This document shows, in pieces, positions 1 to 64,000 of a stretch of 64,000 nucleotides of DNA. The position numbers were made by a program, and so were the translations under genes. The stretch spans positions 2,021 to 66,020 of IMG/VR virus record IMGVR_UViG_3300036791_000703; one strand, 5' to 3'. Each line of letters opens with the position of its first letter. The stretch's first letter is position 1. This stretch comes from a virus. Lineage: Duplodnaviria; Caudoviricetes. The notes under the pieces were generated by a model, which was not told where the DNA came from, ran no database searches, and saw only the letters and a list, made by a program, of their open reading frames with translations.

Positions 1-757
1 CGGTTGCGCGGGAGCTGGCGCGTCAGTCTGATCCAGCGAACTTTCATCGTGCCGAAGCCGTTCTTATTGAAGCTGTGCTGGGTTTGAAATAACCGGGGAA
101 GCCATGACCGATCCCGATCAAGCAACCGGCTCCGTCGAGGTGGTGCAGCCGCCCGAGCAGCAGCCTGCACCGCAGCCATCGTCGACGTTCCAGAAGCCGG
201 CGCCGTCGGCCATGGCAGCGGCCACAGCTACGACCGTTACCGACACTCACGAGCCGTTCGTGCAGCTTACCTCGATGGGCAGCACGCTCTACGCGCTCGA
301 TCGCGGCGGTCGGGTGTGGGAGATGGAAACGACGGCGGCGATGGTCACTCGCAAGTGGCATCCGCTGCCGACCGAGCGGTGGCGTCCGCTGCCGACCGAT
401 CGAGAACAGACATGATGAAGCGTGCCCTCCTGTATTTCGTCTATGCGCTTACTGCCGTGATCTGGTTCGCGATCATCAGTCCGTGGTTTCAGTGAAGCGA
501 CTTACCGCGTGGTGCTACGGCTACCACGGATGCGGAATGTGTGACGGAGCGTGTGAGGTGATGTCGATTGGCCCTGGCAAGTACGACATGCTGTGCACCA
601 TCGTTCGCGAGAGTGCCAAGGCAGAGGCTGTGGTCGTTATGGTGTTCAACGGCAATAATGGCAGCGGCTTCAGCGTTCAGGGGCCGTTGGAATTCTCGAC
701 CTCGCTGCCGCGTGCGCTTCGCGCGATGGCGGACGAGATCGACCGAGACCTTGAGAC

Positions 758-1012
758 ATGAGCAAGAACGCGCGCACCGTCATGGGTCTGGTTGGTCCAC
801 TGTGCCGTCGGTGTGGGATCGCCATGCAGGTTCGCGAGCACAAGACGGTGACCGAGAAGATGCTGCGCCAGTCGTACTACTTTTCGCGCTGGTACCGTTG
901 CGGGAACGAGAAGTGCGTGACAGGCGAGGTGGTGGTCGAGCAATTCAAGGTGTACGTGCGCCAGCCGGAGCTGCTGGTGTTGTTGAGCGAGCGTGGTGTT
1001 CTACCGATCTGA
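758..1012 (+). CDS. Zn-ribbon hypothetical protein
   Basis: CRRC and CGNEKC motifs; ATGA coupling to the upstream ORF. Confidence 0.6.
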   Translation: MSKNARTVMGLVGPLCRRCGIAMQVREHKTVTEKMLRQSYYFSRWYRCGNEKCVTGEVVVEQFKVYVRQPELLVLLSERGVLPI

Positions 1013-1487
1013 AAAGGGGAAGGCGATGAACGACGAGATGCACAGTAAGGACGAAGAGGTTGCGATCCTCGCAGTGATGCAGACGCCGGAATTTCAGAAG
1101 ATTCAGACCGACTTCGCGCGCCATCGGTTTCTCAAGCTCGCCTCCGCCTATTGGGACCTCGGGGCGAAAGAGAAGCGCACGCGCAAGCCACGAGCGGTGG
1201 TGACACCGATCCAGCAGAAGGCGTAGCCGAGGTCAGCCGATGTTCTTCACCGTTCTGGCCTTCGGGTTATGTGCGGTGTTTCAAGAGCCTGATGCAGTTC
1301 TGATCGGCCGCATGGTTGGCAACAATGGTTGCGTGTTGCAGCTCCTGATCGTCGACACCGAAGGCAACGATACCGAGATGGTGCTCATCGGCGCGCAAAC
1401 CCACCGCTATCGCGTATCGATCATGCCGACCTACGCGCTGGTCGTGGTCGACGGGCAAGAGTTCAAAGTGCCGCGAGAGAAGACGCT

Positions 1488-1766
1488 GTGAGCAAGAAGC
1501 GCGAGGGATTCCATTCGATCGGCGAGACGCAACGGACAGCGCCATGCCCGTGCCTCAACTGCGGCAAGCTGCTCGATAGTGCGACGGGGATAAACGATGC
1601 CAACGCTGTGGCGCCGGGCTGCATCACCATCTGTTTTAGTTGCGGGCACGTCATGGCGTTCGACGACAACCTGATGTTTCGTGAATTGACCGATGAAGAG
1701 GTGATCGAGGTCGCCGGTGATCCACGCCTCGTCGAATTCAGCAAGCTACGCGCTCGGTACAAGTAA
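1488..1766 (+). CDS. Zn-ribbon hypothetical protein
   Basis: CLNCG and CFSCG motifs; GTG start overlaps the upstream TGA. Confidence 0.65.
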   Translation: MSKKREGFHSIGETQRTAPCPCLNCGKLLDSATGINDANAVAPGCITICFSCGHVMAFDDNLMFRELTDEEVIEVAGDPRLVEFSKLRARYK

Positions 1767-2959
1767 TGAACGAGACCAACAAACTGACGTGGAAGACCGC
1801 GCCGATCTCCGACAAGCTCTGTGCCGACACCGGCGGGCTCGGGCGCTTCATGATTCATCCGCGTGGCGATGGCCGCTTCGAGCTGTGCCTCAACACGTTC
1901 CGTGTCGGTGTGTTCGCCAGCATCGAGGCCGCCAAGGATCGCGCCGAGGTCAGCTTCGCTGCACTGATGCCAGTTGCGGAGGGCGAGGTGTGAGCAGCCC
2001 TGACGACGCGCGGCGCATCATCAACAAGGTGATCGACCAGCTTCAAGAGGACGGCGAGAACGATCCCGGTGACGTGATCCCTGCGCTGATCGTGGTTGCG
2101 ATTAAAGTCGGAGTACAGACTGGTGTGCCTGTTGAGCGTTTCCATACGCTGGTGCAGCGGGTGTACGAGGACGAATTGGAAATACACAAGGCGCGCTCGC
2201 AATGAAGCTCGAAATCCTCATCACCAAGGATCAGGTCACCATCGAAGGTCAGGTGGTGAAGCGGCCGGCATGGTATCCGCCGTCGGCGTGGGTTGATTTC
2301 TGGGAGAGGGCGACGAGGTCGCGGAGGGAGCGAGTATCCCACGACGACGATTATTGAAGATGAAACCGGGCGACACCGTCAGGCTCACCAAGCCATTCGA
2401 GATCAAGCCCGGCCAACACAGCTATGGCGAACTGCCTGCCGGTGCACCGGTCAAGCTGATCGAGCTGCGCCAGCATTATGCGGTGGTGCAGATGTTCACC
2501 TTGCGCAAGGTCAGGTTCGACATTCCTCTCGATCACATCGAGGCGATACCGACATGAGCGACACGAAGCCGTCGGAGTCACGTGACGGTCGGATCGGCCG
2601 CCAGCCAGAGAACGTCGTGCTGCCCAAGCTGCTGCGCGCGATGGCCAAGGGCACCAATCAGATCGAGGCCGGCACCGATAAGCTGTTGCTGCAGGCTGCT
2701 GCCGAGCTGGACGAGGCATGGGACAGCATCATCGAAGGCACGAAATTGATCGCGCGTGCTGCCGATGCGCTCGATACGCCGCGCAGGGCCACCTCGATTA
2801 ATCTCGCGCACTGCTCGAACCCGGATTGCCTGCTGGCGCACATCGCGCTGCTCAATGATGACGACGAGATCATCGCCACCGCAGTGATCGATGGGGATGC
2901 GGTGCGCGAGATCAACAATTGGTTGGATTGGTTAGCTCGGACAAAGAAGGAGTGAGGCA

Positions 2960-3277
2960 ATGGCCAAGGCAGCGGTTCTCGTTAAAGACACCGACGGCAA
3001 GCAGCACATCATCGTGGTGTCGAGCATCACTGGCGTTGAGTTCGATCCCGGCAAGCCGGCGAAGAAGGCAGAGCCTGCGGTCGAGGCGGTCGAGGGTGAT
3101 CCTGGCGAGCCGGCCGATGGCGCTAATCCCGGTCGGCCGCCGAAGCCAGCCGTCGAGGCCAAGGAGGAAGTCCCGGCCGAACCCGGCGAGCCGCCGACCT
3201 GCACGATCGCCTATGGCGGCGGTACAGCAAAGGTCAACATGAAGGCCGTCGACCTCGTCGACCTGCTCAACGGATGA
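2960..3277 (+). CDS. Hypothetical protein with Pro/Ala/Glu low-complexity insert
   Basis: AAGGAG RBS; PAVEAVEG/PAVEAKEE repeats between folded-looking ends. Confidence 0.7.
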   Translation: MAKAAVLVKDTDGKQHIIVVSSITGVEFDPGKPAKKAEPAVEAVEGDPGEPADGANPGRPPKPAVEAKEEVPAEPGEPPTCTIAYGGGTAKVNMKAVDLVDLLNG

Positions 3278-3818
3278 CGCGCCGTTCCACCATCGATCCG
3301 CGATTAGCCAAAGCGATCGAGCGGTGGTGGGACGAGAGCTATGACCCGGCCGATCTCGCCGGCTCGCTGGTTCGCACGCTGGCGATGAATGGTTTTGCGA
3401 TCCTCTACGAACGTGAGCGCCGCCGCGATCGTCCTGCAGACGTGCTCGATGCGCTGATTGCGCAGCGCCGCGGTTTCGAGGTCGATGATCCGGAATAGGA
3501 GACTCAGATGGCAGCGTTGGACGATTGTGTTTCCGAATTGCAAGCTCTGTCGGCGGCGATCAGCATGAACGCTGCCGATCCGACGACGGTCGATCTCGCC
3601 GCCAAACTCAAGGTCGAAGTCGAGAAGCTCGCCGGTCTGGTCAGCGGTGGCAATCAGGCAAACACCTCATACCCTACGGACGAGGGTCCATCGACCTGAC
3701 GGTCGATGGCATGAGACCGTCGCCCAACTGGCGGTCATCGGCGTTTGTGCGCATGCAGTGGGTGATCGTCATCGCCTCGATCGTTGGTCTTCTATTGGTG
3801 TTGCTGCGGCGGTGAGCT

Positions 3819-5312
3819 GTGAATATCGATGTCCCAACCGAGCAGCTCGATCTATCGGATCGTTGCTGGCTCAATGGTCAGCTCGAAGCTTACACAGTCA
3901 GCGAGCCCATGTTCGCACGTCGGTCGTTCGCCCGCTATCGGCGGGTGATGCGTCCGAACATGCTGTGGGGTCGCTTCCCGCTCGAAGTGTCGAGGGCGCT
4001 GCAGTTTTTCTATCGTGACCTGATCGTCGGCAGGCGACCCAAGCTGGCGATCATGGCGCCGCCGCAGCACGGCAAGTCTCTCGCAGCAGAGGACTTTGTG
4101 TCGTGGTTGGCAGGCAAGGCACCGCATCTCAAGACGATCTATGCCTCCCATAGTGATGAGCTTGGGGTGCGGTGCAATCTCGGCGTTCAGCGCACCATGC
4201 GCTCGCCGCGCTATCAGTCGGTGTTCGAGACGACGATCGGCGACAAGGGCTTCCAGTGCAACACCGACATCGTCGAGTACGGCGGCTATGGCGGGTCCTT
4301 TCGGAACGTGACGGTGAACGGCTCGATCAATGGCATGGAGCTACATCTCGGCGTAATTGACGATCCGGTGAAGGGTCGTGCCGAGGCCAACTCGCCGGAG
4401 CTGCGCAAGAAGATTTGGAATTGGTACACCGACGACTTTCGTCCGCGCTTCGCTGCCAACAGCGGCATGCTTTGGATCATGACGAGATGGCACTTGGATG
4501 ATCCGCTTGGTCGCGCGATCGAGAAGGAAGGTGACATCAAGGTTCTCAAGTTCAAAGCCATCGCCGACAAGGATGAGCCCGGCCGCCGCTGGAAGGGTTG
4601 CCCGCTATTCCCCGCGTTCAAGCCGCTCGATTTCCTCGAAGCGCAAAGGCGCCTGATGTCGGCGGCCTCGTGGGAAGCCGAGTATCAGCAAGAGCCGTAT
4701 CTCGCCGGTGGCGGGATGTTTCCGATCGAGAAGCTCAAGGTCATTTCGGTGTTCGATCGTCATGAGATCGTCCGCTCGGTGCTCTCGGTCGACAAGGCTG
4801 GCACCCAGGATGGCGACGGCGCCCGCACCGCGATCGTGTTCATGCACCTGATGAAGAACAACTCGATCCTGATCGAGAGCGTCACCACCGGCCGTTGGGA
4901 AGCGCGCGAGCGCGAGGACATCATCAAGAAGGTCGCCGAAGTGTGCCGCTCGTCGCTTGCCGGCTTCTGCTACGACTTCGAGGTGGTGGTCGAGCAAGAG
5001 CCGGGATCGGGCGGCAAGGAGTCGGCCGAGGCGACGATCCGTAACCTGATGGGCTTCACCACCAAGGCGGTGAAGCCAGGAGCGCGGCAATCGAAGACGG
5101 TGCGCGCCGAGCCGTTCGCAGCGCAAGTGCAGGGCAACAACGTGTGGCTGGTCGCTGGCCGTTGGATACAGGACTTTCTCGAAGAGCTGGAGCCGTGGCC
5201 GTTCGGTCGAACGCTTGACCAGGGCGATGCCGCAGCGCAAGGTTTCAATCACCTGTGCGGCGGTCCAGCGTACGACCATCAATTCCGCGGGTGGCAGCCG
5301 GGGGCACCATGA
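3819..5312 (+). CDS. terL: Terminase large subunit
   Basis: Walker A MAPPQHGKS, Walker B GVIDDP, MTRWHLDD coupling motif, YQQEP, RNase H-like nuclease acidic residues (SVDKAG, EQEPGSGGK, DQGDA). Confidence 0.95.
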   Translation: MNIDVPTEQLDLSDRCWLNGQLEAYTVSEPMFARRSFARYRRVMRPNMLWGRFPLEVSRALQFFYRDLIVGRRPKLAIMAPPQHGKSLAAEDFVSWLAGKAPHLKTIYASHSDELGVRCNLGVQRTMRSPRYQSVFETTIGDKGFQCNTDIVEYGGYGGSFRNVTVNGSINGMELHLGVIDDPVKGRAEANSPELRKKIWNWYTDDFRPRFAANSGMLWIMTRWHLDDPLGRAIEKEGDIKVLKFKAIADKDEPGRRWKGCPLFPAFKPLDFLEAQRRLMSAASWEAEYQQEPYLAGGGMFPIEKLKVISVFDRHEIVRSVLSVDKAGTQDGDGARTAIVFMHLMKNNSILIESVTTGRWEAREREDIIKKVAEVCRSSLAGFCYDFEVVVEQEPGSGGKESAEATIRNLMGFTTKAVKPGARQSKTVRAEPFAAQVQGNNVWLVAGRWIQDFLEELEPWPFGRTLDQGDAAAQGFNHLCGGPAYDHQFRGWQPGAP

Positions 5313-5563
5313 CGACACGGCGTAATTTTCTCAAGCTGGTCAGCTCAGCAGCGGTCGTTGCGACGTTGCCGCGCGGTATCGGCAAGTTCACCGTCATCGA
5401 CAGTCTCGATACGCAATTCTTCGGTCGTCCGATGCAGTTCATCGCTGATGGATGTCCGATGCCGGAAGGGCTCCTCGAAGGCGTCACCTACTACGTGACG
5501 GGGATCGGTCCCAACAGCTATTCCATCAAAGATGGTCTCACCATCGAGGGCGTCTTCTACTAA
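5309..5563 (+). CDS. Small protein with twin-arginine (Tat)-like signal
   Basis: MTTRRNFLKLVSSAAVVATLP matches the Tat consensus (S/T)RRxFLK; ATGA overlap with the terL stop. Confidence 0.65.
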   Translation: MTTRRNFLKLVSSAAVVATLPRGIGKFTVIDSLDTQFFGRPMQFIADGCPMPEGLLEGVTYYVTGIGPNSYSIKDGLTIEGVFY

Positions 5564-5595
5564 AAAAAAAGGTCCAGCGTTGGCGTGCCGGACCT
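5562..5595 (-). terminator. Intrinsic terminator, minus strand
   Basis: AGGTCC/GGACCT stem preceded on + by A9, i.e. U9 after the hairpin on the minus strand. Confidence 0.6.
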
Positions 5596-5693
5596 CTTGG
5601 TAGTCAAACGTGGGTCTGCCGACAGGTGGGTACATTCTGTCGACGGGCGCGATACAATCCGGTGACTGCGGTGCAATTATGTCGGGGGTTGTC

Positions 5694-5858
5694 GTGAAAG
5701 AGCGCTTTTGCCCGAAGTGCGGTCATTCGATGGAATACCATCAAGAGGATTACGACACTGGCATTATTGCCGGGTGGTCGTGCGATGGATGCGGCCACAC
5801 CGAGCGTGATGATTTCGATGATGACGATCTCACCGAACCGCCCCGTAGCGAGCGATGA
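5694..5858 (+). CDS. Small Zn-ribbon protein
   Basis: CPKCG and CDGCG motifs; start position uncertain. Confidence 0.6.
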   Translation: MKERFCPKCGHSMEYHQEDYDTGIIAGWSCDGCGHTERDDFDDDDLTEPPRSER

Positions 5859-6040
5859 GCGAGCAGCTGTCAGCGTCGGTCGGCATCGCCAGTCATGATG
5901 GCGTGCATTGGCACATCATGCTGACCTACAGCGACGGTGATGTCCTGCTCAGTGTCGCGACGTACACCGACAGGGCTGAGGCCGAAGCCGCGGCAAGGAC
6001 CTGGGCGCTGGAAAACTGCGTCCTCCCCACCAAGCAGTAA
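5855..6040 (+). CDS. Hypothetical protein
   Basis: ATGA-coupled ORF with typical codon usage. Confidence 0.6.
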   Translation: MSEQLSASVGIASHDGVHWHIMLTYSDGDVLLSVATYTDRAEAEAAARTWALENCVLPTKQ

Positions 6041-6045
6041 AATCC

Positions 6046-6381
6046 ATGGACCCGCTTGATGACTGGAAGCCGCCTGATCAGCGGTCGCCCGACGGCGCGA
6101 TCAGGTTCGACAACTGGCTGCTGATCCACAACGCGATCAACGCCTCCCTCGTGTCGCTCGGCGAACAGCCGTTCGAAACCATTCCGACCGACCTGTGGAA
6201 TCTCGTCGGCGTCGCAGTGGACGCCGCGCTGTGGGCGGAGCGCGTGAGCTGCATCGACTGCCGCACGCGGCTGTGGCCGCGTGACGTGATCCGCTGTCTC
6301 GATTGCAAGGCAACGCTGTGCGTCAACTGCGCGCCGCTGCACTTCCGATCGTTCGGTCGCGGTCATCTGCCGGAGACGTGA
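6046..6381 (+). CDS. Cys/His-rich (Zn-binding) hypothetical protein
   Basis: CxxC...CxxC...CxxCxxxH pattern at the C-terminus. Confidence 0.6.
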
Positions 6382-6403
6382 TTCTGAGAAGGGAGACTGC
6401 CCG

Positions 6404-9400
6404 GTGACTGTCCTCAGATACGCCATCATCGATCCAAGCTTTGATGGTTCTACGTTCGCCGGGCAGACCGTCTATCCCTACAACAACATCCCCACCGTCA
6501 CGCTCGATACCGTGCAGGCGCAAGCCTATCTCGATGTCGGCACCATCGTGCCGCTCAATCAATGGATTTGGCTACGCTACTGGCTGCCGGGGGCGGTGGG
6601 TCCTGTCGGGCCGCCGGGACCGGCCGGCACGAACGGGTTTCCGGGGCCGCAGGGTCAACCGGGCATCCCGGGAATCCAAGGTCCTGCGGGATCGACCGGG
6701 GCAACGGGGCTCGCTGGCCCGCCCGGTCCTCCTGGCGGCCCTCCTGGCCCTCCTGGCGTTGACGGCCCGGTTGGCGCTACCGGCCCTGCTGGGCCAGCTG
6801 GCGCAGCTGGCGCGGCCGGTCCTACGGGCTCCGCCGGCCCGGCTGGTCCCGCTGGTCCCGCTGGCCCTCCTGGCTCCGGGTCGCAAGGTCCGATCGGTCC
6901 TGCCGGTCCCGCCGGTCCGCAGGGCGCTATCGGCCCAGCTGGTCCGGTCGGTGCGTCGGGCTCGGGCTGGACCAACATCAACGACATCCTGTCGACGCCG
7001 TTGGTCAGCGGTGAGACGCCCGACACCAAGTCAGGCAACGTGGCCGCACTCTATACGTTCGGGCAGAACCTCGGCGCCAAGGGGATCGCGCCGGAGATGC
7101 CGATTCCGATCATCATGACGGTCGGCAACCCGACGCTCATACAGGTCGATGTCAACAACACGCTCGGTTCGAACAGTGGTTTGACCCTCACCTCGGCGGT
7201 GCACTTCTTCAAACCCAATCAGCCGTTCTACCTCGTCGGGTCGGCCGGTGCGGTGCTGCCGAGCGGCGTTCAATTCAACACGATGTACTACATCACGTCG
7301 GCCAATCTGCTGGCGACGACATTCAGTTTCTCGACGACGAACAACCATGGCAGCACCGGCCTCGGTGGTGCGGCTTACTGGACGGCCGAAGGTGCGCCGG
7401 TCAACACGACAGGCGCGGTCAGCGGTCAGATTTGGATGGTGCTGTGCAATCGGGATGTGAACATCTTCATCCCGCAAGGTTCTTATCTGGGCGGCCGGTA
7501 CGGCGACAACACCGTTCCAAATCTGGCGCTGACGCCGAACGGTGTGTCGCGCATTCGGTACTGGGCTTATGGCGCCATATTCGACACCAAGGTCAGCCTT
7601 GGCACGAACGCGCAAGGGGCCATGCAGGACGCCAAGACGTGGGCGTCGAACACGATCTACGATCTGGTCAACACCACGCCGACCGAATCGAACGTGGCGG
7701 GGCTCGATGCGATCGTGCGGATGCAGACGCCGGCGAACGCCGCCAACTATTACATCGGCGCCTGGGTCACGTTCCTCGCTGGCGATCTGCAGAACGTCTA
7801 CGGCAAGCTCAACTCCGGTCCGCCGAACAATCAGTTTCAGGAGTTCAAGCGGATCAAGGCGATCAACTACTCGACCGGCGACATCACCTTCGACGGGCCG
7901 TTGAAGTGGGTCTACCTGTCGACCCTTCCGCAGCTGTACAACGCGCCGGGTAAAATCTGCGGCGGTTGCGCGCTGATGGCGCTGATGCATCCATCGTGGG
8001 ACGTTGACGTTGAGATTCGCGGCGGGCGGTGGATCGGTCAATCGACCGTGCAGAACGCGCGACGCTTCAAGCTGATCGACGCGGTATTTCAAGGTTTCGG
8101 CAATTCGCCCAGTCATGCGGCGCCGAGTGTTGCTCAGTCGTACGACTACGAGAATTGTACGTTCGGTCCCAGCAACTCGTCTGGGGTCGAGTACATGGAA
8201 GTCGACAAGATGCTGGAAGCTCTCAGCATCGACAATTGTCGAACCTCGAATCAATACTCGATCGCGTTCTTCAGTCCGTCGGTACAGATCGCCAGGATCA
8301 ACAAGTTCATCGGCGCCCATATCTCCGGTTCGCCGCGCGCGCTCAATCTGACGAATTCCATCGTTCAGGATTTCAAGGTCGGGCCGTTCATCGGCGTGAC
8401 CGATGTCTGCAACGTGCAGAACAATCACTTCAGATATTTCGACATGAACGGGCGCAACGACGACGCGCCCTATCTGCGTCCGGAGAGCACGCCCGGCGCC
8501 GGCAACGGCAACGACATGACGCTGCTGGCCAACTGGTCATTCAACGGTGGGACGCTGACGCGAAACATCGCGAATGGCAGTCCCGGCTACGGTCAGGCGA
8601 TGTGCGCCGAGATGATCGGTGCCAAATATTATATGACCGACGCCGCTAATCAGTATAAATATTTTCAGAACATGGGTTCGCCGTTCACCATCTTGAACAT
8701 GAAGATGGACGGCAGCGGCAACTTCTCGATGGACACGTCGCTGCAGGCGATCCCGGGTCGCCAGACCTCGGCGGTCGTCACCATCGACTTGACGGCCATG
8801 GTGACGTGGCCCGGACATAACCTGCCTGCCGGCACGCCGTTGGTGCTCACCACCACCGGCGCAATGCTCACCGGGTTGAAGGCCAGCACGATCTATTGGC
8901 TGATCAATCCGACCGCCAGCACTTTCCAGCTGTCGGCGACGGTCGGTGGCTCGCCGATCGCGGTGTCGGGGACGCAGAGCGGCATCCAGACCTGCTACGC
9001 CAATCCGCTGATGTTCAGGCCGCATCCATGCGGCAGCTTCACCGCCATGAGCAATCAGGGTTGCGCCTCGATCATCGACCACAACGGCGCCATCGACGAG
9101 CCGTTGTTCTCGCGGCTGAAGCGAGGGTTCGTCGGCAGGCAGACGAGTTACAATCCGGCGGGAATGCAGGCGCCCCAAGGGAAGCTGTGGGGCTACCTGA
9201 AGAACATGATCATCAACGTCGATCAGCCGGCGACGGCGGGGACGCTGAACATCAACGTCATCGGTTTTACCCAGCCCAATCTTCTGCTCAGCGTGTTCTC
9301 GCAGACCATCGACATCACTAAGCGCGGCATCCGCACCATCGGCAGCACCGGCGTGACCGGACTGCAGGGCGCCGACGCGCTGGTCGCCTACCCCGATTGG

Positions 9401-9601
9401 CTCAGCGGCATGGTGACTTTCACCTGGACCGGTCAGCCGACCGCCATGGTCAACAGCGCGGCGATCCAGCTGGAAGCGTACAGCGATCAGGGCATCACCA
9501 AGTTCGGCAACATGATGGGTGCACCGCCAGAAGGCACCAATGGCTACACGTGGCAGTACGCCCACGACGGCGTCATCCAGTCTTACGAAGCGCTACCCTA
9601 G
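6404..9601 (+). CDS. Collagen-like fibre/spike protein (1065 aa) with probable beta-helix body
   Basis: GGGAG RBS and GTG start; about 40 Gly-X-Y triplets, then a beta-rich body paralogous to 27836-31462. Confidence 0.85.
6590..6967 (+). repeat. Collagen (Gly-X-Y)n coding repeat
   Basis: About 40 GXY triplets with two short interruptions. Confidence 0.9.
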
Positions 9602-9605
9602 TTAA

Positions 9606-9680
9606 GGGCACGGCCGCGCAGCCGTGCGTTTCCTCCCTGACTTGGCGCCGATAACCGGCCAATCTGTCGGCGCCCTTTTT
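9606..9680 (+). ncRNA. SuhB/MmgR (alpha-r8)-like small RNA
   Basis: Hairpin GCACGGC/GCCGTGC (9608-9627), single-stranded TTTCCTCCCT (9629-9638), then GGCGCCGA/TCGGCGCC hairpin plus T-tract. This is the MmgR-type architecture with its anti-SD decamer. Confidence 0.7.
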
Positions 9681-9696
9681 CCTGACGGAGGAACGC

Positions 9697-10599
9697 ATGA
9701 GCCTCGCCTTTGACGCAGCCCGCCGCTCGGTTGATCCGACCGGCACCTCGAAACTGCGCGGCAAATTTCGAAGCGATCTGCAGCTGCGGTTACGCATGCT
9801 GAGAGCCCAGATGCGGGTCGCGATAGTGGAGCATGATGTTCTTGCGTTGGGTCGCGGCGGCATCATGTCTTACCACCCGCCGGACGTACGCCTGCGCGCA
9901 TTCACGCATTGGCTTGAGGTCGCCGTCGCGAGCCTCGTCGCCGGGCATTGGGTGCGCGAGTACATCGTGCGTGCGTGCGAAGCTGGTGTGGCGGCAGCGG
10001 TGAAGGAGCTGGGGCTAACCATCACCGTTGCCGCCCATCAGGCAAACAACTTGCTCGAAGAGCAGACGGTGAACGAGATCGCTGGCATCGGTGACGCGGT
10101 GATCCAGCAGGTCACCCGCTGCGCCATGGTGGTGATCCGTCGCGGCATGAAGGCGCCGAAAGCCTACGGGTTGCTGGCGTCGACGTTCGATAAGGTGGCG
10201 CTGTCGCGCACCAAGGCGCTGGCCGACATCGCGGTGGTGACCGCGTTCAACCATGCTAAGCTCGACACCTACGAGGCAGCCGGCATAACGGAGGTTGGAG
10301 TTGACCCAGAAATTCATCCAGGGACCGTACGGCCCCATACCGGTGACGCAGCCCGGAAATTCAACCGTACGACTGTCAGGCGGCGCGGTGCTTGGTCAAA
10401 GGCCAAGGCAGTTGGTGTCCGTACAGCCGGGGACCAAAAAGTTTGCATCTTCTGCGAAGAGATCGCCGAAGGCGCTCCCTACACGACCGATGAGGCGCGG
10501 GAGCTGATCCCAGCTCACCCACATTGCAGATGCAGTTTCTTTCCGTGGTACGACAAACGCTTTCGTCGTGACAGTTCATTGGCTGGCGGGCTGTCATGA
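9697..10599 (+). CDS. Head morphogenesis protein (MuF / SPP1 gp7 family)
   Basis: C-terminal TAGDQKVCIFC...IPAHPHCRC motif; GGAGG RBS. Confidence 0.85.
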   Translation: MSLAFDAARRSVDPTGTSKLRGKFRSDLQLRLRMLRAQMRVAIVEHDVLALGRGGIMSYHPPDVRLRAFTHWLEVAVASLVAGHWVREYIVRACEAGVAAAVKELGLTITVAAHQANNLLEEQTVNEIAGIGDAVIQQVTRCAMVVIRRGMKAPKAYGLLASTFDKVALSRTKALADIAVVTAFNHAKLDTYEAAGITEVGVDPEIHPGTVRPHTGDAARKFNRTTVRRRGAWSKAKAVGVRTAGDQKVCIFCEEIAEGAPYTTDEARELIPAHPHCRCSFFPWYDKRFRRDSSLAGGLS

Positions 10600-10649
10600 T
10601 CCGGGTGTAATGAGAGCCTGCCGACAATTGGTGAACAGGGAGAAAACAA

Positions 10650-11213
10650 ATGCAACCGTTTTTGGCGATGATCTTCCCGGTAGGTGGTGGAGGCGGTCAG
10701 GGTCCGGTCGACCCGGGATACGGCGTGCCGGGGTGGCCGGCGCACCCGATCGCTCCTGGCGGCCCTCCCCCGGGCACCTGGGGCGGCGACTCGCCATGGC
10801 CCGGCTATGCTAGGCCGCCGATGGCGCCGGGCGGGCCGCCGCATCCCGGCGGCCCTGGCGGCCCCGGTGGTGGCGCGCCGCCGCATCCCGAGCACCCGAT
10901 TCCGCCCAACGTCTGGCCGGAGCCTCCGGGTGGCGGACCGCCCCCGAATCAAGGCGGTAAGCCGCCGCACGTCGAACATCCGATCCCACCGACGGTGTGG
11001 CCGAACCCGCCGCAGCCGGTGCCGCCGCAGCCGCCATGGTGGCCTGGACATCCCGAGCATCCGATCCCGCCGATCGTGTGGCCCGAGCCGCCGCCTCCTC
11101 CCGGCACGCTGATCGAGTGGAAAGCGGCATGGTCGCCGCAGACCGGATGGGTCGTTGTCGGCATCCCCAACGTGGATCACGCGGCACCGGCGGCAGCCGC
11201 CGCGAAGAAGTAG
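10650..11213 (+). CDS. Pro/Gly-rich repeat protein
   Basis: GGGAG RBS; repeated (P/V)EHPIPPxVWP units. Confidence 0.8.
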   Translation: MQPFLAMIFPVGGGGGQGPVDPGYGVPGWPAHPIAPGGPPPGTWGGDSPWPGYARPPMAPGGPPHPGGPGGPGGGAPPHPEHPIPPNVWPEPPGGGPPPNQGGKPPHVEHPIPPTVWPNPPQPVPPQPPWWPGHPEHPIPPIVWPEPPPPPGTLIEWKAAWSPQTGWVVVGIPNVDHAAPAAAAAKK

Positions 11214-11394
11214 CGGTGTGAATTAGTTCATACAGACTGATCACGGGCTGCGGCATCATTCGTGCTGTTCGGTGCCCCGGTCCGTGGTAGCCTGTGTAAG
11301 TTCAAGCGTATGCAATTACGTGCAAGCGTTGCTCCCCGTGGGAGGGAGCGCTGTCAAGGACGGGCCACCGAACTCTTTCATCAGGAGGCTCGTT

Positions 11395-11613
11395 ATGATC
11401 AAAGTCCTTTGTACAATGACTGCCGTACTCATGCTCGTAGGAGCAGCTGGCGCGGCAGAGCAACAGCGGGAGAGGGCAGGCGTCACCAGCTACGGCGCTG
11501 GCTTTGTCCGCGGTCACGAGGTCGACGGCAACGGTCGGTTCTCCGATCGGACGCCGACCTGCTATCGTGCGGAGTATCTCGCCCAGCGTAATGCCTCGGG
11601 CGCGTGCTTCTAA
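11395..11613 (+). CDS. Small secreted/periplasmic protein
   Basis: AGGAGG RBS; signal peptide MIKVLCTMTAVLMLVGAAGA; two Cys in the mature part. Confidence 0.7.
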   Translation: MIKVLCTMTAVLMLVGAAGAAEQQRERAGVTSYGAGFVRGHEVDGNGRFSDRTPTCYRAEYLAQRNASGACF

Positions 11614-11627
11614 ACAGAAATCTTGGC

Positions 11628-11653
11628 GGGGGCGCTTGCTGCGCCCCTGTTTT
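11628..11653 (+). terminator. Intrinsic terminator
   Basis: GGGGCGC-TTGCT-GCGCCCC followed by TGTTTT. Confidence 0.65.
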
Positions 11654-11703
11654 GCGATACGGTTTCCACGTGGATGAATTGCCGTCCAGAGGAAGCCACC
11701 ACG

Positions 11704-11910
11704 ATGACGAAGACGCTACTGGGCTGTAGTGACAGCCTGCCCACCCACATCGACATCACCACCCTAAACGCCGCACTGCTGATGCTCGTCGCCACGTTCG
11801 TCTTGGCGTTCGCGCTGCTCATCACCTGCCGGATGCTGCCGTCGGTGCAGAAGCCGTACATCCGGGCACGAAAAAGCCGGGTCCTTTCGGACCCGGCTGA
11901 AATGATGTAG
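11704..11910 (+). CDS. Small single-pass membrane protein
   Basis: GAGGAAG upstream; hydrophobic LLMLVATFVLAFALLI followed by a basic tail. Confidence 0.45.
   Translation: MTKTLLGCSDSLPTHIDITTLNAALLMLVATFVLAFALLITCRMLPSVQKPYIRARKSRVLSDPAEMM
11871..11898 (-). terminator. Intrinsic terminator of the minus-strand gene
   Basis: Minus strand reads AGCCGGGTCC-GAAA-GGACCCGGCT-TTTT. Confidence 0.8.
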
Positions 11911-11912
11911 TC

Positions 11913-12146
11913 TCACTTCGCTCCTAAAGAGTGTCTCATCACGGAAGCCTCTCCGGGCTCTTGCGCTCCCGGGGAGGTTTTCCGTTTCCGCTGCTCGCGC
12001 GCTTCGGCGGCGAGCCGTGCGTTGGCCGCCTCGACCTCCGCTTTGATCATGGCGTCAAGAACCTGCATGCCGCTAAGCACCATGTAGGCGACCTCGGTTG
12101 CCTTCTGCTTGGTGATCTTGGGCGCGCGCGGCTTTCTGCTTCGCAT
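11913..12146 (-). CDS. Moron-like small basic protein
   Basis: Minus-strand CAGGAG RBS, own promoter and terminator; the only credible minus-strand CDS in the late module. Confidence 0.7.
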   Translation of the reverse strand: MRSRKPRAPKITKQKATEVAYMVLSGMQVLDAMIKAEVEAANARLAAEAREQRKRKTSPGAQEPGEASVMRHSLGAK

Positions 12147-12201
12147 AATAGTATCTCCTGTTTTCAAATAACCGAACCGCGTTATTGCGGTTCGTGGTCA
12201 T

Positions 12202-12210
12202 ATTATAACA
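12202..12210 (-). promoter_or_regulatory. Extended -10 promoter (TGnTATAAT) of the 11913-12146 gene
   Basis: Minus strand reads TGTTATAAT in an AT-rich intergenic patch about 55 nt upstream of the ATG. Confidence 0.6.
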
Positions 12211-12347
12211 CGCGCGGAAACGCGGTTTCGTGTTGTGCGTGGCAACATCAATGACTTAGCGGGAAACTGCCTCGCCATTGCTGGGAGTTAAGCATCAAAT
12301 AAATCCAAAACATGCTTTTCGGCAGCTCGTCGAGGAGATCATCAACC

Positions 12348-14240
12348 GTGAGATATCAGGTCCTCGACCCCAACTTCAGCAAGGGTAACCTCGGCGGGAA
12401 TCTGATCACGGTCATCGACGGCATCCCCACCGTCACCATGACGGAAAAGCAGGCGTCGTATTGGCTCACCCAGGGCGCGGTGTTGCCGCTCGGCGCTGCC
12501 GGTCAACTCGATTATCAGCTGGCCGGTCCCAATCTCGTGGTCGCCGCGCTCGGCATCGACGTGCCGAACTTCCACCGGATGATAAACTTCCCGACGGCCG
12601 CTCCGGACCTGTCGGTTGCTTCGCCCGATATCGGAACGCCGCTCTGTCTTCAGGTGATCCGTGCGCTCGGTGTCGACTGCGCTCCACTGGCGATCGATAC
12701 GCTCGCCCTGCATCAGGTCTGCCAGCTTGGCGGCGTGGGGATGGAGGTCACGTCACCGGACTTCACGAAGCCGCCGCTGTGCGGCATGTACTACAAGGTC
12801 ACCGCGATCGGGATGGCCACGGCATCGCCCGCGATCGGTGCCCCGGCGGTTCGTCAGTTCGCGCTGTGCGTCGCGACGCCGTTGACGGTGGGATCGCCGG
12901 ATGTCGGCGTCACCACGGCGCCGACCCTGACTGCGACGGCATGGGCGCCGCCGCAGCTCGCCGGTGCCTCGGCAGCGCTGTTCGCTGATTTCGCCGGCAA
13001 CAACTTTGTGGTCAATAACTCGCTATACAACACCTTGGCCAGTTGGCTCACGGCGCTCGGTGGAGCGTATTCCCGCGCCGGGGTGGCGAGCTACCTCGCC
13101 GGTGGCATCTTCAACACGGCTCCGGCCAACACGCCGCGCTATCCGACCGATCTCGCCGGCATTCCACTCGGGCTGCGGCTGACCGGGCCGGTGACCAACC
13201 TGATGCCGCATTCGGAATACGACAGCACGGCGCCATTCTCGGCTAGCGGCGCGACGTTGACGCCGAATGCCGCTGCAGCCCCCAATGCCGCCGCCACGAT
13301 GACGGCAGCGTCTTTCATTCCGACGGCTGTCAATACCACGCATAACGTCGCCTTCTCCGCCGGGATCGGGACGCAGACTTCTGGCAACATCTACACCTAT
13401 GCGATTGCAGTCCAGCCAATTGGGCCGAACTATTATTATGCTTATATCGATCCAAGAAATGCATATACCGAATATACCGTCTTCAGCTTCGCCGGTGGCG
13501 TTGCCACGGTTTCTCTGAACGTCGGTGGTGCCGTCGGTTTCGTTATTCCGCTCGCCAATGGCTGGTTCATCTGCGGCACAACGATCACCAATCCGATCAC
13601 CGGCAATCGCACCGGTTCGTGGAACGTGTGTACTGCCACCGGCGGACGCACGGTTCTTTGCGATGGCGTGTCCGGTTGGAACCTGTGGGGACAGAACTAC
13701 ACCCAGACCAACTTCCTCGCCGATTACGTGCCAACTGCGACTGCCACCGCGACCCAGGCCGGCGATCTCCTGTACTGGCCGACCTCGCCGTGGCTGGCAG
13801 CGAGCGGCACCTGGGCGCACAGCGGTTCGGCGGCGCTGGCGTTGGTGACGCAATACGTGATGGGCACCGACGACAACACCGGCAACTTCGTCGCTGGCGC
13901 CTCGATGCTCGGCCGGCTCGGCAGCGGCAACAACAGCATCGGCTTCGGCGGGCAGTCGTCGCTCGTCAACTACGCGGCCAGCACCATCATCAGCAAGTAC
14001 AAGTACGCTTGCATCTACGATGTGCCGACCACGCTGCAGCGCGTGGTCGATGTCAATGGCGGCAGCAGCGAGAACAACACCTTCGATTACACCGGCACCG
14101 GGACGGTTCGATTCACCTACGGGAATATGCGGACGCTGAACCCAGTCTCGCCGCTCTACGGCAACGTGAAGACGCTTGCCTACTGGCCGCAGGCGGCGAC
14201 GGTGGCTCAAGCCGTTTCAATGTTAGGAACGCTCCAATGA
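12348..14240 (+). CDS. Head spike/fibre-like virion protein
   Basis: GAGGAG RBS and GTG; VxSP repeats, then a YSRAGVASY...PANTPR...GLRL...TNL motif typical of phage head-fibre domains, with a beta-sandwich-like C-terminus. Confidence 0.7.
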   Translation: MRYQVLDPNFSKGNLGGNLITVIDGIPTVTMTEKQASYWLTQGAVLPLGAAGQLDYQLAGPNLVVAALGIDVPNFHRMINFPTAAPDLSVASPDIGTPLCLQVIRALGVDCAPLAIDTLALHQVCQLGGVGMEVTSPDFTKPPLCGMYYKVTAIGMATASPAIGAPAVRQFALCVATPLTVGSPDVGVTTAPTLTATAWAPPQLAGASAALFADFAGNNFVVNNSLYNTLASWLTALGGAYSRAGVASYLAGGIFNTAPANTPRYPTDLAGIPLGLRLTGPVTNLMPHSEYDSTAPFSASGATLTPNAAAAPNAAATMTAASFIPTAVNTTHNVAFSAGIGTQTSGNIYTYAIAVQPIGPNYYYAYIDPRNAYTEYTVFSFAGGVATVSLNVGGAVGFVIPLANGWFICGTTITNPITGNRTGSWNVCTATGGRTVLCDGVSGWNLWGQNYTQTNFLADYVPTATATATQAGDLLYWPTSPWLAASGTWAHSGSAALALVTQYVMGTDDNTGNFVAGASMLGRLGSGNNSIGFGGQSSLVNYAASTIISKYKYACIYDVPTTLQRVVDVNGGSSENNTFDYTGTGTVRFTYGNMRTLNPVSPLYGNVKTLAYWPQAATVAQAVSMLGTLQ

Positions 14241-17200
14241 ACGTCGCCGCGCCCAACATTCTGCGCTTCCCGCGGGCGTGGTTCGATTCCACGCGCGACA
14301 GCTTCCAGAACTTCCTCGCCGGCTTCGGTGTGCCCGGTCGCGACAAGGCGGTGTCGCAGTTCTGGGCGTACTATCCACTCACCCTCGATCAGCTCGAAGC
14401 CGCCTATGCCAGCGACTGGGTGGCGCGCAAGATCGTCGAGATACCGGCGTTCGACGCGACGCGATCCTGGCGGCTGTGGCAGGCCGACAAGGAGGATCAG
14501 AAGAAGATCGAGGAGGCCGAGCGCAAGTACAATCTGCAGCGCAAGCTGCTCGACGCGTTGATCAAGGCGCGGCTCTATGGCGGCGCTGCGATCATCCTCG
14601 GCGTCGATCAGGGCACGTTCCAAGAAGAGCTGCAGATCGACAAGGTCGGCAAGGACGATCTCAAGTTCGTCCATGTGGTGAGCCGCTATTCGCTCTCCGC
14701 CGGCCCGACGGTCAAAGAGATCACCTCGCCGTGGTACGGCCATCCGACCTACTATCAACGCGCCAACACGGTGACGGTGTCGGCGCCCGGCGGCGTCGAG
14801 CCGATCGGCGAGCCCACCATGGGGCAGCTGCCCGGCGACATGCTCTACATCCACCCGAGCCGCGTGATCCGTCTCATCGGGCTCGACTATCCCGATATCG
14901 AGCGGGCGCCGGACGCTTGGGGTCTCACCGTGCTGCAGCCGGTCGCCGATGCGCTCAAGGCCGCCGGGATGGTGACATCGTCGATGGCGACGATGATCGC
15001 CGAGGCCAAGCTCGACATCATCAAGGTGCCGGCGCTGACCGCGAAGATGGGGACCGCCGAGGGCACCCAGAACGTGCTCAGCCGGTTCATGCAGACCAAC
15101 GTCGCCAAGTCGAGCATCAACGCGCTGCTGATCGACAAAGAGGAGGAATGGGAGCGCCATCAGCTGCAGCTGTCGAACTACGACAAGGTGCTCAGTTCGT
15201 ACTTCCTCTTGTGCTGTGCCGCCGCCGATGTGCCGGCGACGCGCTTCATGGGCCGCGAGCCCGCAGGTCAGAACGCCACCGGCGACAGCGACACGCGCAA
15301 TTACTACGACCGTCTCGCGTCGGATCAGAAGGTGCGCCAGACGCCAGCGCTGCGCCCGCTCGACGAGGTGCTGTTGCGCTCGACCTTTGGCAGTCGCGAC
15401 GACGCATGGCGCTACGACTGGAACGCGCTGTGGCTGATGTCGGATGCCGAGAAGGCCGATGTCGAATTGAAGAAGGCACAGGCGCATCAGGTCGATGTCA
15501 ACGCTGGTCTCATCTCTCCGCACGTGCTGCAGATTGGCCGCGAGAATTCACTTGTGGAGTCGGGCTTCCTGTATCCGGGCATCGAGACTGCTATCGAGGA
15601 GGAGGCTGATTGGGACGCCGAGGAAGGCGTACAGCAAGCGCGCACCAAGGGAATGACCGATCCCAACGACCCTGATGCGATCGAGCATGCGGCGAAGATG
15701 GGCAAGAAATACGGCAACATCGATCCGAACGATCCGAAGACGATCGCCGCCAAGGCCAAGGCGCTGCCGAAACCGCCGCCCGGTGGCGGCAAACCCAACG
15801 GTGGGGGAAAGTCGAATGGTGCCGCGCGCGACGCGCGCAATCCCTTTCGCCGTCTCGCGCGCGACGCGCCGCCGTCGGTAGTCTTCACTCCCGAGCTGCA
15901 CCCGCACGATCCCAAGACCGGGCAGTGGGCAACCACGGTCACCGGCGATCCGTTGCAGATGAATCCCGAGGTCGCCACCGTCGGCGGCGACGAATGGAAT
16001 CAGAAGACCGGGGCGCGTCTGGAATTCGAGTATGCGCGCGTCAAGCCGGTACTCGACAAGCTCGCCAGTGATCTGGTCGAGGGCCAAGCTGAAGACACGC
16101 CCGATGATCCCGACGAGGACGAGGAGCAGCCCTATACGCCAGAGAGCTGGGATGAGCTGGGCGACTCGCAGCAGGAGGAAGCCAAAGAGAAATGGATGGA
16201 GGCCACCTACAGCGATTACGAGGACAGCGAAATCCAGAGCCAAATCGACAGCGGCTATCTGCTCGAACAGGGCAAGCGCGAGGCGTTGCAGGATTGGAAG
16301 GATGCGCCGACCAAGCATTCGACCACGAGCGGTGAAACGCTCGAATGGCCAGACTGGGCGAGCGAGGCGGTCGACGAGGTGATGGAAGAGCATGCCGAGG
16401 CCGGCAAGCGCATTCGCTTCACCAAGGATCAAATCCTCAAGGCGTTGACGATCGATGCCGGTAAGTACGACGAGTTCGGTGGCGACGGCAGCAGCGATCC
16501 CGATGTCGACTTCGACGACAGCGAGCTGACCGATCCGGCCGGCTACGATCCGAGCGAGGTATTCCCTGGCTTCGAGAAGCTGGAGCCGTCGAGCTTCCTC
16601 AAGGAGGACGAGCGCGACGACATCCGGAAGGCGATCACCGACGCGTTCAACAAAGAGGGCGAGAGCAAAGCCGACAAGCTCGATGCGTCCGATTACATCG
16701 ACAAGAGCACCATTCAGGATTACCAGAGCGAAAGTTGGGATCAGTATTCGGACAAGCAGAAGTGGGAATACGCCGAGCAGTATCTTGAGCTTGGCGAGCA
16801 AGAGAGCCATCGCGAAACGCCAGAGCCGACCCAGGTGCTGATGCCGGCGCACTTCGATCCGATGGGCAACCCCAACGTTGATGACGATTACAAGAACGAT
16901 GCCGACTACAAGAACACCAAGTCACTCGGCCGGGCGATGTCGATCGCGCGTGCGGTGCAGGTGAGCAAAGAACGCGACATCGACACCGACGAAGAGACCG
17001 TCCGCGACATGGACAGCACTCTGTGGCGCGATTGGAAGTCGTCCTCGACATCACCGAATGGCAAGCTGCTGCAGCTCGCCATCGCCGACGAGCTTGGTGG
17101 TCGCCTGCACGAGGGGCGCATCGGTGATCCGGCGGAGGTCGAGAAGACCAAGCGCGAGGGCAACAAGTGGGGCGGCTACGACGCAGTGAAGGCGTACATC

Positions 17201-17608
17201 CGCGGCAAGTGGGAGACCACGCAGTTCCTGCTCGACAAGGCCAACATGCAGACCGTCGGGTTGTGGCGTGGCGTTGGCCTCGATGTCACGAACGAGCGCA
17301 CCGAGACTGTGACCGCGGGTCCGCACGTGCCGGCATTCAGCAAGCTGCCCGACACCTCGATCCGTCGCAACGGTGCGGCGTCGTGGACGATCAAGCGCTC
17401 GGTCGCCAATAACTGGTCGCGGGTGACGATCCGTGCCCAGGTGCCGCGCACTGCGATCGTCTCGGTGCCGGTCTATGGCCAGAACGTCCACAACGAGCAC
17501 GAGGTGATCGTCGCTGGCACGGCGTGGAAAAATTGGGATGCGTGGAATGGTCCGGCGCCATCCTTCGAAGATGTTCCAATGGCGTTGCACGCGGGAGCCA
17601 CGCCATGA
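14237..17608 (+). CDS. Portal protein (DUF1073/HI1409 family) with C-terminal acidic region and ADP-ribosyltransferase-like domain
   Basis: AYASDWVARKIVEIPAFDATR, ARLYGGA, IHPSRV, ADVPATRFMGREPAGQNATGDSDTRNYYD. C-terminus has LWRG / ASWT / EHEVIV. Start reassigned to ATG 14237 (ATGA overlap). Confidence 0.9.
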   Translation: MNVAAPNILRFPRAWFDSTRDSFQNFLAGFGVPGRDKAVSQFWAYYPLTLDQLEAAYASDWVARKIVEIPAFDATRSWRLWQADKEDQKKIEEAERKYNLQRKLLDALIKARLYGGAAIILGVDQGTFQEELQIDKVGKDDLKFVHVVSRYSLSAGPTVKEITSPWYGHPTYYQRANTVTVSAPGGVEPIGEPTMGQLPGDMLYIHPSRVIRLIGLDYPDIERAPDAWGLTVLQPVADALKAAGMVTSSMATMIAEAKLDIIKVPALTAKMGTAEGTQNVLSRFMQTNVAKSSINALLIDKEEEWERHQLQLSNYDKVLSSYFLLCCAAADVPATRFMGREPAGQNATGDSDTRNYYDRLASDQKVRQTPALRPLDEVLLRSTFGSRDDAWRYDWNALWLMSDAEKADVELKKAQAHQVDVNAGLISPHVLQIGRENSLVESGFLYPGIETAIEEEADWDAEEGVQQARTKGMTDPNDPDAIEHAAKMGKKYGNIDPNDPKTIAAKAKALPKPPPGGGKPNGGGKSNGAARDARNPFRRLARDAPPSVVFTPELHPHDPKTGQWATTVTGDPLQMNPEVATVGGDEWNQKTGARLEFEYARVKPVLDKLASDLVEGQAEDTPDDPDEDEEQPYTPESWDELGDSQQEEAKEKWMEATYSDYEDSEIQSQIDSGYLLEQGKREALQDWKDAPTKHSTTSGETLEWPDWASEAVDEVMEEHAEAGKRIRFTKDQILKALTIDAGKYDEFGGDGSSDPDVDFDDSELTDPAGYDPSEVFPGFEKLEPSSFLKEDERDDIRKAITDAFNKEGESKADKLDASDYIDKSTIQDYQSESWDQYSDKQKWEYAEQYLELGEQESHRETPEPTQVLMPAHFDPMGNPNVDDDYKNDADYKNTKSLGRAMSIARAVQVSKERDIDTDEETVRDMDSTLWRDWKSSSTSPNGKLLQLAIADELGGRLHEGRIGDPAEVEKTKREGNKWGGYDAVKAYIRGKWETTQFLLDKANMQTVGLWRGVGLDVTNERTETVTAGPHVPAFSKLPDTSIRRNGAASWTIKRSVANNWSRVTIRAQVPRTAIVSVPVYGQNVHNEHEVIVAGTAWKNWDAWNGPAPSFEDVPMALHAGATP

Positions 17609-17820
17609 CGCTCAAGATCGACCTGCTCAAGATCGACATGGATGCCGGCAAGCATTGGATCGATCGCGTCACCGCGGAGATCAAAGCGGACAAGCTTGAG
17701 CTGATCCGGGTGAAGGCGCGGGCCAATTGGCTGCGCAAGCAGGGCCGCGATCCCGGCGCCGCCGGCATCCGTGAGGCCGAGCTAGAGGCACGGATCAAGG
17801 CACTCACGAGCGGCGGGTGA
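17605..17820 (+). CDS. Small helical hypothetical protein
   Basis: GGGAG RBS; ATGA overlap with the portal stop. Confidence 0.7.
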   Translation: MTLKIDLLKIDMDAGKHWIDRVTAEIKADKLELIRVKARANWLRKQGRDPGAAGIREAELEARIKALTSGG

Positions 17821-17903
17821 ACATCTGGGTCTATCAGCTGGCGCTGCTTGCTGGCGCGCTGCTGATCCTGATGACCATCCTCGCGATCTTCCTGACGAAC
17901 TGA
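17817..17903 (+). CDS. 28-aa hydrophobic peptide
   Basis: GTGA-coupled ORF MNIWVYQLALLAGALLILMTILAIFLTN that fills the gap exactly. Confidence 0.5.
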   Translation: MNIWVYQLALLAGALLILMTILAIFLTN

Positions 17904-17911
17904 GGTGCGCC

Positions 17912-19780
17912 ATGCCACTCACCGCGAAGGGCGCCAAAATCTTGGCCGCCATGAAGAAGCAATATGGTGAGACCGAAGGTGAAAAAATATTTTACGCCTC
18001 GAAGAACGCCGGCACCATCACCGGCGTCGATCGGCTGGCGCTGCTGTTGCGAACCACCTCGCTGGCCGACGCGTGGTCTGAGCAAGCGCGCGAGGCAGCG
18101 CTCGCTGCACGTCACCACGGTCTGAGCCGCGAGGAGTCCGAAGAGGTCGGCTCGTCCTACGAAGGCGCGCTGCGAACCAACCGGCGCCGCGAGCGCGAGG
18201 CGCGGAAGAACTGGCGCGAAATCGCGAACGAGGTCGAGCGGCTACGCAAAAAGAAGCGTCACGACGCCATCGTCGGCGACGACACCTACAATCCCGAAAC
18301 CGGCGAGATCGAATACGTGAGCAGCCGCCGCACGGGTGGCACCGTGGTCGAGCGCGATCCGTTTGGGCGGGAGGTCTCGTCCTTCGAAAAGAGTAAGCGC
18401 AAAACCGTCCGGCGTGATCCGTTCGGCCGCGAGATCGCGACCTTTGAAGAGGATCGTCAAATGTCCACCCCACTGTTCTCGATGTTGTCGAGCACGGCTC
18501 TGCCGCAGTTCAGCGTTGTCGGCGATGCCGCCCCCAAGGTCACGATGGTGCAGCTCTGTGACCACATCGAGATAGATGATGGCGCCAAGGTGTCATTCAC
18601 CACCGACGGCTTTCTCAAAGCCCAGCCGCGGATCGCGCGAACCGGGATTCAATTGTACGGCGGCGAAGAACTCGGCATCGCCGACATGGATGTGGTGCGC
18701 GTCTATCGGCCGGAGAAAGCGGTGTTCGATAACGCCACGGTCAAGAGCTACACGCACCTGCCGATGACGCTCGAACATCCGCCCGCTCCGGTGACGCCGC
18801 AGAACTGGAAGGATCACGCCACCGGCGAGACCGGTGACGAGGTGCTGCGCGACGGCGGTACCGTGCGCGTGCCGTTGATGCTGCGCGACGCCAAGGCCAT
18901 TGCGGCGTGGAAAGACGGTACCAAGAAGCAACTCAGCGTCGGCTACAGCTGCGATCTCAAATGGCAGTCTGGCGTGGTCCCGTTCGGCCAGCCGGGTGCC
19001 GGTGAGACCTACGACGCCATTCAGGAAAACATCAGGGCAAACCATCTAGCGCAGTGCGCCGCTGCGCGAGGCGGACCCATCCTCACTATCGGCGACAAAC
19101 AGGAGAACCACATGAACCTCAAGACCGTGATGGTGGATGGCATCGCCTGCGAGATGACCGACACCGCTGCCCAGCTGGTGCAGAAGACCATCGCCATGCT
19201 GAACGATCAGGTGGAGAACTTCAAAAAGAAGTCGAAGGAATCCGAGGAAGAGTGCAAGGACGCCATCGAGCACATCAAGAAGCTCGACGGCGAGATCAAG
19301 GCCAAGGACGCCGAGATCGTCGTACTCAAGAAGGGCGTCGAAGACGCTAAGCTCAAGCCCGAGCAGCTCGATGCGCTGGTGAAGGATCGCCAGATCGTGT
19401 TCGACTCAGCCCGTCGCATCCTCGGTGACGGCTACAAGTTTGAGGGCCGCACGGTCGAGCAGGTCCGCCGTGACGCCGTCGACAAGCATCTCGGCGACAC
19501 CGCCAAGGGCTGGGACGACAATCAGGTCCGTGCCGGCTTCGACAGCATTCTTTCGCTGATGCCGAAGGACGGTCGCACGATCCATCGCCCTGGCTCGATG
19601 GATCACGCGGTGTCGGCATTCTCTGGTCGTCCTGGCTGGGCGAGCGGCGCGCCGGTCGATCCGCAGGCGGTCCGCGATGCCGCCTACGCCGACAGCGTTC
19701 GCGAACTCAACGACGCGTGGAAGCCGCAGGCGACCCGTGACGCCGAGGCCGCCGTTCGCCGCGCCGCTGGCGGCTACTGA
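17912..19780 (+). CDS. DUF2213 prohead protease/scaffold with about 190-aa N-terminal extension
   Basis: GFLKAQPRIARTGIQLY, TLEHP, QLSVGYSC, IRANHLA...RGG...IGD; coiled-coil scaffold-like C-terminus. Confidence 0.9.
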   Translation: MPLTAKGAKILAAMKKQYGETEGEKIFYASKNAGTITGVDRLALLLRTTSLADAWSEQAREAALAARHHGLSREESEEVGSSYEGALRTNRRREREARKNWREIANEVERLRKKKRHDAIVGDDTYNPETGEIEYVSSRRTGGTVVERDPFGREVSSFEKSKRKTVRRDPFGREIATFEEDRQMSTPLFSMLSSTALPQFSVVGDAAPKVTMVQLCDHIEIDDGAKVSFTTDGFLKAQPRIARTGIQLYGGEELGIADMDVVRVYRPEKAVFDNATVKSYTHLPMTLEHPPAPVTPQNWKDHATGETGDEVLRDGGTVRVPLMLRDAKAIAAWKDGTKKQLSVGYSCDLKWQSGVVPFGQPGAGETYDAIQENIRANHLAQCAAARGGPILTIGDKQENHMNLKTVMVDGIACEMTDTAAQLVQKTIAMLNDQVENFKKKSKESEEECKDAIEHIKKLDGEIKAKDAEIVVLKKGVEDAKLKPEQLDALVKDRQIVFDSARRILGDGYKFEGRTVEQVRRDAVDKHLGDTAKGWDDNQVRAGFDSILSLMPKDGRTIHRPGSMDHAVSAFSGRPGWASGAPVDPQAVRDAAYADSVRELNDAWKPQATRDAEAAVRRAAGGY

Positions 19781-19835
19781 GACGGAAATCCATTTCCGTC
19801 TCACCTGATCCAAACTCTCGCGAAAGGACCTCACC

Positions 19836-20693
19836 ATGACCGTCGTCGTCCAGACGAACTATTCCCCGCAAATTCGTCCCGCGGTTGAAGGGATGATCGC
19901 GGACATGATGCCTTCTGCCATCGTCACTCGCCTGTGCGAGACGATGACCGGCATTCCGTTCGGCAAAGCGGTGTCGCAAGGCACGCAGTCCGCCAAGGGC
20001 GTGCTGCTCGGCGGCGCCAGCAAATACCAGGGCGTCACCGTCATCGACAACACCCTGTCGATCTCGCCGCTCGATCCGTATTCGAGCACGCTCAACCCGG
20101 TCGATGCCTACGGCTATCAGACCAACGTCGCGGTGATGACCCGTGGCCACCTCTGGGGCAAGGCGTGGTCGGTGATCGCGCCTAACGATCCGGTGTACTA
20201 CGACGCCGCGCTCGGCACGCTCGGCAATGCCGCGGCGGGCCAGTCGGCCAATGGTTCGATCCAGTTCTCACAGCAGCCGGCCGACGGCAACACCATCATC
20301 ATCAACGGCGTCACCATCACTTTCCACGCCTCTGGCGCGACCGGTGACGACATCAACATCGGCCCGACGCTCGGCGACACCGTTGCGGCGCTGGCGACCC
20401 ACCTCAATGGATCGGCCACCACCGGCATCAGCGCGCTGGTCTATGGCGCCTATCCGCCGTCGCCCGGTGGCTCGGCGCAGGGCTCCGGCTCGAACACGCT
20501 GACGATCTCCGAGAAGACCCCCGGCACCGCCGGTAACGCGATTGCGATCAGTGCCGCCGGCACGCCCGGCGCCACCGCCTCGGGCGCTACGCTCTCGGGC
20601 GGCACTGCGGCCTCGATCCTCATCCCCAATGCGCATTGGATTGACGCCGCGGTGTCCGGTCAGCTGGCGAAGGTCGCGCTGTTCGGCGGTTAA
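19836..20693 (+). CDS. Capsid decoration/cement protein with inserted domain
   Basis: Lies between protease and capsid genes; AVEGMIAD...IPFGKAV...VMTRGHLW...IPNAHW pattern. Confidence 0.75.
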   Translation: MTVVVQTNYSPQIRPAVEGMIADMMPSAIVTRLCETMTGIPFGKAVSQGTQSAKGVLLGGASKYQGVTVIDNTLSISPLDPYSSTLNPVDAYGYQTNVAVMTRGHLWGKAWSVIAPNDPVYYDAALGTLGNAAAGQSANGSIQFSQQPADGNTIIINGVTITFHASGATGDDINIGPTLGDTVAALATHLNGSATTGISALVYGAYPPSPGGSAQGSGSNTLTISEKTPGTAGNAIAISAAGTPGATASGATLSGGTAASILIPNAHWIDAAVSGQLAKVALFGG

Positions 20694-20767
20694 CACGCAG
20701 CATTCCATCGCTTCGTCCCCCGTTCAGGGCCGGGGGCTGAGGATCACATCGACAAGGAGATCAACCA

Positions 20768-21742
20768 ATGTTCGGTATCGGCCACAACAGCGGCATGTTT
20801 CTTCGCGACATGCCCAACGAGCAAGCCGCTCTGAGCTTTCTCGTTTCGCAAATCACTTACATCGAACCAACCGTCTACCGGATAAAATATCCAGAACTGT
20901 TTTATCGTGAGTTAGTGCCGGTAGATTCCACTGGTACTGAATGGGCTAAGAGCATCACCTTTTTCAGTATCGATCAGGTTGGTGCCGCGGATTGGTTTCA
21001 CGCCCAGGCCGCTGATATCCCGCTCGCTGATGTGACGCGTGCCAAGCACGAGGTTGCGATCGAGATGGGGGCCATCGGCTATCGTTATAATACGGAGGAG
21101 CTGGCGCAAGGGATGATGATCCCGAACTTCAGCCTTTCGACCGAGCGCGCATCAGCAGCGCGTCGTGCTTCGGAGGAGTTTCTGCATAATATCGCCATCT
21201 ACGGCAATACCCAAAAGAGCTGGCATGGTTTGATTAACAGCCCTGGTATTCCGGTTATCAATACCCCGCATACCTGGGCTTACGACATGGCGCAAGCGCC
21301 GCCGCTGGTCCAGAACCTGATGAACGATGTCAACTTCGCGCTGACCAACATCTGGCAGTCGACCTTGGGCATCGAGATGTCGGACGTGGTGCTGTTGCCG
21401 TTCTCGGCGATGAGCCAGATCGCGATGGCGCAGCTGCCTGCCACCTCGATGAACATTCTGCAGTGGATCAAGCAGAACAACATCGTCACCCAGCAGACCG
21501 GCCAGCAGATCGAAATCCGTGCGGTGCGCGGCCTCGATACCGGTGGCGTCTCGGGGAACGGCCGTATCGTCGCATACAAGCGCGATCCGGAAATCATCAA
21601 GATGCACGTGCCGATGCCGCATCGCTTCCTGCCAGTGTGGCAGCGCGGGCCGCTCGTCTATGACGTGCCCGGCATCTTTAGAGTCGGCGGCCTCGAAATC
21701 CGTCGGCCGGCGACCATGCGCTACGTCGACGGCGTGTGCTGA
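20768..21742 (+). CDS. Major capsid protein (DUF2184, HK97 fold)
   Basis: SQITYIEPTVYRIKYPEL, DIPLAD, GYRYNTEEL, GLINSP, GGLEIRRP; AAGGAG RBS. Confidence 0.9.
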   Translation: MFGIGHNSGMFLRDMPNEQAALSFLVSQITYIEPTVYRIKYPELFYRELVPVDSTGTEWAKSITFFSIDQVGAADWFHAQAADIPLADVTRAKHEVAIEMGAIGYRYNTEELAQGMMIPNFSLSTERASAARRASEEFLHNIAIYGNTQKSWHGLINSPGIPVINTPHTWAYDMAQAPPLVQNLMNDVNFALTNIWQSTLGIEMSDVVLLPFSAMSQIAMAQLPATSMNILQWIKQNNIVTQQTGQQIEIRAVRGLDTGGVSGNGRIVAYKRDPEIIKMHVPMPHRFLPVWQRGPLVYDVPGIFRVGGLEIRRPATMRYVDGVC

Positions 21743-21765
21743 GCGATCGTTAGCGAGCGAACCGA

Positions 21766-21792
21766 AGGCCGCATCCCGCGGCCTATATTTTT
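21766..21792 (+). terminator. Intrinsic terminator after the capsid gene
   Basis: GGCCGC-ATCCC-GCGGCC followed by TATATTTTT. Confidence 0.6.
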
Positions 21793-21804
21793 GGGAGAAA
21801 CACC

Positions 21805-22296
21805 ATGCAAGAAGGTCCGGTCGACCTCGACGCGTTGGTGGCCAAGAACCGGCCGCCATCGGCATCCGAGATGATCATTGCCCCCAAGCTCGATCAGCCT
21901 CGGGTGCCGCCCCTTACGCCGCAGGTGATCGTGGTCGCCGACAGCAATCGGCTCAACAAGCCGTCGCAGCGCGTCACCGTGCTCAACACCTCGCGGGCGA
22001 CCAACCACATCGTCATCGATCGCTTCATGCACGGCCACGAGCTGCGGCCGGGCGAGATGAAAGAGATCGAGATGGTGGCCGACGAGATCGAGGCGTTCCG
22101 CTTGCTGGGGCGTGAGAACCGCGGCATCTATACGTCCGGCCACTTGGTCGGGCAGCCGCTGCCACCCCATCCGTTGCGCTTTCTCGACCTCCCGAACCTG
22201 CCGTCGGCGCGACAGGACGATGGTGGCGGCGGCGACGGCCATCCGGTCCCCGAGCCGCTCAAGCCCGGCGAGAAGCCGTTCAGGAAGGGCGCGTGA
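21805..22296 (+). CDS. Hypothetical head-region protein
   Basis: GGGAG RBS; position directly after the capsid gene. Confidence 0.7.
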   Translation: MQEGPVDLDALVAKNRPPSASEMIIAPKLDQPRVPPLTPQVIVVADSNRLNKPSQRVTVLNTSRATNHIVIDRFMHGHELRPGEMKEIEMVADEIEAFRLLGRENRGIYTSGHLVGQPLPPHPLRFLDLPNLPSARQDDGGGGDGHPVPEPLKPGEKPFRKGA

Positions 22297-22297
22297 G

Positions 22298-22723
22298 ATG
22301 GGCGCGTCGGCTGCTGACATTGCTCAGTTCAAATCGCAGTTCAAAGAATTCAGCAGTGTTGGCGACGCCCAGATCGCTGCCGCCTATAACGTCACCGATG
22401 TCATCATGGACAGTAGCGTGTGGCCGAGCGCGCGCGATTTCGCGATGGCGCGTCTCCAACTCACCGCTCACATGCTGGCGATGGCGATCCAGGGCACAAT
22501 GTTTGCGGCATCTGGCATCGGCGGCGGTGTGCTCGGCCTCTACATGTCGTCGATCCGGTTCGGCGAGCGCGATGTCAGCTTCGGCACCCGCCCGACCCTC
22601 GGCGTCGCCGGCTCGGCGGTCGGGACGCTAGATGTCGGCGAACTCAATCTGGTCGACACGATGTACGGCCAAACTTATTTACTCTTGCGGAATAGAAATG
22701 TGATACCTGTCGCAATAGTTTGA
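22298..22723 (+). CDS. Head-tail adaptor (DUF4054-like)
   Basis: FKSQFKEFS...LTAHML...S.SF...TMYGQTYLLLR pattern and position. Confidence 0.8.
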   Translation: MGASAADIAQFKSQFKEFSSVGDAQIAAAYNVTDVIMDSSVWPSARDFAMARLQLTAHMLAMAIQGTMFAASGIGGGVLGLYMSSIRFGERDVSFGTRPTLGVAGSAVGTLDVGELNLVDTMYGQTYLLLRNRNVIPVAIV

Positions 22724-22734
22724 TGCGATGAGGT

Positions 22735-23019
22735 GTGGCAATGGGTGAGTGGATCGATTTTCCAGTTGGGTTTTATGTTTACGAGATCGCGGTTGACGGT
22801 GTTGTCAGGTACATCGGCAAGGGCAAGAACGGCCGCGTCTTCGATCATCTGCGTGAAACGATCAATCAGGCTTATGCCGGTGGGGCACGTGTGCAGTACC
22901 GCATCGTGCAGGATGGGATGACTGAAGATGAGGCTTTACGCGAAGAGCGTCGACAGATCGCTATCGTGGGCTACGAGCAGTTTTGGAATACTCAGCCTGA
23001 CCCCATTTCGAATGAGTAG
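22735..23019 (+). CDS. Minimal GIY-YIG nuclease-like protein
   Basis: FYVY...RYIGKGKNGRVFDH...EALREERRQI...WN; atypical codon usage. Confidence 0.75.
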   Translation: MAMGEWIDFPVGFYVYEIAVDGVVRYIGKGKNGRVFDHLRETINQAYAGGARVQYRIVQDGMTEDEALREERRQIAIVGYEQFWNTQPDPISNE

Positions 23020-23022
23020 AGT

Positions 23023-23457
23023 ATGACCGCGATCCCTCCGATCTGGCGCGCGCTGCAGACCTATGTCGACACCATCGACGACAACATGTTCGGCGAGCGC
23101 GTGCAGCTGATCCCATGGATGGGCGGCCAGCGCGTCACCGACACCGGCAGCCAGGACCCGACGCGCTCGGTGCTCAACACCATCGGCATCTACGTGACGC
23201 CGGGTGCGCGAGCCGGCGGCGAAGGCGGCACAGTTGCCAGCGGTTTGGCCACCAACATCCAGACCTCGCGCGAATGGGTGTCGATCCAAGAGAACAATCT
23301 CGGCGATCCCAGCCTGTGGAAAATGTACGACCGCGTCTTCCTCCCCGACCAGCTGCCGAATCAGCAGTGGCACTCGATCCAGCAAATCGATCCGTCGGCC
23401 ACCAAGCGCTACAACGTGCTGCTGATCCGCCTGCAGGACACCACGCCACTCACCTGA
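23023..23457 (+). CDS. Putative head-closure/neck protein
   Basis: Position; DDNMFGERV start and beta-rich body. Confidence 0.55.
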   Translation: MTAIPPIWRALQTYVDTIDDNMFGERVQLIPWMGGQRVTDTGSQDPTRSVLNTIGIYVTPGARAGGEGGTVASGLATNIQTSREWVSIQENNLGDPSLWKMYDRVFLPDQLPNQQWHSIQQIDPSATKRYNVLLIRLQDTTPLT

Positions 23458-23467
23458 AAGGGCTGCC

Positions 23468-24436
23468 ATGTCATTGCTGCGGCCGATCCTGCGTGCCACT
23501 GCGGTCGCAGCGCTGCGCGACCGCACCTGGGCCGCCGGCCGTGTCTACGACAGCGATCTCACGCCGCTGGCGACAGCCGTCTACGGCGGTCCGCCATCGC
23601 CGTACATCGTGGTCTACAGCGATCTGGACGATCTCAATCCGGTCGACAACATCGCCAAGGTCTACGCCAGCGACAATCGCACGCTCTCCATCGCGATCGA
23701 GATCGGCATCGCTTCGGCGATCCGCAGCCCGACCACCAACAACCTGATCATCCAGTTCGCGGCGACCGACTCAGGGATGGAATTGGCGTGCGATGTGGTG
23801 ACCGCGCAGGCGATCGGCGCGCTGATCGGCGATCCGCAGTCGCAATGGGGCGAGCTGTTCAAGCGCATGGTCACCAAGGTGCGCCGCATCCCGTCGCGGC
23901 GCGGCGGCATGAGTCAGCAGGGCGTGCGCTTCGCGGCGCGGCGCGTGGTGCTGCAGGTCCAGCCGCTATGGGACTTCATCCCGGGGCAGCGTCCGCCGGA
24001 CAAGCATCCGGTGTGGGACTTCATCGCGCTGGCGCGTGCCAACCCTGAAGACAACGTGATCGATATCGCCGGCATCGTCGAAGGGCTGATCAACATTCAA
24101 TCGTCATCTAACTGGCGGATCGCGCAGGCGCAGCTCGGGCTTACCCAGGAGGGCATCGAAGCCCTTCAGGTGCCGGGTACGCCGCTGCCTGATCCGTTCG
24201 TCGAGGATGACGAGATCGACCTGCCGGTGCCGGTTCTGGGCGAGGTCACGGTTGCCGACACCGAGCCCGGCGGCATGGAGACCACCATCAGCTCGCTCGA
24301 CTTCCCGACCGTGTCGGTTGGTTCTCCCGAGATCGATGTGCCGATATTGGGCGTGGTCAGCACGAGCGGGAAGATCACGGTGGCAGCCTCGCCGGTGCCC
24401 GCACCCAAGCCGCATATGCCGCCCAGCCGTTGGTAA
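23468..24436 (+). CDS. Putative tail terminator/neck protein with C-terminal VGSP extension
   Basis: ALRDRTWAAGRVYDS...PYIVVY pattern and position. Confidence 0.55.
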   Translation: MSLLRPILRATAVAALRDRTWAAGRVYDSDLTPLATAVYGGPPSPYIVVYSDLDDLNPVDNIAKVYASDNRTLSIAIEIGIASAIRSPTTNNLIIQFAATDSGMELACDVVTAQAIGALIGDPQSQWGELFKRMVTKVRRIPSRRGGMSQQGVRFAARRVVLQVQPLWDFIPGQRPPDKHPVWDFIALARANPEDNVIDIAGIVEGLINIQSSSNWRIAQAQLGLTQEGIEALQVPGTPLPDPFVEDDEIDLPVPVLGEVTVADTEPGGMETTISSLDFPTVSVGSPEIDVPILGVVSTSGKITVAASPVPAPKPHMPPSRW

Positions 24437-24457
24437 CCCAGAACGTGGAGACAGGTC

Positions 24458-24673
24458 ATGGCCGAACTCGCGGTTTCTGTGCTGTGGTTTCTCGTCGGTG
24501 TCGTCATTTTCTGCGGCATCGTGTGGATTGCGCTCTATGTGCTCAAGATGTTCGTGCCGACGCTGCCGCCGCGGTTCGAGCAGGTGGTGTGGGTCTTGGT
24601 GCTGCTGTTGATCCTGATCTACCTGATATCGATCTTCGCAGGCGGTGGTGGGGCGATCCGTCTCCCGCGGTGA
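24458..24673 (+). CDS. Two-TM small membrane protein (holin-like candidate)
   Basis: Two hydrophobic helices separated by VPTLPPRF. Confidence 0.7.
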   Translation: MAELAVSVLWFLVGVVIFCGIVWIALYVLKMFVPTLPPRFEQVVWVLVLLLILIYLISIFAGGGGAIRLPR

Positions 24674-24679
24674 TGCGGG

Positions 24680-25300
24680 ATGCTCAACGTCTCGATCGAC
24701 ACCAATGAGCTGCTGAAATGGGCGCGTTACATGAACAACGTGCCCAAGCGCACCGGCGCCGCGATCTCGCGCGCGCTCAACACTGTCGGCGAGAATGTCC
24801 TGCAGGCGCGGATCAACGGCATTGCCGAGGCCACCGGCTTCGAGCATGACGAGATCGCAGCTGCGATCGAGGTCAAGAAGGCGACCCCCAACGACCTGAC
24901 GTGGTCGATGGACGCCTCGAAGCTCTCGATCGACAGTAAGTTCTCGCGGCCGTGGCAGACCCGCGGCGATCCCGACAGCGACAACTTCGACGATCGCACG
25001 CTGGTCAAGGTGGTGACATCCGGCGACGAGTACGTGTGCGACAAGTGCAACAATGTCGCCGACCATTCGCCCTACACCATGCAGGAAATACGGAACATGA
25101 ATCCGTACGGCATGGACTTCGGGTCGGGGACCAACCTCGTGCATCCGAACTGCCGTTGCATCACCCAGGCGTGGCAAGCGACGCGCATGCTGCCGGTGTC
25201 GTTCGACGGCAAGCAGGCGCCGGCCGAGCTGTTCACCATGCGCCAGCTCGGCGACGCGATTGCCGGCGAACTCAAGGTCGAGATGAAGGCGACCGACTGA
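24680..25300 (+). CDS. Minor tail/completion protein (lambda gpZ-like) with internal MuF-type Cys/His motif
   Basis: N-terminal AISRALN helix; TSGDEYVCDKC...VHPNCRC. Confidence 0.65.
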   Translation: MLNVSIDTNELLKWARYMNNVPKRTGAAISRALNTVGENVLQARINGIAEATGFEHDEIAAAIEVKKATPNDLTWSMDASKLSIDSKFSRPWQTRGDPDSDNFDDRTLVKVVTSGDEYVCDKCNNVADHSPYTMQEIRNMNPYGMDFGSGTNLVHPNCRCITQAWQATRMLPVSFDGKQAPAELFTMRQLGDAIAGELKVEMKATD

Positions 25301-25319
25301 GCGAATATAGGAGAAGACC

Positions 25320-25949
25320 GTGGCCGTAGACCCAATGCAGAAGCTGCTCTTTCAGGTGGCCGAACATCGTCGCCAGACCGCGCACAGCGACCGCGTCGGT
25401 ACCGTCACCGAGGTCCAGGGCAACAAGATGAAGGTGCAGATTGGCATCAAGAAGGACGGCACGCCCTGGCTCAGCCCATGGATACACACCACCGATCATC
25501 GCGGTGGCGAGCGTCAGAAGGAGGTCTACGCGGTCGGTCAGAACGTGCGGGTGAGTGCGACCGGCGCTGACTTCCGGCAGGCGACGATCTCGCCCTATGC
25601 CCCGAACAAGCAGCACGCGCAGCCGGATCACGCGGGCTCGGCCGGCGACGGCGCCCACACGTGGCAGAACGGCAATTCGACGCTCACCAAGAACGACGGC
25701 TCGCACAACCTCATGCAGGGCGACGGCAGCGATCCCGATGTCAATGCCCGCACCTCGACTGACGGTGGCTTCACCGGCTTCGTTAAGGCCGGTGGCGCTC
25801 ACAATCGGGTGCAGACCCACAAGGACGGCGTCTGCATCTCGTGGAAGGACGACGAGAACACCATTCACGTCGACAAGGACGGGTGCTGGTGTTCGAAGCC
25901 GCTGCAGATCAAAAAGCCGGAATGGAAAGCCGACAACAAATCCAAATGA
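25320..25949 (+). CDS. Baseplate spike (P2 gpV-like)
   Basis: GTVTEV...SPWI...VGQNV OB-fold motif followed by a beta-strand tail. Confidence 0.85.
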   Translation: MAVDPMQKLLFQVAEHRRQTAHSDRVGTVTEVQGNKMKVQIGIKKDGTPWLSPWIHTTDHRGGERQKEVYAVGQNVRVSATGADFRQATISPYAPNKQHAQPDHAGSAGDGAHTWQNGNSTLTKNDGSHNLMQGDGSDPDVNARTSTDGGFTGFVKAGGAHNRVQTHKDGVCISWKDDENTIHVDKDGCWCSKPLQIKKPEWKADNKSK

Positions 25950-25964
25950 GCGAAGGAGATCGCG

Positions 25965-26189
25965 ATGCCCAAGTCGACCCGACATCACAACATGGCGCGC
26001 AAGGCAGCGATGAATGCGCCGGAGAAGAAGCCCTACCTGATCACCGATCCGTCGCACATCCCCGACCTGCGTGGTGAGTTTGCCGGCGCCAAGGTCAAGC
26101 GCCAGGGCGCTCAGCAGATCGTGTATCTCACGCCGGCACAGGCGAAGTTCTACAGCGATCAGGGCGCGCTGAGGCCGCTCGCGTCATGA
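25965..26189 (+). CDS. Small baseplate-region protein
   Basis: AAGGAG RBS; between gpV and gpW; shares a module with the N-termini of 6404 and 12348. Confidence 0.75.
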   Translation: MPKSTRHHNMARKAAMNAPEKKPYLITDPSHIPDLRGEFAGAKVKRQGAQQIVYLTPAQAKFYSDQGALRPLAS

Positions 26190-26782
26190 CCAACGGCGTC
26201 AATGCCATCGGCGTAACCTCCGACACCAAGGCGGCGAGCGGGGTCGACTATCCGGTCGTCGACAATGACTTCTATCGCTCGGTGAATGCGATCTGGCCAG
26301 ACCTGCTCAATCAGTCGGCGCAGATATCGCCGCCGCGCAACGGCATGAACCGCTTCACCGGCAAGCTGATGCAGGGCTGGCCGCACGTCGAGCAGTCGAT
26401 GGAGTTGATCTTCGCGACGCCGTATCACGAACGGGTGCTGCGCCGTTGGGTCGGGAGCTTCGTGCCGATGCTGCTCGGCGAGAACTTTGTCGATCGCGTC
26501 ATCATGCGGTTCTATTGGGCGATCGTCACCGGCATCGATCTGTGGGAGCCGAACTACCGCATCCGCCAAGTCTACTTCATGGGCGACGCGCTGCTCGGCT
26601 GGTCGCCGCTGCCGACCACGTCGGCGGCGCAGATGATCCGGCTCGGGCAGGCGATCTTCAGGAACGAGGGTGTCTATCGCCCGCGCGGTCATCTCGGTGA
26701 CTTCAGCCCGGCCGAGTCCAAGAACTCCGCGATCACCGGCAAGGGCGACGGGATGTGGGATGTAGTTTCGACGCCTGGATAA
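26186..26782 (+). CDS. Baseplate wedge (gpW/gp25-like)
   Basis: GMNRFTGK...HVEQS..LIFATP...RVLRR..GS..P...WEP...YRPRGH. Confidence 0.9.
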   Translation: MTNGVNAIGVTSDTKAASGVDYPVVDNDFYRSVNAIWPDLLNQSAQISPPRNGMNRFTGKLMQGWPHVEQSMELIFATPYHERVLRRWVGSFVPMLLGENFVDRVIMRFYWAIVTGIDLWEPNYRIRQVYFMGDALLGWSPLPTTSAAQMIRLGQAIFRNEGVYRPRGHLGDFSPAESKNSAITGKGDGMWDVVSTPG

Positions 26783-26797
26783 TGCCGACGCGGGGAG

Positions 26798-27832
26798 ATG
26801 TCAGTGGCGACAAATCTAGTTTCAACGACACCGACACGCTTTCCGGTCATCCGTCCCGAGCTATTGCCCCCAATGGCGGTGCTGGAGAACATCTCGACCG
26901 AGTCGATCATCGCCAATCGCATGCAGCAGCTCGTCACGTTCTGGGCACAGAATGATCCGCCCAATTCGGCGCAGTATGATGTTGGTGGTTTAGAGTTCGA
27001 TCCAATTAGAATTAACCAAGAATTAAACGCATACTTCGAGCTGATGCTGCGCGACCGCGTCAATCAGGCGTGTCGCGCGATGACGCTGGCGTTCGCTGTC
27101 GGCAGCGACCTCGACGCGATCGGATCGCGATATCCATACGGCGTTCCGCGATTGATCTTCCCTGACGGCTCGACCGAGACCGACGACGCCTATCGCCAGC
27201 GGTTGTGGCTGTCGCCGTCGATCTTCTCGCTGTCGGGCACCGGCCAGGGCACCTTCGAGAGCTACGTGTTCTGGGCGCTCTCGGCGCCGATGCCGCCCGG
27301 CGAGGACTCGATCAAGCACGCCTCGGCGCTCACCAAGCCCGGCACCGGCTACGTCTACATCCCGATCATCAGCTCGACCTGCTCGAACCCGAACATGCTG
27401 TGGTCGTCGTCGCCGGACGGCACGCTGTGGACGCTGGTCACCGGCACCAAGCCGTTGCCGGATGCCGCCCAGATCAACGCGGTCCAGCAGTTCATCACCG
27501 CGCCCAACACCGCACGCAAGGGATTGACCGACGTGGTGGTGACGATGGTGCCGAAGATCATCAACGTCGAAATCAGTTGCGACGTGTGGCTGTTTCCTGG
27601 CGTCGACATGCTCGGGATGATGGGCGTGTTGGCAAAATCGGTCGGCGATCTCGTCACGGCGCTGCGCTGGCTCGGCGCTGATCTCACGCTGCTCGCGCTC
27701 GATGGCGCGCTGGCCCAGGCCGGCGTCTACGACCGCATCACCTATGCGCCGACCGCCGATGTCGTCGTCGGCACCGACGGCGTGGTCAACATCACCGGAG
27801 TGAGGCTGCGCTACCGCGGGACCGGAGAGTGA
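26798..27832 (+). CDS. Baseplate assembly protein (gpJ-like)
   Basis: RDRVNQA...LAFAVGSDLD.IG...ETDDAYRQR...Y.FWALS. Confidence 0.9.
   Translation: MSVATNLVSTTPTRFPVIRPELLPPMAVLENISTESIIANRMQQLVTFWAQNDPPNSAQYDVGGLEFDPIRINQELNAYFELMLRDRVNQACRAMTLAFAVGSDLDAIGSRYPYGVPRLIFPDGSTETDDAYRQRLWLSPSIFSLSGTGQGTFESYVFWALSAPMPPGEDSIKHASALTKPGTGYVYIPIISSTCSNPNMLWSSSPDGTLWTLVTGTKPLPDAAQINAVQQFITAPNTARKGLTDVVVTMVPKIINVEISCDVWLFPGVDMLGMMGVLAKSVGDLVTALRWLGADLTLLALDGALAQAGVYDRITYAPTADVVVGTDGVVNITGVRLRYRGTGE
27012..27026. promoter_or_regulatory. CtrA-type box TTAA-N7-TTAA inside the gpJ gene
   Basis: TTAAccaagaaTTAA within a short AT-rich, rare-codon patch. Confidence 0.4.
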
Positions 27833-27835
27833 ACG

Positions 27836-30800
27836 ATGGGTAGGGCACAACTTCTCGATAACTGCCAGTTCTTCGCGCAGAACACCGGCACCGGTGACTT
27901 TTCGATCGGCGCTATTTTCCCTGGCGCACAGTCGCCTGCCGCGGCGCGTGCCGTCGACACCCGGCCCTATCACTACTCGGCGATGGCGGGTGATCAATCG
28001 CAGTGGGAGTACGGCATCGGCCGCTACCATGTCGCCACCACGACGCTGGAACGCTTTCAGATCGTGGCGTCGACATCAGGTGGTAACGCCAAGGTCAACT
28101 TCACCCTGCCGCCGGTGGTGGCGATCTCGCCGCTGTCGTCGGACTTCCCGCAGGGCGTCAACGCCGAGTATTTCGGCTTCGTCGGCGATTGCATCGTGCA
28201 GGAGGGGCCGGACTTCTTTTCCTCGGTCATCCTCAACAAGGGGACCAACAACGCGCCAGCGTGGGCGAGCTTCAACGCTTTCGCCCAGATCGAGAGCAAA
28301 GCCAACCGCGGCGTGCTGCTGCACTTCGATCCTGGCGGCTGCTACGGCTACGACTACTCGCTGTGCTGGCAGGCGCTGTTCGGCATCCAGAAGCTTCACA
28401 TCAATGGCCACGGCGCCAAATTCCAGAACATCTACGATCAGTCCGTTCAGGGCGCCAACTTCGATTTCGAGCAGGCGTGGCCGACCGCCTCGACCAGTTT
28501 CAGCTCATGGCCCGGCGGGGTTTTCCATTCGATCAAGATCAACACCACGATTCCGGGCAGCAATACGTTCTCGCTGGTCAACCCGTCCGACATGCAGTAT
28601 TTCGCGCCGCCCAACATTTCCGCCAATCAGCAGGTCGGGCAGCGCTGCGCGATGGGCTCGATGGACATCATGTTCTTCGGCTATCCGCCAAACCCATATC
28701 AATTCGAATACCCGCGGCTCGTCGGTTTCGGTCTGGTCTGTACCATCGCCGCTGGCGTGGTGACCTGTGCCAATCACAGCCTGCAGATCAACTCAGCGCT
28801 CACCTTCTCGACCAACGGCACGCTGCCGTCGAACTTGGTGCCGGGCACGACCTATTACGTGGTGGCCGGAAGCTTCACCACCGGATCATTCATGTTGTCG
28901 GCTACGGTGGGCGGCGCGCCGATCACCGATGCCACTCCCGGCTCCGGCACCCATGCAATCACCAACATCATCACCATGGAGCAGCCGATCCGGTATCAGC
29001 ATCGGGCCGACTTCCCCGACTACAATTTCGGTGCGCCGTACAATGCCGGTGCTGCGCGGGTGTGGCCGTTCCCGAATGATCAATCGTGCATGTGGGACCT
29101 TGAGCACGTCTATCAGGACATCAAGGTCTTCCTCAATCCGAACCATCGCGAGCCGCACCACTACGTGACGTTCTGCGGCCGCAAGATCGTCACCATCGAC
29201 TTCGACGGCCCCGGTCCTTCGGAAAGCGTGTGCGAGCTGGTGCACCACATCCGGGCGCGGTTTCGTGGTGCCGGCGAGACCGACAAGATGGTCAGCGAGA
29301 TCATCTACGAAGACACCATCGACAGTCCGGGGTTCGTGTTTCAGTCGCCGATCGATCGCGTCTCGGTGCGCGGCGGCAAGCTGCGCGGCGGTATCAGCGG
29401 CATGTGCAAGCAGCTGCTGGTCACCAACGCCGACGTGGTCGGCATCAATGCCGGCGGCACCTACGGCATGGCGCTGTCGCACGTCTACGACAATTGCCGC
29501 ATCTATCAGCCTGCCCACCCGCTGTTCGTTCCCGGTCCGGTCGACGGCAGCAGCGCCATGCGGGTCAACACCAAGTTCGTGACCTACGTGCGCGGCGTGA
29601 TCGCCATCAACAAGGTGCAGCTCGGTTACGGGTTGTCTCATTTCAACGCGGTCGTCGGTCAGACCGTCAACGTCGCCTTCAACAACAACTTCAATTCGAT
29701 GACGTTCTCCGGCGATTGGGGCAACGGCGTCGTCGTCGGCATGACCGAGGATGCCACCTACATCTACTACACCACGACGCTGAAGTTCTCGACGTTGCCG
29801 CAGTGGGCGTACGGCATCCCGATCGGGTGCACCATCAGCTTGGCTTCGCCGGCCGTGGTCTCGTCGAGCAACCATTATCTCAGCATCGACGATCCGGTGA
29901 TTCTGTTGAGCGCGGGCGTGCTGCCGTCGCCGCTGGTCGCGGGTCGGCAATACTACGTGGCGACCGCTGGCTACTTCTCCGCCGGCTTCCAGCTCGCGGT
30001 GCTGCCGACCGGCGCCAGCATGGTCGTCACCATTCCCGTGGGTTCGCCTGCCACGATCGGCTTTCCCGCGCACGGCCTGCAGCCCAACGATCCGATCTAC
30101 TTCACCTCGACGGGAACGCTGCCAGCGCCGTTGGTCGCCAACACGACCTACTATGTCATCGCCGACAACCTCGCGACCGATACGTTCGAGGTTTCGGCAA
30201 CGCCCGGTGGCGCGCCGATCGCCACCACCTCGGCCGGGACCGGCACGTATTACATCAACTCCCGATCGATCAACACCACCGACGCCGGATCGCTGCCGCC
30301 GGCCGCGACCTGTCAGTCGATCACCCAGGCGTCGCCAGCGGTGGTCAATTGCACGGCGCACGGCTTGGCGATCGGCGCGCCGTTCAAGTTCAGCACCACC
30401 GGTGGGTTGCCCGCGCCAATCTCGAACGTCACCCAGTATTACGTGCTCGCCGCAGGCTACACGTCCGGCTCATTCCAATTCTCCCGGGTGCCCGGCGGTC
30501 CTGCGGTCAACACCACGACGGCGGGCAGCGGCACCCACACCGTGACCGGCATCCATGCGCAGTATTCGCCGGCTTCGACGGTCTACTTCTCGCGCGCCAA
30601 CGAGCTGCGGCTCAAGAACTGCTACGGCAGCGACATCGCCCGCCAGCTCAGCGCGGCCGACGCGGCAGGGCAGCGCTATTTTGAATTTCGCAAGCTGGAT
30701 TTCGGCGGCACGTCAGTCGGTGCGGTTCAGTTTCCCAGCGTTGGCGGCATCCTGCGCAAGGTCGAGCTGAACGCCATCAACAACGGCTCGTACGGCGCGG

Positions 30801-31462
30801 CGCAGATTTACGTGCAGTTTCAGACCTTCGATCCTACCAACAATTTCCAGTGCGACGCGATTGGCGGTTACTCCATGAGCGTCTACTTCAATGTCGGCGT
30901 CGGCATGGGCAAGCGCTCGGTGTCGGAAGGTTCGTGGAGTGGCCAGCTCGGCAGCGACAACGTCCTTCTCAACGGCGTGACGACCGGCGCCGCCGGACTT
31001 CCGGTGGGGCGGCTGGTCTCCGGCATCGCCGCTTGCGCCTTCACCTATTTCCCCAACAAGACCGCCTGCGCGATCAGCATCGCCACGCCTGCCGTGGTCT
31101 CCATCGCGAACCACGGTTTCGTGGTCGACGAACCGATCTTCTTCACCGGCACCGCCACGCTGCCGGCGCCGATCGTCGCCAATCAGGTCTACTACGTGAT
31201 CAGCGCCGGATTGACGACCGGGGCATTCCAGTTCTCCGCCACCAAGGGCGGCGCCGCGGTTGCCACCACGGCCGCGGGCAGCGGCACCTACTACGTCGGC
31301 GGCTACGGCGTTCCGGCGTCCGGCCTGCCGTCGCCGTATCGCGCGCCGATGTTCGAGATCACGATCATCACCGACTGCGGCATCTGGCGTAAGACCATGA
31401 TCGCCAACTTCGATAACGTCGGCACCAACATCGTCTTCAACACTCAGGGTCTGCTGCCTTGA
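27836..31462 (+). CDS. Tail fibre/spike protein (1208 aa) with five repeated inserted modules
   Basis: N-terminal TGTGDF...QWEYGIG.Y attachment domain; five H-x-L...LP..L....YYV...F modules. Confidence 0.85.
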   Translation: MGRAQLLDNCQFFAQNTGTGDFSIGAIFPGAQSPAAARAVDTRPYHYSAMAGDQSQWEYGIGRYHVATTTLERFQIVASTSGGNAKVNFTLPPVVAISPLSSDFPQGVNAEYFGFVGDCIVQEGPDFFSSVILNKGTNNAPAWASFNAFAQIESKANRGVLLHFDPGGCYGYDYSLCWQALFGIQKLHINGHGAKFQNIYDQSVQGANFDFEQAWPTASTSFSSWPGGVFHSIKINTTIPGSNTFSLVNPSDMQYFAPPNISANQQVGQRCAMGSMDIMFFGYPPNPYQFEYPRLVGFGLVCTIAAGVVTCANHSLQINSALTFSTNGTLPSNLVPGTTYYVVAGSFTTGSFMLSATVGGAPITDATPGSGTHAITNIITMEQPIRYQHRADFPDYNFGAPYNAGAARVWPFPNDQSCMWDLEHVYQDIKVFLNPNHREPHHYVTFCGRKIVTIDFDGPGPSESVCELVHHIRARFRGAGETDKMVSEIIYEDTIDSPGFVFQSPIDRVSVRGGKLRGGISGMCKQLLVTNADVVGINAGGTYGMALSHVYDNCRIYQPAHPLFVPGPVDGSSAMRVNTKFVTYVRGVIAINKVQLGYGLSHFNAVVGQTVNVAFNNNFNSMTFSGDWGNGVVVGMTEDATYIYYTTTLKFSTLPQWAYGIPIGCTISLASPAVVSSSNHYLSIDDPVILLSAGVLPSPLVAGRQYYVATAGYFSAGFQLAVLPTGASMVVTIPVGSPATIGFPAHGLQPNDPIYFTSTGTLPAPLVANTTYYVIADNLATDTFEVSATPGGAPIATTSAGTGTYYINSRSINTTDAGSLPPAATCQSITQASPAVVNCTAHGLAIGAPFKFSTTGGLPAPISNVTQYYVLAAGYTSGSFQFSRVPGGPAVNTTTAGSGTHTVTGIHAQYSPASTVYFSRANELRLKNCYGSDIARQLSAADAAGQRYFEFRKLDFGGTSVGAVQFPSVGGILRKVELNAINNGSYGAAQIYVQFQTFDPTNNFQCDAIGGYSMSVYFNVGVGMGKRSVSEGSWSGQLGSDNVLLNGVTTGAAGLPVGRLVSGIAACAFTYFPNKTACAISIATPAVVSIANHGFVVDEPIFFTGTATLPAPIVANQVYYVISAGLTTGAFQFSATKGGAAVATTAAGSGTYYVGGYGVPASGLPSPYRAPMFEITIITDCGIWRKTMIANFDNVGTNIVFNTQGLLP

Positions 31463-33984
31463 TCACTGGTCGCGACCGCTTAGCGGCCGGCCGTCTCGCT
31501 GCCCCGACTGGTGGGGGTATTTCGGCATCGTCGTTTGCCGTCGGCTCGCCGGTCTTCACGGCGCCGATCACGGCGCCGCCGCTCAACAATCTCGCGCCGT
31601 CGGCCGACTATTCGTCGATCCTGCCCGGCTCGCCCTATGTGCTGGTCGACGACCTCGGCCACGTCTGGGCGCTCGACGCGACAGGGAACGTCTGGCGTGA
31701 CGGCGTCAGCTGGGCGGCTTCGACGAACAACGCGACGGCGACCCTGATTGAGAAGGTCGGCACCACCGTCTGGGTCAAAGGATCGTTCTCTGGATATTCG
31801 TGGGCTTATTACAACACCGGCGTGTTCGTCTATTCGACGGTGGGGCCGCGACAGCCGCTGCCCGCAGCGAACAGACTTTCCGTCGGTTCGCTGGAAATCG
31901 GAACGCCGTTGGCTGCGTTGCCGAAGCCCGCGACCGGTGTCGACCTCGTCGTCGGTTCGCCGGTCATCGGCATTCCTCAGGGTCCGTCACGGTCGGGCAC
32001 GGCGATCTACGCGCCCACCGGCGGCGCGATCGTGGTCGGCGCCAGCATCTGGACATTCGGCCTCAGCCCGCCCGGCGATCCCAACAACAAGTACGTGCTG
32101 CTCAACGGTGCCAATCCCGGGGGCACGCAGCTCGCCGCCTACCTGATCGAGGTCGATACCAGCGGCGTCGTGTGGGCGAAAGCCTACAATGGTCAGTGGT
32201 ACTACTGGAGCGGCACCGCAATGGTGCCGTGGCCGGCGCCGCCCAAGCTCGCGATCCCCGCCGCGGTCCCGCTGACGGTAGGAAGCCCCGCCGTGGGCGT
32301 GCCGCTGCCCGCGGTGACGTGGTTCAACGTCTATGGGTTCTCGGTCGGCTCGCCGCAAATCGGCGTCCCGAGCTTCATAGGCGTCACCACGATGCCGACC
32401 CCGATCGGCATCTGGATCGGGCCGTCGTCGATCGGGGTGGCATGGCCGGAAGCCAGCGAGGTCAATCACCTCACGGCGCTCGATCTCGTGCCCTGGTTCC
32501 CCGACATCGGGACCCAGCCGCTGGCGGTGGCACTGGCCGGCAACGAGATCGGCACCACCGATCCGATCATCCGGCCGCTCGACCAGCATCTCGGCTCGGT
32601 GCTGCTCTATCGCTCGGCCTCGGGGCTGGAACGGGCGATGGCCGATGTCGACGGCTTCCGCCTCACCGCGACCTACGCCGAGATCATCAAGGACCAGTGG
32701 GACCCCGACGCGATCAGCAGTCAGAACCTTCCCTTCCTGGCCTACGCCATGGGCGTCAATCTGTGGGAGCCAGATTGGAGCGACGAGTTTCGCCGCTATT
32801 GGGTGAAGAACCAGTGGACGCTCAAGACCATCCGCGGCTCGCTCTACGGCATCACCACCTACGTCGCCGCGGTCGGCGGCAAGGTGCTCAGCGCGATCGT
32901 GCCGCCCGCCAAGTTCTTTCCCGGCCCGAGCTACACCGCAGATCAGCGCGCCGCCTATGTCGCGCGTTTTCCGCAGCTGCGGCTCTATCCCTACGTGGCG
33001 CGGGTCGAACTGGCCTACATCTGCTGTTGCTCGAAATTCATCTCAGGGTTGGAGCCCAACGAGAAACGCACCTTCAACAAGAACGGCTGCTTCACCGGGC
33101 CGTTGTGGAAATTCTATCCGACCGCGCAGGATGCCGGCGGGCGCTACACGCGAACCTCGGTGCTGTACGATCCGGCCACCGGCATCGAGACGCCGCTGAC
33201 CTATCGCACCCACACCACGGTGACGCTGTCCGGTGCGACCCAGACCGTCGCCGAGATCACGGTGCCGGCGAAGGCGCCGAACACGTGGTTTCTCGGCGAT
33301 CCCAATCGCTATCCGTTGCCGGCGAAGCATCCGCCGCGCAACACCCAGAACCAACATTCGATCTTCCTCGGCTCCGATCTGTCGGTCGCCGCGCGCACCA
33401 TCCAGATCGTGGTGCCGACGACTTCATCGATCGGTTACTCGAAGGCGATCTATCAGACCATCAGCTGGGGCAATGAGAAGCTGATCGATCTTTACCCTGA
33501 CACGATCAACCTCGTTCACAGCTATTCGAAGTTCGGTGTCTATAACGGCGCCGCGAAGGGCAAAGTCTATTTGATGGGCGGCAGCGTCGGGACTTCGTAC
33601 TTGGTGCGATCGGTGGCGTGGCAATACACCTACATGGTCTGGTACCTGTTCGATCCGTCACGCGTGCCCGACTATCGCAAGGCCAGCGTCTATATGGGCC
33701 ATGCTCAATTCGGCCAGCATAAGTACACGGCGAAGATTCGGATCGATGTCGGCGAGGTGTGGCGGCCTTGGTACTTCTCCGGCACCAGCTTCGTCCGCGG
33801 TCACTGGCACCCACCGGACAATCGACGCATCGAGGCGGTACGCCGCGCCGTCACCGCGGCGATGGCCGAACGTGACACCGTCGGCATCGACACTGCGATC
33901 AAGCGCATCATCAGCACCAACGACAGTCTGCCGTGTGACGGGACATTCACCGTTGGTGAGTGGATCGATGCGCGTGTCATATAG
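31459..33984 (+). CDS. Tail protein I (P2 gpI-like) with long N-terminal extension
   Basis: SGLERAMA...WDPD....NLPFLAYAMGV..W...RGS motif from about 32600; about 370-aa VGSP-repeat extension. Confidence 0.85.
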   Translation: MITGRDRLAAGRLAAPTGGGISASSFAVGSPVFTAPITAPPLNNLAPSADYSSILPGSPYVLVDDLGHVWALDATGNVWRDGVSWAASTNNATATLIEKVGTTVWVKGSFSGYSWAYYNTGVFVYSTVGPRQPLPAANRLSVGSLEIGTPLAALPKPATGVDLVVGSPVIGIPQGPSRSGTAIYAPTGGAIVVGASIWTFGLSPPGDPNNKYVLLNGANPGGTQLAAYLIEVDTSGVVWAKAYNGQWYYWSGTAMVPWPAPPKLAIPAAVPLTVGSPAVGVPLPAVTWFNVYGFSVGSPQIGVPSFIGVTTMPTPIGIWIGPSSIGVAWPEASEVNHLTALDLVPWFPDIGTQPLAVALAGNEIGTTDPIIRPLDQHLGSVLLYRSASGLERAMADVDGFRLTATYAEIIKDQWDPDAISSQNLPFLAYAMGVNLWEPDWSDEFRRYWVKNQWTLKTIRGSLYGITTYVAAVGGKVLSAIVPPAKFFPGPSYTADQRAAYVARFPQLRLYPYVARVELAYICCCSKFISGLEPNEKRTFNKNGCFTGPLWKFYPTAQDAGGRYTRTSVLYDPATGIETPLTYRTHTTVTLSGATQTVAEITVPAKAPNTWFLGDPNRYPLPAKHPPRNTQNQHSIFLGSDLSVAARTIQIVVPTTSSIGYSKAIYQTISWGNEKLIDLYPDTINLVHSYSKFGVYNGAAKGKVYLMGGSVGTSYLVRSVAWQYTYMVWYLFDPSRVPDYRKASVYMGHAQFGQHKYTAKIRIDVGEVWRPWYFSGTSFVRGHWHPPDNRRIEAVRRAVTAAMAERDTVGIDTAIKRIISTNDSLPCDGTFTVGEWIDARVI

Positions 33985-33993
33985 GAGAGGGTA

Positions 33994-36498
33994 ATGGCCG
34001 AAAACGCAGTCATCTTCCGCGACAATCAGGAAGTCCAGGCCGCCGACTTCAATAACCTGCAGGATTGGTTGGGCACCTCGCTCGACCATGTCGTGGTCGA
34101 CGCCATCGAGCCGAACCAGTCCTACACCGGCTTCATGCTCTCGAAGACCGCACCGACCCAGATCAGTGTCGCGCCCGGCCGGGTTTACTCGAAAGGGGCG
34201 GTCTATGCGCGCCTCGACACGGTGACGCTCGATTGCTTCAACGTGTTGCCGGTCACCCAGAAGAAACAGATCGCTGTGGTGGCGTGGGGCAGCACGATCA
34301 CCCAGGACACCCAGCCGCGCGACTTCATCATCGACGCCGACACCGGCGAAGCGCAGCCGCAATCCGTCGACATGACGACGACGCGGTATGCCAACGTCGA
34401 TCTCGTGCCCGGCGTCGAGAGCGCATCACCGCAATTTCCGCCGATCGACGCGAGCGACGTGCTGATCGGTTACGTGCTGTGCGATCCGACTGGCATCGTA
34501 TCGTTCCAGCAATCAGTCTTTAACATGCTCGACAACATCTCCGATCTGTCGAACAAGATCACCTCGCTCAACAGCTGGGCGGCGACGGTCAATGGCCAGA
34601 TCGCGACCTTGACCTCGGCGCTCGCCGCACTCGCCTCGCAGCTCAAGAACTACACGCTGCTCACCGACTTCCAGAAGTTGGTCACGCTGGTCAACCAGAT
34701 TTGGGACCTGATCCATCAGCCGCCGGCCTTCGTGTGGTACGGCACCGACTACTTCCTCGACGAATCGCAGAGCTACACCACGGGCAATGTCGACGGCGCC
34801 TACCATGCGCATGTCGAGGAGGGGTGCCGCTTTCCCGGTGGCACCGGCACCACCCAGACGACGTTGGCGCTGCTCAATCCGCAGGACCCTGGCGCGCTGG
34901 TCGCCGCCGACGGCTTCACCCTGCCGACGCCATCTGGCGCGCGGATGCGGCTCGATTGCTCGTTCCCTGACTATCCGTGGATCGAGGAGCGGTTGCTGCA
35001 GTACATCTACACTGCGTTCACCTTGCGCCACCTCTACCCGTCGCGACATCGATTCCGCTGCGGCGGCCTGTGGCCAGTGTGTCCGCCTGCCGAGGTGTGG
35101 TGGTATCAAGCCCAGCTCGATCCGACGACGCGCATCCTGTCATTTCTTTACGAGACCTGGGAGATCGTCGAGTGGGCCGAGATCGCGGCGCATCAGGAAG
35201 ACGATATCGACTGGCCGCGCCATCAGTTCGGCCGTTGGCAGTATTATTGGCGCGATTATGTCGACCTGCCCTACTGGTCGAAGCGGTTCGACAACTTCGA
35301 TCACTCCGGACAGCACATCGCGCAGACGTTCATGAACGCGCAGGACGGTTGGCTGTCCGGCGTCACCACGTTCATGAACTCACAGCTGGAGGAGCCACTC
35401 ACGTTGCTGATCGCAGAGTGCGATCAGCAGGGCAATCCTGATCACATCAACCAGACGATTCGTCGGGTCGTTCTGCAGGCGACCGATGTCGCCGCGGGAT
35501 TTGAAAATCCGGTGCTGGTCGGCGACCTGTGGTTCTATCACCAAGCGATGACGGTCGGTGGCACGTGGATCAACTCGATCCCGATTACCGCAGGTGAGGC
35601 TTTGCTCTTGCCGGCGTGGACGTTGTCGAACATTCCGGTCTACATCTTTCCGCTGCGCATGAACTTCCCGCCGGTGTTCCTGCAGGCTGGCAAGCGCTAC
35701 AGCATCAGCTTCCTGTCGACCGCCGATCATCGGTTCTGCATCTCGGACCGGTGGGAGTGTTTCGCCATCCATCAGGGCTGCTACTGGGTCAACGGCTCGG
35801 GTGGCCTCTATCTGTGGCCATCGCTGACCTCGCCGAAGACACTGCGCTTCGCGCTTCATTACGCGACCTGGGGACAGTGGCAGAATAATCCCAACTCTGC
35901 TGGCGGCTCGGTGCGCATGGAGCTACAACTGCAGCCGTTGCAGATGGCGGGCGGGATCGCTGGTATCGACGTGCTCGCAGATACCATCATCCCGGCCGCT
36001 ACCGATCTGTCCTATCAAATTCAGCTCAACGGCACGTGGCAGCCGTTCTCCGAAGACCCCGACACGCCGCAGCTGTCCTCGCTGCCGCCGCTGCTGCCGT
36101 TCAAGGTGGTGTTCACCGGCACCACCGACCTGATGCCGGGCATCTCGCTGACCCAGAGCCAAGTGCAGCTGACCGGTGGACAGTCCAACACCTTCCACCA
36201 CATCTCGGAGCCGATCGCGATTGCCGCGGCATGCACTCACGTCAAGGTCGTCGGCAAGCTGATCTCGTTCGACACCACCCACCACACCTGCGTCGCCTCG
36301 ATCCATTTCGGCACCACCCACGCAATGCCGGATATCGTCGGCGATGCGGTGCAGACCGATGGCTCGATCGATCGCACGTGGACCTTCAACCAGTCGATCG
36401 CGGCGCTGGGCTCGTTCTACGTCGAGATCGACGGTACCACCGACGGCGCGATCCCCGGTCGTTTCATCGTCGCCTCGCGCGTCGCCTATGCCGACTAA
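33994..36498 (+). CDS. Baseplate/tail-fibre base protein
   Basis: Follows gpI; VIFRDNQEV..DFNNLQ start; coiled segment; IAQTF motif. Confidence 0.7.
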   Translation: MAENAVIFRDNQEVQAADFNNLQDWLGTSLDHVVVDAIEPNQSYTGFMLSKTAPTQISVAPGRVYSKGAVYARLDTVTLDCFNVLPVTQKKQIAVVAWGSTITQDTQPRDFIIDADTGEAQPQSVDMTTTRYANVDLVPGVESASPQFPPIDASDVLIGYVLCDPTGIVSFQQSVFNMLDNISDLSNKITSLNSWAATVNGQIATLTSALAALASQLKNYTLLTDFQKLVTLVNQIWDLIHQPPAFVWYGTDYFLDESQSYTTGNVDGAYHAHVEEGCRFPGGTGTTQTTLALLNPQDPGALVAADGFTLPTPSGARMRLDCSFPDYPWIEERLLQYIYTAFTLRHLYPSRHRFRCGGLWPVCPPAEVWWYQAQLDPTTRILSFLYETWEIVEWAEIAAHQEDDIDWPRHQFGRWQYYWRDYVDLPYWSKRFDNFDHSGQHIAQTFMNAQDGWLSGVTTFMNSQLEEPLTLLIAECDQQGNPDHINQTIRRVVLQATDVAAGFENPVLVGDLWFYHQAMTVGGTWINSIPITAGEALLLPAWTLSNIPVYIFPLRMNFPPVFLQAGKRYSISFLSTADHRFCISDRWECFAIHQGCYWVNGSGGLYLWPSLTSPKTLRFALHYATWGQWQNNPNSAGGSVRMELQLQPLQMAGGIAGIDVLADTIIPAATDLSYQIQLNGTWQPFSEDPDTPQLSSLPPLLPFKVVFTGTTDLMPGISLTQSQVQLTGGQSNTFHHISEPIAIAAACTHVKVVGKLISFDTTHHTCVASIHFGTTHAMPDIVGDAVQTDGSIDRTWTFNQSIAALGSFYVEIDGTTDGAIPGRFIVASRVAYAD

Positions 36499-36510
36499 AG
36501 GGAGAATCAC

Positions 36511-36684
36511 ATGATCTATTGGCAGATCACCGTCAACAGCGGGTTCTTCTTCGCCAACGTGCAGTTCACGCCGATGAAGACCTACTTTGTTTCCGATGCG
36601 ATTTACCAGACCGTCGACATCGGCGACGGCAGTACATTCGCATCGCACTGCGCGTCGGCACAGCAGACCACTGGCCCGAGGTAA
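36511..36684 (+). CDS. Small tail-region protein (57 aa)
   Basis: GGGAG RBS; ORF fills the gap and is below the ORF-track cutoff. Confidence 0.65.
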   Translation: MIYWQITVNSGFFFANVQFTPMKTYFVSDAIYQTVDIGDGSTFASHCASAQQTTGPR

Positions 36685-36687
36685 GCA

Positions 36688-38025
36688 ATGTCCGGTCCCG
36701 TCATCTTCATGAAGGACCTGCAGGTCGACGTGTCCGGTGATGTGCTTGATTACATCTTCTTCAATCAACGCTTCCTCATCATCACCAACTCGATCAACGG
36801 TCTCGCGTCGCGCATGGATGGTTACGACGCAACCATCAACGACATCATGCAGATCGCTCTCAATCGCACCAACATGGTGCTGGGACCGTTCCTTGAACAG
36901 CTGCAGGACGCGGCGCTGTATGGCTTTCTGACCGTCGAGGCGGATATCCCGCTCGGCCAGCCGCCGTTGTCGCTCACCGTCAACACCGACATGCAGTTCA
37001 CCTGCACTTCGAGCGGTCTCTCGGTGTTCACGCCGACGCCCTACGTGCTGGCGCTCGACGTGCTCGATCCGAACAACTGGGGCATCCTGTCGACCACCTC
37101 GTACGACGCGACCAGCGGGCAGTACGTCGGCCACGTGGTGTATTGCACCAAGACCCAGCAGAGCGATAAGTGGTCGCTGTCGTGCAACTCGGCGCTGCCG
37201 GCGGCGATGATGCAGCTGCTGACTCAGGCGCAAGCTGCGGCGGCCTCGGCGACCAGTGAAGCCGCTCAAGTCACGCAGCTGCTCAACGAGGTGACCCAGC
37301 TCATTCAGATCGTGCAATCGGGTCCGGTGGTGTCGGTGTGCAACAAGGCTGGCGTGGTGACCTTGGTGCCGGCCGACATCACCGGTCTTCTCGATGCGCT
37401 CAACGCTTGCGCCACGGTTGGCGCACTCAACACCGGATTGGCGCAGAAGCAGAACAGCTCGGCGGCCCTCACGACGTTCGCGGCGCTGCCGTCTGCTACC
37501 GACAAGCTGCCCTACTTCAGCGGCGTCGGCGCCATGGCGGTGGCGACCTTCACCGCGTTCGCACGCACTCTTGTTGGCGCTGTCGACGCGCCGACTGCGC
37601 GCGGTATCCTTGGGCTCGGCGATGCTTCGACGCACCCGGCCTCAGATTTCGCCACGCCCGCGCAGGTGTCGACGATTATCGGTCAGACCAACATTCATTC
37701 CGATGCGATCCTTGCCATCTCTGACGACCAGACCGGGACCTCGTACATCTTCGTCTCCGCTGACTACGGTCGGACGCTCACCATGACGAACGCCGCAGCG
37801 ATCACGGCGACACTGCCAAACAACCTTCCAAAGGGTTGGAACGCGCTGATCTGCCAGGGCGGCGCCGGTGTGATCACGTTCGCGGCTGGCGCCGGTGTCA
37901 CGCTGGTCAACCGCCAGAGTCAGTACAAGTCGGCAGGGCAATACGCGATGCTGTCGCTGATGTGCCTCTCGAACCCGGCTGGCAACAACCCGGTGATCGT
38001 GCTCGGTGGGGATACCTCGGCATGA
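36688..38025 (+). CDS. Tail fibre protein
   Basis: VVSVCNKAGVVTL, DKLPYF.G...ARTL...ARGILGLG and C-terminal QTGTSY...QGGAG fibre motifs. Confidence 0.8.
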   Translation: MSGPVIFMKDLQVDVSGDVLDYIFFNQRFLIITNSINGLASRMDGYDATINDIMQIALNRTNMVLGPFLEQLQDAALYGFLTVEADIPLGQPPLSLTVNTDMQFTCTSSGLSVFTPTPYVLALDVLDPNNWGILSTTSYDATSGQYVGHVVYCTKTQQSDKWSLSCNSALPAAMMQLLTQAQAAAASATSEAAQVTQLLNEVTQLIQIVQSGPVVSVCNKAGVVTLVPADITGLLDALNACATVGALNTGLAQKQNSSAALTTFAALPSATDKLPYFSGVGAMAVATFTAFARTLVGAVDAPTARGILGLGDASTHPASDFATPAQVSTIIGQTNIHSDAILAISDDQTGTSYIFVSADYGRTLTMTNAAAITATLPNNLPKGWNALICQGGAGVITFAAGAGVTLVNRQSQYKSAGQYAMLSLMCLSNPAGNNPVIVLGGDTSA

Positions 38026-38423
38026 TCATCGTGCCGACGGTGCGCGGCTTCGTCAAAGCCTCGGCGCCGAAGGTTACGCCGACGCTGTCGTTCGATACGC
38101 CGCCTCTGCTTCCGGTGTCGGGTCACGGTTCTGTCACTGCCTACACCCCCGCTCATGTCGGTGGCGGCCCGTTCTGGGTCGAGTGGTCCGGCAACGCCGG
38201 CAACGCCATCATCACGGCCGGCGGTCTCTCCACCGACAAGGTGCACAACGTGACCGGCATGACCGTCACCACCGGCATGGTGCTCTACGGCTTCGGCACC
38301 CTCTCCGCCGGGGCGCTCGTTGGCGCCTCCTACCAGATCGGCTTCAACATGAAGACGGCACAGAACGGCACGTTGATCGGTCTCACCTACTTCAACATCA
38401 CCACGACTTCCCCGAACGTCTGA
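38022..38423 (+). CDS. Putative fibre tip/cap protein
   Basis: ATGA-coupled to the fibre gene; beta-rich. Confidence 0.6.
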   Translation: MIIVPTVRGFVKASAPKVTPTLSFDTPPLLPVSGHGSVTAYTPAHVGGGPFWVEWSGNAGNAIITAGGLSTDKVHNVTGMTVTTGMVLYGFGTLSAGALVGASYQIGFNMKTAQNGTLIGLTYFNITTTSPNV

Positions 38424-38434
38424 CGAGGAAAACG

Positions 38435-38674
38435 ATGGGCTACACCTATGACTATTCGCGGCTGCGCGTCGACGGGGTTCAATCCATTGTCATCAGCAAC
38501 ATCTCGCCCGATCCTCTGTCGACCGAGTACGTGCGGCTGATCCAGATTTATACCGATCCGGCGACCAACACGAACCGGCGGCCGATCGTCGAGGTCGCGG
38601 TCTATGGCGGTGATCAGCAAATCGCCGACCAGACTCCGTTGGAGATCACCATCCCCGGCGGCGTGGAGTTCTGA
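38435..38674 (+). CDS. Small tail-region protein (paralog of 39288-39518)
   Basis: GAGG RBS; YVRLIQIY...NRRPIVE...YGGDQ. Confidence 0.75.
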   Translation: MGYTYDYSRLRVDGVQSIVISNISPDPLSTEYVRLIQIYTDPATNTNRRPIVEVAVYGGDQQIADQTPLEITIPGGVEF

Positions 38675-38676
38675 CG

Positions 38677-39291
38677 ATGCCGATCGGTCATGTCGCCATC
38701 GACAATGTCATGTACGGCGATGCGCTTGCCGGTTTGACGTGGCAATTGCGACTCGGTGGCGGTGGCGATGCCTACCTCTACAATGTCTGGGGCACCGTCA
38801 CCGGAGGTCCGCAGCCCTACGCCATCAGTGCGCAGAACGGCACGAACTTCGTGCGCAACTCGAAGACGTTGCTGTTCGTCCCCGGTGAGTTCTATCGACA
38901 ATCGTCGAACGGAGCGGTGATCAATTCGCCAACCGGCGCTCCCGTATCTGCCCAGAGTTTTGACAACGCTCTCGGTGCCTGGGGGTTACGACAGAGCGGC
39001 GCCAGCTGCCCGGTCGTTCCGGTCTCGATCGCGTTCCGGGCGCCGCATCTCGTGCCACAGGGCTTGATCAACGTCGCGATCTGGAGCTGGACGCTGGCGA
39101 CCTATGGCGGCAACAACGCCATCGATCCACAGCAATGCATCAACACCACGGTGCATCTGGCGTTCGATTGGGAGACCGAGCCGCCGCCGGTCGTTAACCC
39201 CGGTCCTTCCGGGCCGGGGACGGTGATCGTGCAGACAGCGCCGGGGATCACGACGCCGAACACCAAGCTCAGCGTCAGGCAGAACCAATGA
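38677..39291 (+). CDS. Hypothetical tail-region protein
   Basis: In-operon ORF with typical codon usage. Confidence 0.7.
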   Translation: MPIGHVAIDNVMYGDALAGLTWQLRLGGGGDAYLYNVWGTVTGGPQPYAISAQNGTNFVRNSKTLLFVPGEFYRQSSNGAVINSPTGAPVSAQSFDNALGAWGLRQSGASCPVVPVSIAFRAPHLVPQGLINVAIWSWTLATYGGNNAIDPQQCINTTVHLAFDWETEPPPVVNPGPSGPGTVIVQTAPGITTPNTKLSVRQNQ

Positions 39292-39518
39292 GCAATGGTG
39301 ATCCGATCGTCGACACCGCGAGCGGGCTGTTCTCGATCTCGGTGATCGCGCCCGACCCCAACAGCAATTCCTATGTCCGGCTGATCCAGATTTACGCCGA
39401 CCTGCCGGACGTTACCAACCGGCGGCCGATCGTCGAATTGCTTCTCTACGGTGGCGATCAGACGGCGGGCAATGTCACGCCGCTGCAGATCAGCGTGCCC
39501 GGCGGCACGGTGTACTGA
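39288..39518 (+). CDS. Small tail-region protein (paralog of 38435-38674)
   Basis: Same YVRLIQIY/NRRPIVE/YGGDQ motifs. Confidence 0.75.
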   Translation: MSNGDPIVDTASGLFSISVIAPDPNSNSYVRLIQIYADLPDVTNRRPIVELLLYGGDQTAGNVTPLQISVPGGTVY

Positions 39519-39560
39519 TCGCATAGCGATCAAATCTTCACACACGAAAGGAAAGAGACC

Positions 39561-41477
39561 ATGGGTACGACCCCCGTCTTCGGCTTGCAATTTATTCAGC
39601 AAGATGATCAGGCGATGCCGGTCATAGGTGCTAATATGGACGTTATCGGAATTATCGGCCCGTCGTCCACCGCCGACCCGGAGATTTTTCCGCTCGATAC
39701 GCCGGTCCTCTTCTTCTCCAACGATACACTCCTGCTTTCGCACCTTGGGTCCGACGGCTACATTCCTGATGCAATCAACGGCATCAATGCGCAGCTGGCG
39801 GACTTCCAGATCGCGGCGCAGATCGTGATCGTGCGGACGGCCTATGGCGACAGTCTGGTCTCGGAGACCGAGACGCTGCAGCAGACCATCGCGCGCATTA
39901 TGGGCGACAGCGTGCTCGGCACCGGGCTCTATGCGTTCCTCAAGGCGCCCAACACGCTCTATTGCACGCCGCGCATCATCGTTGCGCCCGGCTACACCGG
40001 ACAGATGGCGAACTCGCTCGATACCCTGACGATCGAGAATGACGGCGTCGGCTACATCCCGAACCAGACCTACGGCATCACCTTCGCGCTCGGCAACGGC
40101 GAGCAGAACCTGACAACGTCAGTGCTGCCGAAGGGGCATGCGGTCGCCGACAACAACGGCCACATCGGCGAGCAGGAGCTGTTCATCGACAGCTGGGGCG
40201 CGTGGTTCACGGTGGCGCCGGTGGCGACGCTGCCGCCGCCCGACGGCACCCCGGCGCCTGCCTCGCCCGCGCAGGGCCAGATCATCTTCAACGCTCAGCC
40301 GGGTGTCGGCACCAACATCGCGATCAGCTCACAGCCAGTCACTTTCATCGCCCATGGTGGGACGCCCGCTGCGTATCAGGTCGCGCTCGGCGTCAATCTC
40401 GACGAGACGCTCGACAACCTCGTCGCCTACTTGATGGGGACCACGGCGCAGGCCGATCCCAATCTCGGGCTGTGCACCTACGTCAAGGCGGCGTCGACCT
40501 ATCTGAGCCTGTTGATCACCTCGAAGGCGACCGCGGCGGCAGCCAACGACATCACCGTCACCACCAACGTCACCGGCGCCCAGTGCTCGCCGACGCTGCA
40601 GGGTGGCGCCGACGCTGAAATCTCGACCCAGGCGACAGTGCTCTGCACGATGGCGCTCGGCGCCAATCCGGTGTGCGCCAACATGACCGGCGTGCTCGAT
40701 ACCCTGATCGGCCATGGCATCGTCGAGAGCGCCGGCACTTCGATGATCGCCGACGAGAGCTGGCGCACCACGCTCAACAGCCAGCGCCTCATTGGGCTGT
40801 CTGGTGGCGTCAAAATTCAGGACCCGTACTCCGGCGACATCGTGGTGATGCCGTTGGCGCCGCGGATGGCGGGCGCGCTGGTCGCCGAAGATTTCAGGAC
40901 CGGCTACCCGTTCCACTCGTGCGCCAACCGCGCCATCCAGGGTATTGTCGGCCCGGCGCGCTCGATCGCGTTCTCGCTCACCGATGGTGAGACCGAGGGA
41001 CAGGTGCTGCTTGGTGCCAACCTCGGGATCATTGCGCGCGGTCTGATCGGGGTCGAGAGCGCGATCTCGTCCGGCGGTTTCATCCTGATCTCGACCGACA
41101 ACATGGGGGATGATTCGCTCTGGCAAATGTACAACGTGAAAAGAGGGCGCGACTATATTCATCTCTCGCTGATGCCCGCGTTGCGCACCTATCTAGGCCG
41201 CTCTAACATCGATCGTCAAACTGTTACCAACGTCGAGGAAACCATCGCGTCGTTCCTCGCCCAGCTTACGGCGCTTCAGCAAATCCTCGGCTACAAGGTC
41301 ACCTTCAGCGGCAGCCTCAACAGCGCGGAGGAGATCAGGCTCGGGCATCTCACCGTGAGCTTCGCGGCCGAAGAGCCGCCGGTGCTCAAGTTGATCACCA
41401 CTATGTCAGCTCGCTACAAGCCGGCGATCGACGCCATGGTCTCGCAGCTCGCCGAGCAGCTGGTGTTCAGCGGCTGA
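39561..41477 (+). CDS. Contractile tail sheath protein (P2 FI-like) with nested insertions
   Basis: VIGIIG....AD...FPLDTPV, TGLYAF...PRIIVAPG, S.ANR.I.GI, NSAEEIRLG.L. Confidence 0.92.
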   Translation: MGTTPVFGLQFIQQDDQAMPVIGANMDVIGIIGPSSTADPEIFPLDTPVLFFSNDTLLLSHLGSDGYIPDAINGINAQLADFQIAAQIVIVRTAYGDSLVSETETLQQTIARIMGDSVLGTGLYAFLKAPNTLYCTPRIIVAPGYTGQMANSLDTLTIENDGVGYIPNQTYGITFALGNGEQNLTTSVLPKGHAVADNNGHIGEQELFIDSWGAWFTVAPVATLPPPDGTPAPASPAQGQIIFNAQPGVGTNIAISSQPVTFIAHGGTPAAYQVALGVNLDETLDNLVAYLMGTTAQADPNLGLCTYVKAASTYLSLLITSKATAAAANDITVTTNVTGAQCSPTLQGGADAEISTQATVLCTMALGANPVCANMTGVLDTLIGHGIVESAGTSMIADESWRTTLNSQRLIGLSGGVKIQDPYSGDIVVMPLAPRMAGALVAEDFRTGYPFHSCANRAIQGIVGPARSIAFSLTDGETEGQVLLGANLGIIARGLIGVESAISSGGFILISTDNMGDDSLWQMYNVKRGRDYIHLSLMPALRTYLGRSNIDRQTVTNVEETIASFLAQLTALQQILGYKVTFSGSLNSAEEIRLGHLTVSFAAEEPPVLKLITTMSARYKPAIDAMVSQLAEQLVFSG

Positions 41478-41490
41478 CGGGGAGACAGCG

Positions 41491-42015
41491 ATGGCTGAGA
41501 CGATCCTCACGTTGGATCAGGCCAACATGTTCTGTGGTCGCGAGCCGGGCGACGTGAACAATGGCCTCTACCTCGAATTAACCGAGGTCAAGCTGCCGGC
41601 GATGAACGAGCAATACATCGATCATCGTGCCGGTGGTACGCCGATCGCGATCGAAATCGACACCATGTTTGCCAAGCTTGAGTCGACGTTCCAGCTGCTC
41701 GGCTGGAACGTCAACACGGCAACCATGATCGGAACGTGGATGGCAGAACAGAATGTTTTTTGGGTTTACGGTTTGGCGCGAGATCGTATGACCGGGCAGC
41801 CATCTCGTGTCACTGCCAAGATGCGCGGCAGGCTTGGCCTCGCCGAGCCGCAGAACTGGAATAGGTCTGGGGCGCATCATTGGAATTATGCGATTAAAGG
41901 TATTATCGCCTACGATCTGGTCGTCGGTAATACCTCAATATATTCATGGGACTTTTTCGCAAACAAACTTGTCATCGGCCCGGTGGCGGGAAATTCGCCG
42001 CAACAGTTCTTCTGA
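41491..42015 (+). CDS. Tail tube protein 1 (P2 FII-like)
   Basis: ANMF...EVKLP...HRAGG...KLE.TF...MRGRL...WDFFAN; follows the sheath gene. Confidence 0.9.
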   Translation: MAETILTLDQANMFCGREPGDVNNGLYLELTEVKLPAMNEQYIDHRAGGTPIAIEIDTMFAKLESTFQLLGWNVNTATMIGTWMAEQNVFWVYGLARDRMTGQPSRVTAKMRGRLGLAEPQNWNRSGAHHWNYAIKGIIAYDLVVGNTSIYSWDFFANKLVIGPVAGNSPQQFF

Positions 42016-42037
42016 CGAAACGCAACGGAGTAGACAC

Positions 42038-42628
42038 ATGGCTGAGACCATTCTCACGCTTGACCAAGCCAACATGTTCTGCGGGCGCGAACCCACGGAC
42101 GTGAATAACGGTCTGTACTTGGAGCTGACCGAATTCAAGCTGCCGGCGATGAACGACCAGTTCGTCGACCACCGCGGCGCTGGCGTGCCGATCTCGATTG
42201 AAGTCGATACCATCTTCGCCAAGCTGGAGTCGACGTTTCAGTTGATCGGCTGGAACGTCCAGACCGCGACGCTGATCGCGTCGTGGATGGCCGAGCAGAA
42301 TGTGTTCTGGATTTACGGGCTGGCGCGCGATCGGATGACCGGCGAGTCGTCACGCGTCACCGCGAAGATGCGAGGTAAGCTCGGTCTTGCCGATCCGCAG
42401 AACTGGAACAGGTCGGGTGCCCAGCATTGGAATTACGCGATCAAGGGCATCATCTCCTACGACCTCGTGATCGGAAACACCTCGGTGTACAGCTGGGATT
42501 TTTTCGCCAACAGATTTGTCGTTGGCACCTGGGATCGCAATTCCGACACCAACGCGATCCTCAACATTCCGATCGCCACCGCGGCGCCGATCTTGGTCGG
42601 TCCGGTCATCGAGCCGGGGACGCCGTAA
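42038..42628 (+). CDS. Tail tube protein 2 (P2 FII-like)
   Basis: GGAG RBS and ATG at 42038; tandem paralog of tube 1. Confidence 0.9.
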   Translation: MAETILTLDQANMFCGREPTDVNNGLYLELTEFKLPAMNDQFVDHRGAGVPISIEVDTIFAKLESTFQLIGWNVQTATLIASWMAEQNVFWIYGLARDRMTGESSRVTAKMRGKLGLADPQNWNRSGAQHWNYAIKGIISYDLVIGNTSVYSWDFFANRFVVGTWDRNSDTNAILNIPIATAAPILVGPVIEPGTP

Positions 42629-42631
42629 GCC

Positions 42632-43138
42632 ATGGCGCTCGATACGCTTCGCAAGACCGGCGGTTGGTGCGTCGAACTGTATGTGCCGCTCAAATGGGGC
42701 GCGCGGACTGTCGACACCATCGAGATCAAGGCGCCGACCATTGGCCTTCTCACCCGGTGGCAACGTGGCGACATTCCGTCGTCGATGGCGCTATTGGCCG
42801 AGCTGTCCGACATTCCGGAGTCGATCCTCAACACCATCACCTATCCGGACGCCGACCGCGTTCTGCTGGCGATGTTCAACGTGGTGCCGAAGCCAATCCA
42901 GTCCGACTTCTCAAACGGCGTGAGACCGCTGTCGACACCGCCTGATGAGGCGCCGGAGCCGGCGCCGGGATCGCGGCCGTTGGCGGTCGACGATCCGCGC
43001 TTCCCGAAGCACGAAGGCACGCTGTCACAGCCAGAACCGGAGCCTGTGCCCGCGCCCGCGCCTGCGCCCGCGCCAGCTTCGACCGGGGGGATTGGTGTTT
43101 CGATGGATGGGCCATCGGTAATCAGAAAGGTTGTCTGA
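42632..43138 (+). CDS. Tail assembly chaperone (gpE-like)
   Basis: L.VPL...VDTIEIKAPT...LLAELS......I...D pattern; lies between tube and tape measure. Confidence 0.8.
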   Translation: MALDTLRKTGGWCVELYVPLKWGARTVDTIEIKAPTIGLLTRWQRGDIPSSMALLAELSDIPESILNTITYPDADRVLLAMFNVVPKPIQSDFSNGVRPLSTPPDEAPEPAPGSRPLAVDDPRFPKHEGTLSQPEPEPVPAPAPAPAPASTGGIGVSMDGPSVIRKVV

Positions 43139-46100
43139 CGTGTCGGATGTCGACTATAGCGTCAAAATAACCGGGACCGACGAGACCAAGCAGGCATTCG
43201 AGTCGGCGGCGCGCAACGCGACCGACGCCTCGAAGATGATCAACACGCAGTTCGCCAATCTAACGCAGAGCGTCGACAAACAGACTGCGGCGATCGAGAA
43301 GCTTGCCAAGAAAGCAGCAGGCAAGGGAGACGAGGACCTCAGCGGTGCGTTCGGTGCGGCCGGAAAATCCGTCGAAGGGTTTTCTGATGGGCTGAAAAAA
43401 GCGCTGTCGCCAGCCGTCGTCATCGCTTTTGTCGAGAAATCGATCGAGGCGTTCGGTGCGATGGAGGACATGCAGAATCGCATGATCGCCACCGGCAAGG
43501 TGAACAAGCAGCAGTCAGAGGAGGTGCTTAAAGTATTAAAAGAAATTGCGATCTTCACCGGCCAGAGCCGTGACGTGATCGGTGATCATTATACCAAGGT
43601 GCTTCAAAATAATGAAAAGCTGATCGGCTCCCTCAAGGACATGGAGCTGTACGCCCATATGGCGAAGATTCCTTTTGAAGCTGCCTTGGATGTCGGTCAG
43701 GCGGCAGTGTCAGGTGGCTTGGACCCCAAGGACCTACCGCAATACTACGCCCGATTGGCGCAGGGCGTAGAGGTTTCCGGTAAGGCAACCGCAACGGCCA
43801 CCACTGCGGCACTCGATAGGCTGAAGAGCCTGCAGCTAATCGGGCCGGAGATGGAAAAGCAGGTGACCTCTGTCATCGCAGCGACCACCACCGCTTCGGT
43901 GACTCCGGAAAAGGCCGCCAGCAATCTGGCCACGGTGATGGAGAGGCTCTACCACAAAACCCCCGGCAGTCCGTTGGCTAATCTGGGGGTCGAATTTCAG
44001 CAACTCACCGACCATGTTATCAATTTCGATCAGTTTGCCGACAAAGCGCTGCAGAAGTATGGCCCTGGAAATCCGGCTTTCAAATCGTTGTTTCAAAGTG
44101 ATGAGATTGGCAGGGAGTGGATTCAAAATCTCGCTGATGCGAAGAAATCTGGAAAACTACAAGAGGCCGCCAAGGACGTTCAGACGTTAGAAAACTGGCC
44201 GATGTACAAAGAGAGCCAGACCAAGCTCCTCAATGAAGCGAAGGTTGAGATCAGCGAGGTGGCGGATGAAGTCGGCAAGATGGTGAATGCCGGCGCGATC
44301 CTCAAAGACCTCTCTTCCGGCATCCATGCGCTGACGTTGGCAATCAGGGAGTTCAACGCGCTCGACACCAACATGAGCAGCATCATGGGGGCGGGCGCTC
44401 AGATCGTGACCGGCAAGCGCGGCACTCGCAACATGCCGATCACGACACCGCAGCCGTCGGTGATGCCCAACATTGGGCCAGGAGGCGGCGGTGGTGGTGG
44501 TGGTGGTGGCGGCGGCGGGTCTGGGCTGCCGAGAATTCCCGTCCCGCCCCAGCCCCAGCATTTCACTGGCGGTGGTGGTAGCGGAGGCGGAGGCGGCGGC
44601 GGTGGCTGGCGACCTGACGCACTCGGGGTCGGCGGCTGGCCATCCTCATCGAACATCGACGATCGCCGCAATCAGTCGCCCTATGGCGGCGGCTCTAGTG
44701 GTCCTGGCGGCGGGGCGCAATACTTCACCGGCTCCGGTGGTAGTCAGCAAGCCGCTGTGACGGCCATGCAGACCGCCAACGATGCCGACGTGCACGCCAT
44801 GGCGATGCGCGGCGAGACCGGTGGCGGTGCGGGCGCTGGCGGATATGGTTGGCCGGGCGCGATACAGGGTGGTCCAGGCGATGCCGGTGGTGGCGGTGGC
44901 ACTGGCTGGGGTCCAGGCGGTGGCCATGGCGGTGCCGGCTATGGCTATGGCGGCGGCTTCCGTCCCGGTATCGGCGGCGCTCGCGGTCGCCCGGGCAGCG
45001 TCGGCGGTCGTCGCAGTCGCACCGGTCCCGGCGCTTCTGACACCACCACATCGACCGACAGCACCAGTCGGCCGGGGACGCTGCCGTGGCCGACCAATGC
45101 GCCGGCCGGGCGGATCGCCGGCACTACGACGGCGACCGGCTATGGCCGCGCCGAGCAGATGACACCGCACGATCTCGGCGGCACCACCACGACCGTGACC
45201 GGCTCGCAGACCTTGAAGCAAGCGCGAGCTGAAATGTTCAGGCAGATGGATGCCGATCCCAAGCTAAAGAATGATGTGATGCGCGCGATCCGCGCCGAGA
45301 ATAATAATCCACAGCCTGTGCTCGAAGCGTTCGCTAACCGCTATGCCGCCGACAAGAGCAGCAGCGTCTACAGCGCGCTTCACGGTGGGTTTTTCGGTCC
45401 CGTCAATCGCAACAGCGAAAGATATCGTTCGCCGCTTTCTGGGGAAGAGGAGAAAGCTGGCCTTGCTGCCTATGAAGCCGTGAAGAGCGGCAGCAACATG
45501 ATCGATTACCGCACCGATCAGGGCATGTGGCAGCCGGGATATTATGAGCATCCCTACGCCAAAAAGATTGGCGCCGAAGCGGCACGGTTGAAGCAGATCG
45601 GCGGTGAGTGGTTCAGCGATATGGGGCCGGATCAGCGGGCATGGGCTGATCGAATGCGGGCCGGTGGCGGTGAGACGACCACCACGTCGACTGGGCCAGG
45701 ACAACAAGCCGGTACGGCGCAGTGGCCCGGCGAGGGTGTCGTAGCAGGCGGCGGTGGCGCCTATGCAGGTCCACAGGCTGGCGCGATGAATGCGCCGGGT
45801 GGCAAGCCGCCGGAAGCTTTCATCATGCACCACACCAGCGGTGGCGGTACGCCGCAGGGTGTCGTCGAGGATTGGCGGCGCAACCGCCCCGGCATCGGCT
45901 CGCAGTACATCATGGATCGCGAAGGGCGGGTTTGGGACACCGCGAAGGAGCTTGGCTATGGCGGCACCAGCCACATGCTCACCGGCAAGGGCGAGGGTGC
46001 TGGTCTGTCGAATCGCAACGTCGTCGGAATGGAGCGGATCGGACAGAGCAACAAGGACTGGACGCAGGCACAAATCGACGCCGTCGGTCCTTGGATGGAG

Positions 46101-46613
46101 CAGCACTATCCTGGCATCCGGATGCTTGGACACGGTCAGGTCAACCCAGGCCATCGCGAGGCGGACGAAGGCAGGGTGATGATCGACGCGGTCAATCGGT
46201 ACCGCGCGACGCATTCTAAGTTAGCGGGTCCTTCCCCGTCCGGTGGTGCGCGTCTCGACAAGAACGCCCCTCCCGCTCCGTACATGCACGAAATGGAGGA
46301 TGTCGGGAAACAGCGAACCGATGCCGGTGGGGACCATGAGCCGGCGGCAATCCCTGACAAGTACAATCGACTCGGGCAGCATGAGAAATGGCCACCGGAG
46401 AAGCCGTCAACCGATGAGGGTCATGCTGGCGACGAGAATATCCGCCGCCAGCGCAGTGAGCTGTCGAAGCCGATCAAGACGACGATGAACGTCACCCACC
46501 CACGGCAGCATGAGAAGACGGCGCCACCGGATCGGCACAACTCGCGCATCGCTTCGATCGCACAGAGCCGTCATGACCGCCATCGCCACGGTGGTGACAT
46601 CGGATATGCGTGA
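43131..46613 (+). CDS. Tape measure protein 1 with SleB-like and N-acetylmuramoyl-L-alanine amidase domains
   Basis: About 430-aa helical N-terminus, Gly-rich linker, IRAE...ANRY...FGP domain, amidase motifs IMHHT / YIMDREG / H / GME / GHG. Start TTG 43131 or GTG 43140. Confidence 0.85.
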   Translation: MSDVSDVDYSVKITGTDETKQAFESAARNATDASKMINTQFANLTQSVDKQTAAIEKLAKKAAGKGDEDLSGAFGAAGKSVEGFSDGLKKALSPAVVIAFVEKSIEAFGAMEDMQNRMIATGKVNKQQSEEVLKVLKEIAIFTGQSRDVIGDHYTKVLQNNEKLIGSLKDMELYAHMAKIPFEAALDVGQAAVSGGLDPKDLPQYYARLAQGVEVSGKATATATTAALDRLKSLQLIGPEMEKQVTSVIAATTTASVTPEKAASNLATVMERLYHKTPGSPLANLGVEFQQLTDHVINFDQFADKALQKYGPGNPAFKSLFQSDEIGREWIQNLADAKKSGKLQEAAKDVQTLENWPMYKESQTKLLNEAKVEISEVADEVGKMVNAGAILKDLSSGIHALTLAIREFNALDTNMSSIMGAGAQIVTGKRGTRNMPITTPQPSVMPNIGPGGGGGGGGGGGGGSGLPRIPVPPQPQHFTGGGGSGGGGGGGGWRPDALGVGGWPSSSNIDDRRNQSPYGGGSSGPGGGAQYFTGSGGSQQAAVTAMQTANDADVHAMAMRGETGGGAGAGGYGWPGAIQGGPGDAGGGGGTGWGPGGGHGGAGYGYGGGFRPGIGGARGRPGSVGGRRSRTGPGASDTTTSTDSTSRPGTLPWPTNAPAGRIAGTTTATGYGRAEQMTPHDLGGTTTTVTGSQTLKQARAEMFRQMDADPKLKNDVMRAIRAENNNPQPVLEAFANRYAADKSSSVYSALHGGFFGPVNRNSERYRSPLSGEEEKAGLAAYEAVKSGSNMIDYRTDQGMWQPGYYEHPYAKKIGAEAARLKQIGGEWFSDMGPDQRAWADRMRAGGGETTTTSTGPGQQAGTAQWPGEGVVAGGGGAYAGPQAGAMNAPGGKPPEAFIMHHTSGGGTPQGVVEDWRRNRPGIGSQYIMDREGRVWDTAKELGYGGTSHMLTGKGEGAGLSNRNVVGMERIGQSNKDWTQAQIDAVGPWMEQHYPGIRMLGHGQVNPGHREADEGRVMIDAVNRYRATHSKLAGPSPSGGARLDKNAPPAPYMHEMEDVGKQRTDAGGDHEPAAIPDKYNRLGQHEKWPPEKPSTDEGHAGDENIRRQRSELSKPIKTTMNVTHPRQHEKTAPPDRHNSRIASIAQSRHDRHRHGGDIGYA

Positions 46614-48958
46614 TGGTTGAGATCGTAGAAAACAAAGTCACTATCGGCGCCAGCGTTGACATCAAGAACGCGTTCGACAGCGCCACCAAGAACTTCGTTG
46701 AGTATTTCAAGACCACCGATCAGTTTTGGAAGAACGCAACCCAGCGCGTCAAGGAGCACGAGGAGAACGCCCACAAGCTGGCGAAGCGCGTCGGCGGCAA
46801 GGGCAAGGAAGACATCGCTGGGGCATTCGGCACCGCCGCCGCAGGTTTGACCGGTTTTCTGACTGGCTTCATCGCCGGTGCCGTCAAAGAGGCGGAGCAC
46901 GGCATCATCGATGCCGTCGGGGCCATCATTACGGCTGGCGCCAATGAGGAGGATGCCGACAACCGATTGCTGTCGACCGGTAAGGTTACCCTTGATGGGC
47001 TCAGGCGATTGCACGATCGGTTTCACGAGTTTGGGCCGACGGTCGGCAAGTTCAGCAACGAGCTGAAAGACGAATACCTTGGGCTGATTCAAACCACTCC
47101 GAAGCTGTTGCCGTATTTCGAGACGATGCAGCGAATGAGGTTTGCCACCCAGGCGTCATGGCAATCCATAATGGCGTTGTCCAATCAGGCGTTGATTGCC
47201 GGTGTCAAACCGGCGGACATGCCGGATTATTTGAGGCGGGCAGGGGCAGCGTTTCTCAAGCTCGGTGACGATGGTGTCCAGGCCGGCACCAAGGTGACCG
47301 AGGCGTTTCGCCATGTCCAGGTCACCGGCACTGCTGCGATGAACGATGTCAATTCGATTCTCGCCGGCATCACGCCAGCTTTTCAAAACAACCCGATGAG
47401 GGCGGCCGACGCCCTTAGTCAATTCATCAACGAAGCCGCCAAGGGCACCAACGATTCCAAAACTATGGACTTGATGCGGCAGATGCAGAGCGGCCAGATC
47501 ACGCCGATCAAGTTTTTCGACGACATGATGGAGCGGCTCGATCCTTCGGGTAAGGACTTCCTGCTGCGGATGCAGGCCGACGATCTCACCAGAGACCTCG
47601 TGCAGAATTGGCAGACACAGCGCGATGTCATTCATGCGATAGCCGACAGAATTGTTACGCCGTTTCGTGAGTGGCCGATCTTCAGCGAGTCGCTGTCGCG
47701 TGAACTACGTGAGTTCGCGGAAGCGCTTCACGAGCTTTCTCTTGTGCTTAATACGTTGCTTCCAGTGACCAACACCATCAGGGCCGCGAAGGACGCGCTC
47801 CATTCCATAGTCGAGGACTTCAAGAGTGTAAACGCTGCCAAGGATGCGCTGGTGGAGGGTGTGACTGGCGGGAAACTATGGGAGTTATATAAATCACTTT
47901 TGGGAATAAATCCGGCGGTTTTACAGTATCAAGCGGCCAAAGCCATATGGAATAATTTAGTTCGCACGCCGCCGCCACCGGCGCCACTGCCGGAAGCTCC
48001 GCCTGGGACCTACCCGTCGGTCGAGGGCGAAGGGAAGCCGGTGCGCTTCACCGGCTCCGACGACAATGAGGCCGACGTTCACGAGATGGCGATGGCCGCT
48101 GAGCGTGGCGGCGCCGCGTTCACACCCGGTGCCGGTGAGTCTCCATGGCCGATGTTCGCAGGCGTGCCTGTGGGCGACTACGGCAGGGGTTTTGATTATG
48201 GTCCCGCCGGTGTCAGTCCCGCGGGTGGCGCTGGCGCGGGTGGGTACTACGGCGGTGCCGGCGAAGGCTACGATCAACCAAGTTCAACACCGTCAGCGCC
48301 GTCAACGCCGTCAGCATCACCATCATCGACTTCTCCATCGCCAACCACGCCATCATCACCGGCGGCACCTGCCGTCGGCGGCGACCAGTACAAGTCCGAC
48401 GTAGATTGGCTGCAGTCGCGTGGTGGTCACGATGCCCGTGACAGCAGTGAGCCCGGCGGCATCAAGCCTGAAATGGCCGCGCGGCTGCGAGCCGCCGGTG
48501 AAGCTTACGAGAAGCAGACCGGGAAGAAGGCGAACTTCGGCGAGATGTTTCGCGACAAGGCGCGGCAAGAAAAATACTACGCCGCCTATAAGAGTGGTCG
48601 CGGCGGTCTCGCCGCTCGTCCCGGCTATTCCCGCCATGAGCAGGGTGAGGCGACAGACGTTCCGCGCGGCGGGTTTCTTGATTGGCTTCATGGCGGCGGG
48701 GCAGGCCAGCATGGCTTAGGGTTCTTGTCTGGCAAAGCCTTTCAGATGGACCCTGTTCACGTTCAGATGGATCGCGGCTGGAAGGGGCAAAAAGCTCCTT
48801 CTGCGGAAGCATCCAAGCCGATCAAGGTCTCGATGGAGGTTGAGCCGCCGCCACGCTGGCAGCTCGAACGCGCGGCCCGCTACACCGATCAACTCGGCAA
48901 CCGTCATGCTGAACGTCAGCAGCAAGCGAAAGGTGCCGGCGACATAGGATTTGCCTGA
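46610..48958 (+). CDS. Tape measure protein 2 with M15 (D-Ala-D-Ala-type) peptidase domain
   Basis: Paralogous helical N-terminus; FR....Q...AARPGYSRHEQGEATD...DPVHVQ. Confidence 0.85.
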   Translation: MMVEIVENKVTIGASVDIKNAFDSATKNFVEYFKTTDQFWKNATQRVKEHEENAHKLAKRVGGKGKEDIAGAFGTAAAGLTGFLTGFIAGAVKEAEHGIIDAVGAIITAGANEEDADNRLLSTGKVTLDGLRRLHDRFHEFGPTVGKFSNELKDEYLGLIQTTPKLLPYFETMQRMRFATQASWQSIMALSNQALIAGVKPADMPDYLRRAGAAFLKLGDDGVQAGTKVTEAFRHVQVTGTAAMNDVNSILAGITPAFQNNPMRAADALSQFINEAAKGTNDSKTMDLMRQMQSGQITPIKFFDDMMERLDPSGKDFLLRMQADDLTRDLVQNWQTQRDVIHAIADRIVTPFREWPIFSESLSRELREFAEALHELSLVLNTLLPVTNTIRAAKDALHSIVEDFKSVNAAKDALVEGVTGGKLWELYKSLLGINPAVLQYQAAKAIWNNLVRTPPPPAPLPEAPPGTYPSVEGEGKPVRFTGSDDNEADVHEMAMAAERGGAAFTPGAGESPWPMFAGVPVGDYGRGFDYGPAGVSPAGGAGAGGYYGGAGEGYDQPSSTPSAPSTPSASPSSTSPSPTTPSSPAAPAVGGDQYKSDVDWLQSRGGHDARDSSEPGGIKPEMAARLRAAGEAYEKQTGKKANFGEMFRDKARQEKYYAAYKSGRGGLAARPGYSRHEQGEATDVPRGGFLDWLHGGGAGQHGLGFLSGKAFQMDPVHVQMDRGWKGQKAPSAEASKPIKVSMEVEPPPRWQLERAARYTDQLGNRHAERQQQAKGAGDIGFA

Positions 48959-49494
48959 TGCCCAACAGTGGACAAGCTGGCCTTCCCGACTTCAGAAGCA
49001 CCCAGCCCGACGGCACGGGATGGTGGGCGCCGTCGCTCAACGATGGTGGTGGTCGGCCGGTGCTCTACAGTTGGGGATTGATCATGTTCGAAATCTTCCC
49101 GCTCAACATCCACGAAGTCGACCACGAGACTGCGACCGACTGGGCGCACAAGGAGATCGCTGGCGCGCCGATCTATCGCGAGTGGGTTGGCGAGAACGAC
49201 GAGCTGCTGCACTTTCGTGGGCGCATCTTCCCCTACCGCATCGGCGGCATGAGCGATCTGGAGCTTTTCGAGTCGATGCGCCAGAAGGGCGTCGTCAACG
49301 CGATGTTGCGCGGCAATCCGGCGATGATGATCGGCTGGTTCGCCTGTGAACGGTTGGTGCGCTCGCACACGTTTCTCTCGACCCAGGGCGTCGGCCAACA
49401 GGTCACCTTCGAGGCGGTGATGGCGCGCTTCCCGGTGCCGGACTCGTCGTCCTACTTTTCGCAGATTTGGCAAACCACGGGAGCGGCAGCCTGA
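48958..49494 (+). CDS. Tail protein (P2 gpU-like)
   Basis: WG...FE.....H.....W....I.G.....E.VG..E...F.G..FP...G.....GW pattern. Confidence 0.88.
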   Translation: MPNSGQAGLPDFRSTQPDGTGWWAPSLNDGGGRPVLYSWGLIMFEIFPLNIHEVDHETATDWAHKEIAGAPIYREWVGENDELLHFRGRIFPYRIGGMSDLELFESMRQKGVVNAMLRGNPAMMIGWFACERLVRSHTFLSTQGVGQQVTFEAVMARFPVPDSSSYFSQIWQTTGAAA

Positions 49495-49766
49495 TGGCGA
49501 TCACCGGTTTCGAGCTGTGGCAGGTGGGGAGCGAGTACGTCACCGCCGACCTCATCGTATGGAAGCGGTACAAGAACAAGGCGATCGGCATCGTCGAGAC
49601 CATGCTCGATGCCAATCCGCAGCTCGCGTTCTGCCACCGCGTGTCGCCGTTCATTCCGGTCGGCACCTTCGTGCGGGTGCCGATCGATCCTGATCTTATC
49701 GCCGGCAAGCCGCAGGTGAAGAGCCAGGACAGTCTCTGGACCGACAAGCAGGGGTACACCGTCTGA
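49494..49766 (+). CDS. Tail protein X (P2 gpX-like)
   Basis: DLIVWKRY...VE.MLDANP.LA...IPVGT.V.VP...LW. Confidence 0.88.
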   Translation: MAITGFELWQVGSEYVTADLIVWKRYKNKAIGIVETMLDANPQLAFCHRVSPFIPVGTFVRVPIDPDLIAGKPQVKSQDSLWTDKQGYTV

Positions 49767-51025
49767 TGGCGCTCACCGTCACGCTTGCCGACCCCACCAT
49801 CTTCGATCCCACTGGCAGTCCCTACGCGAACGCCGCCGATCCACAGCAAGCCAATCGATTGCGTGCTGATGTCGGCATTCAATTCGCCGGCATGTGGATC
49901 ACCGCGAAGACCTTGCCGTTTCTGATCAGCATGCGGCTTTTGACTGGCGCCCACATCGAAGACTACCAGTGCGAGATCGAACTCGATGATCGCGACGGCA
50001 CGCTGCCGATCCCGCCGATCGACTCGCCGCTCAATGTCATCATCGGATGGCGCGGTGAGGACTCGCCGATCGTCTGGGAAGGCGTCGTCCACGACATCGA
50101 GCACGGTTTCGGCCGCAAGCAGGGCGGTCGTCGGATGTGGGTGCATGGCTTCGGCGCCGAGCAGCTCAAGGGCGGCAAGGAGCCACAATACAATCACTGG
50201 GGTGAAGGTGCTCCCGATGGCCAGGAGAAGGGACAGATGATCCCGGTGTCGACGGTGCTGAAGGCGGCGGCGCAAGAGGCTCACCACAGTATCGAGGTGC
50301 ACCCGGATTTCGATGTAACGGCGATGCAGCAAGACTACTGGCAGCAGGCGGGTGAAAGTTATTACCACTTTGCCAAGCGCCTTGCCGATCAGATGGGCGC
50401 GGTGTTCCGCGTCAAGGGCGGCACCATCGGTCAGTTCACCAAGCAGGGTCAGAACATCGACGGCACACCGACACCAAACGTGACTGCGGTGTGGGCAAAG
50501 AACCTGATCGGCTGGCGGGTGCGGCCGTTGTCGGCACGGCCGATGTGGGCGAAAACCGGCGGCCACTTTTTCGATGTCAGCGGCGGGATGTGGAATAAGG
50601 TTACACAGGCGGTCCAGTCGCAGGCGCTCAACCTTGCCTCTTCTGAATTCCAGCGGTCGCAACCGGCACCCAATCAAGAGCAGGCCACCGCGGAGAACTC
50701 AGGTGATGACGACGGCATGGGCCAGCAGCAAGGACCCGGTCGCATCGTCATCAACGGTGAACCGAACGCGCAAGGCAACTGCTTAGTGCAGCTGGTCGGC
50801 GCGCGGCCCGGTGTCGACGGCACCTATTGGTGTTCGACCTGTGAGCACATCTACAGCCGCCAGGGCTACGTGACATGGTGTGATGTCAACGCCGTCCAGA
50901 TCACCGGCGGCTCTGACATCTACAAACTGCAAGGCGCCATCCCGCTGCCGCCGCCACGGCCGTCAAATGCGCCGGGTGGGCCGACGACACCGTTGCCGCC
51001 ACCACCGCTGCTAGGCGGCGGTTAA
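49766..51025 (+). CDS. Baseplate hub / late control protein (P2 gpD-like)
   Basis: EIELDDRDG...P, QAGES..F..RLA..GA..VKGG, GARPGVDG.Y....H. Confidence 0.9.
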   Translation: MALTVTLADPTIFDPTGSPYANAADPQQANRLRADVGIQFAGMWITAKTLPFLISMRLLTGAHIEDYQCEIELDDRDGTLPIPPIDSPLNVIIGWRGEDSPIVWEGVVHDIEHGFGRKQGGRRMWVHGFGAEQLKGGKEPQYNHWGEGAPDGQEKGQMIPVSTVLKAAAQEAHHSIEVHPDFDVTAMQQDYWQQAGESYYHFAKRLADQMGAVFRVKGGTIGQFTKQGQNIDGTPTPNVTAVWAKNLIGWRVRPLSARPMWAKTGGHFFDVSGGMWNKVTQAVQSQALNLASSEFQRSQPAPNQEQATAENSGDDDGMGQQQGPGRIVINGEPNAQGNCLVQLVGARPGVDGTYWCSTCEHIYSRQGYVTWCDVNAVQITGGSDIYKLQGAIPLPPPRPSNAPGGPTTPLPPPPLLGGG

Positions 51026-51105
51026 TCCAAAACTTCTTTCGACGCGACCGCCTCGCTTGTGGGGCGACGCCACCCTTTTGACCATCGCAACCCAAGGAGA
51101 CCGAC

Positions 51106-51480
51106 ATGGTCGCATCGCTCGAAAACCAAGTGCTCGACTTCGGCCTGAGCCAACTCTCGACGCTGTCATCCTATCTCTCGATCTGCTCCGCCGAGCCGAC
51201 CACCATCGCGATTGCTGCGACCTCCGGTCTGCTCGGCTACAAGAGCTGGGGCGCCGGTGGTGTGTTCGGCGCGCCCACAGCTGGCTCGCCCAATGGACGG
51301 ATGGTGTCATCGAACTCGATCACCGACGGCACCATTACCACGTCGGGTACGGCATCGTGGTGGGCGGTCTATGCTGCGGGCACGCTGCACGCGCATGGGA
51401 CGTTGAGTGCGGCGCAAGTTGTAACCGCCGGGAACACCTTCACGCTCACGTCATTCAATATTCGTATACCCAATCAGTGA
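51106..51480 (+). CDS. Small beta-sandwich virion fibre subunit
   Basis: AAGGAG RBS; VLDFGL...ICSAEP...G....GTA.WWA...L...Q.V..GN.F pattern seen in phage fibre-associated proteins. Confidence 0.65.
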   Translation: MVASLENQVLDFGLSQLSTLSSYLSICSAEPTTIAIAATSGLLGYKSWGAGGVFGAPTAGSPNGRMVSSNSITDGTITTSGTASWWAVYAAGTLHAHGTLSAAQVVTAGNTFTLTSFNIRIPNQ

Positions 51481-51551
51481 TCATAAAAAGTAGTTGACTT
51501 GTTTGTGTTAGTCAACCACTCTGATTGCGTCTCAAGGGAAGGCGCAATCAG

Positions 51552-52262
51552 ATGTGGGATATCGAAAACAAGCGAGTCAGCGCAGAGGCTTGGGCATGGT
51601 TCAACATGCTAGTCCGTTGCGCGAATGTGGAGCGAGACTGGCATAAACGCGGCATCACGGTCTGCGATCGGTGGCAGGTGTTTGCCAACTTCCTCGCCGA
51701 CATGGGCCGTCGCCCAGGACCTGAATTTTCTCTCGACCGGAAAAATAACGACGGCAACTACGAGCCCGGCAACTGTCGTTGGGCGACCGCGTCTGAGCAA
51801 ATGAAGAATAGGCGGACTTGGAAAAAGTCTGAAGCAGAAGTTGCCGCATGGATCGCTACCAATCGCGCCCTTGCTTTAGAGGGCAAGGGTGTCTGGGCGA
51901 AGGGTCTCAAGCGTCACTGGTCCCCGGAAGCGAAGGAGCGTTATCGCCAAAAACGATGGGGGCAGAAAGAGCAAGGACTTGGAATCAGCTCGCCAGCGGC
52001 ACGAGAGAAATTATCGCAGCGCAAGCGGGCGCCAGTCTCAGATGAGACTAAGCAAAAGATCAGTGCTGCGCAAAAAGGGCGGAAGCTCAGCGACGCTCAC
52101 GTTGCAGCACTGCGCGGTGCGTATGATGGCGAAGCCGGTCAAGAGCGTCGCACCAAAATGACAAAGGTGATGACGGGAAGAAAGGTCTCTGACGAGACGC
52201 GCCAAAAACAAAGTGAGGCTGCTAGGGTGCGTTGGGACCGCCACCGATCATCAGGGGAATGA
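51552..52262 (+). CDS. HNH-type homing endonuclease with NUMOD3-like repeats
   Basis: RGITVCDRW..F..F..DMG.RP....LDRKNNDGNYEPGNCRWAT; SDETKQKIS and SDETRQKQS; AT-richer codons. Confidence 0.85.
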   Translation: MWDIENKRVSAEAWAWFNMLVRCANVERDWHKRGITVCDRWQVFANFLADMGRRPGPEFSLDRKNNDGNYEPGNCRWATASEQMKNRRTWKKSEAEVAAWIATNRALALEGKGVWAKGLKRHWSPEAKERYRQKRWGQKEQGLGISSPAAREKLSQRKRAPVSDETKQKISAAQKGRKLSDAHVAALRGAYDGEAGQERRTKMTKVMTGRKVSDETRQKQSEAARVRWDRHRSSGE

Positions 52263-54124
52263 CCATGCTTGAGAAGCCGACGCTCACCTCGGACACCTTC
52301 GAGTGCCGCCACGGCACCTTCACCATCTTCAACGAGGACGAACTCGTCGGGATGTCGCTCGCGGTGTACGGCGAATATTCCGAGGGCGAGGTCGTCGTCT
52401 TCGAAAAGTGCCTTCGCGAAGGTCACGTCGCGATCGATGTCGGCGCCAACATCGGCGCCTTCACTGTGCCGATGGCGAAGCTGGTTGGCGACACCGGGGC
52501 GGTGATCGCATTCGAGGCGTCGGTGCAGAACGTCTCGCTGCTGGAAAAGAACATCAAGCAGAATGACCTCATCAACGTCATAGTAATTCCGGCTGCCGCG
52601 AGCGACACCACCGGCACGGTGAAGGTCTCCAAGCAGGATGCGCTGCATGCCTACACCCGGCCCGACATCAACGTCGGTGAGCTGGAAGTGCCGTGCCAGA
52701 CCATCGACAGCCTGGAGCTGGGCAAGTGCAACTTCATCAAGATCGATGTCGATCGCCACGAGCTGCAGGTGCTCAAGGGCGCCGAGCAGACGATCGCGAA
52801 ATTCAAGCCGATCATCTATGTCGAGAACGAGGATCAGGGAAACAGCGAGGCGCTGATCGCGTGGCTGGTCGAGCACGGCTATCGGCTGTACTGGCACCGG
52901 CCGTCGCACTTCAACCTGAAGAACTTTCGTGGTGTGCCGCCGGAGCGCAATCTGTTTGGCGTGCTGATCTCGATCATGATGCTGTGCGTCCCCGACAACG
53001 ACTGGAAGTGGGAGATCAACGGGCTCGACGAGGTCGCCGACATCCGCCAGGACGACGACATGTTCAACCGCGAGATCGCGCGCTACCAGCGGATCACCGC
53101 GAAGTTTCCCGACGATCTGATGTCGCGGCTGCTCACCGCGCACTACCTTAACCTGATGCAGCGCTCGGACGAGGCGATGGCGCTGATCAACGAGAACCTT
53201 GCCGCCGATCCAGCGCACAAGGCGTCGCTCAACATCAAAGCGCTGCTCGATCTGCAGGCCGGCCGCTGGCATGACGGCTGGAAGGGCTACGAGCTGCGCT
53301 ACGGCCACGCCAACAAGCACATGTTCGGTGGCGCGCGCGAGCACACCGCTCCACGCTGGGACGGCAAGCCGACCGAGGAGCCGCTGCTAATCTGGTCCGA
53401 GCAGGGCTTCGGTGACCAGATCATGTTCGCGCGGTTCTACGAGGACGTGATCACTCTCGCCCCTAACGCGGTCTTCGAGGTGCAGCCCGAGCTGTTCGAA
53501 TTGTTCGAGACCTCGTTTCCGCATCTCGAAATCTATCGGGTGCGCCGGACGCTGCCGTATTACGCGCTGCAGCTGCCGTTGCCGTCGGTGCCGGTGGTAC
53601 TCGACGCCGATGCGGCGATGATCATGGAGAGCGGTGATTCGTATCTCAAGGTCAATCCCATGATCACCGCAAACTGGCGCGGCCACGGCAATCATCCGTT
53701 CGCCCACGGCCGTGATCCGCTCAACGGTGCCCGCATCGGACTGTGCTGCGTCGGGTCGCTGACCAGCGAGCGGCCCTACACCCGCGATATCCCGAGCGAG
53801 CTGATCGCGCCGTTAGTCAAGCAGCATGGACCGTTCTTCTCGCTCGAACATTCCGGGCAGTTCGAGAGCTTCGCCACCACTGCCGGTGCGATCATGGCGC
53901 TCGATCTCGTCATCACCGTCGATACCTCGATCGCGCATCTCGCGGGTGCGCTCGGCAAGCCGGTGTGGCTGTTGCTGTCCTACGATCCGGACTGGCGCTG
54001 GGGGCTGACCGGTGAGACCAGCATCTGGTATCCCTCGATGCGCATTTTCCGCCAGCCCAAATTCCGCGACTGGAAATCGGTGATCGCGAACGTCAGCGCC
54101 GCCCTTGAGGAACGCTACGCGTGA
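52259..54124 (+). CDS. FkbM-family methyltransferase - TPR - glycosyltransferase (GT-B, GT9-like) fusion
   Basis: IDVGANIG...AFEA, FIKIDV...E..VLKG; TPR-like helices; EQGFGDQIMFARF; LDLVITVDTSIAHLAGALGKP...WRW...WYP. Confidence 0.9.
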   Translation: MTMLEKPTLTSDTFECRHGTFTIFNEDELVGMSLAVYGEYSEGEVVVFEKCLREGHVAIDVGANIGAFTVPMAKLVGDTGAVIAFEASVQNVSLLEKNIKQNDLINVIVIPAAASDTTGTVKVSKQDALHAYTRPDINVGELEVPCQTIDSLELGKCNFIKIDVDRHELQVLKGAEQTIAKFKPIIYVENEDQGNSEALIAWLVEHGYRLYWHRPSHFNLKNFRGVPPERNLFGVLISIMMLCVPDNDWKWEINGLDEVADIRQDDDMFNREIARYQRITAKFPDDLMSRLLTAHYLNLMQRSDEAMALINENLAADPAHKASLNIKALLDLQAGRWHDGWKGYELRYGHANKHMFGGAREHTAPRWDGKPTEEPLLIWSEQGFGDQIMFARFYEDVITLAPNAVFEVQPELFELFETSFPHLEIYRVRRTLPYYALQLPLPSVPVVLDADAAMIMESGDSYLKVNPMITANWRGHGNHPFAHGRDPLNGARIGLCCVGSLTSERPYTRDIPSELIAPLVKQHGPFFSLEHSGQFESFATTAGAIMALDLVITVDTSIAHLAGALGKPVWLLLSYDPDWRWGLTGETSIWYPSMRIFRQPKFRDWKSVIANVSAALEERYA

Positions 54125-55413
54125 CCGCTCACATTTACGATCTCGGGTCCTCGCAGACGATGCAGGGACCCGCGGTTTCTTTGCCGGTCGTCAATCCCAT
54201 TGCCGCCAACAGCACGATCGTCGTCGTCGTTGCGGTGGCAAGTCCGTATCAGGTCAGCGGCGGATACACCGTCACCGATAATTCCGGCAACAACTACAAG
54301 GCAGCCGCGGCATTCTTCCGCTTCGGCCAAACCGAAGCGATCATCGGGTGGCTTGGATTTTTCTATTGCCAGAACGCAAGGCGGGTCGCAGGCGGCACCA
54401 ACATCACCTTCAACGCCAACGTACAGCAGCCAGCGTCGACGGCGATCGCTGCATTCTGGGCGACCGGTCTCACCACCCTGGTCGATCCGTTGGCGACGAT
54501 CCGGACCGCCAACGGTGCCGCCGGCAGACCGACCATCACCTCGACCCTGTCGATGACATCCGGCGATTTGATGGCTGGTGTATGCGCGGTGTGCACATGG
54601 CCAGCCAACACGACCTACCACGAGGACACCACCGCGAAGTGGGCGTCGCCGCCATTCCAGAAGATCGCGACCGCCGATGCGCAGGTCGGGATCGCGGGCG
54701 CGACCGTCATCAATCCGAACGGCACCGCTGGCGTGACGTGGTCGCCCAACGTGACGGCGAATAGCTTCTGGATCGCGATCCTTGCCGGCTTCAAGGTCTC
54801 GTTCACAGCTGACATGTATGCCGACGACCTCATCGTTGGCTCGCCCCAGATCGACATGCCGGCGCGGTTCTCGATCTTCGGCAAGATGGTGCCGCGTCCG
54901 CTGATCGTGCAACCACCGTTCATCGGCATCCCGTCGACTGTCGTCGCCTCGCCGCAGGTGGTGTGTCTGACCCATCGCGACGACGGCGTTATGGAGTCAC
55001 TGTTCACCAACGTAAACGTCGACTTTTCGCTGGAGGGAACGCCGGGGACGCTGGTCGGGCGTACCAGCGTCGGCCGTGGTCAGGTCGAGGCGATCAATGT
55101 TCAGGAGCCGCTCTATCTCACCGACGGTGTGCTGTCGCTCGATACCGGCAGCCTCACCGGCGATCTTGAGACCAGAGTCGCCAATCTGGAAGCTGCGGTC
55201 GGGCCGCTGGTTCTTCAGATGGGCGGCGTTCAGCAGGCACTCGACAACATCAACGACCAGCTCACCTCGATCAACCAAGCGATAGCCGCGTTGCAGGCGC
55301 AGGTCGGCGGCGGCGACAACGTCTACATGTCGCCCCTCTACATGTACTCGTTTGGATCGCCGGAGATGGGTCAGCCTTCGATCACCGTTAGGGTCCCGAA
55401 CATAGCGCGCTAA
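54121..55413 (+). CDS. Virion accessory/fibre protein
   Basis: Beta-sandwich N-terminus, VGSP repeats, coiled coil (LETRVANLE). Confidence 0.7.
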   Translation: MTAHIYDLGSSQTMQGPAVSLPVVNPIAANSTIVVVVAVASPYQVSGGYTVTDNSGNNYKAAAAFFRFGQTEAIIGWLGFFYCQNARRVAGGTNITFNANVQQPASTAIAAFWATGLTTLVDPLATIRTANGAAGRPTITSTLSMTSGDLMAGVCAVCTWPANTTYHEDTTAKWASPPFQKIATADAQVGIAGATVINPNGTAGVTWSPNVTANSFWIAILAGFKVSFTADMYADDLIVGSPQIDMPARFSIFGKMVPRPLIVQPPFIGIPSTVVASPQVVCLTHRDDGVMESLFTNVNVDFSLEGTPGTLVGRTSVGRGQVEAINVQEPLYLTDGVLSLDTGSLTGDLETRVANLEAAVGPLVLQMGGVQQALDNINDQLTSINQAIAALQAQVGGGDNVYMSPLYMYSFGSPEMGQPSITVRVPNIAR

Positions 55414-55425
55414 AGGATCAGCCCA

Positions 55426-55596
55426 TTGATCGACATGCCGCCTGCACTCGACATCAACGTCGGCTCGCCAGTGCTAGCGATGCCGACAGTGGCACAGTTC
55501 GCGTGGGTGATCCTGTCGAGTCCGATTTCCGGCCAGATCGTGGCGACGCCACCGATCACCGCGGCCGTCGACATCGAACGAATTCCAATTTCCTGA
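55426..55596 (+). CDS. Small ORF with a VGSP motif
   Basis: AAGGA RBS, TTG 55426 or ATG 55435; INVGSPVLAMP; same frame as the upstream gene. Confidence 0.5.
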   Translation: MIDMPPALDINVGSPVLAMPTVAQFAWVILSSPISGQIVATPPITAAVDIERIPIS

Positions 55597-55714
55597 ATGG
55601 GTGCGGTCGAGCCCTGATGCGGCTGCATTCCAGAAGCCCGACCCGGACACGCCTTCCCGTCCGGGTCGGGTGCTACTTCCATACAGCAAAAACACAACAC
55701 TCGGTGAGGAACCG

Positions 55715-56104
55715 ATGCCGACGCATCATGACGATCTCGAATTGGTGGCCGGCGACGACTGGACGATTCCCGGCATGTTGACCGAGCCGGATGGCACTCC
55801 GCTCGATCTGTCGCAGTGCTCTGATATTCAGTGGATCATGCTCGGTCCCGACGGCAATCCCTGCCTGCCGCCGGGCTCGGCGACAGTGCAGATCGCCAGT
55901 CCGCCGACGCTCGGCAAGGTGCTGGTCACCGTGCCGAACCTCGTCACCAAGACGCTGCCGGCCGGCCGCTACGTCGATGCGATGCGGGTGATCATGGCGA
56001 CCAGCACCCGCGCCACGGTGTGGACTGGCGCCATCGCGGTCGACTCCAACGCGTTCGATTCGATCGACAACTTCCCTTCAGTGGCTCCACTGCGAAAGCA
56101 CTGA
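55715..56104 (+). CDS. BppU-N-like Ig-fold virion protein
   Basis: AGDDW......DGTPLDLS...G...V.V....T..L..G.Y pattern. Confidence 0.7.
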   Translation: MPTHHDDLELVAGDDWTIPGMLTEPDGTPLDLSQCSDIQWIMLGPDGNPCLPPGSATVQIASPPTLGKVLVTVPNLVTKTLPAGRYVDAMRVIMATSTRATVWTGAIAVDSNAFDSIDNFPSVAPLRKH

Positions 56105-56105
56105 C

Positions 56106-56360
56106 ATGATGAACCCTGGAATTCCTGAAGAGGTCGGCTCGACCACGCGAACCATGATCGATGCGCTCAAGGGTCAACCCGCGGTGCTCGCTTTGACGCT
56201 CGCGAACATCATGCTCCTGATCTTCATGTTTTACGCGCTCAGCGGCGCAGCGAAGTCGCGCGAGCTGTTGGTGGGGCAGATTCTGCAGAACAGCAACGCC
56301 ATTCACACCATGCTGCAGCAGCGTGCTGTTGCCTGCCCGGATGCCGGGCCAACGCTGTGA
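56106..56360 (+). CDS. Single-TM holin-like protein
   Basis: Met-Met start, one TM (VLALTLANIMLLIFMFY), last gene of the late operon. Confidence 0.55.
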   Translation: MMNPGIPEEVGSTTRTMIDALKGQPAVLALTLANIMLLIFMFYALSGAAKSRELLVGQILQNSNAIHTMLQQRAVACPDAGPTL

Positions 56361-56389
56361 GTGCATGACATCGAGGTCCCTCCGGCCCT

Positions 56390-56416
56390 GCCGCCCCTTC
56401 GGGGGCGGCTTTTTTT
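56390..56416 (+). terminator. Intrinsic terminator ending the late operon
   Basis: GCCGCCCC-TTCG-GGGGCGGC-T7 at the convergence of + and - gene blocks. Confidence 0.9.
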
Positions 56417-56495
56417 ATTGTCGGACGCTTGCGGCAACAGCCACAGCAGATGCCGTCGTCAGCGCAGCACTCCCATCGGCAATGCAGGAAGCCGA

Positions 56496-56771
56496 TCATC
56501 CGTTGCCGCCCCGCTCGCTCTCCGGCGCCTCTTGGACCTCGAAGTGATCCGGCGCCCTGCCGGTCACCGTCTCGATCATCTCGCCCATGAACTCGGTCAT
56601 CATCGTGATGAATTGCTGCTTGCGGGTCTCGTTGTTCTCGACCGCGACGATTCGGATCGAGCCGAGCAACAGCGGCTGTCGATCGTCGCCGACGGCTTTC
56701 AAATATGCGCACCACATGTGGTTCTCGCGGCGCAGCGCGAGCCTAATCGGAAGTTGCGTTGTTCGTGGCAT
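56496..56771 (-). CDS. Hypothetical protein
   Basis: AAGGAG RBS on the minus strand. Confidence 0.7.
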   Translation of the reverse strand: MPRTTQLPIRLALRRENHMWCAYLKAVGDDRQPLLLGSIRIVAVENNETRKQQFITMMTEFMGEMIETVTGRAPDHFEVQEAPESERGGNG

Positions 56772-56784
56772 CGGTGTCACTCCT

Positions 56785-56952
56785 TCAGCCCCAGCACTCC
56801 TCGAAGTCGTCGAACGTGACCAGCTTGGCGGTGACGATCTCCATGCCGGTGCCGTCGCACCACGGGCACGGTCCGCGGTCAACGTCCTTCGAGGTGAGCA
56901 GGCGGCCCTCGCCATCGCAGTATTCGCAGAAGATCAGCATCTCGTCGTTCAT
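56785..56952 (-). CDS. DnaJ-type Zn-finger miniprotein
   Basis: CEYCDGEG and CPWCDGTG. Confidence 0.7.
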   Translation of the reverse strand: MNDEMLIFCEYCDGEGRLLTSKDVDRGPCPWCDGTGMEIVTAKLVTFDDFEECWG

Positions 56953-57446
56953 CGGATGGCCAATTTCGGGATACTGACGGCATCGATTGCTGACCATCCA
57001 TCCTTGATGCGATCTCGAATTATTTTAGCTGGGATATTAAATTGCTCACTCGCTTCGACCAGCAGCATTTCTTTGCCATCGATTACAACATGCACATTGT
57101 CCGATCGATTTCTCGCTTGCTCTTGTTTAGTTGCCCATCGCACGTTGCCGGGAACGTAGTGACCATTGTTGTCTTTACGATCAATCGAGTGTTTCGGTGA
57201 TGGTCGAGGTCCGATGTAGGAGATGAACGCTACGAAGTCAGCGCGCCATTCGTCAGCCACGTATATTCCTCGCTTACCGTATCTATGGAAGCCTTTGTTT
57301 TTTGGTCGATGACAACGCTGCACCATTCCCTGCCACGCTAGGTATTCGCCACTTTTCTTTTCAGAGCAGTGCCCGTGCTTTATCCGTGCTTTGTTGGCGG
57401 CGACAACTGCCGCTTTGCCATCTTCCGAGAGCCTTTTGCTGGCCAT
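56949..57446 (-). CDS. HNH-type homing endonuclease
   Basis: YLAWQGMVQRC...YGKRGI.V...W...F...GPRPSPKHSIDRKDNNGHYVPGNVRWAT; AT-richer DNA. Confidence 0.85.
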   Translation of the reverse strand: MASKRLSEDGKAAVVAANKARIKHGHCSEKKSGEYLAWQGMVQRCHRPKNKGFHRYGKRGIYVADEWRADFVAFISYIGPRPSPKHSIDRKDNNGHYVPGNVRWATKQEQARNRSDNVHVVIDGKEMLLVEASEQFNIPAKIIRDRIKDGWSAIDAVSIPKLAIR

Positions 57447-57835
57447 TGGTTTTTCCTCTGCGGTATCTTGCGCTTCATGTCCTTGAACTTGGTGCGGGTG
57501 ACGCGCTCTGGTTCGACCGGCGTATGCTTCGCCGCCATTGCTGCCGTGTGCGTCGCCTCGCGCGAGACGATCCGCTTGCGCTTGGCGATCTCGCCGAGGT
57601 CGCGCTTGGTCTTCTCAAGATGCACCTCGATGATCCGCGGCTTCAGATTCCATGGCGCGTTGATGTCGAACGAGCCGTCGGCATCGGCGACGCGCACCGG
57701 CCAGTGGTCCCACTCGAACATCGCGAGGATGTCGGCGGCCGTCATCGTCTTCGATTTCTGATAGTCGATCTGCCCGATGGTGAGCAGGCACGCCGCCAGC
57801 TTGTTCTTCAGTGGGATGTGCTTGCGCTTGCTCAC
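57380..57835 (-). CDS. HNH-like endonuclease
   Basis: EWDH...N..WNL......H..KT..D motif; basic C-terminus. Confidence 0.7.
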   Translation of the reverse strand: MSKRKHIPLKNKLAACLLTIGQIDYQKSKTMTAADILAMFEWDHWPVRVADADGSFDINAPWNLKPRIIEVHLEKTKRDLGEIAKRKRIVSREATHTAAMAAKHTPVEPERVTRTKFKDMKRKIPQRKNQWPAKGSRKMAKRQLSPPTKHG

Positions 57836-59403
57836 GATGGTCTCAGGTGGTGGTGATGGTGCAATAGCGTCACCAAGAAAATGATCAGGATCGCCAGCGC
57901 CAGTGCGATCAACGCGGCGTACTGCCATCGCCGACGTGGCGGCGGTGGGGTCGGCTCCGGCGCCCAGCGTAGACCGTTGTCATTGTTTTCGTTGCTCACG
58001 GTTCGGCTTTGCATCTGGGGCGCTCTCGCTCTCGACTTCGAGCGACTCAGCGCCGAGGGTGTGGACCTTGCGCCCTTCGCAAACGGCGCAGCGATTGTCG
58101 ACGGTTTCGGTGGTGTTGCCGCAGTGTGGGCACAGCGTGCGGATGGTCATGTCATTTCTCCTTTCGATAGAAAACCCGTCGCGCCTCGTCGAACGCGACG
58201 ATCTTGAAGGCGTCGGTGTAGTCACCCTGATCGAAGATCGGCGGCAGCACCATCGCCATCATGGTGAGCTTAGCCTCAAGCTCTTTCCGTTCGGTTAACA
58301 GCCGGGGGATCAGCGCGCGCGCTTCGTCCTGGCAGCGTGGGCAATAGGTGCAGGCGGTTCCCAGCATCCAACTGCCGCGGCAGGCTACATCCATGATCAC
58401 CTCCCGTAGACGGCGACCGCCGCCCGCCTCTCATGGTTGAGCATGACGAAGTTCCTCCGGTTGAAAGACATCATCCAGTCCAACCCGCACGCGCACGTGC
58501 CCGCCGTCTGCATAGGGACGGCCGTGGCGCGCTTTCCTGACGAGAGCGCCCGCAGCACCCGGATCGTGTTTTTCTGCGCCCTGGACTGCCGCTTGGTGAC
58601 GTGAGCCCGTTTAGCGCGGTCGCTGTAGCCGAGGCAGGTGCTGCACTTGGTATATCCCCATGCGCGAGCCCGCTGCAGGCAGCCGACGCAGAGTAGCCGA
58701 GACCTCCGGCGCGACATTTTACTGGCTCTCAGTTAAAGCGTTGATACGTCTACTTAGTTGGCGCTGAGACCCTCGTCGTCCAGGGCGAGGATGTTGACCG
58801 CCCATTCGCCCGGTTCGTACTCCTCGGTCCAGCCGGCAACCACCCGGTCGGGCTTGACGCCGAACTCGTGCATGAGGACCGACACCGCCTCCCGGCTCGG
58901 CAACCCTTCGTGGACCTTGGTGTCGATCGACACTGATAGGTGGCGGCACAATCCCATCGGCTGGTTTTCGAACGAGACGCAAACCCGGAAGCCGTCTTCG
59001 ATCAGAACCTCTTGCGCCGGTGGGCGCTTGAACTTGGGATCGCGATCCCGCAGCCGGACCTTGCTGCGATCCTGCGGGATCGACGCCGCCCAGTTGGTGA
59101 TCGTCTCCATGCTGACAGTCTGGTCGCGTGCATTCGAGAGCGCGTTGGCGATGGCGTTGCGTTCGGGCTGGCCGATGATCAGGGCGCGACCGGGCATCAT
59201 GCACTCCGTTGCGTTGGTTCGCCCGGGCAGTTGTCGCCGCGGGCGCGTATGTCCTCTTTTGCCACGCAGGCGTCGAGGTGGGCTTTGAGCACTGTGAGTT
59301 TGGCACATTCGAAGCCGCCGACACTCATGATGAGATAGCGGCAACAGGCAGCGCCCTGGCCTATCTTGCACACCGACTTGACGTGCTGATCGTCGAGTAT
59401 CAC
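57832..59403 (-). other. Run of small minus-strand hypothetical genes (57832-58014 TM, 57980-58150, 58152-58400, 58397-58717, 58754-59200, 59197-59403)
   Basis: Overlapping start/stop coupling; several CxxC motifs. Confidence 0.6.
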
Positions 59404-59780
59404 ACCAAATCCTTCGGTGGCATGGGTATCCGTCTGAGTTTGGAGCGCGGTCGCCACAGATGCAAAACGAACGGGTGATTGTTGATGTGGTCCTCCGCAG
59501 GAACGTGGAGCTGCATCGCCACCTCTTGGGGCTTGAAGAACACCCGATGGATGAACGACATCTCGGCCCATGTCGGGCAGCGGTCGGGGAGCGATACCGA
59601 GACATGATCCCAGCCGCCGCCGGCAGCGGCGATGATCCGCAGGAACACCCTTTCGCACGGCACCACGAACGCGCCGTTGCAACTCTGGTCGAGTACCTTG
59701 ATGTCGGGGATGCCCATACTCACCCACGCCTCGACGGCGAGGTCGACGCGGAAGCGATCGAGCTGGCGAAGGTCACGCAT
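59400..59780 (-). CDS. Conserved phage hypothetical protein
   Basis: GWDHVSVS...RCPTWAEM...FF...H.N.H...LHLWRP, a motif I recognise from other phage proteins. Confidence 0.8.
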   Translation of the reverse strand: MRDLRQLDRFRVDLAVEAWVSMGIPDIKVLDQSCNGAFVVPCERVFLRIIAAAGGGWDHVSVSLPDRCPTWAEMSFIHRVFFKPQEVAMQLHVPAEDHINNHPFVLHLWRPRSKLRRIPMPPKDLV

Positions 59781-59942
59781 CGTCGGGCGGGTCTTCTGCT
59801 GTGGGGTTGCCGGGATCGGCCGCGTCGAGGATGATCCTGGCGAGCTTGCGCGGGATCACGAGGTGGCGCTGCGCCCGGCCGCTGGGACCGCGCCAGTCGT
59901 AATCGGCGCGCAGCTTTTTCAGTGCGAGCTTGGCGTCGAAGG

Positions 59943-60401
59943 TCAATGCCGTGTCTTCGGCTGGTGGGACAGCAATCCGGTCATGCGGCCAGTGAGCTGA
60001 GTGAGTTCTTCGATCTTCAGCGGACCGAGTGTCGGCTTGCCGCCGATCACCGGGCGGATGATATCGCGATGGCCGAGCGCCGTCTCGGTGTCGGTCTCGG
60101 CGATGAAGATGATCTGTTCTTTGCGCCTGGGGTGCTCGGCCGCTGGGATCGACAGATCGATATTATCGGCACCCTCGACGACCCACGCCTCGTCGACGAA
60201 CACATAGGCGGTGGCGCCCATCTCCTTCATCAGCAATTTGATAAGTCGCAACCCGGCATCCTTGTTGAGGTGCGGCGGCGGTGGCACCAGATTGAGCGCA
60301 TCGTCGGTCTCGACCATGTAGACCGGGCGCATCTCGCCGTTCGCATCGAATAGTTTGTCAGTCAGACCAGATGCCAGCTCGATCAACTCTTGCGGTGTCA
60401 T
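59943..60401 (-). CDS. Hypothetical protein
   Basis: GAGGAGG RBS; YVFVDEAW motif. Confidence 0.75.
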   Translation of the reverse strand: MTPQELIELASGLTDKLFDANGEMRPVYMVETDDALNLVPPPPHLNKDAGLRLIKLLMKEMGATAYVFVDEAWVVEGADNIDLSIPAAEHPRRKEQIIFIAETDTETALGHRDIIRPVIGGKPTLGPLKIEELTQLTGRMTGLLSHQPKTRH

Positions 60402-60921
60402 TGAATTCCTCCTCGGTAATTTGTTTGCCGTGACGCCAATACTCGACGCGGCTATAGGGGCGGCGCGGGATGACGTGGAGCTTGGTGCGCCGCTGGCCGG
60501 TGGCGAACACCGCGACGAACACCTCGGGGCGCTCGGGGATCATCGTCGGATCGACCAGCAGCAACGGCAGCGCGGTGCCGCCGGACAACAGCGCGTCGTC
60601 GATGCGGTGGGCATAGCGCGGCGCTGCGAGATACGGGCAAGTCTGGAGCGAGTAGTGGGCGCACTCGTCATGCATCGGCGGATCGAAATAGGCGCCGTGC
60701 CGGTGGAATGCCGACATCGGACCACCGACGAACCATCGCCCGCGCGACAGCTTCTGGCCGCAGATCGGACACAGGTCGCCAGTGAGCGCGAACTCGCGCT
60801 TCACGTCGTCATTGATGGTGAACTGCGCCCGTCCGCTGCTGTCGACGTAGACGCCCCACGGGATCGCATAACCGCGGCGATCGACCGGCAGGTGCGCCAT
60901 GCGTTTGGGGATCGCGATCAC
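60358..60921 (-). CDS. Conserved Cys/His phage hypothetical protein
   Basis: RGY.IPW, CPICG, PPMHDECA.YS..CP.L. Confidence 0.75.
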   Translation of the reverse strand: MIAIPKRMAHLPVDRRGYAIPWGVYVDSSGRAQFTINDDVKREFALTGDLCPICGQKLSRGRWFVGGPMSAFHRHGAYFDPPMHDECAHYSLQTCPYLAAPRYAHRIDDALLSGGTALPLLLVDPTMIPERPEVFVAVFATGQRRTKLHVIPRRPYSRVEYWRHGKQITEEEFNDTARVDRAGIWSD

Positions 60922-61427
60922 GGCGCGACTCCGGCCAGCGTTTTGGCAATTTGTGCGAAGCTGTGGGCCGGTCCCGGGTCCTCACTGCTGATCTTCTCGA
61001 TGAAGGTACCGTCCGCCAGCGGCAACAGGGTGATTCCGTTTGGGCGCACCAGTCCGATCACGCCGTCATGTTTCCATAGTCTGTGCAGATAGACGCGCAG
61101 CGCCGGATCACGATGAGCGTTCGGGTGCTTCGGATCACACCAGATTTGTACCACCGGAATGACGTACTCGTTGCCGTCCTGTTCGCAGGTGACGTAGTCC
61201 GGCATCAGGTCGAGCACGTAGTGCGAGCGATCCGGCCGCCGCAGCTCGGCGCACGTCTCATCGACCAGCCAACGGCATGACCATGCGCGGCATGACACCG
61301 GCCGGCTGGCGTAGATCGCGCAGCCGTTGAAGCGCTGATGCTTGCAGCGCTCGCCGCCCTTCTTGTGGAGTTCTTCGACCGGCACCAATCGACAGCACAG
61401 GGTGCAGCCGCCGCATTTGCGATTCAT
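60918..61427 (-). CDS. YkgJ-like CxxCxxCC Zn/Fe-S cluster protein
   Basis: CGGCTLCC...C.H....CAIY..RP..C..W.C.W. Confidence 0.85.
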   Translation of the reverse strand: MNRKCGGCTLCCRLVPVEELHKKGGERCKHQRFNGCAIYASRPVSCRAWSCRWLVDETCAELRRPDRSHYVLDLMPDYVTCEQDGNEYVIPVVQIWCDPKHPNAHRDPALRVYLHRLWKHDGVIGLVRPNGITLLPLADGTFIEKISSEDPGPAHSFAQIAKTLAGVAP

Positions 61428-62971
61428 TTGGTTTCCACTTTGTCGACTTCCTTCATGATCTCCGGCAGCTCTTGCATCACCGATTTTATGAATGTCCCGA
61501 ACATCAATGTCCGCATCTTCACATCGCTGCCCGGTCTACTTTTCTCGCCGCGATAACCGGACAGCCATGATGCGGTCAGCGCCGCCAACGCCGCGCCGAT
61601 GGCATGCGCTGGATACTGGATCATTATCGGCGAGAGCTTGTCGGCGAGTTCATTTGCCAGTTTGGCGTTGGCCTCGATGTCTTCGACGACATTGGGCGGC
61701 ATCTTGGGTTTGTCGGTCATTGGCGATCTTTCAACATGTTGTCGCCCCACGCCCGCGCCCAGTCCCGGGTGTAATCGGTGTCGGGTGACATGCGGCCGTG
61801 AATGACATCGGCAACCGAGGTGACCAGCTTGGCCTCGATTTCAAGCTGGCTCATACGCACCTGGGCGGCGAAGTTCATTGGTTGCAATACGCGGCCGATC
61901 CATTCGCCAGCGTTGACGATCGGTTGTCGTGGCTTGTCGGGATCGAGCGCCCAGATGTGGAATTCGTGCGTCGCATCGGGCAGGTAGAATACAGAATCGG
62001 TGAGCCCTGGTTTGGGTGCGAGATCAAACACGAACATCACATACGAGTGCCACAGCGGATGAGCACCCGGGCATTCGACGACATAGAAATCGACGACGGT
62101 CGGGGTCTCTGGATCAGGGGGAACGTCGACGCGCCATGCGCGACCGAACGGCCCGGTGAGTGTTGGTTTGGTAGTCACGCGATCCTCGATGTGATTCATT
62201 TGGGCGCCGTCCGCAGCTGCTGTTCGTTCATGATCATGAGAAGGCCGCGCTGATCTTGCACGACGTAGCGGAGCACGTTGCTTTCAAGCTTGTGGCCGAA
62301 GAACGCAATGCGACCGCGGTACGTGTAGTCGCCGCCGCTCTTGATGACCTCGTCGCCGCGGGCGAAGCGCGGGCTGACCAGCTCCGCCTCCTTGCCCGCG
62401 TCCACGGCCGCCTCGGCGGCAACAGCTTCGTCGCCGACCGCCGTGACCAGCTCCCAGTGCAGCCGTGCGATGTCCTTCTGCGCCTGCTCACCAGTGGGCG
62501 ACGTGCGCTCGTGGGCGTAGGTGTGAAGGGCATCGGCGAGCTGGCGGCCGATCGCGGCGATCTTGGCGTCACTCATGGTTACTCCGATGGCAGAAGCTTG
62601 CTCAACGGCTGAAGCGTTTCGATGACCCTCTCCGCCTCGGCCGACGTGTTGCATGTCGCACTCAAGATCAGCGTCTTGCCGTTGAAGCGGACATCCATCT
62701 GCGATGCCGGCGGCGGCTGCGGCGGCATGTTCTGGATGGTAGCTGTTGCGACCGGGCGCGGCGGTGGCGGCGCGTAGGGACTGGCGGGCGGCGGTGGCGT
62801 GGCGGGGGCGGGACGATCCTGCATCGGTGCTTGCTCCTTGGTTGCGGTGGATTTCATGGCGTTGATGTGCTCGGCGATCTCGTCTTCGAGCGCGTCGAGC
62901 GCGGGCGCCGGGCGGCGGGGTACGACCGTGGGAAGGAATTCGTCTGGGATCGGGGCTGGGTCACGCGCCAT
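61424..62971 (-). other. Four hypothetical genes (61424-61720, 61717-62199, 62196-62576, 62579-62971)
   Basis: Coupled ORFs with typical codon usage; no family recognised. Confidence 0.65.
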
Positions 62972-63902
62972 TCTTGTCTCCTTGTGAATCGGGGGCGTCC
63001 GTTTGTGTACGAGGGGCAGCGGACGCCCCCTGCTCAGCCGCCGGAGAGTCGCTGCCTTCGGCGGCTGCATCTGCGCTACCCTTGCGGGCGCGTGGTTTCT
63101 TTGCTGGGTCGATCTCAGGCGTCGGCGCACGCGCGGCCTGGATCACGTCGTCGAACTGATCGGCAGCTTGGTTGAAGCCCTCGTCGGTGCCGCGCGGCTT
63201 GAGCCGCTGCAGCAAGCCGGCCGTCGGCTGCTCCATCGTGACCTGATCCTCGTCGAAATCGGCCAGCTCGTCGGAGGTGTATAATCCGCTCGTGACGTGC
63301 GGGAAGTAAATCCGCGCCACGTCACGCACGGTGTTGTAGATCATCTGCACCTCGGGCTTCTTGTCCCACAGCGGCGAGCCCTTGGTGACACCGCTCTCGT
63401 TGCGTCCGGGTCGCAGCTTGGCGAGGGTCTCCGAGATGTAGCTGATGGTCTTGTGTCTGCGGCGTAATGTGAACGTCACCTTGCAACGGCGATCGTCGCC
63501 GTCACCGAGGATTTCGTATTCGAGTGGGCCGTCGATCGGCGCACGCGCCAGGATCACGGCGTTGAAAAATGCACTTTCGTACGAGATACGCCTGACGCCC
63601 TTCTGTTCGACCTCGTACGACCAGTTCGCCACTGTGAAGGGGTCCATCTTCAGCTGCAGCGCGCGGATGGTGATGGCGAGGCACGAGCCCGGCTTGTTGC
63701 GCAGATGCGGCGGCACTGCCGTGTCGGCGAGCGCCATCAGCTTGGCGAACTCCATTACCTCAATCATCGAAGCGAACTTGACGCCGACCAGTTCGCCCGG
63801 CTGTGAGCCGCTGATCGTCATCTCGCCGAGGCGTTCGCTGTCGAGCTTGGCGTCGATCAGCAGCGACTGCCGTTGCTCGCGGGTCTGGCCAGTGTCTGTC
63901 AT
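62961..63902 (-). CDS. recT: RecT-like single-strand annealing protein
   Basis: VPPHLRNKPGSCLAI...A....MDPF.VA..SY, SPLW...P..., AR.YFP....GLYT.DE; GAGGA RBS. Confidence 0.8.
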   Translation of the reverse strand: MTDTGQTREQRQSLLIDAKLDSERLGEMTISGSQPGELVGVKFASMIEVMEFAKLMALADTAVPPHLRNKPGSCLAITIRALQLKMDPFTVANWSYEVEQKGVRRISYESAFFNAVILARAPIDGPLEYEILGDGDDRRCKVTFTLRRRHKTISYISETLAKLRPGRNESGVTKGSPLWDKKPEVQMIYNTVRDVARIYFPHVTSGLYTSDELADFDEDQVTMEQPTAGLLQRLKPRGTDEGFNQAADQFDDVIQAARAPTPEIDPAKKPRARKGSADAAAEGSDSPAAEQGASAAPRTQTDAPDSQGDKNGA

Positions 63903-64000
63903 CTAATCCTCGGCTTGGTTGGCTGGAACGCCACCTTGGCGTGCTCGGCGCAATACGGGTGCGGGTGCTGTCGCTTGGCGCCGCAATAGCGGAAGTCCGG

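Follow-up and report, generated by a model that had tools for sequence, protein, structure and literature searches.

The short stretch between the fibre-like and MuF-like genes of this virus probably encodes a diverged, phage-borne member of the alphaR8 (SuhB/MmgR) family of small RNAs, derived from the 3′ end of the upstream message. We infer from the sequence and from modelled pairing that the RNA is expressed, and that its anti-Shine-Dalgarno seed would act on ribosome-binding sites, including that at the start of the MuF-like gene.

The window, meaning here the whole 64,000 nt stretch of DNA that was analysed, makes up most of a 66,020-base IMG/VR virus record, a linear sequence from soil metagenomes that is estimated to be 71% complete. 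The genes recognised in it are those of a tailed phage with a contractile tail, and include genes for a protease and a cement protein as well as the following:

3819-5312: terminase
5855-6040, plus strand: gene X, 61 aa
6046-6381, plus strand: Cys-rich ORF, 111 aa
6404-9601, plus strand: fibre-like ORF, 1065 aa, with collagen repeats, matching PHROG tail-fibre families
9599-9601: stop codon of the fibre ORF
9697-10599, plus strand: MuF-like ORF (head morphogenesis), 300 aa, matching phrog_758
within 13619-17608: portal
20768-21742: major capsid protein
39561-41477: tail sheath

The RNA element occupies the 3′ untranslated end of the fibre ORF, 7 nt beyond its stop codon and 17 nt ahead of the MuF-like start. 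No deposited phage has a capsid protein more than 44% identical to the one encoded here; the best match is in a Stenotrophomonas phage (43.7%), and the nearest relatives include Rhizobium and Aminobacter phages (about 41%). Blastn comparison of the region, and of the element alone, with deposited phages gave no match.

An initial annotation, made from the letters of the window, described a hairpin, a conserved motif, GACTT and a GC hairpin ending in five T residues, lying between the fibre stop codon and MuF, with a GGAGGAA ribosome-binding site at 9687. All of these parts are present where it placed them:

9608-9627, plus strand: hairpin 1, a 7-bp G+C-rich stem GCACGGC/GCCGUGC (9608-9614 with 9621-9627) and a 6-nt loop
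9628-9643, plus strand: single-stranded core GUUUCCUCCCUGACUU, in letter-for-letter alignment with the RF00519 consensus, and made up of G plus TTTCCTCCCT (9628-9638) and GACTT (9639-9643)
9629-9638, inside the core: anti-Shine-Dalgarno 10-mer seed UUUCCUCCCU
9644-9680, plus strand: intrinsic terminator, a 10-bp stem (9644-9653 with 9665-9674), an 11-nt loop, then C and UUUUU (9676-9680)
9687-9707, plus strand: MuF start region, with GGAGGAA (9687-9693), ATG (9697-9699) and the first codons

Hairpin 1 takes the place that in alphaR8 RNAs belongs to a short, weak 5′ helix. Both hairpins are predicted by RNAfold, and the second was flagged by a terminator scan; it is among the few clear intergenic hairpin-plus-T sites on the plus strand, the others being at 21766-21784 and 56390-56409. 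The former of these is a clean hairpin with a T-run directly 3′ of the major capsid gene, followed after 12 nt by GGGAGAAA and then the ATG of the next ORF. At 56360-56415, the stop codon of an ORF is followed by C-rich GGUCCCUCCGGCCCU and a strong terminator (8-bp stem entirely of G+C, TTTTTTT). Taken alone, the fold of the 101 nt around the element is unexceptional (z = -1.69; 11 of 200 shuffled sequences fold as well). In the terminated RNA the seed is predicted to be largely exposed, with a mean probability of being unpaired of 0.82 for the copy in the window, and of 0.82, 0.90 and 0.79 across the three sequence variants described below.

When 301 nt were compared with 4227 Rfam families, RF00519 (suhB, 'Makes More Granules Regulator RNA') matched at 9609-9688 over the full length of the model (positions 1-77 of 77) with a score of 29.6 bits and E = 2e-4; for this one family against the 66-kb record, E = 1e-5. 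The score is below the curated gathering score of 41 bits, and a scan of the window at the Rfam gathering thresholds gave no match at all, so that the comparison with the suhB model that the initial annotation had proposed returned a full-length match at one setting and nothing at the other. The loss of score was traced to hairpin 1, the terminator loop and one skipped consensus position. The core GCGUUUCCUCCCU-GACUU is identical to the RF00519 consensus, and 16 consecutive core letters agree with it apart from the skipped position. Among the traits of the family, the 10-mer seed with its GCG and (A)GACUU flanks, the short 5′ helix and the Rho-independent terminator are all present, and the score is short of the gathering score (29.6 against 41 bits). 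Elsewhere in the record RF00519 matches twice more, weakly, at 13.4 and 12.5 bits, and both matches were judged to be noise; the better of them, at 56360-56415, is not significant (E = 0.145).

Among 14 control genomes, only that of Caulobacter had a match above the 41-bit cut-off, and matches with E ≤ 0.01 occurred in two of the 13 non-alphaproteobacterial controls (Synechococcus and Thermus). One alphaproteobacterial metagenome-assembled genome (MAG) of 6.1 Mb carries a copy of 67.4 bits and three others of 28.7, 26.7 and 26.2 bits, indicating that diverged siblings below the threshold exist in cells, consistent with the four to five copies per genome reported for Caulobacter and Bradyrhizobium in PMC1273637. 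A cellular alphaR8 variant (L146, 2350-2440; metagenome loci L130-L145) has a longer 5′ hairpin, CACCGUCG/CGGCGGUG, together with CCCUCACUU; L146 belongs to the MAG of an uncultured alphaproteobacterium, in which a canonical copy of 67.4 bits is present as well. Searches of metagenome and genome collections with a pattern specific to the phage clade returned 16 and 1 stretches, respectively, all of them of this cellular type, and no further phage relative.

The family is well represented in phages that carry its motif. The pattern GTTTCCTCCCT(N)GACTT was found in at least 119 stretches of IMG/VR and, among the matches listed, 100 of the 112 distinct stretches combine the motif with a stable downstream hairpin and TTT. 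RF00519 was run on 117 of the 119 motif-bearing records listed; 108 of these have a match with E ≤ 0.01 and 70 score above 41 bits, and a match was obtained for every one of the 40 that are at least 90% complete. The records were chosen by exact motif, and the counts show that the motif marks true family members, not what share of all phages carries one. Among the loci examined (L004-L122), a high-scoring example reaches 77 bits (G071:C1:16617-16695), and genomes bounded by direct terminal repeats are also found above the cut-off (e.g., G019, G032, G072, G075 and G102). Three copies stand in tandem at 8231-8622 of one genome (G083), and there are several in another (G059). Among near-complete genomes other than proviruses, of which 15 were inspected, copies adjoin genes for terminase, DNA polymerase, primase, exonuclease, endolysin, ligase, portal and head-tail adaptor proteins, and in three of the 15 an integrase gene lies beside the copy or within about 1.3 kb of it (L153, 36-518; L154, 1339-2340; L163, 256-1203). 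Several provirus records have theirs close to the end of a contig. Host alphaR8 genes may serve some temperate phages as integration sites, in the way that tRNA genes serve others. In a MAFFT alignment of 100 phage copies, neither the terminators nor the optional A were correctly aligned, and it was set aside as a basis for a covariance model.

Copies are also present in deposited phage genomes, one of them from a cultured phage of Bradyrhizobium:

OP596613.1, about 16066-16146: Bradyrhizobium phage ppBeUSDA76-1 (cultured), 62.8 bits
'Microcystis phage Mwe-JY08': 62.8 bits
Bradyrhizobium phage BDU-MI-1: 37.0 bits
Bradyrhizobium phage ppBdUSDA122-1: 32.0 bits
PP395640.1, about 42319-42402, and KY940711.1, about 99723-99823: positions of alphaR8-like RNAs in deposited phage genomes

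The deposited phage records with copies have no RNA feature annotated at these sites. The score of Mwe-JY08 is odd for a cyanophage, and its host may be an alphaproteobacterium.

Judged by sequence, the likeness to SuhB/MmgR noticed in the initial annotation looks like real homology, since the RF00519 match is full-length and the phage copies form a continuum from 77 to 18 bits. The core, the helix and the terminator all speak for it, and the score under the gathering threshold speaks against; we file the element as a diverged, phage-borne variant of the family, short of a certified member.

A search with the MuF-like protein identified four related viral loci (L123-L126), and in three of them the element lies directly 5′ of MuF: L123 (MuF 98% identical), L124 (81%) and L125 (69%). 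The distant L126 (MuF 27% identical) has no element at the locus. RF00519 scores are 31.0 bits for L125, 29.6 for L123 and 17.0 for L124, in which CCCU is replaced by CCCC and the U-tract is poor. The relatives keep the seed, GACUU or AACUU, and both hairpins, the stem of hairpin 1 being 8 bp with one G-U pair; loops and flanks diverge while the core is kept. Across the three distinct clade sequences, 96.3% of stem cells are paired, with one pair changed on both sides and four on one side. Covariation in the clade (four sequences, three of them distinct) is not significant, as 163 of 500 shuffles score as high.

The upstream gene is more variable. In L124 and L125 (two of the three element-bearing related contigs) it differs from that of the window: a homologue of gene X abuts the RNA directly, and the 111-aa Cys-rich ORF and the fibre gene (6046-6381 and 6404-9601), which are found in the window and in L123, are absent. 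The window and L123 thus carry an extra two-gene cassette (6046-9601) between gene X and the RNA. The start of the RNA is no more than about 10 nt from the preceding stop codon in each of the three contexts, although the sequences upstream show no relationship to one another. A scan of the plus strand confined to sigma-70-like promoters, as distinct from phage or alphaproteobacterial types, over 8500-11000 and over 1 kb upstream, found none. Given the lack of a sigma-70-like site and the start close to a stop codon in three unrelated upstream contexts, the element probably lacks a dedicated promoter and is produced as the 3′ end of the upstream message, whichever that is.

The initial annotation had also suggested that the phage may tune its own genes, many of which use GGAG-type ribosome-binding sites. 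Many do, but this carries no weight as an argument, being true of any genome that uses Shine-Dalgarno sites. Complements of the seed with at most one mismatch occur twice in the window against 1.79 expected, which is chance level. One sequence, AGGGAGAAAA at 10637-10646, is complementary to the seed at 9 of 10 positions and lies 4 nt 5′ of the ATG of the ORF that follows MuF (10650); sites of this kind are no more numerous than expected by chance.

The suggestion itself gained some support from duplex and rank tests, in which the best-matched site in the window is the translation start of MuF. In the minimum free energy structure predicted for a read-through RNA, 9616-9636 pairs with 9687-9707 through 18 base pairs and hairpin 1 opens, the partners on one side being the seed, the 3′ arm of hairpin 1 and the last part of its loop, and on the other GGAGG, the spacer AACGC, the AUG and the first MuF codons. 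The predicted duplex between the 23-nt region and the MuF start has an energy of -28.9 kcal/mol, which falls in the 0.19% tail of 9109 plus-strand windows, and no start region taken from a rough gene list, one that missed MuF and included doubtful ORFs, does better than -26.7. Relative to local controls, pairing in the window gives z = -3.1, the third strongest of 116 phage elements, with -1.66 for L125 and -0.82 for L124; the median complementarity of the 116 elements to their downstream sequence is at control level (z = +0.275).

Comparison among phages points the same way. When 76 distinct phage alphaR8 regions were matched to the MuF start of the window, the clade RNA regions ranked 1, 2 and 4; they ranked 1-3 against the MuF start of L124, and 1, 3 and 4 against that of L125. 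Their fit to MuF starts is about three standard deviations better than the median, indicating that the clade-specific stem arm is fitted to the MuF start of the clade. The modelled cost of forcing the seed to be single-stranded is 7.5 kcal/mol in the window, where one of 200 shuffled tails does as well, 2.1 kcal/mol in L124 (12/200) and 0.3 kcal/mol in L125 (128/200). On these models MuF is the best candidate target within the phage, and purely cis masking of MuF is not evenly conserved across the clade.

The preferred reading brings these observations together. The RNA would be transcribed as the 3′ end of an upstream late message (that of the fibre gene here, of gene X in relatives) and would end at its own terminator, giving a product of about 75 nt, whose 5′ end might arise by cleavage immediately 3′ of the stop codon. 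By analogy with the host family, the anti-Shine-Dalgarno seed would pair with ribosome-binding sites with the help of Hfq, and the terminated RNA with its seed exposed would correspond to the state in which SisA and MmgR act. The best-matched phage site is the MuF start region 17 nt downstream, where the 3′ arm of hairpin 1 could extend the match over the spacer and AUG, and translation of MuF is probably kept low by the RNA, acting in cis on read-through messages, in trans, or both. The intact family seed could also act on host targets of alphaR8 RNAs, that is, mRNAs for nutrient uptake and carbon storage. Mimicry of a host regulator of carbon storage, as put forward in the initial annotation, may be inferred by analogy with the roles described for the family in PMC7143759 and PMC12559287. 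Points against the preferred reading are the sub-threshold score, the atypical hairpin 1, the uneven pairing with MuF across the clade and the 17.0 bits of L124; moreover, some complementarity to a Shine-Dalgarno site is to be expected of every such seed.

Two other readings accept the alphaR8 ancestry and differ over where the RNA acts. It may be a trans-acting sibling that represses the host alphaR8 regulon, or soaks up a sponge of the CrfA type, its position beside MuF being incidental. This is rather unlikely, although the seed and its flanks are intact, host alphaR8 RNAs are described as acting in trans through the same seed (PMC12559287), copies adjoin unrelated genes in the 15 near-complete phage genomes, and the median element shows no more than control-level complementarity to what follows it (z = +0.275). 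Set against these are the failure to find a sigma-70-like promoter, the persistence of the RNA next to MuF in the clade even when the upstream gene changes, and a stem arm that fits the MuF start better than at least 72 of the 76 other phage copies. The converse proposal, to which we give a low probability, is that a leaky terminator and an anti-ribosome-binding-site sequence act in cis only, attenuating transcription after the fibre gene and masking the MuF start, with no trans function left. Minor head proteins of the MuF type are needed in low copy, which would suit such an arrangement, as would the lack of a detected sigma-70-like promoter and the predicted 18-bp read-through pairing of 9616-9636 with 9687-9707 that opens hairpin 1, with a gain of -7.5 kcal/mol (1/200 shuffled tails as good). 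That gain, however, is marginal in L124 and nearly gone in L125, yet the seed, GACUU or AACUU, and both hairpins are kept there; masking needs neither the full 10-mer nor the ACUU flank, and in the terminated RNA the seed is predicted to be exposed.

The unexceptional 101-nt fold (z = -1.69), the chance-level count of 10-mer complements and the score under the Rfam cut-off would all fit a mere Rho-independent terminator of the fibre gene, preceded by a pyrimidine-rich spacer whose likeness to the alphaR8 seed is accidental. This is disfavoured and very improbable in view of the full-length match (E = 1e-5 per record), the 16 core letters that follow the consensus apart from one skipped position, the conservation of the core in relatives whose loops and flanks diverge, and the motif, hairpin and TTT shared by 100 of the 112 distinct stretches among the matches listed. 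Phages that integrate at tRNA genes carry the 3′ part of the gene, and an element of this kind could in the same way be the remnant of an attachment site in a lineage that integrates into a host alphaR8 gene. The integrase genes beside or within about 1.3 kb of copies in three of the 15 near-complete genomes (L153, L154 and L163), and the copies near contig ends in several provirus records, fit that idea in general. For the copy in the window its probability is negligible, as this copy is whole, including its 5′ helix, and sits inside the head-gene module of a 66-kb record (itself 71% complete) in which no tyrosine integrase (PF00589) was found.

A broader proposal, possible although we hold it to be doubtful, is that phages of Alphaproteobacteria widely carry alphaR8 siblings, which act as auxiliary regulatory genes and take over the Hfq-dependent nutrient-uptake and carbon-storage programme of the host, and that in this myophage clade the RNA has been re-tailored into a riboregulator of MuF. 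Such a takeover could include TonB-dependent receptors, which might also block superinfection. In rhizobia and Caulobacter, genes for transport and carbon storage are under the control of this family, and if the phage copies work, they would clearly exemplify the borrowing of a core host riboregulator by a virus. A copy without a detected promoter, matched to a neighbouring head-assembly gene, suggests how a borrowed RNA might be turned to control of the phage's own genes. The number of copies is sufficient for study, and the cultured carrier, a Bradyrhizobium phage, makes the idea testable at the bench.

Within their coverage, full-text literature searches returned no description of alphaR8 RNAs in phages, and an earlier mention, for example in the phylogenetic survey of the family by Lagares 2016, is possible. 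That survey is cited in PMC12559287 for 'vertical and lateral gene transfer'. In the parts of the family literature that the searches covered, 'phage' refers to Q-beta and Hfq, to transduction or to enterobacterial sponges. By the account in PMC12559287, the direct mechanism of an alphaR8 RNA was worked out only in 2025.

The described members of the family include the SuhB element, MmgR of Sinorhizobium meliloti and SisA-D of Caulobacter crescentus (Vogt 2025, PMC12559287; Corbino 2005, PMC1273637). They are characterised in the same sources by a short 5′ helix, an unstructured conserved core containing the 10-mer, a terminator, a putative promoter and multiple unlinked copies per genome. SisA represses the mRNA of a TonB-dependent receptor through the 10-mer in an Hfq-dependent manner, with compensatory mutations as proof, and the sponge RNA CrfA antagonises alphaR8 RNAs (PMC12559287). 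PHB accumulation is held down by MmgR, which in turn depends on the nitrogen and carbon state (PMC7143759). The element in the window resembles these RNAs, as described in PMC1273637 and PMC12559287, in its 5′ helix, its single-stranded UUUCCUCCCU with GCG and (A)GACUU flanks, its terminator and its length of about 75-80 nt. It differs from the cellular members in being phage-borne, inside a head and fibre gene module, and in scoring 29.6 bits against 41; its 5′ helix is 7 bp and G+C-rich, where theirs is a weak 4-bp GCCC/GGGC helix, and a stem arm is matched to the start region of the neighbouring gene. Each cellular member is reported to have a putative promoter (PMC1273637), whereas the sigma-70-like scan found none for the element in the window.

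AbcR1 and AbcR2 (alphar15) of the Rhizobiales are also Hfq-dependent RNAs with anti-Shine-Dalgarno motifs. Their second hairpin and terminator form a module that is also found in the suhB model (del Val 2012, PMC3346310), and Rfam places them with suhB in clan CL00108. Their 5′ part and seed are different, and the best clan-resolved match of the element is to suhB, over its full length.

Phages and prophages of enterobacteria encode small RNAs as well, DicF among them. The enterobacterial sponges AgvB and AsxR are phage-encoded RNAs that plug into the Hfq network of the host (PMC12559287), as a phage-carried RNA may do here. Neither duplicates an RNA family conserved in the core genome of the host, whereas the element in the window is a recognisable sibling of such a family, one that occurs throughout the host class.

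In its presumed origin, the element resembles small RNAs released from the 3′ ends of messages. CpxQ and SroC are RNAs of this kind. GadF, DinR and FlaX are 3′ portions of mRNAs, end at the terminators of those mRNAs and need no separate promoter (PMC12559287). Compared with these, processing of the element is suggested by the absence of a detected promoter and by a start only a few bases past the stop codon.

Follow-up and report, generated by a model that had tools for sequence, protein, structure and literature searches.

Organization of the tail module

The DNA analysed here, a window of 64,000 nucleotides to which all positions refer, comes from a soil phage not yet cultured, whose tail is contractile and whose tail module is P2-like. 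Two large open reading frames (ORFs), here called copy 1 and copy 2, lie in tandem between a chaperone-like gene and the hub genes, which is the tape-measure slot of a long-tail module. The gene order is sheath, tube, chaperone-like gene, copy 1, copy 2, gpU and a gpD-like gene, and the same order was found in four related virus contigs (L003-L006). All features described below are encoded on the forward strand.

The tail sheath gene (39561..41477, 638 aa) matched the PHROG tail sheath family phrog_23 (E 6e-37) and its product shares 86-92% identity with its counterparts in L006 and L005. The conserved tail tube gene (42038..42628, 196 aa; Pfam Phage_tube FII, 48.3 bits) shares 80-97% identity with the tubes of L003-L006, each of which has one tube of 196 aa. 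An extra tube paralog of 174 aa (41491..42015; Phage_tube FII, 47 bits, cut-off 22.4) is specific to the window and is 81% identical to the tube gene downstream of it. The following gene (42632..43138, 168 aa) was assigned as a tail assembly chaperone-like protein by its position and a weak match to Pfam Phage_TAC_7 (15.7 bits, cut-off 25); it is conserved at 62-87% in all four relatives, and no extension in the -1 frame was seen in the ORF list of the window. Downstream of the pair are a gpU-like tail protein (48958..49494; Pfam Phage_P2_GpU, PF06995, 61.7 bits, cut-off 27.5) and a gpD-like baseplate hub protein (49766..51025; PHROG phrog_52 tail protein, E 2.6e-19; Pfam Phage_GPD 15.6 bits, below its cut-off).

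The tail gene block of phage P2 reads FI-FII-E/E'-T-U-D. It has the same order of sheath, FII-type tube, chaperone-like gene, tape-measure slot, gpU (PF06995) and gpD-like hub, but P2 carries one T gene where the window phage carries two paralogs. The locus had no blastn match among cultured phages, and a tblastn search of 50,697 cultured-phage records with the core of copy 2 also returned none. Judged by the sheath, the nearest cultured phage is the Microcystis phage Mae-JY30 (PP438422.1; 40.7% identity, 74% covered). Its layout around the slot is the same, with a single ORF of 761 aa, annotated as hypothetical and near copy 2 in size, that showed no similarity to the N-terminal core of the pair (BLASTP, E<=0.01).

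Two paralogous proteins in the tape-measure slot

Copy 1 (43131..46613) encodes 1160 aa and copy 2 (46610..48958), which starts with GTG, encodes 782 aa; the ORF list thus agrees with the initial annotation, which had placed two tandem ORFs of the same strand here. Where copy 1 begins is known only to within three codons: the four relatives start at a GTG for which the window has GTC, which leaves the TTG further upstream, at 43131, as its start. The stop codon of copy 1 overlaps the start codon of copy 2 (GTGA in the window) in all five phages, i.e. the window phage and L003-L006, and the stop codon of copy 2 overlaps the gpU start in four of the five (TGATG in the window, with ATG as the gpU-like start). 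Since the conserved terminal IG[YF]A is present on both proteins in 5/5 phages, it is unlikely that read-through or a frameshift fuses the two copies. No hydrophobic stretch of the membrane-helix type was found (best 19-residue Kyte-Doolittle mean 1.1-1.7), with windows of at least 1.6 occurring only in copy 2 of L003.

The two products had been described as sharing their N-termini together with motifs in the linker and at the C-terminus, and this description withstood a real pairwise alignment. BLASTP aligned the N-terminal 410 residues with 101/414 identities (24%, E 3e-30) and reported separate HSPs for the N[DE]ADVHxMAM block (26/52, E 5e-5) and for the C-terminus from SKPIK to GDIG[YF]A (19/54, E 1e-3). 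A regular-expression scan located FTG, VHxMAM, SKPIK and the terminal IG[YF]A in both copies. On these alignments, in which the similarity is far above chance, copy 1 and copy 2 are true paralogs.

The homologous N-terminal core spans residues 1-430 of copy 1 (43131..44420) and residues 1-440 of copy 2 (46610..47929). It is followed in copy 1 by a Gly-rich linker (44433..45191) with the motifs FTG, WPSSSNIDDRR, NDADVHAMAM and AGYGYGGGF, identified from the alignment of copy 1 across the five phages and a motif scan. Linker motifs that copy 2 has in common with copy 1 (FTG, NEADVHEMAM and FTPGAGE) lie at 48041..48154. The last 60 residues of copy 1, ending in GDIGYA (46431..46610), are 73-93% identical among the five phages, and the last 50 of copy 2, ending in GDIGFA (48806..48955), are 49-78% identical; the C-terminus of copy 1 is the more conserved. 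As the initial annotation had proposed, differences between the copies are concentrated in the cassettes between linker and C-terminus, with which the cassette exchange described below agrees.

Relationship of the shared N-terminal domain to tape measures

Textbooks describe the ruler of a long phage tail, the tape measure, as a single-copy component, and structural studies depict one protein whose three identical chains dock at the tip. Pfam TMP_2 (PF06791) scored 16.7-18.6 bits (18.6 for the copy 1 core) against a cut-off of 30.2, thus not reaching the curated tape-measure threshold. Copy 2 had weak matches to three PHROG tape-measure families (E 5e-3 to 8e-3) and copy 1 had no PHROG match. 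Because the direct matches to curated families are below threshold, membership among the tape measures was assessed from transitive and fold evidence.

An AF2 model of the copy 2 core, built on a 10-row alignment of N-terminal domains from both copies, is all-helical; its mean pLDDT is 66.8 and it is confident only at residues about 120-360, where pLDDT is 65-96. Searching BFVD with this model using Foldseek gave 11 matches at E<=1e-3, five of them named tape measure, one named minor tail protein and five nameless. The tape-measure-like helical fold was found for the first 430-440 residues only. At E<=1e-3, a profile built from the same 10-row set of N-terminal domains picked out 66 of 1.84 billion representative proteins. 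Forty of the 61 matches outside the close family were scanned (the 21 omitted were mostly short); PhageMin_Tail (PF10145) was present in 17 and TMP_3 (PF20155) in 12 of these 40, a few of which also bear SLT, CHAP, M15_4, M23 or Phage_lysozyme2 domains. Judged by the fold matches of the model and the Pfam families of the profile matches, the N-terminal domain common to both copies represents a divergent form of the tape-measure core. The earlier reading of the pair as tape-measure-type proteins is in keeping with their gene position, with these fold and profile matches and with retention of the pair in 5/5 phages.

Confirmed and putative cell-wall hydrolase cassettes of copy 1 and copy 2

The proximal cassette of copy 1 (45192..45677) belongs to a family that carries no annotation and has 62 small-protein homologs (E down to 1.6e-34). 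The initial annotation had called this segment SleB-like, a designation that was not borne out. The cassette matched nothing in Pfam at E<=1, none of the 53 family members scanned had a Pfam match in this domain, its profiles found nothing credible among PDB sequences, and a six-frame search of the whole record with PF07486 returned nothing at E<=10, with controls matched in 4/14 genomes. The sole pointer to SleB is a cluster of language-model neighbours in the protein Atlas, 30% of whose members contain Hydrolase_2. An AF2 model of the cassette was uninformative (mean pLDDT 57.6), and the PDB fold search gave nothing below E 2.4.

The distal cassette of copy 1 (45801..46169) is an Amidase_2 (N-acetylmuramoyl-L-alanine amidase) domain, scoring 33.5 and 33.2 bits against PF01510 (curated cut-off 26) when the segment is scanned alone and missed when full-length copy 1 is scanned. 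With regard to zinc-binding and catalytic residues, only its N-terminal block, which contains a His, aligns to the solved phage lysozyme 6su5, with a weak E of 0.069. On the Pfam score, the amidase proposed for copy 1 held.

The cassette of copy 2 (48470..48784) had been read as an M15 peptidase. Pfam VanY (PF02557) scored 17.3-20.2 bits on copy 2 (E 5e-4 to 4e-3), under its cut-off of 25. Residues 674-683 (S-R-H-E-Q-G-E-A-T-D) and 714-717 (D-P-V-H) fit S-x-H-x-x-G-x-A-x-D followed by D-x-x-H, and we take these residues to represent the M15B/VanY metal-ligand pattern of H-x6-D and a distal H. VanY clusters made up 18 of the 30 protein-atlas matches of the cassette, which also matched PHROG endolysin and tape-measure families (E 2e-4 to 2e-3). 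The ligand motifs and atlas clusters indicate that the cassette is a probable VanY/M15 peptidase, though it remains below the curated threshold. The proposed enzyme inventory is retained in part: the amidase holds and the M15 peptidase is likely, but the first domain was not confirmed as SleB, and the proposal that glycan, amide and peptide bonds are all cut therefore depends on a domain of unassigned function.

Exchange of cassettes on chains of constrained length

A survey of the relatives, as suggested by the initial annotation, revealed cassette exchange among phages as well as between the two copies. The proximal slot of copy 1 holds the annotation-less domain in four phages and Phage_lysozyme2 in L006 (PF18013, 61.5 bits, above the curated cut-off of 28.2), which is not similar to the proximal domain of the window (hhalign probability 0.15%). 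In the distal slot the window has Amidase_2 and L005 an M15_4-like domain. Identity between the cassette of L005 copy 1 and the M15 cassette of P0004 copy 2 amounts to 75% (114/153, E 7e-79). Neither the distal cassette of copy 1 in L003, L004 and L006 nor the middle region of copy 2 in L004 and L006 had a Pfam, PHROG or PDB match; we presume that they resemble an M15-type peptidase and a double-psi-barrel '3D' domain. Copy 2 of L003 and L005 has no recognisable enzyme. Copy 1 always carries two cassettes and copy 2 sometimes none. Taken together, the sequence comparisons indicate that cassettes have been swapped among relatives, including between the two copies.

Lengths have changed little. 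Copy 1 measures 1130-1206 aa and its total varies only about 3% around the mean despite the swaps. Copy 2, with its orthologs of 735-776 aa in L003-L006 and P0004, measures 735-782 aa, and its region from core to C-terminus is 238-272 aa whatever the content. The ratio of copy 1 to copy 2 length is consistently 1.46-1.64. The conserved total length of each copy despite the swaps is an indirect hint of a length-setting role.

Conservation, phylogeny and selection

The initial annotation had suggested a survey of related phages for two tape measures, and the pair was present in 5/5 phages. All four related virus contigs found have an ORF of 1130-1206 aa, then one of 735-773 aa, then gpU, and the N-terminal profile matched exactly two places in each of the two relatives' records that were searched whole. 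Further searches for relatives confirmed 0/3 single-protein candidates from viral contigs, 0/596 candidates from metagenomes and 0/233 from prokaryote genomes, so that neither a prophage relative nor a hint of the host emerged from the last. Among scans for the surroundings of outgroup proteins, that for P0011 confirmed no locus, that for P0013 matched no pattern, and that for P0012 pointed to L008 alone, a complete phage of 96 kb with a shared cassette-like stretch in a single ORF of 906 aa and no match to the core profile.

The closest outgroup, P0011 (973 aa, E 1.7e-33), came from the representative library. It has the same architecture of N-terminal core, FTPGAGE-type linker block, M15_4-like cassette (sharing 37% identity with the L005 copy 1 cassette) and IGFA end, and is intermediate in length between the copies. 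In the phylogeny, the copy 1 and copy 2 clades split with support of 100/98, the topology within one copy mirrors that within the other, and P0011 falls outside both clades (100/100). The trees indicate that one duplication predates all five phages.

For the N-terminal cores of the closest pair, L003 and L004, dN/dS was 0.25 in copy 1 and 0.23 in copy 2; only this ratio is reliable, because most pairwise dS values are near saturation (1.1-1.7). At the C-termini dN/dS was 0.05-0.55 (0.05-0.34 for copy 1). As estimated from these ratios, both copies are under purifying selection, and neither evolves neutrally.

An assembly chimera had also been raised as a possible source of the arrangement, and no sign of one was found. 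A second soil sample yielded a contig of 2509 bases that covers 46469-48977, including the junction of copy 1 and copy 2, with one difference. In that sample, copy 1 differs at 66 positions and copy 2 at one. Identity between the window and each relative is 32-52%, with both frames still open. A contig joint from 44601 to 48220 was dismissed as repeat noise, as its shorter side has only 21 letters.

Comparison with other tape measures that carry enzymes or dock at the tail tip

Muralytic modules within tape measures have precedents. Mycobacteriophage TM4 is reported to have a cell-wall hydrolase module embedded in this protein (PMC1796659) and gp95 of Caulobacter phage phiCbK is a tape measure with a CHAP domain (PMC3556154). 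As in the window pair, the modules described there are thought to act on peptidoglycan after ejection. Both are single siphophage tape measures, whereas here a conserved pair carries up to three cassettes that move between lineages and paralogs.

In the Pseudomonas myophage Pa193, three chains of the tape measure gp41 are reported to dock to the tail tip and hub by a short C-terminal segment that extends to the final residues (PMC11456595). Docking of the kind described there fits the conserved IG[YF]A ends of the present pair. The difference is that Pa193 presents three identical C-termini of one protein, whereas here there are two distinct C-termini, each conserved separately.

Interpretation: proposed co-assembly of both proteins in one tail

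We propose that the pair arose by an ancient whole-gene tandem duplication of a tape-measure gene, that both products are functional, and that they are co-assembled in every tail and expelled with their cassettes; as a whole, we regard this reading as evenly balanced between true and false. The lineage, made up of uncultured soil phages whose contractile tails are P2-like, would have kept both copies functional. Each protein consists of a helical tape-measure core of ~430 aa, a Gly/Pro-rich linker of constrained overall length that bears interchangeable peptidoglycan-hydrolase cassettes, and a short, highly conserved, copy-specific C-terminus ending in IG[YF]A. Translational coupling would ensure that both proteins are made together and the single chaperone would handle both. 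Inside every tail, the two chains may then be bundled together in the lumen, with each one anchored by its own C-terminus to the hub or tip complex. On contraction, both would be expelled ahead of the DNA and the cassettes would open the cell wall locally at different bonds, copy 1 with the amidase and the unannotated domain and copy 2 with the M15 peptidase.

Within this scheme copy 2 is probably the length ruler, because at 735-782 aa it is close to the single slot ORF of Mae-JY30, and copy 1 is probably in the main an enzyme carrier. A more specific form, which we hold more tentatively, is an obligate hetero-oligomeric tape measure of co-evolving paralogs, for example of 2+1 or 3+3 chains, with private docking of each C-terminus and cassettes shuffled on chains of constant length. 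The stop/start overlaps, the single chaperone, gpU and gpD, and the mirrored phylogenies incline us towards co-assembly in one tail. Against it stands the 1.46-1.64-fold length difference, which is awkward if both chains are to span one tube, unless the additional 390 residues of copy 1 pack compactly or sit outside it. By analogy with the tip of Pa193, reported to have three equivalent sites for one protein, two different C-termini would have to share sites or use others.

Each tail might instead be a homo-oligomer of one paralog, giving two tail populations that differ ~1.5-fold in length and in enzyme payload, possibly as bet-hedging across hosts or states of the cell wall. The steady length ratio and the separate conservation of each copy's length speak for such alternative rulers, and the distinct copy-specific C-termini could compete for one set of docking sites. 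We nevertheless consider the idea unlikely, given that the stop/start overlap points to joint expression, that there is one chaperone, one gpU and one gpD, and that a tail of copy 2 only would have no recognisable enzyme in L003 and L005. The main-text literature searched also yielded no description of a phage with two tape measures and no report of a paralogous tape-measure pair.

Another explanation retains one ruler in the lumen and makes the other protein, most likely copy 1, a tape-measure-derived lysin or scaffold, which would either be attached to the baseplate or tip by its C-terminus or serve in assembly or lysis without staying in the tube. The size of copy 2 relative to the Mae-JY30 slot ORF, the two cassettes that copy 1 always has while copy 2 may have none, and the 66 differences in copy 1 against one in copy 2 in the second sample, which suggest different constraints, all accord with it. 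Copy 1, however, keeps the full core under selection as strong as that on copy 2, has the more conserved C-terminus, and varies so little in total length that it looks constrained in length, and we therefore doubt this explanation.

A strain chimera or a functionless, decaying duplicate, for which the metagenome origin and the attraction of spurious joints by Gly-rich repeats (as at 44601 to 48220) could be cited, is already contradicted and highly improbable in view of an arrangement common to five independent contigs, the bridging contig of the second sample, frames that remain open at such low identity to each relative and dN/dS well below 1.

Two diverged tape-measure paralogs kept side by side raise the questions of how the lumen is filled, which chain measures and how two proteins dock on a three-fold hub. 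The cassette traffic amounts to a natural catalogue of exchangeable cell-wall enzymes, including an unannotated family with 62 small homologs, and the positions of the cassettes show where a tape measure tolerates foreign domains, which is useful for the engineering of phage tails and tailocins. If both proteins reside in one tail, this would be the first described hetero-oligomeric tape measure, as far as our literature search shows. Should the hetero-oligomer prove true, the one-ruler rule would be broken, with length measurement and payload delivery split between two chains.

Gene organisation at the tape-measure slot

The IMG/VR virus record is linear and comprises 66,020 bases (estimated completeness 71%), of which the window represents 64,000. 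The GC content of the window is approximately 0.58-0.65, no tRNA genes were found in it, and at least 93% of the record is present in contigs of two soil metagenomes. The head module (large terminase, portal, protease and major head protein) lies on the + strand and is followed by a P2-like contractile-tail module that opens with W-, J- and I-like baseplate genes and fibre genes; from the baseplate genes to the gpD-like gene this block extends over about 24680-51025. The same strand then encodes the sheath (39561-41477; phrog_23, E 6e-37), two FII-type tube genes (41491-42015 and 42038-42628; 47 and 48.3 bits, cut-off 22.4), a chaperone-like ORF (42632-43138; Phage_TAC_7, 15.7 bits, below the cut-off), copy 1 (43131-46613; 1160 aa), copy 2 (46610-48958; 782 aa), gpU (48958-49494; PF06995, 61.7 bits against 27.5) and a gpD-like hub (49766-51025; phrog_52, E 2.6e-19). 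With sheath, tube and chaperone-like genes before them and gpU and the hub after them, the two copies therefore fill exactly the tape-measure slot.

Tail chaperone genes usually yield a G/GT-type frameshift product. No -1 frame extension lengthens the chaperone-like ORF (the frames overlapping it end earlier, at 42945 and 42923), and hence such a product is not evident; residues 90-148 of this ORF are rich in Pro and acidic residues.

The tandem tube genes are 81% identical, the first being shorter (174 vs 196 aa) with a different C-terminus. Each of the four related virus contigs that carry the pair (L003-L006) has a single tube gene, the 196-aa form, and contigs of the sequencing run X3 link 41468 or 41479 straight to 42038, skipping the first tube, with a shorter side of just 29 letters. 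The doubling looks like a recent, variable duplication beside an ancient tape-measure duplication.

Further features were observed elsewhere in the window. Directly downstream of the hub gene lie the genes for an HNH endonuclease (51525-52262; E 3e-27) and, at 52232-54124, for a protein of 630 aa that contains a methyltransferase domain (E 7e-34). A 1065-aa ORF (6404-9601) with collagen-like and tail-fibre PHROG matches (E 2e-28) sits between the terminase and head morphogenesis genes, an unusual site for a fibre gene. In the 1329-aa open frame at 13619-17608, the portal match (phrog_146, E 4e-108) is limited to residues 225-684, leaving approximately 645 C-terminal residues without an assigned function.

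Paralogy and tape-measure identity

Copies 1 and 2 align over their first ~410 residues at 24% identity (101/414; E 3e-30); the N[DE]ADVHxMAM block is matched by a significant HSP of its own (E 5e-5), as is the C-terminus (E 1e-3). The N-terminal similarity is thus genuine and the two tandem paralogs proposed in the initial annotation are real; the motifs it listed were also found in both copies by motif scan. Alignments reveal a common plan of an N-terminal core of 430-440 residues, a Gly/Pro/Ser-rich linker, one or two enzyme-type cassettes and a conserved C-terminus. The linker blocks [RY]F[TS]G, N[DE]A[DE]VHxMAM and FTPGAGExPW are common to both copies, while WPSSSNIDDRR and AGYGYGGF occur in copy 1 only.

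The best TMP_2 score was 18.6 bits, below the threshold of 30.2, and three PHROG tape-measure families matched copy 2 (E 5e-3 to 8e-3), with no match to copy 1. Fold and profile comparisons, although indirect, gave stronger evidence than these direct matches. The copy 2 core, modelled with AlphaFold2 from a 10-sequence alignment, is predicted to be all-helical (mean pLDDT 66.8; 65-96 for residues ~120-360), and a Foldseek search of this model against BFVD returned 11 matches at E<=1e-3, five of them named tape measure, one minor tail protein and five nameless. A profile of ten cores, searched against 1.84 billion representatives, retrieved only 66 proteins at E<=1e-3 and six at E<=1e-30. Pfam scanning covered 40 of the 61 matches outside the close family (the 21 left out being mostly short) and identified PhageMin_Tail in 17 and TMP_3 in 12 of these 40, a few of which also carry SLT, CHAP, M15_4, M23, Glucosaminidase or Phage_lysozyme2. 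Taken together, position, fold and transitive homology give a well-supported assignment of both copies to a divergent tape-measure family.

Conservation, descent and selection

The four related loci were obtained by scanning IMG/VR with degenerate patterns derived from an alignment of both copies. All four encode a chaperone-like ORF of 170-172 aa followed by ORFs of 1130-1206 aa and 735-773 aa and a gpU of 178-182 aa, and the core profile matched exactly two places in each of the complete L005 and L006 records. In a maximum-likelihood tree, the cores split into copy 1 and copy 2 (support 100/98), the topology ((window,(L003,L004)),L005,L006) is identical within both clades, and five outgroup proteins lie outside the joint clade (100/100). 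This arrangement indicates that a single duplication preceded the divergence of the five phages and was followed by parallel descent. The stop of copy 1 overlaps the start of copy 2 (GTGA, ATGA or TGATG) in all five phages, and the stop of copy 2 overlaps the gpU start in four.

Neither copy evolves neutrally: the L003/L004 cores gave dN/dS values of 0.25 for copy 1 (dS 0.75) and 0.23 for copy 2 (dS 0.62), the pairs other than L003/L004 having a dS of 1.1-1.7, near saturation. The C-terminal 60 residues of copy 1 gave a ratio of 0.05-0.34. Core identities are 33-47% (74-77% for L003/L004) and the flanking genes are far more alike (sheath 85-92%, tube 80-97%, chaperone 62-87%, gpU 75-93%, gpD 66-87%), so that the pair forms a fast-changing island amid conserved neighbours. 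The lineage itself is rare; no prophage relative was present in 185,579 species genomes and no cultured relative was found at the tape-measure gene.

At 43131-43142, the GTG start of copy 1 in all four relatives is GTC in the window, and the remaining upstream TTG directly abuts a purine-rich ribosome-binding stretch; the start is consequently uncertain by three codons.

Integrity of the junction

A Logan contig of 2509 bases from X2, a second soil sample with a different study code, spans 46469-48977 with one difference and therefore bridges the junction of the two copies, which argues against an assembly chimera. Run X1 may be the source sample of the window and is not independent. Within 43274-48977, the X2 contigs over copy 1 carry 37 and 29 letter differences and 9 and 6 gaps, compared with the single letter difference of the 2509-base contig over copy 2, a contrast that points to a recombination boundary close to where the two genes meet.

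Enzyme cassettes and their exchange

The amidase assigned to copy 1 by the initial annotation was recovered above the cut-off as the distal cassette, at residues ~891-1013 (Amidase_2, 33.5 bits against 26). For copy 2, whose cassette lies at residues ~600-730, the proposed M15 peptidase was upheld in part: the VanY-like match (20.2 bits, E 5e-4) falls below the curated Pfam score of 25, but the metal-ligand pattern, which we take to be that of VanY/M15, was present in a motif scan, VanY accounted for 18 of 30 protein-atlas matches, and there were weak PHROG matches to endolysin and tape-measure families.

The SleB-like label given to the proximal cassette of copy 1 (45192-45677) failed every Hydrolase_2 test. 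The cassette had no Pfam match, in 53 scanned family members this domain matched neither Hydrolase_2 nor any other Pfam family, a six-frame PF07486 search of the record gave nothing at E<=10 though control genomes matched, no PDB relative was found, and a fold search on a poor model (pLDDT 57.6) was empty. One neighbouring atlas cluster, with Hydrolase_2 in 30% of its members, serves as a lead only. The cassette belongs to a real family without annotation, comprising 62 proteins of 86-296 aa (P0072-P0133; E<=0.01, best 1.6e-34) with invariant blocks T-D-Q-G and F-x-G-P; this family may represent a new group of cell-wall enzymes. One member is named from a Bradyrhizobium genome and one also carries Amidase_2.

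Other domains occupy the same slots in the relatives. The proximal slot of copy 1 in L006 holds Phage_lysozyme2 (61.5 bits against 28.2), unrelated by hhalign to the proximal domain of the window. The distal slot holds an M15_4-like domain in L005 (24.3 bits, just below the cut-off of 25) and a third domain, with no family assigned, in L003, L004 and L006. Copy 2 is VanY-like in the window and M15_4-like in its protein-library ortholog P0004, lacks any recognisable enzyme in L003 and L005, and contains a conserved region with no family assigned in L004 and L006. The cassettes of L005 copy 1 and P0004 are 75% identical (114/153, E 7e-79), whereas the cores of these two proteins are only about a quarter identical; the same cassette has thus moved between the two paralogs. 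Despite these swaps, total length remains narrow (copy 1 1130-1206 aa, copy 2 735-782 aa), and the stretch from core to C-terminus in copy 2 is 238-272 aa whatever its content. Across six sequences, this is no more than suggestive of the pattern expected of a length-constrained, ruler-like protein.

Proposed mechanism and alternatives

The C-terminal 50-60 residues are strongly conserved within each copy (73-93% identity in copy 1, 49-78% in copy 2) and differ between copies, both of which end in IG[YF]A. Three tape-measure chains of the myophage Pa193 attach to the tail tip and hub by their final 19 residues (PMC11456595), and by analogy the C-termini of copies 1 and 2 are likely docking elements. 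We infer a reading in which both copies would be translated together, be taken up into the lumen of one and the same tail tube and each dock by its own C-terminus; contraction would expel both, and the amidase, the peptidase and the unassigned domain would then attack the wall at the site where the phage enters. As a whole, this reading stands at roughly even odds. The 1.5-fold length difference between the copies speaks against co-assembly in one tail, as does the three-fold docking geometry of the solved Pa193 example. Should the copies instead form alternative homo-oligomers, one genome would build two tail types, which we consider unlikely. It is similarly doubtful that one copy, as a lysin or scaffold derived from a tape measure, acts outside the lumen. 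Artefact or decay is highly improbable in view of the second-sample contig across the junction and the dN/dS of both cores. Mae-JY30, a Microcystis phage and the nearest cultured phage by sheath, has a single 761-aa ORF at the slot where the window has two; copy 2 is alike in size and is therefore the better ruler candidate.

Tape measures with an embedded hydrolase have been described in mycobacteriophage TM4 (PMC1796659) and, with a CHAP domain, in phiCbK gp95 (PMC3556154), as has tape-measure evolution by internal duplication (PMC3271669). TM4, phiCbK gp95 and the copies in the window are alike in embedding a wall-hydrolase module in the tape measure. No description of two paralogous tape-measure genes in one phage was found in the full texts searched, a set that excludes most subscription journals and all supplements. 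Copies 1 and 2 are functional, co-located tape-measure paralogs that evolve together and whose wall-hydrolase cassettes can be exchanged.
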